Translations under genes and position numbers: made by a program
Notes under the pieces: model-generated
The model's input: only the letters and a program-made list of their open reading frames with translations
What the model was told of the DNA's origin: nothing
Database searches by the model: none
Assembly: GCA_002269645.1 (NCBI GenBank)
Contig: NIVC01001722.1
Coordinates: 31,534 to 95,533, forward strand
DNA from: Macrostomum lignano
Taxonomy: Eukaryota
Length of the DNA: 64,000 bases
Reading direction: 5' to 3'
Shown: in pieces, positions 1 to 64,000 of the stretch
Layout of the letters: every line of letters begins with the position of its first letter
Numbering within the stretch: the stretch's first letter is position 1

Positions 1-1243
1 AAGTCAGTTTTTTTACTTATTATATGTATTGTAACGATATTTTAATATACATGTATAAAACTATATACGCTGCTTTGGGAAGATCTATTTATGAAAAAAA
101 ATTACTTTACATTTACCTAAAGGTAGTAGATGCTACTCGCACGGCAGTCTTGTTTAAAAATGGAAAACTCCGATTTAAAATTCACATCCTGTTTTTTTAC
201 GAGCGTATTTTATAATTACGAGCTACTTCGAAAAACGTATGGAACTTCTCGGTGTTAAAAATCTCACCTTTATTAGACAAGCGGATTTAACGATATACTT
301 GATGCATGATGGAGGATAATGATGGAGTGAAGATGGACTGTTTGAGAGACTAGCTGAGGATGTCCAGCAGTTGAAGTTTTGCTCACTATCGAGAGGCTTG
401 ATCAGCGAAACTCTAGAAATTTGCAACAAGGTGTCCATAGTCACCTTGTGCCACAGTTGTAGAAGGTTCAGAAGTTCCGTCAGGGAGAAGGCCAGTAACT
501 ATCGAAGTCCCAACGAAGTCAGCTGGTGCAGACGCGTGGTAGAATCTTTGAATATCTCGACGGTCGGTCCGGAGCGCTGACGACTTGATTCTTGTTTGAG
601 AAGGTGCACATGTACACAAAATTAGCCCCTGTTCTGGAATTCCAGCGCAGCAAAAATATATTTGTTCCTTGTTAATATTCTTTGTCAACGTAATATACGC
701 TTAAAAGAAGAAAAATATTACTCGTCAAGCAAAAATTTAATCCGAGGGCTTTTAAAAAAATAGATTATACGTTCGTAACACTAAGCAGAGATGATGTGAC
801 AAATCGTCACCATAGTCACTATTAAAAGTTATTATAAATTATTAAATTTAATAATAATATTATTATTATTATTCTTATTATAAATAAGAATTTATCATCA
901 TTGTTATTATAATTATTATTAATATTAATAATAATTTAATTTATTATTACACTTATTAAATTCGATGGTCTTTTTACACTGCAATCAAGATACTTGTTTA
1001 AAAGTTCCCATTCCAAGTTTCAATTTAATTTTGTCTTTCAAGCGTTCATCAAGAGAAAAGTCAAGGCAATACTACTAGCTATTATTGCATTTATATAATT
1101 TATAGTTACAGAGTTGACGGGTTTTGTATTTTACGTTTTCGTAAAATTCCAAGGAGATATTTACAAACAGTAGATTTAACGTGTAATTTTTCTTTATTTT
1201 CGACAGCTAGCTTTTTTATTTGAAATGCGTGTTCTGAGTAGAC

Positions 1244-1960
1244 ATGGCGGATTCTGATGATGACGACTATAAGCCCAGTGTGCAATTGAAGATTGTTGTC
1301 GTTGGCGATGGATCTTCAGGAAAGACATCACTGACTTGCAGATATGCGCAGGATTTGTTCGGTAAAGACTATCGTCAAACAATAGGTGTTGACTTTTTCA
1401 TGAAAAAAATCGTTCTACCTGGAAATACAGAAGTAACACTCCAAGTTTGGGACATCGGAGGCCAAACACTCGGTGGCAGTATGCTAGATAAATACTTATA
1501 CAACGCAGATGGAGTCGTCCTGGTGTACGACATTACAAACTTTTCCAGTTTCGAAAACCTGGAGGATTGGCTCACCTCTGCAAAGAAAATGATTGACCCG
1601 TCAAAAAATCCGCACTTTGCTCTGGTCGGCAATAAAATGGACTTGGAGCATCTGCGAACAGTCAAAGCGGATCGGCACGAGAAGCTCTGCCAAGAAAAGA
1701 ATCTGTCTAGTCATTTCACATCTGCCAAGACCGGCGACTCTGTCAACGCCATGTTTATGAAGGTGGCCGCTGCAATCTTGAAGATCACCCTGCGTCAGAA
1801 CGACATCGATCAGCAGAAGGGAGTTATCAAAGCCGAAATTGGAAACGCGGCGTCGCGCAGCTCAGCTGGACAAGGCGCCACTCCAAGTCGCCCTTCTAAC
1901 TCGCAATTGTCTAACACTAATGCGAATCAAGTGCAGACCAAAGCTTGCACATTGCTATGA
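1244..1960 (+). CDS. RAB28: Rab28 small GTPase, single coding exon, 238 aa
   Basis: G1 GDGSSGKT, switch [12 protein letters not shown]3 WDIGGQT (Rab28-type, not WDTAGQ), G4 GNKMD, G5 TSAKT, C-terminal CAAX (CTLL). Uninterrupted ORF. Confidence 0.9.
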
Positions 1961-3520
1961 CCTGCAGTCTGCACAGCCAAAACAATTGTGCTATTAACAG
2001 GGCTGGCTTTCATGTTGTCCCTTCAGTCTGTGCGAATTTGATTTTATAGTCTCGCATGCTTTCTCTTTCTGTGTTCTATTTCATAATTATATTGGTATAT
2101 ATATATATCAAGTTATGGGCCAATTTATTTTTGGAATTCAAATCTAAGCAAAATGCTTTGAACATTGATTCACAATGCCACAAATGCTTGTATGTACATT
2201 TTAGTGCATTCTTTTTTCCTGTAACTGTTCACAAATATCTGCACTAAAAATTCCAGTAACTCCTGATGGTAAGCAAAGCTCTGAAGAATGGAACAGAAAG
2301 CTTATAATTATTTTTTAAATTAAAATCCAATTGAAATCCAATAAATTTAGTTCCTGTGTCATTAAAAATTGTACTAACAGTCAATACTAAGTCAAATTTC
2401 AGCCAAAGCTCACATGATTGGAATTCAATTTAATTAATTTTCTGTAACTTATTTTTATTAAGGACTTATTTTTATTTATCTGTATTATACTAGAGCAGGC
2501 CAAATATCTTCAATGTAGAAAAATGGCATATAGATTTTACATTCCAAACTTAGAAGTTTGAACATATTCTTATGCCTTTGTAATTGTAGTAATATTTTTT
2601 ATGTAATTAGAATGCATAAAATATACAAACTTATGGTTGTCGCTTGATTTGCTAGATAAAATAGGATTTATAATATTTTAAAACTTTTACAGACAAATAT
2701 TGATTCTATGTATTGATTTAATAAGGTTAATCCTGCATGTGGTTTGTACTACATTAAACTGGTGTTGATTGCATAAATAAATTATGTACAATCTGGTGGG
2801 TGTACTATATGCAATACCTACTCAACTGCATAAAAAGATTAACAAAGCAACAAATTTGCAGTGAATTTTATTCGTTTAGTTATTTGATCCGGTAAAAAAA
2901 GCAATAACTATCCAAAGATTAATTTAAATGTATATTTTTTCTAACTGTGGTTTGGTTTTTTTTCAACAAAAAACACAGGTGACCACCCAGCTGAGGCGCA
3001 GGCAGTCAAGCATGGCGCATGATTGGTAAAGAAATTAACAAATTCATGTCACTAGACGGTGGAGAGTGCAGGAGCCACTGTGCAGACAATGACGATGGAC
3101 TTTATGGGGAAAAACAACGTTAGTCGTGCGGACAGGCGCATGCAAATATTAATATCTGAGGCTAAAAGTTTGAAGAAATAAAATAATACTAGCAAACAGT
3201 TTCTAAAGAGGCTCGCAATTAATAAATAAATTAACAGGTGAAAACAATGCATCTGTGTACAAAATCAGCTCTTGTGTGGGCGCTCTGTGTGTACATCCAA
3301 ATGTACATTACATTGTATACGAGTCTAATGTATCTCAAGATGTAGCGTTTAACAGTGCAGTCAAATGTAACTTTGATAACGCACAATACAATGTACAAAT
3401 CAGAGTCGAGGTAAGGTGCATCGTTTGATAAAAGCCAGAAGAATGAAAGCGAAAACGAACATTCGCATGCTTTTCTTTAATAATAGGCCTACCAAATTGC
3501 AATTTTATTAATCTTTGCGC

Positions 3521-3552
3521 GAAGTGTTTCGCCCAACAATTGGCATCTTCAG
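3521..3552 (-). ncRNA. Hammerhead ribozyme-like core (probably decayed)
   Basis: CUGAAGA-U-GCC[AAUUGUUG]GGC-GAAA-CACU-UC. Core and stem II are present; stem I is weak and loop III is not palindromic. Confidence 0.45.
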
Positions 3553-3582
3553 GCAATAATAGGTGCAGAGAGAAAGAAGCCC

Positions 3583-3614
3583 CTGAAGATGCCAATTGTT
3601 GGGCGAAACACCTC
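3583..3614 (+). ncRNA. Hammerhead ribozyme-like core (probably decayed)
   Basis: CUGAAGA-U-GCC[AAUUGUUG]GGC-GAAA-CACC-UC; inverted copy of 3521-3552. Confidence 0.45.
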
Positions 3615-5447
3615 GCACAAAGATTAATAAATTTGCAATTTGGTATTATTAAAGAAAAGCATGCGAATATTTGTCCACGCTTTCGTTCTTCTGGCTTTAT
3701 TGTACAAATCAGTGCGTATGTAATGTACATCTAATTTGCAGATCAATGTACATCCACATTGTACATCTAATGTACATATCAATGTACATTAAGGTAACTG
3801 TAACTTGTACTTGTAAACCTGGAAAACTCGGTTAAAAAGCGTTCCATCCCAAGCAAAAAAAAGTGTACAACTAACAGTGTACATACTTGAGCGAATTTTA
3901 CAATTACAGATATTGTGAAAGAAGAGAAGTTCAAATTAAGTGAACCTATCGATCTACGGCTAATTTGTGAAGCACAAAAAATGTAACAGCACACCCAAGG
4001 AAGTGTGCACTAAAAGCAAGGAAAGGTTACCATAGAGAATACGCAGTAGACAGGTAACACATTGAAAAAAATCAATACAAAACAGGTTTGAGACAGCTTT
4101 AACCTTCTCACATGAATTCAAGAGACAAAAATAATTATAAAAAGTAAATTATTCGATTTTTTAAATTCCGCACTAAAAATCACAAAATATCAAATAGATA
4201 AGAATAATACAAAGCTGTATGCTTTTATCGATCTGCCTTAATTAGATATACCTAGCTACTTCATAATAAAACGCAAAAATGACCCACAGGTAGGCGCTGA
4301 TCAAATAATAGTTGATTTTCTATAATAAACTAATTAACTTAAATTTTATTGATAAATGATCACAGTCTCATCTGTGATTGGCTGGCACACCCGCCGGGCA
4401 GAGAGCGGGATCGGGGCGGTTGGCCTAAAATGACGTGGCCGGCGCTGATTGGCCTGAGGAGAAGAGGCTGACGAGAAACGAGAAGCGGCTAGGTGAGACG
4501 CCTTAAAGTTGAACTATAAAGTATAGAATTTAAAGTACAAACAAATAGAATTGTCATGTTAAAAGCAGGGAGCAAAGGTAAAAAGATGTATCAATTGACT
4601 GTTAGAGAGAATAATTCAGAAGAAGCAATAAGGATATTAAAAATCGCTAAACAAAGGATACCAGCTCCGACCAAAACAGTTGCTGGTTTCAATTTGATCT
4701 TCAGAGATCACGTTGGGAGAGGAAATTGAAAAATAAGTGCTAAAATGTTTCTTTTGAAACGAACTTCGGCCTTCAAATATACTTACGATATTTTAGTGTT
4801 AATGTATTACTACAGAATATTAAATAGGAGCGCCCCAGGTATTTAACAGGCAGCTCAAGACGTAGCACAAAGTACACTTCGAACAGACTGAACAGATAGC
4901 CTCAGCGTATCGCCACTAGCACTGAAGTCAACGAATGAGACGCTGGTTAAACGCCGAGGCACTGACACAGTTAGTTGCTTCCTTCAAATTTACTTTCGAT
5001 CAAGGGTTGGCAAACTGCGGCCTCTATATAATAGCCTCTCTATTCGGCCCTCGTGTTCTTTTAAACTTCACAATAGTAATCCATCCGACCCGCTCAAGGT
5101 CTCTTCTAAGCTCTTTCATATACCTTCTTTCTCCCTCTCTTCTCTGGATCCTTTCTCCACTCGTTTTTCTCCTCTATCCTCTCATCATCTCTTATCTCTT
5201 TTCTCGTCTCGCATCTTCCAGTGGACGACCGAAGAGCCCTATCCTCCAGCTTATTATCTTCCCAATGACCATATGCGGGTCGCATGAATCTAAGGCACAA
5301 AAACAAGTTGTCTATGGTTAAAACACCGACTTAGGCAGAAATTAATGGCCAAATCGTTCAGTTTTGCATTCTCTATGCCTACAGTGATGCGCTTCTAGAA
5401 ATGAAAGAAAACAAGTTTCTCTTATGCCAAATACATGGTGGAGAAAG

Positions 5448-8400
5448 CTACTGCACTGGGCATTCCAATCCCAGCATCCCGTCTTCATCCTCGGGCAGCT
5501 GCACCACATCCGGCAGGGCACGCAGCAGGTAGGTGAGGGTGCCGAACCGGCCGCTAGGCGCCGTGTCGTAGAAATGCGCGCAGACGCCGCAGGCGCCGCC
5601 GCAGACAAGCGCCGGGTAGGTGGCGCCGGCGCCGCGGCGCCAGTCTTCGTGCCGCAACAGCTGGTCGATCTGGTCGGGCACAGCGCAGCAGGCGCAGGCG
5701 TCACCGCCCAGGCTGAGCTGGTCGCTCAGAAAGGTGTAGTTGGCCCTGTGCACCAGCTGCTCGGCGGGCAGGATCCTGTGCAGATCCACTCGCTGCAGCT
5801 GGTCACAGTCCGGCAGGCGGACCAGCAGGCTCAGAGCTTCAACAACCAGCTGGCGGTACTCCGGCACTGGCACGGCCGTGATCATCGCCTCAACGTGCAG
5901 AGCAAACTTTACTTCGCCAGCCGTCATCTCCCTGGTGAGGTACTGGCCGATGATTTGGCCGTAGATGCTCACGCCCTCCGTGTACTCCAGCAGGCGCCAC
6001 ATCCGCCTGTAGAAGCCGGCCGGCACCCGGTTCAAAGCGCCGTCGATTCGTCGGCGCCGAAGCCACTGGCCGCGCCGGTCGGAGCTCATGGTCTGGCCGA
6101 GCCGCTCCTCCGCCCACTGGCCCGGTCGCTGGCCGGGGCCGTCCGACGGCGCAAGGCTGCGCGGCCGGAAGTCGAGCACGCGCGAGTCCGACTGGGGATT
6201 GGGAGAGGAGGGGAAGATTTTTGGCAGTGGATTTGCCTTCTCTCTAGAATTCTATTCCCATGCTCTGGACTATTCTAAATGGGATATTTAGAAGATCAGA
6301 ATCAGAATTGGCTTGATGAACTTTGGCGGCTCAAAGGTGTCGGTTTGAAGAATCGCAGCTCCAGATCACAAAGGCGTTACATAGACACTGCTCGATGGGT
6401 TCGAGAGCTGGACTCGGGGGCAGAAAAGTATGGAGACTCAAGGCGTTTAAAGAAAAGTTAAGGAGATATGAGGAAAGGAACCAGAATCTGTGGTGGAGAT
6501 CATCAAGAGGAGAAAGCCCAAATATTACGGACATCAGACGAGGAAGGGAGCCATGGCAAATTTCTGTATTCAAGGAGAAATAGATAGTGAAAGAAGAAGA
6601 GGAAGACTGAGAAAAAGCTTCCTAAAGGAATGAACCGGATGGACAAATGGAGAGAGAGGCTAAGAAGAGAGCATCGAAGGACAGGGAGGCAGTGGTGGCA
6701 GGATTTTTTGCATGAATGGGTGCGCCCACCGTCATGAAAGAATTTTAAGGCTGGTTTTCGCTACGGAGATAGGTAGTGTATTATAGAAGATTGATAGCCA
6801 TAAAGCTTTTCGTTCAGAAAATTAAGATTCTATGTTAATTTCTTTTTCTACGTAGAATTGTATACGTCATGTGCCTAAAAACCAAAAAAACGGCATGAGT
6901 CGAGCTGTGACATGCATTTTATTATTTTAGGTACAGGGAATGTTTAATATTAATTGATATTAATATGAAAAAAGTGGAAATTTTCCTATCTCCGTAGTGT
7001 ATTTTCCGGCAAAAGTCTATGGTTCTTCTCTGCTTGACTGTCCATTTTCTATAGTCTATGGCCAAGCCAGTCATTTAACCATTTGTCCGGATGAACAACA
7101 AAAATCGAAAGTTGAAGCACTGCAAGCGATGCACCAAACAACGTTGGGTAGCAAATAAAAAAGGTCACAACAATAAATAGCAAAGCATTTGACTATTGGC
7201 TAAGAGAGAATAATTGCCAAAAGCTAATAATCTTCTTCAGGCAGACACTATGCCCCTCAACCAAGAGTCAGCAGACCATACTAGAGTTGTTAAAATCGTC
7301 ATTCATCATTATAGATTAATTTAACCGCATGCATTTCGTTAGCAACTAACTAGACTCTATATAATAGACAATAAATGCTTAATCACAGTGCGAGCACAAC
7401 AGCTATTAGCAGAGAATAGTCAGTTTTACTGAGGCCTCACCTCCAACGAGATCTGCTCGTCCTCCGCTGAATAAGGAACATAAAGCTTAACGTTAGCATG
7501 TAAGATAATAATAGCTGCACATCTCAGTCTTAATTAATAGCTCCCGAATACTAAAATAATAATAATGAGCGGAAAAAGTCAGTCAAGTTAGCTGTGCACA
7601 GGGCAGCTTTGAAGGGCAGAAGCGCGCGGGCCGGTCTGATCTAAAATTAGACTCCCACAAATAGTCTCCGCGTGTTTCACCATCCCTTCCCTTACTCCCT
7701 ACCTGCAGGGGATAGCTCTTGTTGCTAGGGAAACGGATTAGGCCTAGCAGGTGTAGATAGCACAACAAACAGTGGCGAGGGAAAAGTACGAGAGAGTAGC
7801 ACTGAACCCGAGATGAGGGGTAAGAGAGGCAAGCTGTACACAAGCTGTTTTGTTAAGTAAAATAATACAGTAAAATTCGCACTCAACTACTCACAGTATT
7901 CCGCGTGGAATTCTTTGCCGCTGAGAATGTGATGCAGCAGTGTTTTCATCTTGTACGGACTCAGGCCTAGCAGGTGCTCGGTGGCCTCTTCAGCTGCGGG
8001 GGGGGGGTTACTTGGCTAGTTCAGGATATTTATAGGCTGTTAATTTGGTTGGAATCTGGACTCGCTGACTAGCAGCAGTCGCAGGGACCTCTGGTGCTGC
8101 TCCTCTGTAGCGTTTGAAGAAACAGAGCTGCCCCCCTCTTTAGCTGCCCTCTGTAGCTGCCCTCTGTAGCTGCCCCCTGTAGCTGCCCTCTGTAGCTGCC
8201 CCCCTGTAGCTGCCCCCTCTGTAGCTGCCCTCTGTAGCTGCCCCCTCTGTAGCTGCCCCCATCTTTAGCTGCCCTCTGTAGCTGCCCCCTGCAGACCTAC
8301 CGGAGATATTCAGCGCCCTGGCCATCTCGGAGCCCATGACCTGGATGACCAGGCCCACCCGGATCCTGTACATGCTGGCCAGCAGCTGCGGCTCAGTCCT

Positions 8401-11400
8401 AGCCAGCATGCTCAGGTACACCAGCAGCTCCTGGGTGAGCACGCCAAGTGTTGGATCGCTGTCGCTGGCTGTCCGAATCAGCTGAGCGAGGGCGGCGCCT
8501 CCGCGCGGCGAGCTGATCACTGTCTCGCGCGGCTCCGGCGGCAAGCCGACAGTCACCTGGGCGTATCGATTGTCGGGGACAATTAAGGACGCGTACTTCA
8601 GCTATGGCAGATTCGAACCCCTGACCCTACGAGTATGATATTCGAACCCCTGACCCTAAGAGTATAAGATTCGAACCCCTGAACCTACGAGCATAAGATT
8701 CTAACCCCTGACCCTACGAGTATAAGATTCGAATCCCTGACCCTACGAGTATAAGATTCGAACCTCTGACCCTACGAGTATAAGATTCGAACCCCTGACC
8801 CTACGAGTATAAGATTCGAACCCCTGACCCTACGAGTATAAGATTCGAACCCCTGACCCTACGAGTATAAGATTCGAACCCCTGACCCTACGAGTATAAG
8901 ATTCGAACCTCTGACCCTACGAGTATAAGATTCGAACCCCTGACCCTACGAGTATAAGATTCGAATCCCTGACCCTACGAGTATAAGATTCGAACCTCTG
9001 ACCCTACGAGTATAAGATTCGAACCTCTGACCCTACGAGTATAAGATGCGAACCCCTGACCCTACGAGTATAAGATTCGAACCCCTGACCCTACGAGTAT
9101 AAGATTCGAACCCGTGACCCTACGAGTACGAGTATGATATTCGAATCCCTGACCCTACGAGTATAAGATTCGAACCCCTGACCCTACGAGTATAAGATTC
9201 GAACCCCTGACCCTACGAGTATAAGATTCGAACCTCTGACCCTACGAGTATAAGATTCTAACCCCTGACCCTACGAGTATAAGATGCGAACCCCTGACCC
9301 TACGAGTATGATATTCGAACCCCTGACCCTACGAGTATAAGATTCGAACCCCTGACCCTACGAGTATAAGATTCGAACCCCTGACCCTACGAGTATAAGA
9401 TTCGAACCCCTGACCCTACGAGCATAAGATTCGAACCCCTGACCCTACGAGTATAAGATTCGAACCTCTGACCCTACGAGTATAAGATTCGAACCCCTGA
9501 CCCTACGAGTATAAGATGCGAACCCCTGACCCTACGAGTATAAGATGCGAACCCCTGACCCTACGAGTATGATATTCGAACCCCTGACCCTACGAGTATA
9601 AGATTCGAACCTCTGACCCTACGAGTATAAGATTCGAACCCCTGACCCTACGAGTATAAGATTCGAACCCCTGACCCTACGAGTATAAGATTCGAACCTC
9701 TGACCCTACGAGTATAAGATTCTAACCCCTGACCCTACGAGTATAAGATGCGAACCCCTGACCCTACGAGTATGATATTCGAACCCCTGACCCTACGAGT
9801 ATAAGATTCGAACCTCCAACCATACAATTATATTCGACATTCGATTTTTTCAACTCAAACTTCAAGTCACACACTAGAAGAATAATAAAATCAAATAGAA
9901 AAATATAAAATATAAAATCCACACTCACGTGCTTCTGTCGGACCAGCAGATCAGTGAGAAACATTGGCAATTTCTCAACTCGCTTGTCCAGCATTCCGGC
10001 CGTGTAGCGAACCAGCCACCACTGGCGGAGCGAGCCGGCCCGCTCGTACAGCTCCTTGACGAGGTCGCGCACTGTCACCGGCTGGCCGCTGCCGTTGGCG
10101 TCCTCCCAGCCTGTGGTGTAGTCCAGGCCTCTGCGTTGGCGCAGGCGGAGGCGTTAAGTATTTTTTAAATCTCGTCCCATAAGTGTACAGCGGCCCTGAC
10201 TTTCTATTCGTCAGGCATGTACACTCTCTGTGCCTTGGGGGTTGTTGGAGCGAGAGTCAGACGCGTTTACCGCTGACCTACTTTGACTCCGTATTACTAA
10301 GTAGTAAGTAACGAATATGGCGGCTATTTTCCTGTGAAGAACTCAACTAGATGTTTCATTGCTTCACTGCAAGATAAGAAACAGTCACGTGACAATCTGT
10401 AAATCAGTGCGCGGGAGGGAACAAATGTACATTAGTCAGCCAGGCTATAAATAAATGTACATAGCTGGCCGCTCCGATGCGTTATTCGGATGTACAATAA
10501 AATTAGGGTTAAGAGGACAGATAAAAACAGCCAATAGGAATCTAAGGAGTAAGACATTCAGCCAATCTCACTTTGTATGGTACAGATGAAACAGCAGGTC
10601 GAACTGTTCGTACAGATGGTCGGACTGGGCCAGCCGTTTCAGCAGCTGCTGCTCGTTCATGCTGGCCATGCAGTTCCCCGAGTCGTGCTGGTCAGTGGCC
10701 CTAGCGCAGTGCACCATTCGCTTCATGCTGTCCACGCTGTCCTCGTTCAGCATTGTGGGGTTCTTCAGCCGGTGCGTCACTGCGGAGGGGTTGGGGCAGC
10801 AAGGGTCAGCACTGACTCACTGCTCATCATTGACTGCAGCTGCCTGACTCACTGCTCACCATTGACTGACTGCAGCTGACTGACTCACTGCTCACCATTG
10901 ACTGACTGCAGCTGCCTGACTCACTGTTCACCATTGACTGCAGCTGCCTGACTCACTGCTCACCATTGACTGACTGCAGCTGACTGACTCACTGCTCACC
11001 ATTGACTGACTGCAGCTGACTGACTCACTGCTCACCATTGACTGACTGCAGCTGACTGACTCACTGCTCACCATTGACTGACTGCAGCTGACTGACTCAC
11101 TGCTCATCATTGACTGCAGCTGCCTGACTCACTGTTCACCATTGACTGCAGCTGACTGACTCACTGCTCACCATTGACTGACTGCAGCTGACTGACTCAC
11201 TGCTCACCATTGACTGACTGCAGCTGACTGACTCACTGCTCACCATTGACTGACTGCAGCTGCCTGACTCACTGCTCACCATTGACTGACTGCAGCTGCC
11301 TGACTCACTGCTCACCATTGACTGACTGCAGCTGACTGACTCACTGTTCACCATTGACTGACTGCAGCTGCCTGACTCACTGCTCACCATTGACTGACTG

Positions 11401-14400
11401 CAGCTGCCTGACTCACTGTTCACCATTGACTGACTGCAGCTGACTGACTCACTGCTCACCATTGACTGACTGCAGCTGCCTGACTCACTGTTCACCATTG
11501 ACTGACTGCAGCTGACTGACTCACTGCTCACCATTGACTAAAGGTTAGAAGAGCAAGTTAACTGAAGCCGGGATAGATAATTTTGCAGAACACAGGCTTT
11601 GAAACGAAAAAAATTTATGCGGTATCTAGTTACACAAGGTTTTAAGGCATCATTCTTGTTATTGTATTCATTAATGGAAACTAACTAGACAATAAAAAAT
11701 AATAGACTACTCTAGCGAACCTCCATCTGATCTAGTGTTACCTGAAATTCGATAAAGCGTACTTCCATTCTAGTCTAGTGTACTTCCAATCTGATCTAGT
11801 GTACTTCCAATCTGATCTAGTCTACTTCCAATCTGATCTAGTGTACTTCCAATCTGATCTAGTGTACTTCCAATCTGATCTAGTGTACTTCCAATCTGAT
11901 CTAGTGTACTTCCAATCTGATCTAGTGTACTTCCAATCTGATCTAGTGTACTTCCAATCTGATCTAGTGTACTTCCAATCTGATCTAGTGTACTTCCAAT
12001 CTGATCTAGTGTACTTCCAATCTGATCTAGTGTACTTCCAATCTGATCTAGTGTACTTCCAATCTGATCTAGTGTACTTCCAATCTGATTTAGTGTACTT
12101 CTAATCTGATCTAGTGTACTTCCAATCTGATCTAGTGTACTTCCAATCTGATCTAGTGTACTTCCAATCTGATCTAGTGTACTTCCAATCTGATTTAGTG
12201 TACTTCCAATCTGATCTAGTGTACTTCCAATCTGATTTAGTGTACTTCTAATCTGATCTAGTGTACTTCCAATCTGATCTAGTGTACTTCCAATCTGATC
12301 TAGTGTACTTCCAATCTGATTTAGTGTACTTCTAATCTGATCTAGTGTACTTCCAATCTGATCTAGTGTACTTCCAATCTGATCTAGTGTACTTCCAATC
12401 TGATCTAGTGTACTTCCAATCTGATCTAGTGTACTTCCAATCTGATCTAGTGTACTTCCAATCTGATCTAGTGTACTTCTAATCTGATCTAGTGTACTTC
12501 CAATCTGATCTAGTGTACTTCCAATCTGATCTAGTGTACTTCCAATCTGATCTAGTGTACTTCCAATCTGATCTAGTGTACTTCTAATCTGATCTAGTGT
12601 ACTTCCAATCTGATTTAGTGTACTTCTAATCTGATCTAGTGTACTTCCAATCTGATCTAGTGTACTTCCAATCTGATCTAGTGTACTTCCAATCTGATCT
12701 AGTGTACTTCCAATCTGATCTAGTGTACTTCCAATCTGATCTAGTGTACTTCCAATCTGATCTAGTCTACTTCCAATCTGATCTAGTGTACTTCCAATCT
12801 GATCTAGTGTACTTCCAATCTGATCTAGTGTACTTCCAATCTGATCTAGTGTACTTCCAATCTGATCTAGTCTACTTCCAATCTGATTTAGTGTACTTCC
12901 AATCTGATCTAGTGTACTTCCAATCTGATCTAGTGTACTTCCAATCTGATCTAGTGTACTTCCAATCTGATCTAGTGTACTTCCAATCTGATCTAGTGTA
13001 CTTCCAATCTGATCTAGTGTACTTCCAATCTGATCTAGTGTACTTCCAATGTGATCTAGTGTACTTCCAATCTGATTTAGTGTACTTCTAATCTGATCTT
13101 GTGTACTTCCAATCTGATCTAGTGTACTTCCAATCTGATCTAGTGTACTTCCAATCTGATCTAGTGTACTTCCAATCTGATCTAGTGTACTTCTAATCTG
13201 ATCTAGTGTACTTCCAATCTGATCTAGTGTACTTCCAATCTGATCTAGTCTACTTCCAATCTGATCTAGTGTACTTCCAATCTGATCTAGTGTACTTCCA
13301 ATCTGATCTAGTCTACTTCCAATCTGATCTAGTGTACTTCCAATCTGATCTAGTGTACTTCCAATCTGATCTAGTGTACTTCCAAATTGATATCAAAGCA
13401 CACTTCAACCCTGATGTAGTGGGCAGCTGTTAGAGAAACATGGAAAAAAGACACTGCAAAATGAAACACCGTGCATTGAAAAAATGAATTCATTCAAAAA
13501 ATACCGAATGCACGCATCATACTACTGATATGGGGGTTGCCAGTACAGTAGCTACCTGTAGTTTCCTCGGCCACACGCCTGGACTCGTTAATCATCTCGT
13601 TAAGATTGGGCACCATGCCGAGCAGGCCGAAACCCGAGCTGCGACGCCGGCGGGACGGCTGCACGCCGCTGGCTGGGACTGCCGGAAAATAGGAGGGGCC
13701 AGCTGTATATACTACTGCCAGCGACAGGCGTGCACATTGGGCGGCAATTTTAGTAACAGCAAGTGCAGACAGTGACCGGCCGCTTCTAATAGCAGAATTA
13801 AAAAATGTCTTATTGTCTTATTGAAATATTCCCTTGTAATAATTACTGTCATTACCCATGAACGAAATCGGATTATTTATGACCAGGTTATCCCTTTCCA
13901 TAACGATCAGGTGTGGTGAAGAGTTGATAGATCAGACAGGTGTGTGTAGTGAAGAGTTGATAGATCAGACATGTCTTTAGTGAAGAGTTGATAGATCAGA
14001 CAGGTGTGTGTAGTGAAGAGTTGATAGATCAGACAGGTGTGTGTAGTGAAGAGTTGATAGATCAGACATGTCTTTAGTGAAGAGTTGATAGATCAGACAG
14101 GTGTGTGTAGTGAAGAGTTGATAGATCAGACAGGTATTTAGTGAAGAGTTGATAGATCAGACAGGTGTGTGTAGTGAAGAGTTGATAGATCAGACAGGTG
14201 TGTGTAGTGAAGAGTTGATAGATCAGACAGGTGTGTGTAGTGAAGAGTTGATAGATCAGACAGGTGTGTGTAGTGAAGAGTTGGTAGATCAGACAGGTGT
14301 GTGTGTAGTGAAGAGTTGATAGATCAGACAGGTGTGTGTGGTGAAGAGTTGATAAGACAGGTGTGTGTAGTGAAGAGTTGATAGATCAGACAGGTGTGTG

Positions 14401-17400
14401 TAGTGAAGAGTTGATAGATCAGACAGGTGTGTGTAGTGAAGAGTTGATAGATCAGACAGGTATTTAGTGAAGAGTTGATAGATCAGACAGGTGTGTGTAG
14501 TGAAGAGTTGATAGATCAGACAGGTGTGTGTGTAGTGAAGAGTTGATAGATCAGACAGGTATTTAGTGAAGAGTTGATAGATCAGACAGGTGTGTGTAGT
14601 GAAGAGTTGATAGATCAGACAGGTGTGTGTGTAGTGAAGAGTTGATAGATCAGACAGGTGTGTGTAGTGAAGAGTTAATAGATCAGACAGGTGTGTGTAG
14701 TGAAGAGTTGATAGATCAGACAGGTGTGTGTAGTGAAGAGTTGGTAGATCAGACAGGTGTGTGTAGTGAAGAGTTGATAGATCAGACACGTGTTTGTAGT
14801 GAAGAGTTGATAGATCAGACAGGTGTGTATAGTGAAGAGTTGATAAGGCAGGTGTGTGTAGTGAAGAGTTGATTAGTTTATCATTAACATAATAATTTAG
14901 TTAGTATAATTAAACAAAGTGAGCTGTTTTGGCCAGCAAATATTCACGATTATATAAAGAGACTTCCACAAAATCATTTTATGACTAATAATCGTGTGGA
15001 AAAATACTTCAGTAGTTTTAGCCCTGTCGCTGCACTTTCGGAGTTTCTAGCAATTTTAGCTACTGAGAGTAGAGTAGCTTGAAAAAAGCGATAAAAAAGG
15101 AAGACAAATGAAATGAAAATGTTGAACTTTGCTTAGGGGTAATGTTTGGTTAAATAAGTTGACCACAGACAGGCAAACATATTTTAAAGCACAAAAATAA
15201 AATAATAATATTTGAAAGTAAAAACTCAAAAATTATTCGAACACAATAGCAATTGAAACTAAGGCTGCGTGCTGTGATTTTCACGAAAATTTACATACAC
15301 AGGAGACTGAGCATTCAGCAGCTAATTAGTACTGTATGGGATTTTACTGTCTCAATAATGCAATAAATGCTGAGCAGGGTGCGCTCGTAATGTTAGATAA
15401 TTAGTAATATCCGTACCTGGTCCCGCTTTTGATTCCGGGGAACCAACTTTGAACTGAACAGCTATAAATATAATGAGGGCAAAACAGCAAATTTATCAGA
15501 ATGCACAGGTTTAAACAGACTGGTAAGTTGAGCGAATTTGTGTAGCTTAAAATTCGGTAAGATCTACTTAGAGTAGTACACAACAACTCAAAAAAGTAAA
15601 AAAAGATACACATACACAAGTTAAGACTGCAAAATGAAGCACGAACAAAAGTTTGCACTAATTCAAATTCAAAATGGCACTCAAGTATTACTCACAAATT
15701 CAAAATGGCACTCAAATATTACTCACAAATCAAAATGGCACTCAAATATTACTCACAAATCAAAATGGCACTCAAGTATTACTCACAAATTCAAAATGGC
15801 ACTCAAGTATTACTCACAAATCAAAATGGCACTCAAGTATTACTCACAAATTCAAAATGGCACTCAAGTATTACTCACAAATCAAAATGGCACTCAAATA
15901 TTACTCACAAATCAAAATGGCACTCAAGTATTACTCACAAATCAAAATGGCACTCAAATATTACTCACAAATCAAAATGGCACTCAAATATTACTCACAA
16001 ATCAAAATGGCACTCAAATATTACTCACAAATCAAAATGGCACTCAAGTATTACTCACAAATCAAAATGGCACTCAAATATTACTCACAAATCATAATGG
16101 CACTCAAATATTACTCACAAATCAAAATGGCACTCAAATATTACTCACAAATCAAAATGGCACTCAAGTATTACTCACAAATCAAAATGGCACTCAAATA
16201 TTACTCACAAATCAAAACGGCACTCAAATATTACTCACAAATCAAAATGGCACACAAATATTACTCACAAATAAAAAAGGCACACAAAGAATGGTCACAA
16301 ATTAAAAAATGGCAGACAAATAATGGTCAGTTTGTTCAAAATGGCACACACAACTGGCAGAAATTCGAACTTAAATACCAATCGAAGAATTCGCAAAAGT
16401 TTGATGCGACAAATAAATTTTCGTCGCTCACCTTCCTCGTCGCCGAACGGTTCGCCTTCGCCCTCGCCGTCGGCGTCAGCGGCCGAGAGGCTGGACAGGG
16501 CCAGCTCTAGAGCGGCGGCGCTGCTCAGTACGACGGATTTTTTACGAGCGCTAACGCTGCCAGCTCGGAAGCGCATGGCAATTGCGGCGGCGTCGGCGGC
16601 AGTGGCAGAGGCGCCGGAGCCCAGGCGTGTGCGGCCGCGTCGCCGGCCTTCGACGGCGGCCTTGGCCTTGGCCAGCTCGTCGTCTGCGTTTTGCGGCGTG
16701 GGGAAGATAAAATAGTTGAAAGATTTTGTTCAAAACTTGCTTAAAAAACTCCATGCATATCCTAAGTAGTCTACTTTCGATGCCAGTGAGTAGCATCTAA
16801 AGCTTTTAATACGGAGGATTAAAGTTAATGTTTTTAGCAAACGATACTGCAGTTAAAATTGAATGCCATTAAAAGCAGACAGGCAGCACGTAGCAGCACT
16901 CACCGCCCTGTCCTTTATCCAAAAAAGTCATGTTGGTGACGCAGCTGGTGTCAACAAAGTCTGCCAGTTTTCCGAGCGTGACCCTGAGCAGTTGGTACAG
17001 GGTATTGAATGCACTGATCTGTATAATTGTTTAATAAATCAAAAAGTCTAATTGCGTAGAAAATAGATTATACGATTTGGGATGAGATGAGATTTTATGT
17101 CTGGGATATCTGAAAAGAGCTTTTTATACCTAGAAGGAGATTTTGATATCAAGAATGAGATTTTGATATCTAAGATGAAATTTTTATATCTAGCATGAGA
17201 TTTTGACACAAAGAAAGAGATTTTGATATCTAGTATGAGATTTTGGTATCTAGGATGAGATTTAGATATTTAGAATCAGAGTTAGAATAAGAGATTTTGA
17301 TATCTAGCATGAGATTTTTATATCTAGTATGAGATTTTAATATCTAGGATGAGATTTTGATATCTAGGATGGGATTTTGATATCTAAGATGAGATTTTGA

Positions 17401-20400
17401 TGTCTAGGATGAGATTTTGATTTTTAGAATGATATTTTGACATCTAGAATGAGATTTTGATATCTAGTATGAGATTTTGATGTGTAGCCTGAGATTTTGA
17501 CATAAAGTAAGAGATTTTGATATCTAGAATGAGATTTCTAATTCTTATTTTGACAATGAAAAATACCTGGTGCCATTGATGTAGCCGCTCTGCAGCTTCT
17601 TAATAGTGGTGTACAGCGAAGGTGCCTGCTCGCTGGAGTCCGCATTGAAGTACCAGTGGTACACAGGTATGATGAACAGCGGCCGGCCAACAGCCGACCA
17701 GGTGCGCCGCAGGAAGGCCACATCAGTGCGCAGCATGTCTAACAGGAAGTCCAAGTCCAGGCTCAGGTAGAACGAATGATGATCGAGGAACTGCGGAGTG
17801 AAGGCCACGGTGCGCTGGCCAACAATGTACAGCTTGCTGGTGGCCAGGATGCCGACCTCGCTGGACTGGCGGCCGCTGAGGCCCAGCTGGTGGCACTTGC
17901 CCAGGTGCCGATAGAAATGACTCAACACCTTGGCCGGGAACACCCGGATCTTGGTTTCCTTGTACATCTCGGCAAAGTCTTGCACCTGCTTCAGTCCGAA
18001 TTGGGTCTCCAGGGTGCGACGGATTTTGGCGTCTTCGGCAACCACCACAACCTGAAATTGGATCGCTTCATCAATCAGATTTCTACCTTTCTGACGCGGG
18101 GGAGATTTGGTTATCGAGAGAGGTGACAAGAAATTACAGACTCTAGGGAAGAGAGATTACAGATCCTCGGGAAGAGATTACAGATTCTAGGAAAGAGAGA
18201 TGACAGATTCTAGGGAAGAGAGATTACAGATCCTAGGGAAGAGAGATTACAGATCCTAGGGAAGAGAGATTACAGATCTTAGGGAAGAGATTACAGATTC
18301 TAGGGAAGAGAGATTACAGATCCTAGGGAAGAGAGATTACAGATCTTAGGGAAGAGAGATTACAGATCCTAGGGAAGAGAGATTACAGATCCTAGGAAAG
18401 AGAGATTACAGATTCTAGGGAAGAGAGATTACAGATCCTAGGGAAGAGAGATTACAGATTCTAGGGAAGAGAGATTACAGATCCTAGGGAAGAGATTACA
18501 GATACAGAGGGCATACGTCATGGATAGGATGGGGGAACACAGAATAGAGAGCAGCTGAGTAGCAACCCACCTGCACCACCAAGTCGGGCTTAGCCTCGAG
18601 TCCCAGGCGCCTCCCGATGGGGTCAATCTCTTGCGGCCGAAGGAATTTGTCGCGCAACAGCTGGCAGATGACGTACAACGATTGAGTCCACAGGTGCGGC
18701 AGCGCACCAACCGGGTGGCGATCCTGGCTACCCGGAGCGGCCCGCTCTGCTGCAACCAGGTGCCCGGGCACGCTGTAGGACTCGGGCATCTGCGGCAGTC
18801 CGTCAGAGTTCAGCAGAGCCAGCCGGTCCAGCAGGCGGGCGAAGCGGTCCGCCCGCTCGTCAGAGTCGGCGAACTGCGCGTCCAGCAGCTGGTAGCAGAG
18901 GAACAGGGGCCACTCGCACTCGATATTCTCGAACTGGCGCAGCTCCCAGGGCTCGTAATAGAGCCGGTTAGGGTCCTCAACGGCTGTGCGGTAGCCGTCG
19001 CGCAGGAAGCGCCGGTAGCCGTACCTGGGGTGGGATTTCCGGTGGATGATTATAAAGGGATTAGCGAGGTTGTGACTCGGAAAGGAAGGTTAAAAGCAAT
19101 TTTAAAACTAACTAGGAATAGAATTTTATTGAATCAGTTGGGAAATGGTTGGGATAAAGAACAGGATGGATGGAATGGGGAACAGAATGGATTGGATGGG
19201 GAAAAGGATGGGGAATAGGATGGATTGGATGGGGAACAGGATGGATGGGATGAGGAACAGGATGGATGTGATGGGGAACAGGATGGGATGGGGAACAGGA
19301 TGGGATGGGGAACAGGATGGGATGGGGAACAGGATGGATGGGATGAGGAACAGGATGGATGTGATGGGGGAGCAGGATGGGATGGGGAACAGGATGGATG
19401 GGATGGGGGAGCAGGATGGGATGGGGAACAGGATGGATGGGATGGGGGAACAGGATGAATGGGATGGGCAACAGGATGGGGTGGGGAACAGGATGGGGTG
19501 GGGAAAAGGATGGGAACAGGATGGATGGGATGGGGGAGCAGGATGGGATGGGGAACAGGATGGATGGGATGGGGAACAGGATGGATGGGATGGGGGAGCA
19601 GGATGGGATGGGGAACAGGATGGATGGGATGGGGGAACAGGATGAATGGGATGGGGAACAGGATGGGGTGGGGAACAGGATGGATGGGACGGGGAACAGG
19701 ATGGATGGGGTGGGGAGCAGGATGGATGGGATGGGGAACAGGATGGATGGGATGGGGAACAGGATGGATGGGGTGGGGAGCAGGATGGATGGGATGGGGA
19801 ACAGGATGGATGGGGAACAGGATGGATGGGGTGGGGAGCAGGATGGGATGGGGAACAGGATGGATGGGTGAGGAGCAGGATGGGATGGGGAACAGGATGG
19901 ATGGGTGAGGAGCAGGATGGATGGGGAACAGGATGGATGGGATGGGGAACAGGATGGATGGGGAACAGGATGGATGGGGAACAGGATGGATGGGGAACAG
20001 GATGGATGGGGTGGGGAGCAGGATGGGATGGGGAACAGGATGGATGGGTGAGGAGCAGGATGGGATGGGGAACAGGATGGATGGGTGAGGAGCAGGATGG
20101 GATGGGGAACAGGATGGATGGGATGGGGAACAGGATGGATGGGGAACAGGATGGATGGGGAACAGGATGGATGGGGAACAGGATGGATGGGGTGGGGAGC
20201 AGGATGGGATGGGGAACAGGATGGATGGGTGAGGAGCAGGATGGGATGGGGAACAGGATGGATGGGGAACAGGATGGATGGGGTGGGGAGCAGGATGGGA
20301 TGGGGAACAGGATGGATGGGTGAGGAGCAGGATGGGATGGGGAACAGGATGGATGGGGAACAGGATGGATGGGATTGGGAACAGGATGGATGGGGTGGGG

Positions 20401-22779
20401 AGCAGGATGGGATGGGGAACAGGATGGATGGGATGGGGAACAGGATGGATGGGGTGGGGAGCAGGATGGGATTGGGAACAGGATGGATGGGTGGGGAGCA
20501 GGATGGGATGGGGAACATACATGCGCAACAGTCGGCCGAGTCGGCCGATCCGGCCGACCGATTTGGCGGCCAACCAAGGAAGTTGCAAAAATGCCTACCT
20601 GAATAAAAACCCAAGTAGTAGTACTAAGTAGCTGACGAGGCATTTTGGCTCAATAAGACAGTTATAGTTACTCCTGCCGTTTACCCAAAGTTGCGTTAAT
20701 TTTGCTTTAGGGTTCTTTTACATGTAAGTCGCATTTTTGGCCAAAAACTACGTCGCATTTTTGTTAAAACTAAGTCGCACGGCCGACCAAATTTTGGGGG
20801 TTGCGCATGTATGATGGGGAACAGGATGGATGGGGAACAGGATGGGGAACAGGGTACACTGATAGGACACACTATACGAGTGAGATAGAGTGAGGAATGG
20901 GATGGAGAGTAGCAGTACAGTAAAAGTACGATTCCCCCTAACACTGAACAAAAACAAGATCCTAGCGCTAATTAGTCAGGCGCTTGATGCTCTCACCTGC
21001 CCTGCAGCATGCTGTCAATGCAATTCCTAGTGCTGGCAACCAGCTCTTCCCTATCCACAGCGAATGCCGGATAGCCAATAACAGCCAGCAGGCCAGCGTC
21101 AGTCTCCTTGGAGCAGCTCTCCCTCGGCAGCATGGTGTCCAGCACGGCCGCGCAGTTCTGCGAGTCGTCAGCCATCACGTGGATAAACGATCGACAGCCG
21201 CCCGAGCTGCCGTACAGGTCGAGCTCGGACAGCGCCTCCAGAGCCGCCTTGGTCATGCCTATAGAGGTGGAGTTGAGCTCCGGCTGGCCATTGTTAGTCT
21301 TGTCGCCTCGTTCCCACACGCCGTAGTCGCAGGTCATATAGGCCGCGTCAAGGTAGAACACAAGATTCTGTACGAATGCAGTCTCTTCGGCTGTGTAAAC
21401 AAGCACCAAGCCTGAGGCGGTCATCTGTGCCAGGGCTAGCAGGTACAGGGCGACAGCGTCGAACTGCAGGTGGCCATAGTTGGAATCGCCAGTGACTGGC
21501 GACAGGCTGCTGGCTGAGAACTTGCAGTGCAGCGCGTCCAGTGGCTGCCTGGTGTGCTTGAACCGCTCCACCTGCGCAGTGGGTTTGTGCTGGGCATCGT
21601 TAATAACAAAGCCCAAAGGCATTTGCGGTAAAATGGAAAAAATCTGTTAGATTTAAAGTTTAGGTCTCGTGAAGTTTAGGTCTAGTGAAGTTTAGGTCTT
21701 GTCAAGTTTAGGTCCTGTCAAGTTTAGGTCTTGTCAAGTTTAGGTCTTGTCAAGTTTAGGTCTTGTAAACTTTAGGTCTTGTGAAGTTTAGGTCTCGTGG
21801 AGTTTAGGTCTTGTCAAGTTTAGGTCTTGTGAAGTTTAACTCTTGTGAAATTTAGTTCTTGCGCAGTTTAGGTGTCGTGAAGTTTAGGTCTTGTAAACTT
21901 TAAGTCTCGTGAAGTTTAGGTCTCGTGGAGTTTAGGTCTTGTAAAGTTTAGGTGTTGTGAAGTTTATTTCTTGTCAAGTTTAGGTCTCGTAAAGTTTTGG
22001 TCTTGTGAAGTTTAGGTCTTGTGAAGTTTGGGTCTTGCGCAGTTTAGGTCTCGTGAAGTTTAGGTCTCGTGGAGTTTAGGTCTTGTCAAGTTTAGGTCTT
22101 GTGAAGTTAGGTCTTGTGAAGTTTAACTCTTGTGAAATTTAGTTCTTGCGCAGTTTAGGTCTCGTGAAGTTTAGGTCTTGTCAAGTTTAGGTCTCGTGAA
22201 GTTTAGGTCTCGTGAAATATAGTTATTGTGAATTCTAGGTCTTGTGAAGTATAGTTCTTGTGAAGTTTAAGTCTCGTGAAGTTTAGGTTTTGTGAAAGCG
22301 CCCCCTCCCTGAATCCATCTGAACGCGCGAGGAATCGAACCCGAGACCGTTTGCTCGAGAGAGAGAGAGACACTTCACCAAAGCATCAAGGTAAGACAGC
22401 CGCTAACGGGAGCGCGTGAAATTTACAAAGAAGCCAGCAATAATTAATAGATATTTAGTGTCTGTGAATTCTAATTTAAACACATTCATCACCTTATCAG
22501 CCTGACGCATCATACAGGCCAGCAGGCTCCGCATGCACTTGATAGTCCGACCTTCGAGGTCTCGCAGCCTAGCCCTATCCTGGTCCTCTTCGGCCACCTT
22601 TTTGAAGGCCAAAGCCAGCGCCCAGGTGCACATGGCAGCGTAGGTGTTGTCCCGGATGTAGGCATGATCGCTGCTGGGCGTAGATGGTATCAATCCCGTG
22701 ATGTCATTCTGCCTGGCCAGCACAGTCTTCAGCACCAGGCTGTGGTAATAGTCCAAGTTCTTTCTGGCTCTGGCGACGA
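5448..22779 (-). CDS. PHKA: Phosphorylase b kinase regulatory subunit alpha, multi-exon; first coding exon not located
   Basis: GT-AG exons in consistent phase: 22779-22493, 21571-20997, 19024-18571, 18051-17567, 16983-16904, 16683-16432, 13678-13556, 10779-10572, 10130-9929, 8556-8301, 7993-7895, 7466-7441, 6191-5448. Motifs [88 protein letters not shown] and CAAX CPVQ match the alpha rather than the beta subunit. Confidence 0.93.
6759..6999. mobile_element. Possible CACTA-like MITE
   Basis: 15-bp inverted termini C(G/A)CTACGGAGATAGG at 6759-6773 and 6985-6999; flanks TTT/TAT are an imperfect 3-bp TSD; AT-rich non-coding interior. Confidence 0.35.
8126..8292. repeat. ~15-bp minisatellite (CTGTAGCTGCCC(C/T))
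   Basis: Visible tandem units beginning next to the PHKA donor at 8300. Confidence 0.85.
8609..9815. repeat. 29-bp minisatellite GATTCGAACCCCTGACCCTACGAGTATAA, ~41 copies
   Basis: Highly homogeneous tandem units; the minus strand contains GGTTCGAATC (tRNA B-box-like). Confidence 0.95.
10808..11538. repeat. 36-bp minisatellite (CAGCTGACTGACTCACTGCTCACCATTGACTGACTG)
   Basis: Tandem units; explains the 12-aa periodic ORFs. Confidence 0.95.
11757..13385. repeat. 21-bp minisatellite GTGTACTTCCAATCTGATCTA, ~77 copies
   Basis: Near-perfect tandem array (YFQSDLV pseudo-ORFs). Confidence 0.97.
13907..14872. repeat. 33-bp minisatellite (AGTGAAGAGTTGATAGATCAGACAGGTGTGTGT)
   Basis: Tandem units with GT-length variants. 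Confidence 0.95.
15660..16285. repeat. 30-bp minisatellite (TCAAAATGGCACTCAAATATTACTCACAAA)
   Basis: Tandem units ([10 protein letters not shown] pseudo-ORF). Confidence 0.95.
17085..17537. repeat. Degenerate 20-bp minisatellite (GAGATTTTGATATCTAGGAT)
   Basis: Tandem units, more diverged than neighbouring arrays. Confidence 0.9.
18128..18500. repeat. 23-bp minisatellite (TCCTAGGGAAGAGAGATTACAGA)
   Basis: Tandem units fill most of the intron. Confidence 0.93.
19140..20853. repeat. Purine-rich variable minisatellite (GGGGAACAGGATGGATGGGA-type), interrupted by a MITE
   Basis: Tandem GGAT/GGGGAACAGG modules; produces the 480-505 aa low-complexity pseudo-ORFs. Confidence 0.93.
20516..20813. mobile_element. 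hAT-type MITE, 298 bp
   Basis: Perfect 14-bp TIRs CATACATGCGCAAC/GTTGCGCATGTATG; 8-bp direct repeat ATGGGGAA at 20508-20515 and 20814-20821. An 8-bp TSD is typical of hAT, although this 8-mer is common in the host array. Confidence 0.75.
21652..22296. repeat. 16-bp minisatellite (GTGAAGTTTAGGTCT(C/T))
   Basis: Tandem, moderately diverged. Confidence 0.92.
22310..22395 (-). mobile_element. tRNA-derived SINE head fragment
   Basis: Minus strand GGTCTCGGGTTCGATTCC B-box; no full cloverleaf. Confidence 0.35.
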
Positions 22780-22865
22780 CTGAAGGTGTACAAGTGGCCA
22801 GTGCAAACTTATTCAATGCTGAGCAAGAGCATGTATTAGCCTTGTAGCATATGCCAGGGGGGAAC

Positions 22866-23145
22866 CTAGGGCTTAGAGTGTCAGACTCACAACTTGAAGG
22901 TCGGGGGGGGGGGGGTTCGATTCCCAATCCCATAGGACCAACTTGTGTCCATGAGCAAGACACTTAACTCTGCATTGCTTCAGTTCACCTAGCTGTGAAA
23001 TGGGTGCCGCCAGCATTAGCTGGGGTTATTGAGGGTGTGTTGTGACCCCCCAGTCCATGGACTGAACCACAAATACTAGAATAACCAGATGGGCCACTCA
23101 GGCATATAAACTTAGTAAATCAGCTTTCTACTTTCAGTTCAGTAG
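22866..23145 (+). mobile_element. tRNA-derived SINE
   Basis: tRNA-like head (GCTTAGAGTGTCAGACTCACAA...GGTTCGATTCCC) followed by TGTGTCCATGAGCAAGACACTTAAC...AGCTGTGAAATGGGTGCC, which resembles conserved SINE central domains. The tail recurs inverted at ~23465-23533 and ~62600-62665. Confidence 0.6.
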
Positions 23146-26100
23146 CAAAGAAGAATACATAAGCTATTTATAAAATAAAGTCAGCTGAAATGACTTTGAT
23201 AAGTTTAGAAGCCCAAGCTTGCAGGCGTAAACAACTTGCTAATTTGTTCAGTAATAATGTACATTAGCCAGTCCACTGAAATGTACATGGCAACTTTAGG
23301 CTGGAATTCCGAGGAAGGCAATAAAAATTGGGGCAGGGTAGGGGGGCAGTGTAGAAAGGCACAGTTTAAGGTTTTAAACTGGGAGGCCCATGAGGGTGGT
23401 AAGAGCCAATAAATGAGACTTGTCTTTAAAAATACATTAAAATGGTTTAGTTTAACACACTACTAAGCTGAAAGTAGCTTACAAGTAGCTCAAATGTGCT
23501 GAGTGGCCCATCTAGTTATTCTAGTATCTGTGGACTGAATAGCCATATGTAGCCTTCAGATATCCCACACAATATAGCTATGGCTGAGCTTTTTCAATTT
23601 TTTTATTGCTTATATCAGCTAATTATCAGTTTTCATCAAAAATACTTGACTATTTAGCATGATCCCATTTAAATCTTTTCATATTTCTAAATTAATTGTT
23701 TTATGCACTTAATTAAAATGAATTCCTAATTCATTATATATTACTATTGTCTATAACTATTGCAAATAGGCAAAGATAAATTGCCATTTTAGACATAGAT
23801 AAGCAAAGACTAGTAAATTAATTTCTTAGAAACAGTTAGAAACTTGAGTTCTTGACTTAAGAATCATTGTTTAAGCAGAATAGTCATATTTAAGCTTTAA
23901 AGTATAATAAATAATTAGAAATTGTCCTGTCACTAAGCATAGCAATGATATGATTAATACCTTTATTGAATTTATTGTTGATATATCTATTGCCATGCTA
24001 AATTACATATAGCAGTTTCTTATGGTCATGACAAAAAAAATTTATGACTATATTTACAATTACATGTCTTTTTTGTTTTTTTTAATATCATATCATTTTT
24101 TCATGTCTTTTTCTAGCTTCATTTCTTTATCTTTATCTTTTATTTACATATATGTCTAATCTTCCTGGTTTATATTAGCTGTGCTTACTTACTTCCTGAC
24201 TTATCTAATATAATTTTGGGTAAATGGTATGAGTAGGCCTAGCTATAACTATATTGTTAAGACTAAATGCCTTGTCATCTAATTAGTACTAATTAGTATC
24301 TATAGTCAAGACTAGAGGTAATTAAACAAAGATAATTTATTGCATATATTATAGACTATTAGAGTCTATACTCTACTCTAAAAAAACATTATTTATGCCA
24401 GTGCCAGCATGCATTTGGCTTGGTTGATGAGCATTCTATGCAGTAGGTTCTAGCATATTTTCTAGCAAGCACTCAAGATGATCCTATGGAGTATAGACAA
24501 TAATACTTATAATACTCTAGCTATATACTTTACATCATTGAATATAATCATTTTCTAGTTATTTTTAGAGTAATTTTGTTGTTTGCTAATGTTTAATAGG
24601 GCCTAGTTGATTACAAAACAAATGGTTTTTAAAAAGTTTATTGACCAACTTTTTATTTTTAATTAAAATAAAAAACTGCACAGTATATTAACTTATATAT
24701 AGTTGACAATACAATTATTTGTTTTTGTTGGTTATGGATATCTTGGCAAAATATAATACATGCCAATTTTAATTTACAAAAGTATAAAGTTTTAAAATCA
24801 AATTTATTGCATCGTTCTTTCGAAAAAAAAGTATTCACTTTTTATTACTTGCAGTTGAAAAGGCTCTACTTATTATACTATATGTTTACAATTTATTAAA
24901 GGACTAAAAAATTAAATTAAAAAAAATTTAAATGTCACCCGGCTGACCGGCTGATTTTTCAAGCTTAAATCTGTGGCTCAGAGTCTACGTATTGCTTAAT
25001 CGAACCCTAAACAAATTCTATAAACAGGATTCTACTTTAAAAGTATTCTTAGGAACTAAACACAAAACTATGGTATATACATGGTATTCCACTGAATTAT
25101 CTCTGCATGACTTTGTTAAAATAAAAAACATTAAAGTGCAATGATGGTGATTCTTTGCTGTTACGAAATTGTGTATTATAACGTTATATCAATTTATATT
25201 AACTCATTGTGCACAAAATAAAAAAACTTGCATGCTTAATCAAGAAATCCGTCGTTACTTTCTTCTGTTTTACTATGATATCAAACAAAAATTTTGTTGT
25301 GTTAGGAATAGTATGCTTGCTGCATACTCTACTTTTACTGTGTCATAAAGTAAAATGTAATTCTGTTGTTGGCATTCTGTTGTGGCTCCGGCTTTTTATG
25401 ATGATCCCCTGATGATTTTTTACGGCCTAGGATTAACTTATACCAATTACAGCCTAATTTTGCTGAATAAACTTTGTAGCGCAAAAATGTTTGCACTGAT
25501 CGAGTCTGAGGATGATCGACCAATTTTGGATGGAGTAGTTAGAAATGCAGTACCTATATTTGAATGTACAAATATTTGGGCAAGTACGGAGTTAGTTTCT
25601 AAAGACGCCTTGGAACATTGACAGAATAGTGCAGTGGATTTTCTTCATGTGCTTCAATAGCTGCTGGAGCTCTGCTTGTCCAACAATTCTGACACTTACG
25701 AACCCGCGTATTGCATTTGCGTTTTTTAACTTTTTATTTTCATATACTATACTAGCCTCCCGAGTAGTAGTTTAGTAAGTAGTTTAAATTGATATTTAGT
25801 TTTTGCCGGAACCGAATGGTACATGTATATAATTTATGAGTCGATTATATAATCATCATATAATCTTTAATCATGCATTTTTAGATTTTCATGTACACAT
25901 GTAGTATTACCCTGGGGTTGTTACATAATTAGATTAGTTCTAGCATCATTATAATGCGCATATCGGTTTAATGCAAATATTTCTTGAACTACATAAAATT
26001 TTTACCATTTACCTTTCTGGGTAAGCTCTGCGAGTCTGTGCACATGGTATGCATGTACATGTTGCATAAAGTTAAAGTAATAAATCCATGCAGTAAATTT

Positions 26101-26964
26101 GCTTGAAAAATCGTTGATTTCAATTTGCAACTCTCACAGCGTGACTAGCTCAAAAGGCCACTACATGTATAATTCGTACAAAATGAGAGTGATGTATTAT
26201 AGCTAGCTAGCAGTAGAAGATACTGTACAGTAGTAGTGTACAGAAGATACAGAAGCACAAGGATGAGACGGAAGCGCTGCGACAGCATCGACCCAAGCAG
26301 CCTTATCTGCAGAATAAACTGACTTTGACAGGAAAGAAACCCGCGAGGGCCTTGAGAGCTAGCTTGAGCGCTCTTGAAAGCATCGGAAATAAACCAATAT
26401 CCGCATTTGCCCTTTTCCCGCATTCCCGCACCGTCAGATGGGGCTGGGCAACCTGCTGTGCCCCTCGTCCCTACCCATGCAATACATGGCTGATAAAAGT
26501 GCAACGAGTTATATTAGAAACAGACGTTCAGAGCTGAGAATTAAGCCATTGTCTAACCCTAAAAGGCTGTGCCAGTAGGTTCAGATTTACGCTCGTATAG
26601 CTCATATTACTGATATCTTATGACATGCTTTCCACTGTTGTGAACTCTATTAATAGGCTGCTTTGCACTCTTTAATTAACTCGCGTGTTCGTCCATCCTC
26701 AGATACCGTAGCGATCGCTCCCTGAGACTGCTTGGACATTCTCCCTGTGATCCGCTTCCTCTACTCTTCAGACTTTCCTCAGAAAATCAAACTGTAGTTA
26801 TGCGTCTTCCTCTCCTCCACCTTTTTACTCTTCCCTACAGTCTCCCTCTCTCCTATCTTTTCACTCTCCTCTACAGTCTCCCTTTTCACTATCTTCTCAC
26901 CAAGGACTACTAGACGAAGCCTACTAGACTATAAAGAAGCGTTCTTAGAGATCCTTGCTTCTCA

Positions 26965-27681
26965 CTCTCTCCTACCGTCTCCCTCTCCCCTACCGTCTCC
27001 TTCTCCCCTACCGTCTCCTTCTCCCTACCGTCTCCTTCTCCCCTACCGTCTCCTTCTCCCCTACCGTCTCCTTCTCCCCTACCGTCTCCTTCTCCCCTAC
27101 CGTCTCCCTCTCCCCTACCGTCTCCTTTTCCCCTACCGTCTCCTTCTTCCCTACCGTCTCCCTCTCCCCTACCGTCTCCTTCTCCCCTACCGTCTCCCTC
27201 TCCCCTACCGTCTCCCTCTCCCCTACCGTCTCCTTCTCCCCTACCGTCTCCTTCTCCCCTACCGTCTCCTTCTCCCCTACCGTCTCACTCTCTCCTACAG
27301 TCTCACTCTCCCCTACCGTCTCCTTCTCCCCTACAGTCACCTTCTCCCCTACGGTCTCCTTCTCCCCTACAGTCTCCTTCTTCCCTACCGTCTCACTCTC
27401 TCCTACAGTCTCACTCTCTCCTACAGTCTCACTCTCTCCTACAGTCTCACTCTCTCCTACAGTCTCACTCTCTCCTACTCTCCCCTACAGTCTCACTCTC
27501 CCCTACTGTCTCCTTCTCCCCTACCGTCTCCTCCCCTACCGTCTCACTCTCCCCTACCGTCTCACTCTCCCCTACCGTCTCACTCTCCCCTACCGTCTCA
27601 CTCTCTCCTACAGTCTCACTCTCTCCTACAGTCTCACTCTCTCCTACTCTCCCCTACAGTCTCACTCTCCCCTACTGTCTC
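26965..27681. repeat. 18-bp CT-rich minisatellite (CCCTACCGTCTCCTTCTC), left part
   Basis: Same unit as 32410-35100; split by the Gypsy insertion. Confidence 0.95.
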
Positions 27682-28049
<368 letters not shown>

Positions 28050-28059
28050 TCTCCCCCCT
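28050..28059 (-). other. Polypurine tract AGGGGGGAGA
   Basis: Directly abuts the 3' LTR on the element's sense strand. Confidence 0.85.
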
Positions 28060-28119
28060 AAAGTTCGAAACATCCCCTAGCAAAGTTCGTTCGAAGTCAG
28101 AGTCAGTTCAAATTCAGGA

Positions 28120-31100
28120 TCAAAGTTGCAGGCGTTCAGGTGGCTGCCTCCGACGCTGCGGATAGCGCCTCGCCGGACTGCTCGGCCGGTCAGCGGCGGC
28201 GGTGGCCGCGTCATCCTGCGGCGCGTCATTGCCGCCGTCGCCTTCGCTTTGCTCGGTGGGCAGCGAATGCGGTTCATCGGAGACAGCGGCCGGCGTCACC
28301 GGGTCGGCCTCTGGCAGCGAGCTCGTCAGCAGCTGGTCCGTGTGCCGCCGATGGAGAGCGCCGCCGACCTCAACGACACAGTTGCGGGATCCAGCGGACA
28401 CGACGCTGCCCTCCGCCCAGCGGGTGCCGCCGCCAGCCCTAGCGTTGGAGCTGAAGTCGCGCAGTAGAACTCGGTCGCCGACTTGAAACTCGCGCGCATG
28501 CGGCTGCTGCTCGACCTGCCGCTCTTGGTGCTGCTGCATGCTGCTCGTCAGCGATGGCATCAGCAGGTCCAGCCGACTGCGCAGTCTGCGGCCGATGAGC
28601 AGCTGGCTGGGAGCTTCGCCGGTGATCGAGTGCGGCGTGTTGCGGTAGGACAGCAGCATCTGCTGCAGTGCCGCCGTCGAGTGCCCGCTCTTGAGCAGAT
28701 GTCGCTTGAGCACCTGAACGAACCTCTCCGCTTGGCCGTTCGTTGCCGGATGGAACGGCGCCGAGAAAACATGCCGAATGCCGTTGCGCCTTGTGAACTC
28801 GCCGAACTCCGCGGAGGTGAACTGCGTGCCGTTGTCGGAGACCAACACCCGGGGAATGCCCAGTCTGGCGAAGACCTCGCGGAGTCGCTCGATGGTGGCA
28901 GCAGACGTAACGCTGTGCACCTGATGAACCTCCGGCCACTTGCTGAAGGCGTCCACGATGACCAGGTACGTGCGACCGTTAACGGGGCCGGCGAAGTCCA
29001 GGTGCAGCCTCGCCCAAGGTTCAGCAGGAAACGGCCACGGTTGCACCGGCGCTTTGGGCGGGTCGGCCTGGTTCAGCATGCAGGTCCGGCACGACTTGAC
29101 GGTCATCGCAAGCTGCTCGTCCAGGCCGGGCCACCAGACGTAGCTGCGGGCTAGCGCTCGCATGCGGTTGATGCCGGGATGCGCCTGGTGCAGCTCGTCC
29201 AGCACGCCTTGTCGCAGAACCGCGGGCACCACGACGCGGGCGCCCCACAGCACGCAGCCTTGTTCAACGCTCAGCTCGTCCTGGCGCCTCGAGAAGTCGA
29301 TGAGATCGGCGCCAGCCATTGGCGCGCCAGTCTGCAGACAGCGAAGCACCCGGCCGAGAATGGCATCCGAGCGAGTGCTGCGCGCGACCGCCTGAGCCGT
29401 TATGGCGGACCCGGTCTCCTCATCCAGTAGCAGGGCGTTGACGGCCGGCTCTTCCTCAAACTGCCTCGGCAATGGCAGCCGGGACAGAGAGTCGCAGTTG
29501 GCGTGCTTGCTGGTGGGCCGGAACTCCAGCGAGTAGTCGTAACCGGCCAAACGGATCGCCCAGCGCTGCATGCGAGCCGCGGCGTGCTCTGGAATCGCCT
29601 TGTTTTCACCGAGAAGTCCTAGGAGCGGCTTGTGGTCGGTCACGATGACGAACTTGCGGCCTTGGAGGAACTGATTGAAGCGCTGGAGGCCGAACATGAT
29701 CGCTAGCGCCTCCTTGTCTAACTGCGAGTAGCCCTTTTGAGCCGTCGTCAGGCTGCGACTTGCGAAGGCAATGGCTCAGTCCTGGCCGTCCACTCGGTGC
29801 GTCAGCACCACGCCGAGACCATAGGGGCTGGCGTCGCACTCTAGCCGCAGCGACAGCTTGGCGTCATAATGCATCAGCACCGGAGACTCGAGCAGAAGAC
29901 GCTTGGACTTCTCGAAGGCTATCTGCTGAGGCTCCCCCCACGTCCAGCGCGTGTTCTTAGTCAGCAGCTGATTCAGGGGAGCGACAACCGTGGACAGATG
30001 AGGCAGAAATTTGCCGTAGTGCGTCAACATGCCCAAATAAGCTCGGAGTTGACTGCAGTCTGCGGGTGGCGGGGCGTCCTGCACCGCCTTCACCTTCTCT
30101 GTCAGCGGCCGCAGTCCGTTGCTGTCGATCCGGTGGCCCAGATACTCGACCGAATCGCGGAACAACTCGCACTTGTCTTTGTTCAGCCGTAGGCCCGCCT
30201 CCCGTAGGCGCTGAAGGACCTTGATAAGATTCTCGCGATGATGCTGCAGCGTCTTGCCCGTCACCAGGATGTCGTCCACAAAGACTTGCACAGACTCTAG
30301 GTCACCGAGCAGCGAGTCTAGCGTGCGCTGGAATACCGCACTGGCGCAGTTGATGCCGAACGGCATGCGGTTCAGCTGGTACAGGCCTCGCTGCGTGTTG
30401 ATGGTCAAGAAGGGCTTGCTGTCCTCAGACAATGGCAGCTGCAGGAAGGCGTTTGACATGTCCAGCTTGGACCATTTGCAGCCGCCACCCAGCTTTGCAA
30501 ATAAGTCCTCAATGCGCGGCAGTGGGTACAGCTCCGGCCTGGACTCTGCGTTGTAGGTGAGCTTGTAGTCGCCGCAGATCCTCACCGAACCGTCCTTCTT
30601 GACAACAGGCACAATTGGCGCAGCCCAGTCGGAATGTTTGACTGGCGTGATGATGCCGTCAGTCTCCATCCGTCGAAGTTCCTGATCGACGCGCTCCCGG
30701 AGTGCATAGGGGACCGGTCTGGCCTTGAAAAAGCGCGGCTTCGCCTCAGTCGGCATGTGCAGTTTCACCTCGCCGTGCCGATAGGTGCCAAGGCCGCCTT
30801 GGAAGACCTCGGGGAACTGCGCGAGCAGATCAGCTGCTTGTCCGGTCACTGAGTTGACCTGACCAAGGATCGTCGGCCAGGCCAATCTCAGCTGCGTCAG
30901 CCAGTCGCGACCCAGTAGTGCGACATCGCCTTGCTCGACCACAAGCAGCGTCAACCGCCGATCTTGGCCATTATGCTGAACTGCGACCTCTGCCTGTCCG
31001 ATGGGTCGAAAGCTCTCGCCCGTGAAGGTGCGCAGCACCGTGGATGTCGGCGACAGACGGAGACCCGGCAGGACATCATCTTGGAGACTCTTCGGGATGA

Positions 31101-32055
31101 CGGTGAGGGCGGAGCCGGTATCCACCTCGAAGCGACATGGCTTGCCTTGGAGCAGCAGCTCGACCGCCAGACCCTTGCTGGATCCGCTCTGCCTAATGCT
31201 GAAGAGGGGCTCCTGCTGCTCAGACGGCTCTGGGTCCAGCTTGTGCAGCTTTGAAGACCTGCACACCTTGCGGATGTGCCCGACTTTGCCGCAGTTATGG
31301 CACTTGGCCTCACGAAGCTTGCACTGCTGCCGACTGTGGGCGCCGCCGCAGCTTGCACACGCGCCTGAGGCAGCAGCTGACCGCATAGCGTTGGCTTGAG
31401 CTCCGGGCGGCTGCCGGGGAGCCTGCTTGTTGAATTTGTTGAGCTCTTTGGGCGCAGCGGGCTTCTTGTGGAGACGCAGGTGGGCAACTGCTTCAGCACG
31501 GTGCGCCATCTCCGACGACGATTTCTCCGCTGCCTCCAATGCGTCGACTCTGGCCACGAGCGTCTTGAAGTCGGGCTGTTCGATCTCCAGCAGCTTTGCA
31601 CGGTGCACGTCACTGCGGAGACCGAAGACAAACTGGTCGCGCAGTCTCTCGTCCAGAGTGCTGATGCAGTGGGATCCGTCTGACCCGTCCAGAGTGAACT
31701 CAAATTTGCAATGCTCCGAGGCAGCCTTTAGGCCAGCAATAAAGTCCGCGAGACTCTCGCCGGGCTTCTGCACGCGCTGTTGAAAGCGGAATCTGGCGGA
31801 TAACATTGACGTCTTGGGAGAGTAATGTGCCCTCAAGACAGCAGCTAAGTCTGAGTATGACTTGGAGGTCACCGTTTCCGGCAGGCACAGATTCCGAAGA
31901 ACCTTGTAAGCGTCTTCTCCGATGGCGGTCACCAGCGTGGCGACCTTCGCCTCGTCTCGGACTTCTTTACAGATGAAGTATTGTTCGAGCCTCTCTAGGT
32001 ATACCTCAATGTCAGAGTTTGCAGAGAGTTCTGGAATTCTACCAGTTGTAGCCAT
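28120..32055 (-). pseudogene. gag-pol polyprotein (~1311 codons) with one in-frame TGA at 29778-29776
   Basis: Two gag zinc knuckles (CASCGGAHSRQQC, CHNCGKVGHIRKVC), protease VDTGS, RT FVDD, RNase H CDAS...EALA...TDHKPL, integrase HHCC and DFAG/SDNG/ERF. ORFs 29776-32055 and 28120-29697 share a frame; the junction reads DGQD*AIAFASRSL. Confidence 0.93.
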
Positions 32056-32058
32056 TTT

Positions 32059-32068
32059 CTCGTCGCCA
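32059..32068 (-). other. Primer-binding site TGGCGACGAG (tRNA-Ser(GCU)-like)
   Basis: 1 nt from the 5' LTR; complementary to the CTCGTCGCCA 3' end known for metazoan tRNA-Ser(GCU). The gag ATG follows 3 nt later. Confidence 0.75.
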
Positions 32069-32069
32069 A

Positions 32070-32208
32070 TGTGAAATTATGAGCCGAGTGATTGTAGTTA
32101 GAAGTAGAAAAGGAAGGACACGTGAAACTCTCCACGCGCGGTGTTGTATTTATTTATATTGATTTACTGACTCAGCACAGACAGAGATTAGGGGTGGGTG
32201 ACTGAACA

Positions 32209-32284
<76 letters not shown>

Positions 32285-32409
32285 AATAACCAACTCCAAA
32301 CCCCACCGACACTGGGGTGGCAAAAGTGCACTAGATCTAAAAAATAAACAAATAATAATAACTAACTGAGAGACCTAGCCAAGCCATACACATAACTAAC
32401 TATCTGACA
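32070..32409 (-). repeat. 5' LTR, 340 bp, contains (AG)35
   Basis: See 3' LTR. Confidence 0.95.
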
Positions 32410-35100
32410 GTCTCCTTCTCCCCTACCGTCTCCTCCCCTACCGTCTCACTCTCTCCTACCGTCTCCCTCTCCCCTACCGTCTCCTTCTCCCTACCGTCTC
32501 ACTCTCCCCTACCGTCTCACTCTCCTACAGTCTCACTCTCTCCTACAGTCTCACTCTCTCCTACTCTCCCCTACCGTCTCACTCTCCCCTACCGTCTCAC
32601 TCTCCCCTACCGTCTCCTCCCCTACCGTCTCACTCTCCCCTACCGTCTCACTCTCCCCTACCGTCTCCTCCCCTACCGTCTCACTCTCCCCTACCGTCTC
32701 ACTCTCCCCTACCGTCTCACTCTCCCCTACCGTCTCACTCTCCCCTACCGTCTCACTCTCCCCTACCGTCTCACTCTCCCCTACCGTCTCACTATCCCCT
32801 ACCGTCTCACTCTCCCCTACCGTCTCACTCTCCCCTACCGTCTCACTCTCTCCTACAGTCTCACTCTCTCCTACAGTCTCACTCTCTCCTACTCTCCCCT
32901 ACAGTCTCACTCTCCCCTACTGTCTCCTTCTCCCCTACCGTCTCACTCTCTCCTACAGTCTCACTATCCTCTACAGTCTCACTTTCCCCTACATTCTCAC
33001 TCTCCCCTACGGTCTCACTCTTCCCTACCGTCTCACTCTCCCCTACCGTCTCACTCTCCCCTACCGTCTCACTCTCCCCTACCGTCTCACTCTCCCCTAC
33101 CGTCTCACTCTCTCCTACAGTCTCACTCTCTCCTACAGTCTCACTCTCTCCTACTCTCCCCTACAGTCTCACTCTCCCCTACTGTCTCCTTCTCCCCTAC
33201 CGTCTCACTCTCTCCTACAGTCTCACTATCCTCTACAGTCTCACTTTCCCCTACATTCTCACTCTCCCCTACGGTCTCACTCTTCCCTACCGTCTCACTC
33301 TCCCCTACCGTCTCCTTCTCCCCTACCGTCTCCTTCTCCCCTACCGTCTCCTTCTCCCCTACCGTCTCCTTCTCCCCTACCGTCTCCTTCTCCCCTACCG
33401 TCTCCCTCTCCTCTACCGTCTCCTTCTCCCCTACCGTCTCCCTCTCCCCTACCGTCTCCCTCTCCCCTACCGTCTCCTTCTCCCCTACCGTCTCACTCTC
33501 TCCTACAGTCACCTTCTCCCCTACGGTCTCCTTCTCCCCTACAGTCACCTTCTCCCTTACGGTCTCCTTCTCCCCTACTGTCTCCCTCTCCCCTACCGTC
33601 TCCCTCTCCCCTACCGTCTCCCTCTCCCCTACCGTCTCCTTCTCCCTACCGTCTCCTTCTTCCCTACCGTCTCCTTCTCCCTACCGTCTCACTCTCCCCT
33701 ACAGTCACCTTCTCCCCTACGGTCTCCTTCTCCCCTACAGTCACCTTCTCCCCTACGGTCTCCTTCTCCCCTACAGTCTCCTTCTTCCCTACCGTCTCAC
33801 TCTCTCCTACCGTCTCACTCTCTCCAACAGTCTCACTCTCTCCTACTCTCCCCTACAGTCTCACTCTCCCCTACTGTCTCCTTCTCCCCTACCGTCTCCT
33901 CCCCTACCGTCTCACTCTCCCCTACCGTCTCCTTCTCCCCTACCGTCTCACTCTCTCCTACAGTCTCACTATCCTCTACAGTCTCACTTTCCCCTACATT
34001 CTCACTCTCCCCTACGGTCTCACTCTTCCCTACCGTCTCACTCTCCCCTACCGTCTCCTTCTCCCCTACCGTCTCCTTCTCCCCTACCGTCTCCTTCTCC
34101 CCTACCGTCTCCTTCTCCCCTACCGTCTCCTTCTCCCCTACCGTCTCCTTCTCCCCTACCGTCTCCCTCTCCTCTACCGTCTCCTTCTCCCCTACCGTCT
34201 CCTTCTCCCCTACCGTCTCCTTCTCCCCTACTGTCTCCCTCTCCCCTACCGTCTCCCTCTCCCCTACCGTCTCCTTCTCCCTACCGTCTCCTTCTTCCCT
34301 ACCGTCTCCTTCTCCCTACCGTCTCACTCTCCCCTACCGTCTCCTTCTCCCTACCGTCTCCTTCTCCCTACCGTCTCCTTCTCCCCTACGGTCTCCTTCT
34401 CCCCTACAGTCACCTTCTCCCCTACGGTCTCCTTCTCCCCTACAGTCTCCTTCTTCCCTACCGTCTCACTCTCTCCTACCGTCTCACTCTCTCCTACCGT
34501 CTCACTCTCTCCAACAGTCTCACTCTCCCCTACTGTCTCCTTCTCCCCTACCGTCTCCTCCCCTACCGTCTCACTCTCCCCTACCGTCTCACTCTCCCCT
34601 ACCGTCTCCTCCCCTACCGTCTCACTCTCCCCTACCGTCTCACTCTCCCCTACTGTCTCCTTCTCCCCTACCGTCTCACTCTCCCCTACAGTCTCACTCT
34701 CCCCTACAGTCTCACTCTCTCCTACAGTCTCCTTCTCCCCTACCGTCTCCTCCCCTACCGTCTCCTTCTCCCCTACCGTCTCCTCCCCTACCGTCTCACT
34801 CTCCCCTACCGTCTCACTCTCCCCTACCGTCTCCCTCTCTCCTACAGTCTCACTCTCTCCTACAGTCTCACTCTCTCCTACAGTCTCACTCTCTCCTACT
34901 CTCCCCTACAGTCTCACTCTCCCCTACTGTCTCCTTCTCCCCTACCGTCTCACTCTCTCCTACAGTCTCACTATCCTCTACAGTCTCACTTTCCCCTACA
35001 TTCTCACTCTCCCCTACGGTCTCACTCTCCCCTACCGTCTCACTCTCTCCTACTCTCCCCTACCGTCTCACTCTCCCCTACCGTCTCCTTCTCCCCTGCC
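32410..35100. repeat. 18-bp CT-rich minisatellite, right part, with recurring blocks of variant units
   Basis: A variant block (..CACTATCCTCTACAGTCTCACTTTCCCCTACATTC..) recurs near 32960, 33220, 33965 and 34970. Confidence 0.95.
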
Positions 35101-35972
35101 GTCTCACCACGGCATGGCTCACTCTCCCTCCCATTCTAGCTCTCCTCTCGCCCGCTCTTTACTCACATTTTCTTCATACTGGCTCAAATCTGTGGACCTG
35201 CAGCACTCTGTTTCTGCATAGCATGCAGTCAACTCTAAATACTACTCGTACAAATATCTATGGCCAGATCCGTCTCACAGGCACCCGATGTCTTGAGAAT
35301 GGAAGCAGTTTGAAACCGCTCCTGTCTCATTCCAGATCTTTGCTACAGTTTCACTGCAAGCAGGCAATTTGCTTGTCTTTCCTAACTAGTTGCAGCACCC
35401 GCTACGTACCATAACTACGAGCGTATGCCTGAATTATTATTATTTCACTTGGAAAGACCTCCAGGGGTGGCGCCGCAGCGACCCTGGCAGTCCAACTGGA
35501 GATAAAGCGATTTGCGGCCTTGCACTGCATTGCACCAAAAATTTAATCAGTACGTGTATCAAAAAATATAAGCAAATTAGCGAATTAGCGAATTGACCAG
35601 AAGTAAATAAGTGACTCTGAACTGCTGGTTCCAGTTTTTTAAATGACATTTCAATGAGAAGAGAATACGTCAATATGGCGTACATTTTATGGCATTCCTG
35701 ACATTGATGATGCATCAGCTCTAGTGAATCTCTTTAACAAGACATGAGTCCAGTTTCTTCTGCCCCATGGGACACAGCTGCTCTGCATGGCTCGAGATGC
35801 AACTTGCTTAAATGTCCACAAAGTCCTTTGATCAAAGATTTGAGACTGCATGTCTTTTGCTAAGCAAGTCAATTTGCCTTTCAAATGAGCAGGTATAGAA
35901 AAGCAATTTTAATAGCATACGAGACACCGAAAATCCCTGCTGTGCATGTATGTCCTTCAATACTTGAAATGA

Positions 35973-36168
35973 CACAGTCTGCTTGTCTCTGACACAGGGT
36001 GCCTGCATCTGACACAGTCTGCTTGTCTCTGACAGGGTGCCTGCCTGCATCTGACACAGTCTGCTTGTCTCTGACAGGGTGCCTGCCTGCATCTGACACA
36101 GTCTGCTTGTCTCTGACACAGGGCGCCTGCCTGCATCTGACACAGTCTGCTTGTCTCTGACACAGGGT
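35973..36168. repeat. ~42-bp minisatellite, 4-5 copies
   Basis: CTGACACAGTCTGCTTGTCTCTGACAGGGTGCCTGCCTGCAT units. Confidence 0.85.
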
Positions 36169-36318
36169 GCACTACTTGATTTGAGAGTTGGCTGGCTGTG
36201 CATGAGCCGTGAACGTGGAAGATTGAAAACGGAATGAGGCCGGTTTTCCAGCGAATCCCCCAATGACTCAGCCAACACCACCCCAACGCCCCAGTGTCAA
36301 GCCAGCGCACTGCATGAG

Positions 36319-36398
36319 CCAATAAGCGGCCAGGCGGCCTTAAAACCGGTTTCGGGAAATCCCCTGCCAGCCCCTGCATTTCTACAGTGTATATAAAA
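36319..36398 (+). promoter_or_regulatory. Candidate glutamine synthetase core promoter (CCAAT 36319-36323, TATAAAA 36392-36398)
   Basis: Canonical motifs at typical spacing, ~110 nt upstream of the ATG at 36507. Confidence 0.5.
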
Positions 36399-36506
36399 GC
36401 AAAAGCATAAGTAGAAAACCCGCAAATCTGATCATAGGCCCGGACTTTGCTGCAACTGAACGTTTGAAGTTGATATCTTTCACCAAAAACAGGCCAGACA
36501 ATAGAC

Positions 36507-39500
36507 ATGCTCGGCATTACGCAGACAACGAATAAAACTACTCTTCTGGTGAGTCGCGAGAGGTTTTATCGAACCATATTACTAACATGGACGTTGTTAG
36601 ACAGCTAATAATACTTTTAACTAATTCTAACAACAGAGGTACTTGGCGCTGCCACAGCCGGAGGACAAGGTCCAGTGCATGTACATCTGGATTGACGGTA
36701 CCGGAGAGAATTTGAGAGCAAAAACGCGCACAGTTGATTTTGTACCGAAACAGGCGACAGGTGAGCAAAATCAAAAATGGAGTTCTCGTCTTTGTTTTTA
36801 GTTCAAAATTCTGGCCGAACTTTAATGAAATTACGGGCATGACCCCGAGCTCCATTAAACTGCGCCATTTCCACTTCAATTTTATTGCGACCACTTTTCC
36901 CAGGCGGGTCAGCTGACCCCGTTTGACACCCCTGGCTGCTGGCTCCGCCATTGAGTAAAGTTCTGCTCTCCCTTCCATCTTGCCGCATTCAATTCAATTC
37001 AAACAGTTCAATTCTTTTTTCTGAAAATTTTCAAGGGAATCTAGATTCTCGAACCTCTGAATTTCTCAGGGGTCAGGTGACCTTTTTTGACCCCCAAAAT
37101 CTGCCGTTGCCTTGATAATTATCTTTATTCGTAGATCATGGGGTAAATTTTTCGTCTCCTATGTGGTTGCTTGTCATTTTTTGTATCTTATAGAGTGCAA
37201 GGTACTGACTGATTATAATCTTGATTAAGTGAACTTTGCGATAATGAAAACAATTTTCCTTCACAAACATTCTCTGTGAAAGTTTTAGCCTGTACTCCTT
37301 TGCATTTCGGCTGAATTAAAACTGAATTATCACTGCACGGGTCGCTTGCGTGCTCCACAGCTGACTGGCTATGTACATTGTCAATGTACGGGGCCTCGTG
37401 TCAGTTATACAAGGGAAAGAAAGAGGGTTGACTGGGACTGACTTCGGGCTGAAGTGGCAGGCCCCCACCCCCTCCCTAGCGGACTTGTAAGTAGCGATGA
37501 GAAAACCCTCCTGAGGGGCGGGGTGAAATAGCTCGGGTTTCCTAACTGTCACGCGTTGTCCGCGTGACCAACAAAATTTACCGGACTAAGCTGGTTCCAC
37601 CCCGTGCGACGTGTGCGAGCCCCGTCAAGGCGAGGCGACCTGCCTTTTCAAAATCTTGATTCCTATGGCATGGCATGGGTCTATTTATTTCTAAGATACA
37701 CACAGCAATATGAAAAAATTCCACCCAAGATCATCAGTGTCCACTTTTTCTAAGATCTCGGTCCAACGTCCAATTGTGACGAAATTCACACCACGACTGC
37801 CGGTGCTTGTCTCGGCTGAATGCAAATTGCGTCACCACTCTCACCAGGCCCTAGCTTAGGCTGGTGAGGAGGGGTACGAGATTTACGAATCCCATCTCGT
37901 ATGAGAAGTTATGGTTAGAGTTGGACTTAAGTTGCAAGTTGTTGACAACTGCATGGTTTCGTGGTATGATTAAAGACCTCATTCTCAGCATGCAGCATAG
38001 GGGTGGTGACAGAACTACTTTAAGCAGTCCCTACCTTCAAAACTCCTTGGCCGTAGTTTGGATTAGAACAGTGGGACCTTGCTATCGGACCACAACCCAA
38101 GCTACCAATTCTCCATCTAAGGCGGGTGCCCCTGAGAGGGTGATGGCTGATCCCCATGTCTGATCTGAGCTAGCAAAAGTGCCTGGCAAGACTTTTAGAC
38201 AATGTTCGTACTATGCTACTGATAGTAGGGAGAGTTGAGAAGCTAGAGGAATAGTAATCACAAATATGACGCCAATGAACTAACTTAACTGTTTTGACAA
38301 TTGTACTCCTCTTTTGTGAGTCTGGCGTCATTGGTTCCCATTTTTTTTGAGGCTGAATCCTACTTTCTCTCCCCTGACACCTATTTTAATACCTTTGACA
38401 CCTATAGTTTGTCTCCCCTGACACTCACTTTGTCGCTTAACGTCACTGCTAACTACCTTGGTCGTACGTTGTGCAGCTTCAGCCCCCCATAAAGAATAAA
38501 AAAGTTGCATAACTCCCCCCGCAGAGCTGCCAATCTGGAACTTCGATGGCTCCAGCACCGGGCAGGCGGAGGGCCACAACTCCGATGTCATGATCCACCC
38601 GGTGGCCCTGTTCAAGGACCCGTTTCGCGGCAACAACAATAAGCTGGTGCTGTGCGAAACCTACCGCCACGATGGCGCGGTGCATCCTAGTAACAAGCGC
38701 AACTCCTGCAACCAGGTGATGCAGAAAGCCAAAGGTTTCGAGCCCTGGTTCGGCATTGAGCAGGAGTACACTCTGCTGGACACGGACCTGCACCCCTTCG
38801 GCTGGCCTAAGAACGGCTTCCCCGGGCCGCAGGGTCCCTACTACACCGGGGTGGGCGCCAACAATGTCCACGGTCGCGACATTGTGGAGTCGCACTACCG
38901 GGCTTGTCTGTACTCGGAGATCAAAATCTCCGGCGAGAACGCTGAGGTCATGCCGGCGCAGTGGGAGTTCCAGGTGAGGTTGCCGCCACTCTTTCACAAC
39001 GGTTTAGCTGGAAGAAACAGTAGTCATGTGACTGCTCTCAACCAATAGCGACCTACATGTGTGTGTGTGCAAGAGAGAACGCCGCGCCAGGCACTATCGA
39101 GACTGCAATGACTCATCGAAGTGCCAATGGACGCAATTACTAATAATTTTAATGAAATTTCACTCTGTGCCAAAAACAGTTGTCTTCCGATTATAAAAGC
39201 CAAACATACTGCTTTCAGTAGGTAGAATGACGCTGTACAATGCAAGCGTTCTCGCTTCTATTTTCAGGTTGGCCCGTGCGAAGGCATCAGCATGGGCGAT
39301 CACCTGTGGGTGGCCAGGTTCCTGTTGCACCGGGTGGCCGAAGACTTCGGCGTTGTGGTCTCCTTCGACCCCAAGCCGATGCCGGGCGACTGGAATGGCG
39401 CCGGCGCCCATGCCAACTACAGCACCAAGGAGATGCGCGCGCCAGGCGGCATGAAGGCCATGGTGGAGGCCATCGAGAGGCTGGGCAAGCGGCACGCCGC

Positions 39501-40118
39501 CCACATCAGGGCCTACGATCCCAACGGCGGAAACGACAACCGAAGGCGGCTCACTGGCCGGCACGAGACATCAAGCATCGATAATTTTAGCTATGGTGAG
39601 CTCGCTTAGGGCCAGGTGGGGCACTAACAGGTGCCCTAAAGCTTGCCCCTGAGATTAAAGCGATCGAATGTTAATTAGTTAGTTCACTGGATGTGAACAG
39701 CCGATCCAGCAGCCAGGGACGGTGCATTAGATCAGTGCGGCCGAGTGCAGAATCGACCCGTGGAACCGTCGAGTGGGGGACTCTAGCGATAGAGAGTCGG
39801 ACGACGCGTTCTAGCGCTAAGCTGCTCTGCCCTAAGCAGCCAAATCATCAATGTGTCATTCCAAATCCAGGGGAATGGGCAGCAGTGCCTCAGCGCCAGG
39901 GTGCCCCGCAGCATTGCCGATTATATTTTTAATAACTCTACCTAAATTCGCGCCCCTCCGCAGGCGTGGCCCACCGAGGCTCGTCCATCCGCATCCCGCG
40001 TCAGTGCAGCGACGACGGCTGCGGCTACATCGAGGACCGGCGGCCTTCGTCCAACTGCGACCCGTACTCGGTCACCGAGATGCTGGTCCGCACCACCTGT
40101 TTGAATGAGACCGACTAA
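36507..40118 (+). CDS. GLUL: Glutamine synthetase type II, 5 exons, 365 aa
   Basis: Exons 36507-36548, 36637-36760, 38525-38973, 39268-39595, 39964-40118; all GT-AG and in phase (1098 nt). Motifs [72 protein letters not shown]. Confidence 0.96.
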
Positions 40119-40654
40119 TTCTCCAAAAGTGATCTTACCGTAATCAACTGTTTAGTATAGAAGCGCTGACTGCCCTGCCCAGGCCTGCTTGTTATTATTA
40201 AAAGTACATCTGCGTCAGGTATGCACCGAGCTTTGGGTCATATCATACGTGTTCTTATTATCTATGAGTACTAATCTGTCCTATCAGAATCCCAATGCCA
40301 GTTATAATCAATTCCTCAACATTAAAGTTTTAACTTCACCCCCGATGACTAACATTTCGCTTATCATTAACCTGAGGTAGTTGCTTAGAGTTATAACAAA
40401 ATATTTTACAAATTTACCCTCTGTCAAGACTTTTTCGTATCTTTGCGCTGTGTCTGTCTCTCATGTAATTTGCATAAACTTTTCTTTATTGTTTAACTTT
40501 TAACCCAAACAGTCATGTAGTCTTTAAAATGATTATATTTCAATATTTCCGTACAAGATATTTTTGCTTCCAATTAAATAAATAATTACCCTCCACACTA
40601 AGTACAAACTCGTTCAGTGCCGTGTCGTTTCGGACTACAAAATCCTTCAGACTC

Positions 40655-40848
40655 TGACCCAGGCCACTCAGAACAGATTCAGACCCTGACACAGATCTCT
40701 GAGACCCTGACACTCTGCCCTGAGACCCTGTTGTAGATCTCTGAGACCCTGACACAGATCTCTGAGACCCTGACACAGATCTCTGAGTTCCTGACACAGA
40801 TCTCTGAGACCCTCACACAGATCTCTGAGACCCTGACACAGACCCCTG
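40655..40848. repeat. 21-bp minisatellite (CCCTGACACAGATCTCTGAGA)
   Basis: About 9 tandem units. Confidence 0.88.
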
Positions 40849-41639
40849 TGTGGTCCTGAACCCACATTCCATTCATACCAAATCACTTTATGCTTCATTT
40901 CGAAGCTGTCGATACAATACAGCTACCAGTTCACAGAAATTCAAGCGATAGCTACTACTGCACACTTTGACAGTAGTAAATTATGGAAATTTTGCAACAG
41001 TATGCGTAGTAAAAGAACAACCGGATTGAATTCGGAATTCCCACCGCACCGGACACAAATCAGTTTCGACCAATTGGGCTGCCAGCTACACCTGCTGACA
41101 TTCAAGTCGTGACGACAGGTGTAGATTGATTAATAGCTTGCTTTTAGAAGCAGCAAGCCGGAGATCTGTGGTGCAGAACTGGGTCGTTTATCATCTCGGA
41201 AGGTTCCGGTTAGTCAAAACCATGAACTACCAGCTGCATACCTGATACCTGATTAGTAAACTTCTTGCGGACTCGTCTTCATGCATCCACTTATAGTTGT
41301 TGACTGGAATTGATGGCCATGGCAATTAATAATAAGATGTGGCACATACAAACTGGATTGATGATGCACAGTTTTTTTCTCCTGTGGATTAAATGCTGGC
41401 ACGGAGTTCTTATCGCCGCCGAGTACAACAGCAGTAGCTTTAAGTCGGTTGTCTTAGAAATGACCTGGAGGCCAGTAAGTAATTCGGATATTTGTTCTTT
41501 TGCTGTTGCATTTTGTATTCTTTCTAGAGAATACTGGTTATACTGGAGCATATATTAAAGGCACTAGCGACACGACAAATATCCAGCCTCCGGCATGTCG
41601 CTCTTCTGTCTTGTTTTCTGAATCTCTGTCTAAGTGTCT

Positions 41640-41965
41640 TAGTTTCTCAGTCTCTCAGTCTGTTAGTGTCCTAATTAGCGCCCTTCTTAGTGTCTTATTG
41701 TCTTAGTGCCTAGTGTCTTAGTGTCTTAGTGTCTTAGTGCCTATTGTCTCAGTATTCTAGTGTCTTAGTATCTGTCCTAATGTCTTAGTGTCTTAGCGTC
41801 ATAGTGCCTTAGTGCCTTAGTGTTTTTGTTTCTTAGTGTCTTAGTGTCTTAGTATTCTAGTGTCTCAGTATCTGTCTTAGTGTCTTAGTGCCTTAATTCC
41901 TTAGTGTCTAATAAGTGCCTTGTCTTAGCGTCTTGTGTCCTAGTGCCTTAGTGTCTTAGTGTCTT
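41640..41965. repeat. Degenerate (TTAGTGTC)n array, left part; resumes ~44170-44345
   Basis: The same 8-bp motif lies on both sides of the foldback element. Confidence 0.85.
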
Positions 41966-41995
41966 GGAAAATGAATCCGAAAATCAACATAATGT

Positions 41996-42042
41996 AAGTA
42001 AAGACGCGTTTCGCACTCCTAGGTGCATCTTCAGGTTTATTT
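41996..42042 (-). ncRNA. Minimal type I hammerhead ribozyme (PLE pLTR)
   Basis: CUGAAGA-U-GCAC[CUAGGA]GUGC-GAAA-CGCG-UC (core 42034-42003), with palindromic CGCG in place of stem III and a GUC cleavage triplet. Confidence 0.75.
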
Positions 42043-42217
42043 TTTCAACAACGAAATTAAACAGGTTTTGCGAATAAATATGTGGAGTTGGTTGTAGGTA
42101 AACAAGAAAAATTAGAAAAATTATTGAACAAATCGATATTGGAGAACACATGAGTTAGTCCGTACGGCAGAGTGAAGTCCGGGGGCGGAAAGAATGTACA
42201 CCCAGTACTCTCTCTCA

Positions 42218-42545
42218 TCAAAAGACACGTAGTAGGTGACCCGCGCCACTATGTTGGAGTTGTGTGTTTAGGCTGGGTGACTGGGCTTTTATGTGCATGG
42301 CCTCAAGAATTCTAAGTTTGAAGTCCGACTGACATTGGTCGATGATTTTAAAGTGCTCGTTTGGGTTGCAGTTAGAGCAGCTACTACAGTGCAGTAAGTG
42401 ATCTTGTATAGCAGACGGTTTGAGCCAGTGCTCCCTGGTTCTGGTGTGTAGGTGTCTTTTAGTTTTCCCCACGTAGGAGACGCTCTGGTCAACAGAGCAG
42501 TTGAATTGATAGACGACACCAGCACGCAGAGCACGGGGACACACG
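42218..42545 (-). pseudogene. C-terminal GIY-YIG endonuclease domain of a Penelope-like element (5'-truncated)
   Basis: GVVYQFNC...YVGKTKRHLHTRTREH...FKIID...LRILEAMHIKAQSPSLN; homologous to 52299-52718. Confidence 0.88.
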
Positions 42546-42885
42546 GCCGGCGGCTGGGCCGGCGGCTGGGCCGGCGGCTGGGCCGGCAGCAGGGCCGGCA
42601 GCAGGGCCGGCAGTAGGGCCGGCAGCAGGACCGGCAGCAGGACCGGCAGCAGGACCGGCAGCAGGACCGGCAGCAGGGCCGGCAGCAGGACCGGCAGCAG
42701 GACCGGCGGCAGGGCCGGCAGCAGGGCCGGCAGCAGGGCCGGCGGCAGGGCGAGTGGCATGGCGAGCGGCAGTGCGAGCGGCAGGGCGAGCGGCAGGGCG
42801 AGTGGCAGGTCGAGCGGCAGGGCGAGCAGCAAGGCGAGTGGCAGGGCGAGCGGCAGGGCCAGTGGCAGTGCGAGCAGCTGTCTCG
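42545..42885. repeat. GC-rich 12-bp minisatellite (GGCCGGCAGCAG, drifting to GGCGAGCGGCAG)
   Basis: Tandem units with a gradient of variants, internal to the foldback element. Confidence 0.9.
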
Positions 42886-42967
42886 CATGGAATTAAAACT
42901 TTGGACTGTCTATCAGACGCCGTCCGCTTAGGGCTAAAACTGGTGCCGCCGCGACCCGCCTCTTTGC

Positions 42968-43862
42968 TCAGTTTTTTGATTCGGCAGCCACCGAGCTGTG
43001 TTGCAGCTTTGAGTGGCTCCCTTCGCAGATGCGGCAGATGTGGGCGAAATTGCAGGTGTGTCTGTGACAGCCTTTGTTGCTATTGAACAGGCCGCAGATG
43101 ACCTGTCCAGCGGATGACAGCTGGCCCCTGCTACGGTGACCCTGGACTCCTTGACCGACCGCGACTGGGCCAGCAGCTCGCAGGTTTTTGGGCGCCGTCA
43201 TATGCTTGATGATGAGGTTCAGATCGGGGCTGTCCCAGTCGCGCTGTCGCGAGTGCTGCTGCAGCCTCATGTCCTGGTCGTACTGGAGCACCACCTTCCA
43301 GTCGTAGCCAGCGTCGATCAGCTCGCCGATGTGGATGTTAAAGTTGAGGTAGGCGTTCAGACTTTTGCAGTCGGGCTGTCCATCCGTACCGGGCGCCACC
43401 AGCTGGCCGGTCTCCAGCAGTCGCTGCATGATCCGCGCGTTGGCAGCCACCCACTGGCCGAAGTTGACTCCGGACAGGCTCGGCGTTGCGCCTTTCAGAG
43501 TCAGGCGACCACGATCCTGTGTCAGCCATCCTCCCGACTGCTGCCTCTCGTCCAGAAATTCCGGGATGAGCAGCGCTGATGGGGGCCGCTGGGCTCCGGC
43601 CGAATCAAACCTCGGTTGTCGGCTCTGGTCCCCGAACAGGCTGGCGTAGATGTCCGGCCCTCCTCTGGCCAGCGGGGCGATGCGGCGCCACTGCGGATCG
43701 ACTGCACTTCATCCCGCAACTGGGCCTCAGCCTTCTGCAGTTTAAGCAGCTCGATCCTCTTCTGAGTCTGCCGAATCTGCGCTTCTGTGGCCTCCTCCGC
43801 TGGCGCAGCCCGGCGCACGTCATCCTCGTCCTGGTCGTCGTCACCGTCGTCATCGCTGGAGA
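42968..43862 (-). pseudogene. 5'-truncated gag/ORF1 of a tyrosine-recombinase (DIRS/Ngaro-like) retrotransposon, one frameshift
   Basis: Extending ORF 42968-43450 upstream gives LLIPEFL...GQWVAANARIMQRLLETGQL...YDWKVVLQYDQDMR...W and CGLFNSNKGCHRHTCNFAHICRICEGSH, which I recognise as YR-retroelement ORF1. The upstream coiled-coil part (ORF 43522-43818) is one base out of frame, near the G4 run at ~43675. Confidence 0.65.
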
Positions 43863-44063
43863 CGGGTCACCTACTACGTGTCTTTTGATGAGAGAGAGTA
43901 CTGGGTGTACATTCTTTCCGCCCCCGGACTTCACTCTGCCGTACGGACTAACTCATGTGTTCTCCAATATCGATTTGTTCAATAATTTTTCTAATTTTTC
44001 TTGTTTACCCACAACCAACTCCACATATTTATTCGCAAAACCTGTTTAATTTCGTTGTTGAAA

Positions 44064-44110
44064 AAATAAACCTGAAGATGCACCTAGGAGTGCGAAACGC
44101 GTCGTTACTT
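44064..44110 (+). ncRNA. Minimal type I hammerhead ribozyme (inverted pLTR copy)
   Basis: Core 44072-44103, identical to the left copy; stem I closes with C-G, A-U, A-U. Confidence 0.78.
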
Positions 44111-44789
44111 ACATTATGTTGATTTTCGGATTCATTTTCCTTTTACTAGCCAAGCGAGCTACACTACCCGATTTCTACTTAGTGTCTTGCGTCCTAGTGA
44201 CTTAGAGCCTTAGTATCTTACTGCCTTTAGTAGTGTTTTAGTGTCTTAGTGCCTTAGGGTCCTAGTGTCTAGTATCTGTCTTAGTGTCCTAGTGTCTTAG
44301 TTCCTTAGTGTCTTAGTGCCTTAGAGCCTTAGTGTCTTAGTTATATCTTAGGGCCTGTCTGTCTGTGTTAAGTGTCCGTATTAGTGTCTTTTAGACATCT
44401 GTCTGTCGACAGTCCGTCACAATGATTCAGCAAAAATCATTTGAGAGTAGAAGGCATTACCGTTAAACATAAGCGTTTAAAACAAATTAAAAGAAAAAAC
44501 CTGTGTTATTAGTATGGCCAGAGCAGGCAAATGAGGTCTAGCAGTGCTTTATATACGGTTAAATAAAGTAATTGCTTAATCCGCAATTTCACTGCACATT
44601 GATGACGTTTGCCAGAATGGCTAGCTCTAAGCAGCTTTGGATCAGAAGGCTAACTTTTTTCGAAAACTAAAACCATTCAATAGAGTGCAATAAATAATAA
44701 CAAAACCTTTAAATTTGTACATCAACAGTACAGCGAAGCATAATGTATAATAATGTATTGATTCCTCACTTTCGCCCGGCCAAATCCTA

Positions 44790-45085
44790 TTTTAGTCCAG
44801 CGCAATAAAACTCCAAATAAATGCGTTTCTGCAGTCTATGGCCGGGCCTAATAAGGGAATAAATACGATTCTGTAGTCTATGACTGGACCCAATAGAAGA
44901 ATAAATACGATTCTGTAGTTTATGGCTACACCCAATTCGGGAATAAATACGTTTTTTGTTGTCTATGGCCAGGGCCAAATTGGGGAATAAATACGTTTTT
45001 ATTGTCTATGGCCGGGCCGAATTGGACATCTCCCCAAATTTATTCCCCAATTTGGGGAATAAATACGTTTTTTTGTAGTCTATGG
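44790..45085. repeat. Degenerate ~45-50-bp tandem repeat (GGGAATAAATACG...GTCTATGGCC)
   Basis: 5-6 diverged copies. Confidence 0.7.
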
Positions 45086-45499
45086 TGGGGCCCCAAAAGT
45101 AAAAATCTTTTCAGCAGCTAAGCAGATTCAAGTTTCTTATAGTGCAATGCATAATTAATAAAAAACAGTCAATACAACCTGCGCTTCACAGCGATTCCCT
45201 CCCTTTACTGAATACTGGGCGCTGGGGTCCAGCTATGAAGCAAATACAAAGTTGTTAGGGTCTAAAAGAAACGAGAAAAAGGATTTTTATATGCGTCTCT
45301 ACATAGCACGTAAAAAAACAAGCATTTAGCTGGGACAACATGACAAAACCATTACTCTTAATTTGTTTTAAATGAAATGAAATTAAACAAGCTATAGGCT
45401 ACAGGATGCTTAGATGACAATCGTAGATGGGGTGCATGTCATGAGAGTAACAAGAAGTCACTTTTAGATAATTTGAGAAAATAAGCAAAATTGGTTTTA

Positions 45500-46435
45500 G
45501 ATGGCATGAGAAAACAATAAATAAGTTTTTGATGACGTCAGAATATCAAGAAATGAGTTTTGGATGAGGTCAGAAAAACACAAAAAATGAGTTTTGGATG
45601 CCGTCAGAATGACAAGAAATGAGTTTTAGATGACGTCAGAATAACAATAAATGAGTTTTAGATGAGGTCAGAATGACAAGAAATGAGTTTTGGATGAGAT
45701 CAGAATGACAAGAAATGAGTTTTGGATGACGTCAGAATGACAAGAAATGAGTTTTGGATGAGGTCAGAATAACAAGAAATGAGTTTTAGATGAGGTCAGA
45801 ATGACAAGAAATGAGTTTTGGATGAGGTCAGAATGACAAGAAAAGAGTTTTGGATGACGTCAGAATAACAAGAAATGAGTTTTAGATGACGTCAGAATGA
45901 CAAGAAATGAGTTTTGGATGACGTCAGAATGACAAGAAATAAGTTTTAGATGAGGTCAGAATGACAAGAAATGAGTTTTGGATGAGGTCAGAATAACAAG
46001 AAATGAGTTTTAGATGAGGTCAGAATGACAAGAAATGAGTTTTGGATGAGGTCAGAATAACAAGAAATGAGTTTTAGATGAGGTCGGAATGACAAGAAAT
46101 GAGTTTTAGATGAGATCAGAAGGACAAGAAATGAGTTTTGGATGACGTCAGAATGACAAGAAATGAGTTTTGGATGACGTCAGAATGACAAGAAATGAGT
46201 TTTGGATGACGTCAGAATAACAAGAAATGAGTTTTGGATGACGTCAGAATGACAAGAAATGAGTTTTGGATGACGTCAGAATGACAAGAAATGAGTTTTG
46301 GATGACGTCAGAATGACAAGAAATGAGTTTTGGATGACGTCAGAAAGACAAGAAATGAGTTTTGGATGACGTCAGAATGACAAGAAATGAGTTTTGGATG
46401 ATGTGAGCAAAGAAGAAATGAGTTTTAAAACCATG
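45500..46435. repeat. 32-bp minisatellite (GAATGACAAGAAATGAGTTTTGGATGACGTCA)
   Basis: About 28 units ending in TGACGTCA or TGAGGTCA. Confidence 0.93.
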
Positions 46436-46576
46436 AGTTCGGAGAGCATGAGAAACAAGCAGACAGTTGACGTTGATTCGCACACTAATAAGCACATTAA
46501 TATCCTCTTGTTAAAAAAATGACAAAAAACTGCCTCCTTAGAGACGGCTTGTCACTCGGAGACCCGCCCAAGTCAG

Positions 46577-49500
46577 TCACGGCCTGTACAGTCGGCAGCG
46601 GTGCGTCCGCACTCGGGTCTCGCACTGTTGGCAGTCCACCCTGATCGGGTTGGACTTCATCTGGCAGCGGCACCACTCCCGCTGGATGATGTACATTGGC
46701 GCAAAGTTGAACTCGCCGCAGCACAACCTCTCGCAGGAGTTCGGCTGCCCGGCCGCGTCGATAGTGGCGTTGCACTGGCGGTCCTGGACGCCGTAGTAGC
46801 CGTCGTGTCTGCTTGCCGTGCAGTAATCCGGCTGAGGTCGCCAGTGCACCAGGTCCTTCTTGCCGACCCGACCTCGACTGCGGCGTCCAGCGGCTCGCCA
46901 GTTGATCGGCACCAGCTTGCCAAACCTGTCCGCTCGGCTGGACCGTCTTGGCGCTGCTTGGCTCGGTGGTTTCCTCCGCCGCTCAGTCGGGGTGAACAGC
47001 TGCACCGGTTTGCTGTCTTGCAGCAGCTGGCGCAGGTTCGCCTCCAGCTTGCCAGAGAGGCGGCGCATGCCTTTGATGCAGATCTGCTTGGTGCACGAGC
47101 CCGACACGCCCAGGCAGTGGCAGATCCTCACCTGGCTGTGGCGGGCCGCCTGGCAACGGCGTGGGTTGGGGAGTTCGCGCTGGGGATGAAGGAGTTTGGA
47201 TCGTGGGTTGTGGGATTCATGCTGGGTGATGAAGGAGTCTGGGGATCGTGGGTTGGGGATCCGTGCTGGGTGATGAAGGAGTCTGGGGATCGTGGGTTGG
47301 GGATCCGTGCTGGGTGATGGAGTCTGGGAACGGATTGAGTTGGGGAGTTTGCACTGGTTGATGAAGGAGTCGGAGAACGGATTGAGTTGGAAGTTTGCTC
47401 TGGTTGATGAAGGAGTCTGGGAACGGGTTGGGTTGGGGAGTTCGCGCTGGGGGATGAAGGAGTCTGGATCGTGGGTTGTGGGATTCATGCTGGGTGATGA
47501 AGGAGTCTGGGGATCGTGGGTTGGGGATTCGTGCTGGGTGATGAAGGAGTCTGGGGATCGTGGGTTTGGGGGTTCGTGTTGGGTGAAGGAGTCTGGGAAC
47601 GGATTGAGTTGGGGTTGGGGAGTTCGTGCTGGTTGATGAAGGAGGCTGAAAACGGGTTGGGTTGGGGAGTTCGCGCTGGGGGATGAAGGAGTCTGGGTAC
47701 GAGTTGGTTTGGGGAGTTTCACATGGTTGGTGAAGGAGCCTGGGGATCGTGAGTTTTTTTGGGGAGTTTAACTGGTTGATGAAGGATTCTGGGAACGGGT
47801 TGTTTTGGAGAGTTCGCGCTGGGCGATGAAGGAGTCTACATATTTATTTTTATTGAAAATGAAACTAAAAATTCTATTCGGAAGCAAGTGTTACGCCATT
47901 CTACTACAGGGGTTAACAGCTCCAACAGGCCAAGTCTCGTGCTAAGCGCTCACAATCTGGCCAGCCCTCCTGTTGTGCACGTTGACCAGCATTGGCAGCG
48001 GCAGCGGCCCCCCAACCGCTCTCAGGTTGGCCCTCGTGTCGGCGAAGAACTGGCGAACTCTTCGACTGGCCAACCGCAGATTGTCGTCGCAGGACGGCAG
48101 AGAAATCCCGCCGTATTTCTGCCCGAGCGTCTCCGGGCTCAGCGTCCGCAGCTGCTGCTGGCCGCGGTCGACGCTGCGGCCGGCGCGTCGGCGCGAACTC
48201 CAAGCCGTGGCGTCGTCGGCGCCACCTGGCGAGGACAGCACGGTAGGGCGGGAGCTGACGGACCGGCAAGGGCAGTTCAGGCCCGGCTGGCCGCGCCGAC
48301 ACGCCAGGGCCAGCTCCTCCACGGCCTTGGCGGCTGCCATCGCCCAGACAAAGCCGGCCTGCGGGTAGCCTTGGGAGGCAGGGGGTGCTGGTTCGGGTAT
48401 TTGGGGATTGCGTTTGCGATAGGACAGATAGCTAGGATTATTCGCACTAGATGCTGCTAGGATGCCCGTAGCATCTAATGAGAAGCCATCGATAAGCTGA
48501 CAAGAGGCTAATTAGAAGCTAAGAGAAGCTGACAAGAAGCTAAGAGAAGCTGACTAGAAGCTAAGAGAAGCTGACTAGAAGCTAAGAGAAGCTGACTAGA
48601 AGCTAAGAGAAGCTGAGAGAAGCTGACTAGAAGCTGATTAAAAGCTAAGAGAAGCTAAGAAAAGCTGATTAGAAGCTAATTAAAAGCTCAGAGAAGCTAA
48701 GAGAAGCTAAGAGAAGCTAAGAGAAGCTAAGAGAAGCTAAGAGAAGCTAAGAGAAGCTAAGAGAAGCTAAGAGAAGCTAAGAGAAGCTAAGGGAAGCTAA
48801 GAGAAGCTAAGAGAAGCTAAGAGAAGCTAAGAGAAGCTAAGAGAAGCTAAGAGAAGCTAAGAGAAGCTAAGGGAAGCTAAGAGAAGCTAAGAGAAGCTAA
48901 GAGAAGCTAAGAGAAGCTAAGAGAAGCTAAGAGAAGCTAAGAGAAGCTAAGAGAAGCTAAGAGAAGCTAAGAGAAGCTAAGAGAAGCTAAGAGAAGCTAA
49001 GAGAAGCTGAGAGAAGCTAAGAGAAGCTAAGAGAAGCTAAGAGAAGCTAAGAGAAGCTAAGAGAAGCTAAGAGAAGCTAAGAGAAGCTAAGAGAAGCTAA
49101 GAGAAGTTAAGAGAAGCTGACAAGAAGCTAAGAGAAGCTGACTAGAAGCTAAGAGAAGCTGACTAGAAGCTAAGAGAAGCTGACTAGAAGCTAAGAGAAG
49201 CTGAGAGAAGCTGACTAGAAGCTGATTAAAAGCTAAGAGAAGCTAAGAAAAGCTGATTAGAAGCTAATTAAAAGCTCAGAGAAGCTAAGATAAGCTAAGA
49301 GAAGCTAAGAAAAGCTGATTAGAAGCTAATTAAAAGCTCAGAGAAGCTAAGATAAGCTAAGAGAAGTTAAGAGAAGCTGAGAGAAGCTAAGAGAAGCTAA
49401 GAGAAGCTAAGAGAAGCTAAGAGAAGCTAAGAGAAGCTAAGAGAAGCTAAGAGAAGCTAAGAGAAGCTAAGAGAAGTTAAGAGAAGCTAAGAGAAGTTAA

Positions 49501-52500
49501 GAGAAGCTAAGAGAAGCTAAGAGAAGCTAAGAGAAGCTAAGAGAAGCTAAGAGAAGCTAAGAGAAGCTAAGAGAAGCTAAGAGAAGCTAAGAGAAGCTAA
49601 GAGAAGCTAAGAGAAGCTAAGAGAAGCTGAGAGAAGCTAAGAGAAGCTAAGAGAAGCTAAGAGAAGCTAAGAGAAGCTAAGAGAAGCTAAGAGAAGCTAA
49701 GAGAAGCTAAGAGAAGTTAAGAGAAGCTAAGAGAAGTTAAGAGAAGCTAAGAGAAGCTAAGAGAAGCTAAGAGAAGCTAAGAGAAGCTAAGAGAAGCTAA
49801 GAGAAGCTAAGGGAAGCTAAGAGAAGCTAAGAGAAGCTAAGAGAAGCTAAGAGAAGCTAAGAGAAGCTAAGAGAAGCTAAGAGAAGCTAAGAGAAGCTAA
49901 GAGAAGCTAAGAGAAGCTAAGAGAAGCTAAGAGAAGCTAAGAGAAGCTAAGAGAAGCTAAGAGAAGCTAAGAGAAGCTAAGAGAAGCTGAGAGAAGCTAA
50001 GAGAAGCTAAGAGAAGCTAAGAGAAGCTAAGAGAAGCTAAGAGAAGCTAAGAGAAGCTAAGAGAAGCTAAGAGAAGCTAAGAGAAGTTAAGAGAAGCTAA
50101 GAGAAGTTAAGAGAAGCTAAGAGAAGCTAAGAGAAGCTAAGAGAAGCTAAGAGAAGCTAAGAGAAGCTAAGGGAAGCTAAGAGAAGCTAAGAGAAGCTAA
50201 GAGAAGCTAAGAGAAGCTAAGAGAAGCTAAGAGAAGCTAAGAGAAGCTAAGCTGAGAAGCTAAGAGAAGCTAAGAGAAGCTGAGAGAAGCTAAGAGAAGC
50301 TAAGAGAAGCTAAGAGAAGCTAAGAGAAGCTAAGAGAAGCTAAGAGAAGCTAAGAGAAGCTAAGAGAAGCTAAGGGAAGCTAAGAGAAGCTAAGAGAAGC
50401 TAAGAGAAGCTAAGAGAAGCTAAGAGAAGCTAAGAGAAGCTAAGAGAAGCTAAGAGAAGCTAAGAGAAGCTAAGAGAAGCTAAGAGAAGCTAAGAGAAGC
50501 TAAGAGAAGTTAAGAGAAGTTAAGAGAAGCTGACAAGAAGCTAAGAGAAGCTGACTAGAAGCTAAGAGAAGCTGACTAGAAGCTAAGAGAAGCTGACTAG
50601 AAGCTAAGAGAAGCTGAGAGAAGCTGACTAGAAGCTGATTAAAAGCTAAGAGAAGCTAAGATAAGCTAAGAGAAGCTAAGAGAAGCTAAGAGAAGCTAAG
50701 AGAAGCTAAGAGAAGCTAAGAGAAGCTAAGAGAAGCTAAGAGAAGCTAAGAGAAGCTAAGAGAAGCTAAGAGAAGCTAAGAGAAGCTAAGAGAAGCTAAG
50801 AGAAGCTAAGAGAAGTTAAGAGAAGTTAAGAGAAGCTGACAAGAAGCTAAGAGAAGCTGACTAGAAGCTAAGAGAAGCTGACTAGAAGCTAAGAGAAGCT
50901 GACTAGAAGCTAAGAGAAGCTGAGAGAAGCTGACTAGAAGCTGATTAAAAGCTAAGATAAGCTAAGATAAGCTAAGAGAAGCTAAGAGAAGCTAAGAGAA
51001 GCTAAGAGAAGCTAAGAGAAGCTAAGAGAAGCTAAGAGAAGCTAAGAGAAGCTAAGAGAAGCTAAGAGAAGCTAAGAGAAGCTAAGAGAAGCTAAGGGAA
51101 GCTAAGAGAAGCTAAGAGAAGCTAAGAGAAGCTAAGAGAAGCTAAGAGAAGCTAAGAGAAGCTAAGAGAAGCTAAGAGAAGCTAAGAGAAGCTAAGAGAA
51201 GCTAAGAGAAGCTAAGAGAAGCTAAGAGAAGCTAAGAGAAGCTAAGAGAAGCTAAGAGAAGCTAAGAGAAGCTAAGAGAAGCTAAGAGAAGCTAAGAGAA
51301 GCTAAGAGAAGCTAAGAGAAGCTAAGAGAAGCTAAGAGAAGCTAAGAGAAGCTAAGGGAAGCTAAGAGAAGCTAAGAGAAGCTAAGAGAAGCTAAGAGAA
51401 GCTAAGAGAAGCTAAGAGAAGCTAAGAGAAGCTAAGCTGAGAAGCTAAGAGAAGCTAAGAGAAGCTGAGAGAAGCTAAGAGAAGCTAAGAGAAGCTAAGA
51501 GAAGCTAAGAGAAGCTAAGAGAAGCTGAGAGAAGCTAAGAGAAGCTAAGAGAAGCTAAGAGAAGCTAAGAGAAGCTAAGAGAAGCTAAGAGAAGCTAAAC
51601 AAAACACACTATATAAACCTGAGTGTGTATCGGCTATAACAGTGCTTCCCTCAATAGATCGTTTTTCTCTACGCTACTGGCCTCCAAATTTTACAGATTT
51701 TCATTTTCCATCTTACCCACAGTAAATTTCTTTCTAGCTTCATACTACGCATTTCACTTCGGTGGCGGCTGCCCCCACCCCCCCAGCCCCCTTGTGCCGC
51801 GCTCTGCGTAACCGCATCAAAGCATCAAAATTCCAGAAATAAATGGCTTCATAAATCACTTTAGTCTGTGGGGGTGGGGGGTCGCCACAGACTTCTGGTT
51901 GGGATCAGCTAGACAAGGTGAATTGTACGGGATGTGCGGAATAGGCTGCAGCATCGGTTCGAATGTGATGAATGTGCTCGCGGTGCTAAGCCGAAAACAG
52001 CAACTTCTTTTGCCCAGCTGCAGTGCGGAGGGGTCAGTCGGCATTCGATTTTTCTATAGAGCAAATGCATAACTTGGCGAAACCAAATTATACAATTCTG
52101 GTAGAGTAGCTCGCTTAATAAATAGGAATAAAATGAATGAGAGAACAAACATTAACTTGCTTTTATTTACTTTAATTCAATTACCAATGCATTTCGACCC
52201 TTGTACATGTAGGTCATCGTCAGGGCAATAGTGAAATTGAAAATTCTAATAAACAGTTGAATAAATATACCTGTGATAAGTTGAATACACAATATAAATT
52301 ATTTGTACGCAGTTTTCAATCGACACAAGTTAACACACGGTGCAGTAGCGTACACTCCAAGCTGAAACACGCTGAGTTGGCGGCTGGCACCCCCCATAGC
52401 TAGCTGGCAGTTTAGGCTCGGGTTCTGATCTTTGATGTACATAGCCTCTAAGATATTCAAAGTGTGCTCATGGCGGCAAGAATCGATAATCTTAAATAAA

Positions 52501-55500
52501 TCAATCGGTTTGCTGTTACAGCATGAGTTACATGTGAGAAGGTGCTCCTGTACAGCAGATCTTTTGGTCCAGTGCTCCTTGACCCTAGTGTACAAGTGTC
52601 GCTTAGTTTTTCTGATGTACGAAATACTCTGGTCGCCAGAGCAATGAAATTTATAAACGACACCTGCATTGAGAGGCCGAGGGACACGGGACTTCAAGTT
52701 GCAGACATACTGGGACACCTTCTCTGTGCGGAACGTGATCCTAAGCTGAACGTTGAGGCTTTTTTGAACAGTTTTTCAACTTTCTTCTTAAACTCAATAG
52801 AGCAGAGGCCAAAAAACGGCAACACAATCGTAGGGCCGTTAGTTTCTCTAGCATTATACTCCTGAGTGCTCTGTTGATTAGTCAGCTTGTTATTTAAAAA
52901 CTGGTTCACAATGCGAGACACATAGTTCCTGGGGTAACCATTCCCAATGAGATGGCCAGTAAGCTGTTCCACCTCATCATGAAACAGTTTCCAGGAGCTA
53001 CAGATCAGAAAAGCTCTATGCAGAAAGCAGCGAATCAGGCCATTCTTCCATTGCCATTGCCATTTCCATTGCCACAACCCCAGGTAGAACCACAACCTCA
53101 GGTAGAACCACAACCCCAGGTAGAACCACAACCCCAGGTAGAACCACAACCCCAGGTAGAACCACAACCTCAGGTAGAACCACAACCCCAGGTAGAACCA
53201 CAACCCCAGGTAGAACCACAACCCCAGGTAGAACCACAACCCCAGGTAGAACCACAACCCCAGGTAGAACCACAACCCCAGGTAGAACCACAACCCCAGG
53301 TAGAACCGCAACCCCAGGTAGAACCACAACCCCAGGTAGAACCACAACCCCAGGTAGAATCGCAACCCCAGGTAGAACCACAACCCCAGGTAGAACCACA
53401 ACCCCAGGTAGAATCGCAACCCCAGGTAGAACCACAACCCCAGGTAGAACCGCAACCCACAACCCCAGGTAGAACCGCAACCCACAACCCCAGGTAGAAC
53501 CACAACCCCAGGTAGAACCACAACTCCAGGTAGAACCACAACCCCAGGTATAGAACCACAACCCCAGGTAGAACCACAACCCCAGGTAGAACCACAACCC
53601 CAGGTAGAACCACAACCCCAGGTAGAACCGCAACCCACAACCCTCAGTCAATGACCCGAGCTCACCAGTGTTTAAGAAATCTTCTTCAAAGGTGCAGTTC
53701 CACCTGTGGTGCTGGAACATGACCTGGCAGGCCCGGTAGCCATTCACCAGGCCGCTGTGCGCCAGTCGGTCAGCCACGCTGCCGGCGCGGCAGAGGTTGC
53801 GCAGACGCGGCGTCAGGTCAGCGGCGGTGCACAGCTCGTCGGGCACATGCTTGAGCAGCTGGTAGAATGAGGTCGAGTCCATGGGCGGCTGCTGCCTTCT
53901 GAACTGCGACCGTCTGTGGAGCAAAGAGAGAACCAGCTGTTACCCCTCTGACTGTTTCCCAGACAGCTGCTGTCCCCCTGTGACTGTTTCCCAGACAGCT
54001 GCTGTCCCCCCTGTGACTGTTTCCCAGACAGCTGCTGTCCCCCCTGTGACTGTTTCCCAGACAGCTGCTGTCCCCTCTGTGACTGTTTCCCAGACAGCTG
54101 CTGTCCCCTCTGTGACTGTTTCCAGACAGCTGCTGTCCCCTCTGTGACTGTTTCCCAGACAGCTGCTGTCCCCTCCGTGACTGTTTCCAGACAGCTGCTG
54201 TCCCCTCTGTGACTGTTTCCCAGACAGCTGCTGTCCCCTCCGTGACTGTTTCCCAGACAGCTGCTCAGCTGCTGTCCCCTCCATGACTGTTTCCCAGACA
54301 GCTGCTGTCCCCTCTGTGACTGTTTCCAGACAGCTGCTGTCCCCTCTGTGACTGTTTCCAGACAGCTGCTGTCCCCTCTGTGACTGTTTCCAGACAGCTG
54401 CTGTCCCCTCTGTGACTGTTTCCAGACAGCTGCTGTCCCCTCTGTGACTGTTTTCTTGCAATTAGCTCGTATTGCATTGATCAGTCATTAAGCCTCTTTA
54501 AAGTGTTCAGTATACAAAATTTACCGAACAGAATTGAATAGCATATTTTTGTTAGATTTCTCTTGCGTAGAGGTGTGGATGAATATTTTCGAACGCCTGT
54601 TGCCATCAAGTGAAATAAATTTGCACGTGGTTTCCCGCGCTCTCAACAGGATTCGCACGCTGTGGCCCCAATTTAATTATTGATTATTACGCAATTCAAT
54701 AAACCTTGCCGCTTTCTGAATCCCCTTTCCGAGTTGAAGCATTTTTCGCACCTTGTAAACGTGCAGTTTCAAAGGCGAGGTTGTCAAACAGAGCTTGTTC
54801 GGTTGGTGCTAATAGCAAGCTAATCAGACTGACTCGAATGGCACCCGTGACTGCAACTTGCAGTGCGTGTAACATTTGTTTATGCATACTCATGCTGCCT
54901 GCAAGCCTCACCTGTTGAGTCTCGCGAAAATTTTTGAAGCCTGCCAGTCTATAGTAGGTTTCTTAACTGTTGGTACTTAAGATTTTTCACATTCTCAGAT
55001 ATCTGCAGAACTCAAGCTGATGAACTGGTTCGATCGTTGCATAATGTACATCTTGCCTGCACACTCTGTGCTTTTCACTGCCAATTTTATGCAAAACCTG
55101 ACTGATCTTTCTGAACTCACTCGCTCTTCATCTCTGAACGTCTCCCCTTCATCTCTCTGACACCGTCACACCTCCATTTCTGATGCCTCACTTCTCTGAC
55201 ACCTCCGTTTCTGATGCCTCACTTCTCTGACACCTCCGTTTCTGATCCCTCACTTCTCTGACACCTCCGTTTCTGATGCCTCACTTCTCTGACACCTCCG
55301 TTTCTGATGCCTCACTTCTCTGACACCTCCGTTTCTGATGCCTCCTCTTTCTGATCCCTCACTTCTCTGACACCTCTTTCTGATCCCTCACTTCTCTGAC
55401 GCCTCCCCTTTCTGATTCCTCACTTCTCTGACACCTCCTTTCTGATCCCTCACTTCTCTGACACCTCCTTTCTGATCCCTCACTTCTCTGACACCTCCTT

Positions 55501-56814
55501 TCTGATGCCTCACTTCTCTGACACCTCCTTTCTGATCCCTCACTTCTCTGACACCCCCTTTCTGATTCCTCACTTCTCTGACACCTTCTTTCTGATCCCT
55601 CACTTCTCTGACACCTTTCTGATCCCTCACTTCTCTGACACCTCTTTCTGATCCCCACTTCTCTGACACCTTTCTGATGCCTCACTTCTCTGACACCCCC
55701 TTTCTGATGCCTCAATTCTCTGACACCTCCTTTCTGATGCCTCACTTCTCTGACACCTCCGTTTCTGATCCCTCACTTCTCTGACGCCTCCCCTTTCTGA
55801 TTCCTCACTTCTCTGACACCTCCTTTCTGATCCCTCACTTCTCTGACGCCTCCCTTTCTGATTCCTCACTTCTCTGACACCTCCTTTCTGATCCCTCACT
55901 TCTCTGACACCTCCTTTCTGATGCCTCACTTCTCTGACACCTCCTCTTTCTGATCCCTCACTTCTCTGACACCCCCTTTCTGATGCCTCACTTCTCTGAC
56001 ACCTTTCTGATCCCTCACTTCTCTGACACCTCTTTCTGATCCCCACTTCTCTGACACCTTTCTGATCCCTCACTTCTCTGACACCTCTTTCTGATCCCCC
56101 ACTTCTCTGACACCTTTCTGATCCCTCACTTCTCTGACACCTCTTTCTGATCCCTCACTTCTCTGACGCCTCCCCTTTCTGATTCCTCACTTCTCTGACA
56201 CCTCCTTTCTGATCCCTCACTTCTCTGACACCTCCTTTCTGATGCCTCACTTCTCTGACACCTCCTTTCTGATGCCTCACTTCTCTGACACCTCTTTCTG
56301 ATCCCTCACTTCTCTGACACCTCCTTTCTGATGCCTCACTTCTCTGACACCTCCTTTCTGATGCCTCACTTCTCTGACACCTCCTCTTTCTGATGCCTCA
56401 CTTCTCTGACACCTCCTCTTTCTGATCCCTCACTTCTCTGACACCTCTTTCTGATCCCCACTTCTCTGACGCCTCCTCTTTCTAATCCCTTACTTCTCTG
56501 ACACCCCTTTCTGATGCCTCACTTCTCTGACACCCCCTTTCTGATCCCTCACTTCTCTGCCAACCTAGTTCTGATCCCTCACTTCTCTGATCCTTCCTCA
56601 CTTGTTTCTTTACTTTTCTGATCCCCTCCTTTCCGCACTTACTCCCGAACACCTAGCGCCTCATCAGTTGAAGTGCTGCCACTCAACAGTGATCATATAC
56701 TCACCGAGCTACAGTTGGCCCAGCCAGCAAAAGCAAGCAGACCGCCGGAAGCAGCACAACTGGTAGATGGCTCCGCCGCAGCTTAAAGTTGCTTTCGAAC
56801 TGCGAGTTCGCCAT
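46577..56814 (-). CDS. WNT: Divergent Wnt-family ligand, 4 exons, 448 aa
   Basis: Exons 56814-56705 (signal peptide ...[21 protein letters not shown]), 53913-53666 ([12 protein letters not shown]), 48369-47954 ([24 protein letters not shown]), 47149-46577 ([33 protein letters not shown]); all in phase. Subfamily not assignable. Confidence 0.88.
47160..47838. repeat. Degenerate G-rich modular repeat (GGGTTGGGGAGTTC...GATGAAGGAGTCTGGG)
   Basis: Fills Wnt intron 3; accounts for the PSSPS/QTPS part of ORF 46577-47722. Confidence 0.85.
48478..51598. repeat. 10-bp satellite (GAGAAGCTAA)n, ~3.1 kb
   Basis: About 300 units with recurring variant blocks. Confidence 0.98.
52150..53050 (-). mobile_element. 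5'-truncated Penelope-like element (RT-EN linker and GIY-YIG), decayed
   Basis: [18 protein letters not shown]...NGYP...IVLPFFG, then a one-base shift in the A6 run (52760-52765), then [19 protein letters not shown]...YIRKT (G>R in the YIG motif)...[14 protein letters not shown]; hammerhead downstream. Confidence 0.88.
52180..52229 (-). ncRNA. Minimal type I hammerhead ribozyme in the 3' region of a PLE
   Basis: AUUGCC-CUGACGA-U-GACC[UACAUGUACAAG]GGUC-GAAA-UGCA-UU-GGUAAU: 6-bp stem I, 4-bp stem II, palindromic UGCA loop III, AUU triplet. Confidence 0.7.
53050..53642. repeat. (CCATTG)n followed by an 18-bp minisatellite (CCCAGGTAGAACCACAAC)
   Basis: Runs from the PLE 5' junction to ~25 bp from the Wnt exon-2 donor. 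Confidence 0.95.
53945..54452. repeat. 32-33-bp minisatellite (CCCAGACAGCTGCTGTCCCCTCTGTGACTGTTT)
   Basis: Tandem units next to the Wnt exon-2 acceptor. Confidence 0.93.
55150..56590. repeat. ~30-bp CT-rich minisatellite (CTGATCCCTCACTTCTCTGACACCTCCTTT)
   Basis: Tandem, variable unit length. Confidence 0.95.
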
Positions 56815-58930
56815 AAGGATTCGACAGGCCTGTCAGCCGATCCTGCTCCTTGAGTCTTCAGGCGCAGCTAATAGTTTAATATTTATTTAAAGCAAAACCG
56901 TGCGCAATGTCACCTTGTAATTGCTCTAGTCAGCAACCACGGTGAGTAAAGTTATAAATTTGACTATCAGTCAAGCGCACCCCCCCCCCCCACCGAGGAA
57001 CATGCGGTGAATGGCTTTGGGGGCGTTCGCAGCCAACCCCGATGAAGTCTGGCCTGCAGCCAATTAAAACTGACCTACCTCGTGAAGAGCTGCCAGCGAG
57101 AGCTTCGAGTGAGCGAAATTTATTATCTCGTTATCCACTCCAGCAGTGCTGATAATAATGCATTTGAACCGTGAATTCCCTTTTTTAGTCAGAAACTTTC
57201 AAAATACCTTTCAATACTTACATGTAGGACGACACAGAATTGCTAGAAAAAATCTGCTTACATGTTATACTGCATGTGCATGTAAATTTGAAATCTTAAC
57301 CTGATCAAAGGTTAGTAATATGAAATTGTCAAACATTCAAAACTGCATGTACGAGTACGAGTACATGTGTACACGTATAAAAATGATCAGCTGGACAAAA
57401 GATCACGGATCAGTGTTCGCGTTCTTACGCTCTACTTCTTTTACAACTGCATTCATTAGTCAATTGTTATTGACTTCATACAAGAAAATGTTTTTTAAAA
57501 AAGCTAAAAATACCAATCCCAGAGTAATAATCCTAACAATCCTATTTTTTCCAATCCCAGAGTAATACCAAAATGGTGAGTCTCTCATTTGACTTTGATT
57601 TGTAAATTTGGCAAAATTGAATAAAAATAGGCGTAATAATAGGCGTCTAGGAGGAGATACGCGTTAAACCCGGCCGGTCGGTTCACTCAGCTTTTTTAGA
57701 TATAAGAAGAAGAGAAGAGAAGAAGAGAAAGAAGAAAGAAGAAAGAAAAAGAAGATTACAATGCTGCTCAATATTCGTTTTTTTGTTTTAATGTCTATAT
57801 ACCACTGCACTCCCACTCGTGGTGCGATATCGCAACATCGCACTAAAGAAGCCAGAAAAACCTCATTAATCACTCACTAAAGCCGATTTTCCTGTGCGTT
57901 TATCTATGGGATATATCGCAGAGGTCCAATGTTACATGTAATAACATCATGGGTGCTAATTTATCCAGAAACGCCCGAAACAAAATTCAAACGGCAAAAT
58001 TTTGCAGACATCTGTGTGGCAAAGCGATCATAAAGTGTGACGATAATAAAAATGTTCGTCAAAACTGCGAAAAATATATAATGACCTGTTTTTGTAACAG
58101 TTTGCTATCCATATCCGTAATCTATATCTATAAATTGTTATATTACGTAATAAAATCAAATTTACTACATTCCAAGACAAGCGTGCAGGTCGGTTTGAAA
58201 AATGTCGGTTAGTTGCCAATTGCCAATTGCCATGTTACACACGGTTTGTTCTTAGTTTTTTATGATGCAGAAAACAGACTTTGACAAAACTGTATAGAAA
58301 ACAGCGATGAATCGAAGGCCAAGAGATAATCTAATTTTGAGGCAACTTTTATTATGAAACTTCTACTTTTAAATTTGGAAGATGTCAAACAGGTTTGCAA
58401 ATTTTATTATACTCGCTAAAATTGGGTTAAAATTGCCAGTAGGCAACAAAGTTATCTAAAGTCCAGTAAAATTTAATCTGCACCAAAGCATGTATAGATT
58501 GCTATTCATGCATCATTATTTATTTATTTATATAAAGTTACAAATGGGGATGATCAGCACTCAGAGTCAGAATTTTAGAAGTTAAAGTAGCTGTCGAATC
58601 AGTTCATTTCGAAACCTAGATCAATTGATCAACTGGTCTTTAATCGATTGAAGATTTTATTGTTTGCTTTACAGATTATTGAGTTATACACCAACTTCTC
58701 TATTTATCTTAAGCAGAGATGTTTCTATGGATTCATGTAAGTTCAACTTAAATTGAGAATGGTATTTAATAGCCAGTAATTAGTATATTTTTCAAATTTA
58801 ATCCAAAAATGAAATACAGATGGAGTATTCTTGATATTAAAAAAATAATTTATTAGTACTTTGTATTATTTTATTCAAAGCAAAGTTAGTACAAAATTTT
58901 AATAAATTAAGCTCTTCTCCTTACTTGCAG

Positions 58931-61900
58931 GCCACCAATTTAAACAAATCACCTGGCATTCCATCGGATCTAATTGTTGTCATGGCAACAAGGCATTGCT
59001 CTGCTCCTATTCCAGCACACAGAGCAGATTCCCTAGCCAGGGCCACAGGGCCTGCCCAAACTGTGGCATTGTGGGGACTCTGGCTCCGCTCAGTGCAACC
59101 TCGGCATTTGTGCGTTGCTCCAACTGTCGCCAGTTCTTCATCAACAGGTCGACTGTTGCTGCAGCCACTTTTGATGACGTGGCAGTGAACGGGCGGCAGC
59201 TGCTGCCGCTGCAGCTCGGACATTATCCAACATCATTGGGAGTCGGAGAATTCCTTATCCCAGGGAGGTGAGTTTGTTGCTAGGGCACTCCTTTATCGCT
59301 CAACTACTCTGGCGCCATTTCTCATTCTAAACGCCATTTTTTATTTTTAGCTCCATTTCTTATTCCATTCTCATTACATATCGGTAATATGTAATCTAGG
59401 TTTCGTACACCAATTATTTACATTGACGTCTGTTAAATAAAAATTATTAATAACTACATGTAACAATAGATACAGACTACTCACAGTATAAACATGCAAA
59501 AACTTGCGTTAGATACGCGCCCACCTCGACCAGTACGTAGTGGGTCAGGAGTCCGCAAAGCGCCTGCTGAGTGTGCAGGCATATGCACACTACCGCAGGC
59601 TGCAGCACAATCTGCTTGGCCCCGACAAGCCCGAAGATCAACTGGAATCACAGCTGACACCTCTTTCGAGTAAGATTTCGGTTTCGAATCTTTTTTCAGC
59701 ATTCGTTGCTATACCGTGTATTTTTCGTGACCTTCACTTGTACCAGCAATTCTCACCCCTGCCTATATATTCTTCTAGAAGCAGCTGACGAATCAAAATT
59801 TCTATCTGCTTTGATGCAGCGGCAGCAGATGCCTGTTGATGGGATTAAAAAGTTCCTCTCATTTAGAGGTAAGCTTAGTTTATAAGCTAGTATTAGCTTA
59901 TTATTATAATGCGAAATAAGCACTATAGCAGGTGTTACGGAGTGGCGCCAGCAGATATGTTACAGAGTGGCGTCAGCAGGTGTTACAGAGTGGCGCCAGC
60001 AGATATGTTACAGAGTGGCGCCAGCAGGTGTTACAGAGTGGCGTCAGCAGGTGTTACAGAGTGGCGTCAGCAGATGTTACAGAGTGGCGTCAGCAAGTCT
60101 TACAATCCTGCCGCTCTCCCCTTTTCATCAGGCATTCTCCGGGCGTTTGGCTTTGAGCGGAAACAACAACCGCTGCAGTCGCCGCCGCAGTCTGCAAGAA
60201 GCCCAGTTCGGCTGTCCAAGAGCAACGTGCTGCTCATCGGTCCGAGCGGCTCCGGCAAGACCCAGCTGGTCCGCGCCCTGGCCCGCTCGCTCCGCGTACC
60301 CTTCGCCGCCTGCAGCTGCGCCGGCCTCACCCAGACAGGCTATTCCGGCGAGGGGGTCCAGTCGGCGCTCGCCGGCCTCTTGAGCGCCGCGGGCGGCTGT
60401 CCCGCCGGGCTAGGACTGGCGTGCTGTTCTTGGACGAGATTGACAAACTGGCTTCGTCAGCGTCTTCTGGCTTAGCAGCGGCCGAGGTTCAAGGAGATGT
60501 CGGCGGCGTTGGCGTTCAGCGGGACCTGCTGCGTCTGCTGGACGGCGCGGAGGTCGGCGTGTGCACCGCCGGTGAGCGAGACGATCTGGTGCAGCCCTTC
60601 GCACTGTGTGAATAGTAACTGATGGCTGTGTGAATAGTAGCTGTTGGCTGTGTGAATAGTAGCTGTTGGCTGTGTGAATAGTAGCTGTTGGCTGTGTGAA
60701 TAATAGCTGTTGACTGTGTGAATAGTAGCTGTTGAATGTGTGAATAGTAGCTTTTTGGCTGCGTGAATAGTAGCTGTTGGTTGTGTGAATAGTAGCTGTT
60801 GGTTGTGTGAATAGTAGCTGTTGGCTGTGTGAATAGTAGCTGTTGGCTGTGTGAATAGTAGCTGTTGGCGGTGTGAATAGTACCTGTTGGCTGTGTGAAT
60901 AGTAGCTGTTGACTGCGTGAATAGTAGCTGTTGGTTGTGTGAATAGTAGCTGTTGGCTGTGTGAATAGTAGCTGTTGGCTGTGTGAATAGTAGCTGTTGG
61001 TTGTGTGAATAGTAGCTGTTGACTGCGTGAATAGTAGCTGTTGGCTGTGTGAATAGTAGCTGTTGGCTGTGTGAATAGTAGCTGTTGGCTGTGTGAATAG
61101 TAGCTGTTGGTTGTGTGAATAGTAGCTGTTGGTTGTGTGAATAGTAGCTGTTGGCGGTGTGAATAGTAGCTGTTTGGCTGTGTGAATAGTAGCTGTTGAC
61201 TGCGTGAATAGTAGCTGTTGACTGCGTGAACAGTACATGTAGTTTCAACGACAATTACTGGATACATGACTGTCTGTGTCCATAATAGAGCGAATCTGTC
61301 TGGCACACTTCAGTGCATCTGGACAAATGATAGGATATGATGCAGCTAACGTGTCCGCTGCCCGTCTTTAAACTATTGATAAGATTCGGCGAACACCGTT
61401 CAATTGGACACCAACGACATTCTGTTTGTGGCGTCGGGCACCTTCACCGGCCTCTCAGCTATTGTTCGCCGTCGCGAGGCCAAAGCTGGCGCCGCCACCA
61501 ATACCAATAGAGAGTATTTGGCCATCTCGAGCGACGAGGAGGTCAGCAGCGCTCTGGCGCGGATGCAGCCGCCTGACCTGGTGCAGTTTGGCCTGCTGCC
61601 CGAGCTGGTTGGCCGGCTGCCAGCCGTCGGGTTGCTCGCCAGCCTGCGCCCGGCCGAGCTGGCCCGCTGCCTCACCGAGCCGCGCGACTCGCTGGCCCGC
61701 CAGTACCACAGCCTGCTGGCCGCTGACGGCTGCCGGCTAGTGCTGGAGCCCGGCGCCGCTCTGGCAATCGGCGAGGCGGCCGCGCGGCGTGGACTGGGCG
61801 CCAGAGGCCTGCGAGCAATCTTTGAGGCCCTGCTAATCAAAGCGCGCTTTGAAGCGCCCGGCGCCGGACAGGCAAGCGAAGTGCGCCTCACTGCCAACTG

Positions 61901-61994
61901 CTGCCGGTGCTGGCGAGTCGGGTGCCGGCCTGCCGACGGCGGCGCGCTGCGTTTTCTTGGAAACGGCCCGATTAGAAGGGATCAGGACGATTAA
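58931..61994 (+). CDS. CLPX: Mitochondrial-type ClpX AAA+ ATPase, multi-exon, two frame discontinuities
   Basis: Exons 58931-59267, 59513-59669, 59779-59868, 60132-60571, 61384-61994; tentative first exon 58727-58736. C4 zinc domain [21 protein letters not shown]|[65 protein letters not shown]. Frame breaks at ~59148-59185 and ~60405. Confidence 0.8.
59925..60097. repeat. 23-bp minisatellite (GCAGGTGTTACAGAGTGGCGCCA)
   Basis: About 7 units in a ClpX intron. Confidence 0.9.
60605..61230. repeat. 22-bp minisatellite (TGTGTGAATAGTAGCTGTTGGC)
   Basis: About 28 units in a ClpX intron. Confidence 0.95.
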
Positions 61995-64000
61995 CTGAGA
62001 AAACCAAACTTAGAAGAACACTAACCGCTAACTATAACGACGAAGTTATTTAATTTAATAATTGTGTTAATCTTGCCAACTATTTTATTTTCTTGACACA
62101 ATTTTGACATCAATTTCCAAACGTGCGTTTATTTTTATTTTTATTTTTCTTAATTCCCTTTATTTTGCTACGAGTAGACGATATACTCTAAATGTTCGGT
62201 TCGGTTGAAGAACACTACAATAAAACTTTTAAAAATGCTATCGTGTGTTTTTTTGTTTTAAAGAACAAAGTTCCCTTTATCGAGATTTATCTAGTGGAAA
62301 TCGTCAATACGAGCGTAATGTTGCAATTTTAGTTGCGTTTCCGAACTTCTGTACGAAGTCGAGAGGTGACCGCATGCACAGAATTTAAACTGTCATTTAA
62401 ATTTATATAATGCTGCTCATATTTACATAAAAGCTCTACAAGAATCACGCAGTTCTAAAAGGGCCTGTTAACTCAAGCTCATAAAGTGGAGCCCGTGTAA
62501 TCCATGTAGACAAATGATACGTCATTCAGCTCACAGTGACACCAGGAAGCATGGTTTAGGAAAAAAGCGACAAAAATTGGACTTGAAAATTACTATATTA
62601 ACTGAAAGTATGGCTTACACGCAAATGTACTGAGCTGCCCATCTAGTTATTCTAGTAATTTGTGGTTTGTACGAAGCGACTATTAATAAATAAATTAGTT
62701 TCGAATTATAACATCTTTTGGACGCGCAGTACTTATATTTCAGCGCAGTAGTTTATCTTAAACTGTAGTGACCTCGGCTAGCATTAATTGATCCTTAGCG
62801 ATACAATTAGAAAGATTTTAGGCTACTTTAGGCTAATTATACGTTTCTCCGCGAATTATCGGGTGGTGGCAGCGATCTACTATTATAGTACTATATGCTC
62901 AGCAAATTTTAGTTTTTTATATATGGAAAGAGATTCTCTCCGTAGTGCAGGAGTCAGGAGTCGCCAACATTGCAACAGGTTGCTCAGACAGATCAGGTTG
63001 GTTCATGGAGAAAGCACTAGACTCACTCAACCAAATGTAAAGGTAACATACAGCAAGTCTACCAGTTTCATTGTTTAAGTAAGGCCTCAGGTTTAGAGCT
63101 TAGAATGAAAGGCATATCATAAAATGCAGCTGAGAAGATCTCCCAAAGAAGTCCTGGCATGGCATGCATTAAAGTGAAAAAATTTAACATATTTTACTTA
63201 CATTTAAGTCTAAAAAACTTCTACTAAAGCAAGTTAAGAATTTATTGGTATATTAAATATACAATAGTATAAAGGAAACACTCCTGCTAGGCATTTAAAG
63301 CCAGTTTGTAAACAATAAAATATATAATAAAATAATGCTTTATTCTAATTTTTTAAAAAGCAAATATATCAGGTTTTGCATTTTTAACTTTTAATATGTT
63401 CTAACTAGTTCTTAAAGCTCATAATGTGAGTTTTAAATGAAATAAATGTAACAAATAATGCAAATGAAAACATATTGCAATTATACATTTTAAAGAACAG
63501 TGCAAGTCACATTTTATATAGCTTTTTACATTGCAAATTATATGAAACTAGAAAGTTTAAGTTTAAAAAAAGTTATTACCTGTTTTACTTGCTACTTGTT
63601 AATTATTTAGCAATTTACATTATATATATACTTAAAAGTGCATAGTGATGGCTATAATAAACAGTATCATTATCAGTAATCATAAGGTAGATTATCACTT
63701 AGCTAAGGCCCAATGGCTTTTGTAAAAAAGCATATATCAGTTTCGAAGTAATTCTAAGCTGTAAAGCTGTACAAAATTTTATATTTACATTATATTTTTA
63801 TTACTACGTCATTAGCAAAAAATCAATAGGCCTAAGACACGGACAGTTAAATATAAATAGCAATCTGAACTAGACTACAAATTATGCTCAGAACAAAAAT
63901 ATAGTTAAACAAGAGCGAGGGTGGATAAAGCTATTTTATAAAAAAACTTGATAGACACCTTTATTTGTCATTCTATTCAGTAAAATTATTTAAACCTCAG

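Follow-up and report, generated by a model that had tools for sequence, protein, structure and literature searches.

A recent Penelope-like element insertion with inverted ends and putative Ngaro-like cargo in Macrostomum lignano

In Macrostomum lignano contig NIVC01001722.1, two near-identical inverted arms, each bearing a hammerhead motif, enclose coding sequence that resembles a different class of retroelement. The locus raises the question of how two unrelated retroelements became joined, and whether the product is a mobile unit, a single insertion or an error of assembly. A preliminary description had proposed a mobile, cargo-carrying family of undescribed architecture. We analysed a 64-kb stretch of the contig (64,000 nucleotides; the window), the coordinates of which are used throughout, and compared it with related loci and with published Penelope-like elements (PLEs).

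The inserted block and its ends

Three copies of the wnt/glutamine-synthetase interval of M. lignano were compared: the window and the paralogous or allelic loci L010 (NIVC01000162.1) and L011 (NIVC01000127.1). L010 carries the unit with junctions identical to those of the window, whereas L011 has a clean empty site without the insert. Because of this comparison, the insert can be bounded at 41966-44177, that is, 2212 bp with a 37-bp tail counted in. The target is an 8-bp satellite, (CTTAGTGT)n. The PLE-related features and the flanking TSD are:

41955-41965, no strand: left TSD copy, 11 bp, CTTAGTGTCTT, within the (CTTAGTGT)n satellite; the 11-mer is single in the L011 empty site
41966-42243, minus strand: left arm, 3' end of a longer 5'-truncated PLE copy, with the last endonuclease codons, the 3' region and a hammerhead motif
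42003-42034, minus strand: minimal hammerhead motif of the left arm, C3 to C17, with U at position 1.1
42218-42544, minus strand: putative GIY-YIG endonuclease domain, stop codon at 42220-42218, cut off about 10 codons ahead of the GIY motif
43863-44140, plus strand: right arm, inverted shorter 5'-truncated PLE 3' end, in L010 identical to the left arm
44072-44103, plus strand: minimal hammerhead motif of the right arm, cleavage predicted after C44103
44141-44177, plus strand: PLE tail, 37 bp, at this end only, inside the inserted block as judged from the empty site
44178-44188, no strand: right TSD copy, 11 bp, CTTAGTGTCTT; the 11-mer thus flanks the insert on both sides in the window

Because L011 is empty, an 11-bp TSD brackets the insert and the same junctions recur in the independent contig L010, the insert entered as one block; misassembly, one of the counter-readings named in the preliminary description, does not account for it. 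We give a chimeric or foldback join by the assembler a close to negligible probability. The G-run differences between the window and L010, at 42534 and about 43673, may be homopolymer errors of the sequencing platform, which we take to be long-read. Inverted and tandem PLE structures also trouble assemblies (Craig et al., 2021, PMC8557442). Against this, identical junctions lie within diverged flanks in two contigs and a third contig holds the precise empty site with its TSD, by which an artefact is effectively refuted.

Within the unit, the window and L010 differ by three substitutions, the two G-run indels and one array unit, and by nothing else, and the two arms of L010 are identical to each other (278/278). 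The flanks of the two carriers diverge, yet all internal junctions are the same. A later spread of the unit, suggested by its being less diverged than the flanks, was rejected, since the 3.8-kb tract of low divergence takes in flanking sequence as well as the unit. No second copy of the unit occurs within the 64-kb window, and no further copy of the arms in the ~140 kb of M. lignano sequence examined. Because only two copies are known and both have common flanks, the window and L010 units are copies by descent that occupy one site in loci related as paralogues or alleles.

The near-perfect 278-bp inverted termini reported earlier were confirmed: the arms are 278 nt long with 2 mismatches in the window (42002/44104 and 42096/44010) and extend no further at either end. 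The left arm stops at the proximal terminus, without a tail. These features support the view that the arms are PLE 3' ends, with the same terminus facing outward at both ends of the block. Several structural hallmarks of PLEs are present, including inverted 5'-truncated copies as terminal repeats (278-nt arms with a common terminus), a short TSD (11 bp) in a simple-repeat target, and a 30-40-bp tail at one end only (37 bp, right), as in the one-sided tails of published PLEs (PMC8557442; Arkhipova, Yushenova and Rodriguez, 2013, PMC3846280; Frangieh et al., 2024, PMC11167929).

The assignment to PLEs rests on these hallmarks together with a sub-threshold Pfam match, and the endonuclease is accordingly called putative. 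It matches PF01541 at E=0.0028 and 18.3 bits, below the 22.6-bit cut-off, over profile positions 2-72 of 78, and a PHROG endonuclease at E=0.017; the motifs VVY...YVG..R..R..EH...E...N were read by eye. The CCHH motif of PLEs places a pair of Cys in the interval from GIY to YIG (Arkhipova, 2006, as cited in PMC8557442). Here the segment VVY-QFNCSVDQSVS-YVG has one Cys and an Asp at the expected second-Cys site, while CCHH-type His residues are found downstream. Some PLE clades (Chlamys) are without CCHH; the missing Cys lowers the PLE claim and does not exclude it. A word-indexed protein search found no homologues of the endonuclease, a PDB sequence search and NCBIfam gave no meaningful match, and its AlphaFold2 single-sequence model (pLDDT 44) was too poor for use. 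An exact-protein look-up of four ORFs of the unit found none on record. RT sequence is absent from 41966-44177, the PLE copy being truncated at the start of the endonuclease.

Each arm contains the hammerhead sequence CUGAAGA-U-GCAC-CUAGGA-GUGC-GAAA-CGCG-UC. The outward-pointing core that had been noticed in each arm was found again, in plus sense at 44072-44103 and in minus sense at 42034-42003. It has the features given in PMC4209133, namely CUGANGA, a bulge after A9, a G10.1-C11.1 pair, GAAA, a palindromic CGCG loop 3 and C17. An ATG opens its stem II, as in PAc, the Anolis PLE (PMC11167929), and helix I has 2-3 bp only. A minimal-hammerhead descriptor, composed after the motif had been seen, found two sites only in the 64 kb, both in the arms, versus 0.15 expected. 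The right arm of the window has G at position 1.1 (44104), a change private to this copy; U at this position is the ancestral state because it is common to both L010 arms.

Self-cleavage of transcripts from either strand, as proposed in the preliminary description, is not borne out. Rfam returned no hammerhead at the gathering score or at E<=10, and the minimal hammerheads described for PLEs show no activity in vitro in monomeric form (PMC4209133). In thermodynamic folding, the hammerhead is not the minimum-energy fold of the monomer, and the ancestral motif favours an alternative hairpin. The motifs are probably relics of PLE ends rather than working caps. A transcript of the unit would hold one sense hammerhead motif and its perfect complement.

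Two other matches were set aside as chance. One is the sole Rfam match, to a snoRNA (E=3.9). The other arose when metagenomes were scanned for the pattern of the hammerhead core, with 4 matches, none of them like the PLE arm beyond the pattern; three of the four look by eye like small-GTPase-like coding sequence.

The cargo between the arms

The gag fragment, the 12-bp array and the GIY-YIG tail described earlier between the arms were all found again. The cargo features are:

42545-42885, minus strand: 12-bp tandem array, ~28 units, 79% GC, located by TRF (end at 42875/85, two sub-arrays)
42886-42967, minus strand: spacer from the gag stop to the array, open in the -1 frame
42968-42977, minus strand: A_AAA_AAC slippery heptamer (42977 to 42971) and gag stop TGA (42970 to 42968)
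42968-43862, minus strand: 5'-truncated gag of a putative Ngaro-like tyrosine-recombinase retroelement, with a coiled coil, a conserved core and a CCCH-like finger

The gag fragment runs from 43862 to 42968 on the minus strand, keeps its native stop and has lost the N-terminal SAP domain. The gag ORF is intact in L010, whereas in the window, and there alone, a 1-bp deletion in the G-run near 43673 disrupts the frame. The gag family is large, and its relatives adjoin RT/RNase H and tyrosine recombinase genes in a Ngaro-like layout. The relative L003, whose gag is 32% identical to that of the window (E=2e-34), is a 4210-bp circularly permuted unit with gag (356 aa), RT/RNase H in the -1 frame (pol, about 640 aa) and tyrosine recombinase (about 294 aa), which together make up 3.8 of its 4.2 kb. 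Pfam matches in L003 are RVT_1 (57.8 bits) and Phage_integrase (28.6 bits, above the 27.1-bit cut-off). No methyltransferase was found in L003, which has no further Pfam domain and no room for one; absence of a methyltransferase sets Ngaro/VIPER apart from DIRS1/PAT. In M. lignano itself, the gag of L002 lies between an upstream recombinase gene and an RT that is read in the -1 frame, and P0013, like L002, agrees with this layout. The comparison supports an origin of the cargo gag in a tyrosine-recombinase (Ngaro-like) retroelement, as the preliminary description had held. A reading of gag as PLE ORF1 was rejected, since the relatives lie in units of gag, RT and tyrosine recombinase. Scanning metagenomes with the gag alignment yielded no locus that could be confirmed.

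The slippery heptamer is conserved in the window, in the two closest relatives (L001 and L004), in L003 and in L002, and in L003 and L002 the -1 frame past it enters RT. In the unit, the array reads as low-complexity (AAGP)n in the -1 frame and meets the PLE at 42544/42545. No stop interrupts the -1 frame between the slippery site and the end of the array, and L001 and L004 have similar arrays (21 bp and 18 bp) at the corresponding place; we therefore assign the array to the start of a Ngaro-like pol. On the same grounds, we rejected a PLE origin, as for repeats inserted between the RT and the endonuclease in A. vaga, and an array made during insertion. The cargo consists of a 5'-truncated gag and the first ~140 pol codons, with no RT, recombinase, terminal repeats or element ends.

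Formation and fate of the chimera

The insertion is real, recent and PLE-made, in the usual inverted-end form. It is cleanly dated and is proven by the empty site, and its TSD, one-sided tail, truncation points and foreign join are all defined. Further, its anatomy agrees with recent in vitro work, in which both strands are cleaved and primed and RT starts at two internal sites: the PAc protein of Anolis cuts and extends both strands, and two internal start sites bound the tail (PMC11167929).

We tentatively favour, with a little under even confidence, a single retrotransposition event in which a PLE RT-endonuclease made the chimera from PLE and Ngaro-like RNA by a template jump. The event is assigned to the common ancestor of the two wnt/glutamine-synthetase copies, out of three, that carry the insert. 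Both target strands would be cut, and each 3'-OH would prime reverse transcription on PLE RNA. On the right side, a start at the distal site would include the tail, with synthesis halting after 315 nt. On the left side, synthesis would start at the proximal site and proceed along 580 nt of PLE RNA as far as the beginning of the endonuclease domain. The left cDNA would then jump to the RNA of a Ngaro-like element, landing in the repetitive pol start, and copying would extend backwards over ~1.3 kb, past the frameshift site and into gag, before it stopped. Finally, the two cDNA ends would be joined. Both gag and the PLE endonuclease are sense on the minus strand, the common orientation that a single cDNA on two RNA templates requires; matching orientation alone is a 1-in-2 coincidence.

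Template switching is plausible, and of the earlier proposal to that effect the chimera itself and the fit of the gag/endonuclease orientation stand. Read-through would give the same product. If a 5'-truncated PLE lay nested in the pol-start array of a Ngaro-like element, transcription from the promoter of that element could pass through gag and array to the PLE 3' end, and PLE RT could copy the RNA in trans (5' transduction), with 5' truncation inside gag. This is a serious rival, to which we assign an appreciable but minority probability. PLEs favour microsatellites and simple repeats (PMC8557442); this copy itself sits in an 8-bp satellite, and the PLE/cargo junction falls exactly within a tandem array. 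Read-through transcripts with repeat-rich flanks have been proposed for Adineta vaga PLE inserts, with pLTRs sufficient in cis (PMC3846280), and gag, array and endonuclease are collinear in one sense. However, a solo 5'-truncated PLE ends at the RT start site and should miss the downstream RNA for internal initiation (PMC11167929), so that the source would have to contain a partial tandem.

An improbable course is one in two steps, with a head-to-head PLE insertion (580 bp + 315 bp) followed by a later break at their junction, repaired through capture of Ngaro-like cDNA from an extrachromosomal fragment. Inverted-repeat junctions are fragile, and the cargo is without a TSD of its own. DIRS-order elements, as outlined in PMC7192593, produce abundant linear single-stranded cDNA. 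Against two steps, the three loci show either the empty site or the complete unit only; three substitutions in 2212 bp between the carriers, together with the identical L010 arms, leave little time; and the orientation of the cargo agrees with the cDNA model.

The mobile family of the preliminary description is opposed by the finding of two copies only, at one site in paralogous or allelic loci. In this reading, a non-autonomous family mobilised by PLE enzymes would propagate via its inverted pLTRs, and its transcripts from both strands would be processed by hammerheads and form a dsRNA panhandle. A. vaga pLTRs are inferred to suffice in cis for moving unrelated sequence (PMC3846280), and the unit is young, with an unbroken gag ORF in L010. 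We nevertheless consider such a family quite unlikely. Besides the descent of both copies from one insertion and the lack of other arm copies in the ~140 kb, the unit has no direct or tandem pLTR, while PLEs are said to need more-than-unit copies for retrotransposition (PMC4209133). The inactivity of monomeric hammerheads in vitro, the empty Rfam result and the alternative hairpin all count against processing, and the window and L010 do not keep a common frame across the array/endonuclease junction. That the unit belongs to a still-active, PLE-mobilised family spreading a Ngaro-type gag and frameshift-site module has, in our view, a very slim chance. If true, it would provide a route for capsid-like genes between retroelement classes, and the inverted pLTRs would lead to bidirectional transcripts and dsRNA.

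With no RT, gag start or tandem pLTR, the unit is a dead-on-arrival chimera and is probably not mobile. Under the template-jump reading, PLE machinery can fuse its own sequence to the gag and pol start of another retroelement, and such fusions are one way in which retroelement modules could be shuffled between classes.

Comparison with known systems

The architecture is not undescribed, as had been supposed: an inverted truncated copy, a one-sided tail, a TSD, a simple-repeat target and captured sequence have all been published (PMC8557442, PMC3846280, PMC11167929). In EN+ PLEs (PMC8557442, PMC11167929), as here, an inverted truncated copy adjoins the main copy, a 30-40-bp tail is found at one end, targets are biased to microsatellites, and a hammerhead close to the 3' end has an ATG opening its stem II. 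Cleavage and extension of both strands, known for EN+ PLEs, is likewise what we propose. Unlike canonical EN+ PLEs, the M. lignano unit has no RT, full ORF or direct pLTR, and its main PLE copy spans just 580 bp before it joins foreign sequence.

LINE-1 twin priming, 5' transduction and template-switch retrocopies are comparable in that both break ends prime and copies are 5'-truncated; LINE-1 chimeric cDNAs derive from two RNAs or from read-through transcripts, a further likeness to this unit. The enzyme here differs in combining GIY-YIG with a telomerase-like RT; internal initiation gives the tail, and there is no poly(A).

In Ngaro-type elements of the DIRS order (PMC3266345), the gag family belongs to a unit of gag, RT/RNase H and tyrosine recombinase, as in L003 and L002, which leave no space for a methyltransferase, whereas the M. 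lignano cargo was not inserted by a recombinase. Animal non-LTR retrozymes, as outlined in a preprint (bioRxiv 10.64898/2026.07.22.740005), are likewise non-autonomous hammerhead-bearing derivatives of PLE pLTRs, with short tandem direct repeats and hammerheads on one strand. By contrast, the M. lignano motifs are inverted on opposite strands, 2 kb apart around coding cargo, with no tandem copy.

The A. vaga PLE captures (PMC3846280) likewise frame unrelated sequence with terminal repeats, one of them inverted. Their tail, ~31 bp, is found at one end only, and their TSD measures 8-10 bp; many are single-copy, and template jumps and read-through were proposed as their causes. Their cargo is host genes (NRPS, LRR) or non-coding DNA, whereas that of M. 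lignano is a Ngaro-like gag and pol start. They usually have two direct pLTRs and one inverted, whereas the M. lignano unit has two inverted truncated ends only and, unlike them, keeps a PLE endonuclease stretch. Hammerhead-flanked foldbacks near M. lignano genes are likely to be ordinary PLE insertion products and should be annotated with this in mind. The unit is a well-documented case of known PLE behaviour, not a new class of element.

Three loci and the inserted block

Three M. lignano wnt loci, paralogous or allelic, were compared: the window's own (L009), L010 and L011. The window was recovered as contig NIVC01001722.1 with 100% identity across 10 kb, and M. lignano BOX15_Mlig029070g1 matches its wnt exon (46577-47722) at 100% identity. 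L010 (NIVC01000162.1) carries the entire unit at the identical site, while at L011 (NIVC01000127.1) the site is cleanly empty (...GCCTTAGTGTCTTAGTGTCTTGCGTCC...). Because L010 is filled and L011 empty, the inserted block can be delimited to 41966-44177 (2212 bp); it has an 11-bp duplication, CTTAGTGTCTT, on both sides. Flanks of the window diverge by 0.3-0.7% from L010 and by 1.1-1.7% from L011, and a 3.8-kb low-divergence tract common to the window and L010 contains the unit. Filled L010, empty L011 and these divergences show that the block went in as one piece once the L011 lineage had branched off, and that its two copies are copies by descent. They also rule out, for all practical purposes, an assembly artefact, which the preliminary description had named among the things that could undo the chimera.

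Three substitutions, a difference of one array unit and two single-G indels in G-runs separate the window's block from that of L010. The L010 arms are identical (278/278) and its gag frame is intact, so the two arm mismatches (42002/44104 and 42096/44010) and the gag frameshift arose in the window copy alone, or else reflect homopolymer errors. The G-run differences between the two carrier contigs, at ~43673 (gag frameshift) and 42534 (array/endonuclease frame), may not be mutations but assembly errors in homopolymers.

Divergence between the window and L010 is mosaic across 40085-44760, with 4 substitutions in 40850-44660 and 15 in 40085-40620, which suggests recombination or gene conversion between copies. 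Satellites with 21-bp and 32-bp units surround the region (40660-40870 and 45436-46427); the three loci differ widely in how many copies they have, and the 21-bp array reaches ~1.4 kb in L011. Elsewhere in the window, a Ty3/gypsy-type element on the minus strand (28120-32055) looks young, with two long open ORFs, one encoding zinc knuckle, protease, RT and the RNase H start, the other the RNase H end and integrase. At 19112-20643, 480-505-aa ORFs occupy three minus-strand and several plus-strand frames; Pfam gave no match to them, and the stretch probably represents an extended repeat or low-complexity tract.

Anatomy of the unit and its hammerhead motifs

The unit is intergenic, between the convergent 3' ends of the glutamine synthetase and wnt genes, and is embedded in an 8-bp (CTTAGTGT)n satellite. 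No second copy was found in the 64-kb window.

Features of the unit and host genes in the window
41966-42243, left arm, 278 nt, inverted repeat with the right arm
42034-42003, minus, hammerhead motif of the left arm
end at 42218, minus, GIY-YIG domain (Pfam E=0.0028, under the family cut-off yet nearly full length)
42885->42545, minus, 12-bp array
between array and gag-like ORF, minus, spacer, 82 bp
42968-42977, minus, A_AAA_AAC plus stop site
43862->42968, minus, gag-like ORF
43863-44140, right arm, 278 nt, inverted repeat with the left arm
44072-44103, plus, hammerhead motif of the right arm
44141-44177, 37-bp tail past the right arm, inside the inserted block
1244-1960, plus, intronless Rab/Ras-type GTPase ORF, host gene
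36577-40118, plus, glutamine synthetase gene, host
46577-47722 and 53016-53924, minus, wnt gene, host

The inverted repeat stops abruptly at both ends. Read 5' to 3' on the minus strand, the order is antisense right arm, gag-like ORF, spacer, 12-bp array, GIY-YIG and the rest of the left arm; the junction between Penelope-like element (PLE) and foreign sequence is 42544/42545. The structure first described (inverted arms, outward hammerheads, gag, array and GIY-YIG) is present in the sequence.

Each arm contains a hammerhead motif, a putative ribozyme (CUGAAGA-U-GCAC-CUAGGA-GUGC-GAAA-CGCG-UC), and the opposite senses of the two place both facing outward. The motif shows three features that Cervera and de la Pena (PMC4209133) list for the minimal hammerheads of PLEs: one base separating A9 from 10.1, pairing of G10.1 with C11.1, and a loop 3 that is short and palindromic. 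A descriptor composed after the motif had been seen recovered these two sites and no others in the window; the expectation per 64 kb was 0.15. An Rfam search returned no hammerhead, even at E<=10; Helix I is just 2-3 bp, and folding of the monomer did not give the hammerhead. In any transcript of the unit, the hammerhead would pair with its perfect complement. This self-pairing, the lack of a direct PLE terminal repeat (pLTR) and the inactivity in vitro of monomeric minimal hammerheads (PMC4209133) argue against working ribozyme caps and further mobility. A mobile family is therefore very improbable, both known copies being copies by descent at one site.

The Ngaro-like cargo

Three close relatives share 43-56% identity with the gag fragment, and a profile search retrieved 1098 relatives, mostly of 300-400 aa, built from a SAP domain, coiled coil, conserved core, CCCH-like finger and KN-stop end. 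One related metagenome contig from JGI sample 3300040801, L003 (1-4327), has a 117-bp terminal overlap and is thus a 4210-bp unit, circularly permuted, whose assembly reflects either tandem copies or a circular form of the element. It encodes gag, RT/RNase H (RVT_1, 57.8 bits) and a tyrosine recombinase (Phage_integrase, 28.6 bits, over the cut-off), and with no space for a methyltransferase its layout is Ngaro-like. M. lignano has elements of the same kind (locus L002), and its protein P0013 fuses SAP, gag and recombinase. Some members of this eukaryotic gag family are filed as bacterial MAG or metagenome proteins (P0151, MEE4248673.1, from a 'Kangiellaceae bacterium' MAG; L001, L003 and L004 of the JGI sample), probably through eukaryotic contamination of bins.

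In 5/5 loci gag ends in A_AAA_AAC, a classical -1 slippery heptamer, followed by TGA (the window; L001 1213-1222; L004 1240-1249; L003 1803-1812; L002 about 11110-11119), which explains its invariant C-terminal Lys-Asn. Beyond it, in the -1 frame, L003 stays open for 643 aa through RT and L002 into RT; L001 and L004 stay open across arrays of 21-bp and 18-bp units, respectively, and the window for 162 aa across the spacer and complete 12-bp array. The 12-bp array is thus the low-complexity start of a Ngaro-like pol, and the shared arrangement suggests that frameshifting produces gag-pol in this family.

Origin of the chimera and known PLE behaviour

The comparison shows a single block with a target-site duplication (TSD), identical PLE termini that face outward, a tail on one side only, and Ngaro-like and PLE segments that are collinear and in the same sense. 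Reverse transcription of PLE RNA would have been primed from both sides of a target break, with synthesis of the left cDNA switching, within the array, to a Ngaro-like RNA; such a template jump is a plausible, tentatively held origin. A template already chimeric, transcribed by read-through from a PLE copy nested in a Ngaro-like array, is somewhat unlikely, and capture in two steps is improbable.

The preliminary interpretation is partly supported: while the chimera and its parts are real, neither a new architecture nor a mobile family finds support, the former because inverted truncated copies, one-sided tails and pLTR-framed foreign sequence are already published for PLEs. Standard PLE features include inverted 5'-truncated copies, a tail of 30-40 bp at a single end, complex repeats and insertion into microsatellites (PMC8557442). 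In Adineta vaga, pLTRs, some inverted, frame host genes and other unrelated sequences, with a 31-bp tail and 8-10-bp TSDs, and read-through transcripts and template jumps were proposed as causes of foreign inserts (PMC3846280). The purified PLE of Anolis cleaves each strand and extends it, and reverse transcribes from two internal sites, the sequence between which is the tail (PMC11167929). The Anolis ORF begins at hammerhead stem II (PMC11167929), as does the window's ATG at 44078 (plus), whose frame meets a stop 14 codons on. Another ATG, at 44116 (plus), opens a frame through the arm end and entire 37-bp tail (MLIFGFIFLLLAKRATLPDF...); in A. vaga the first ~22 residues are encoded by pLTR plus tail, and by analogy this second ATG may be where the PLE ORF really begins.
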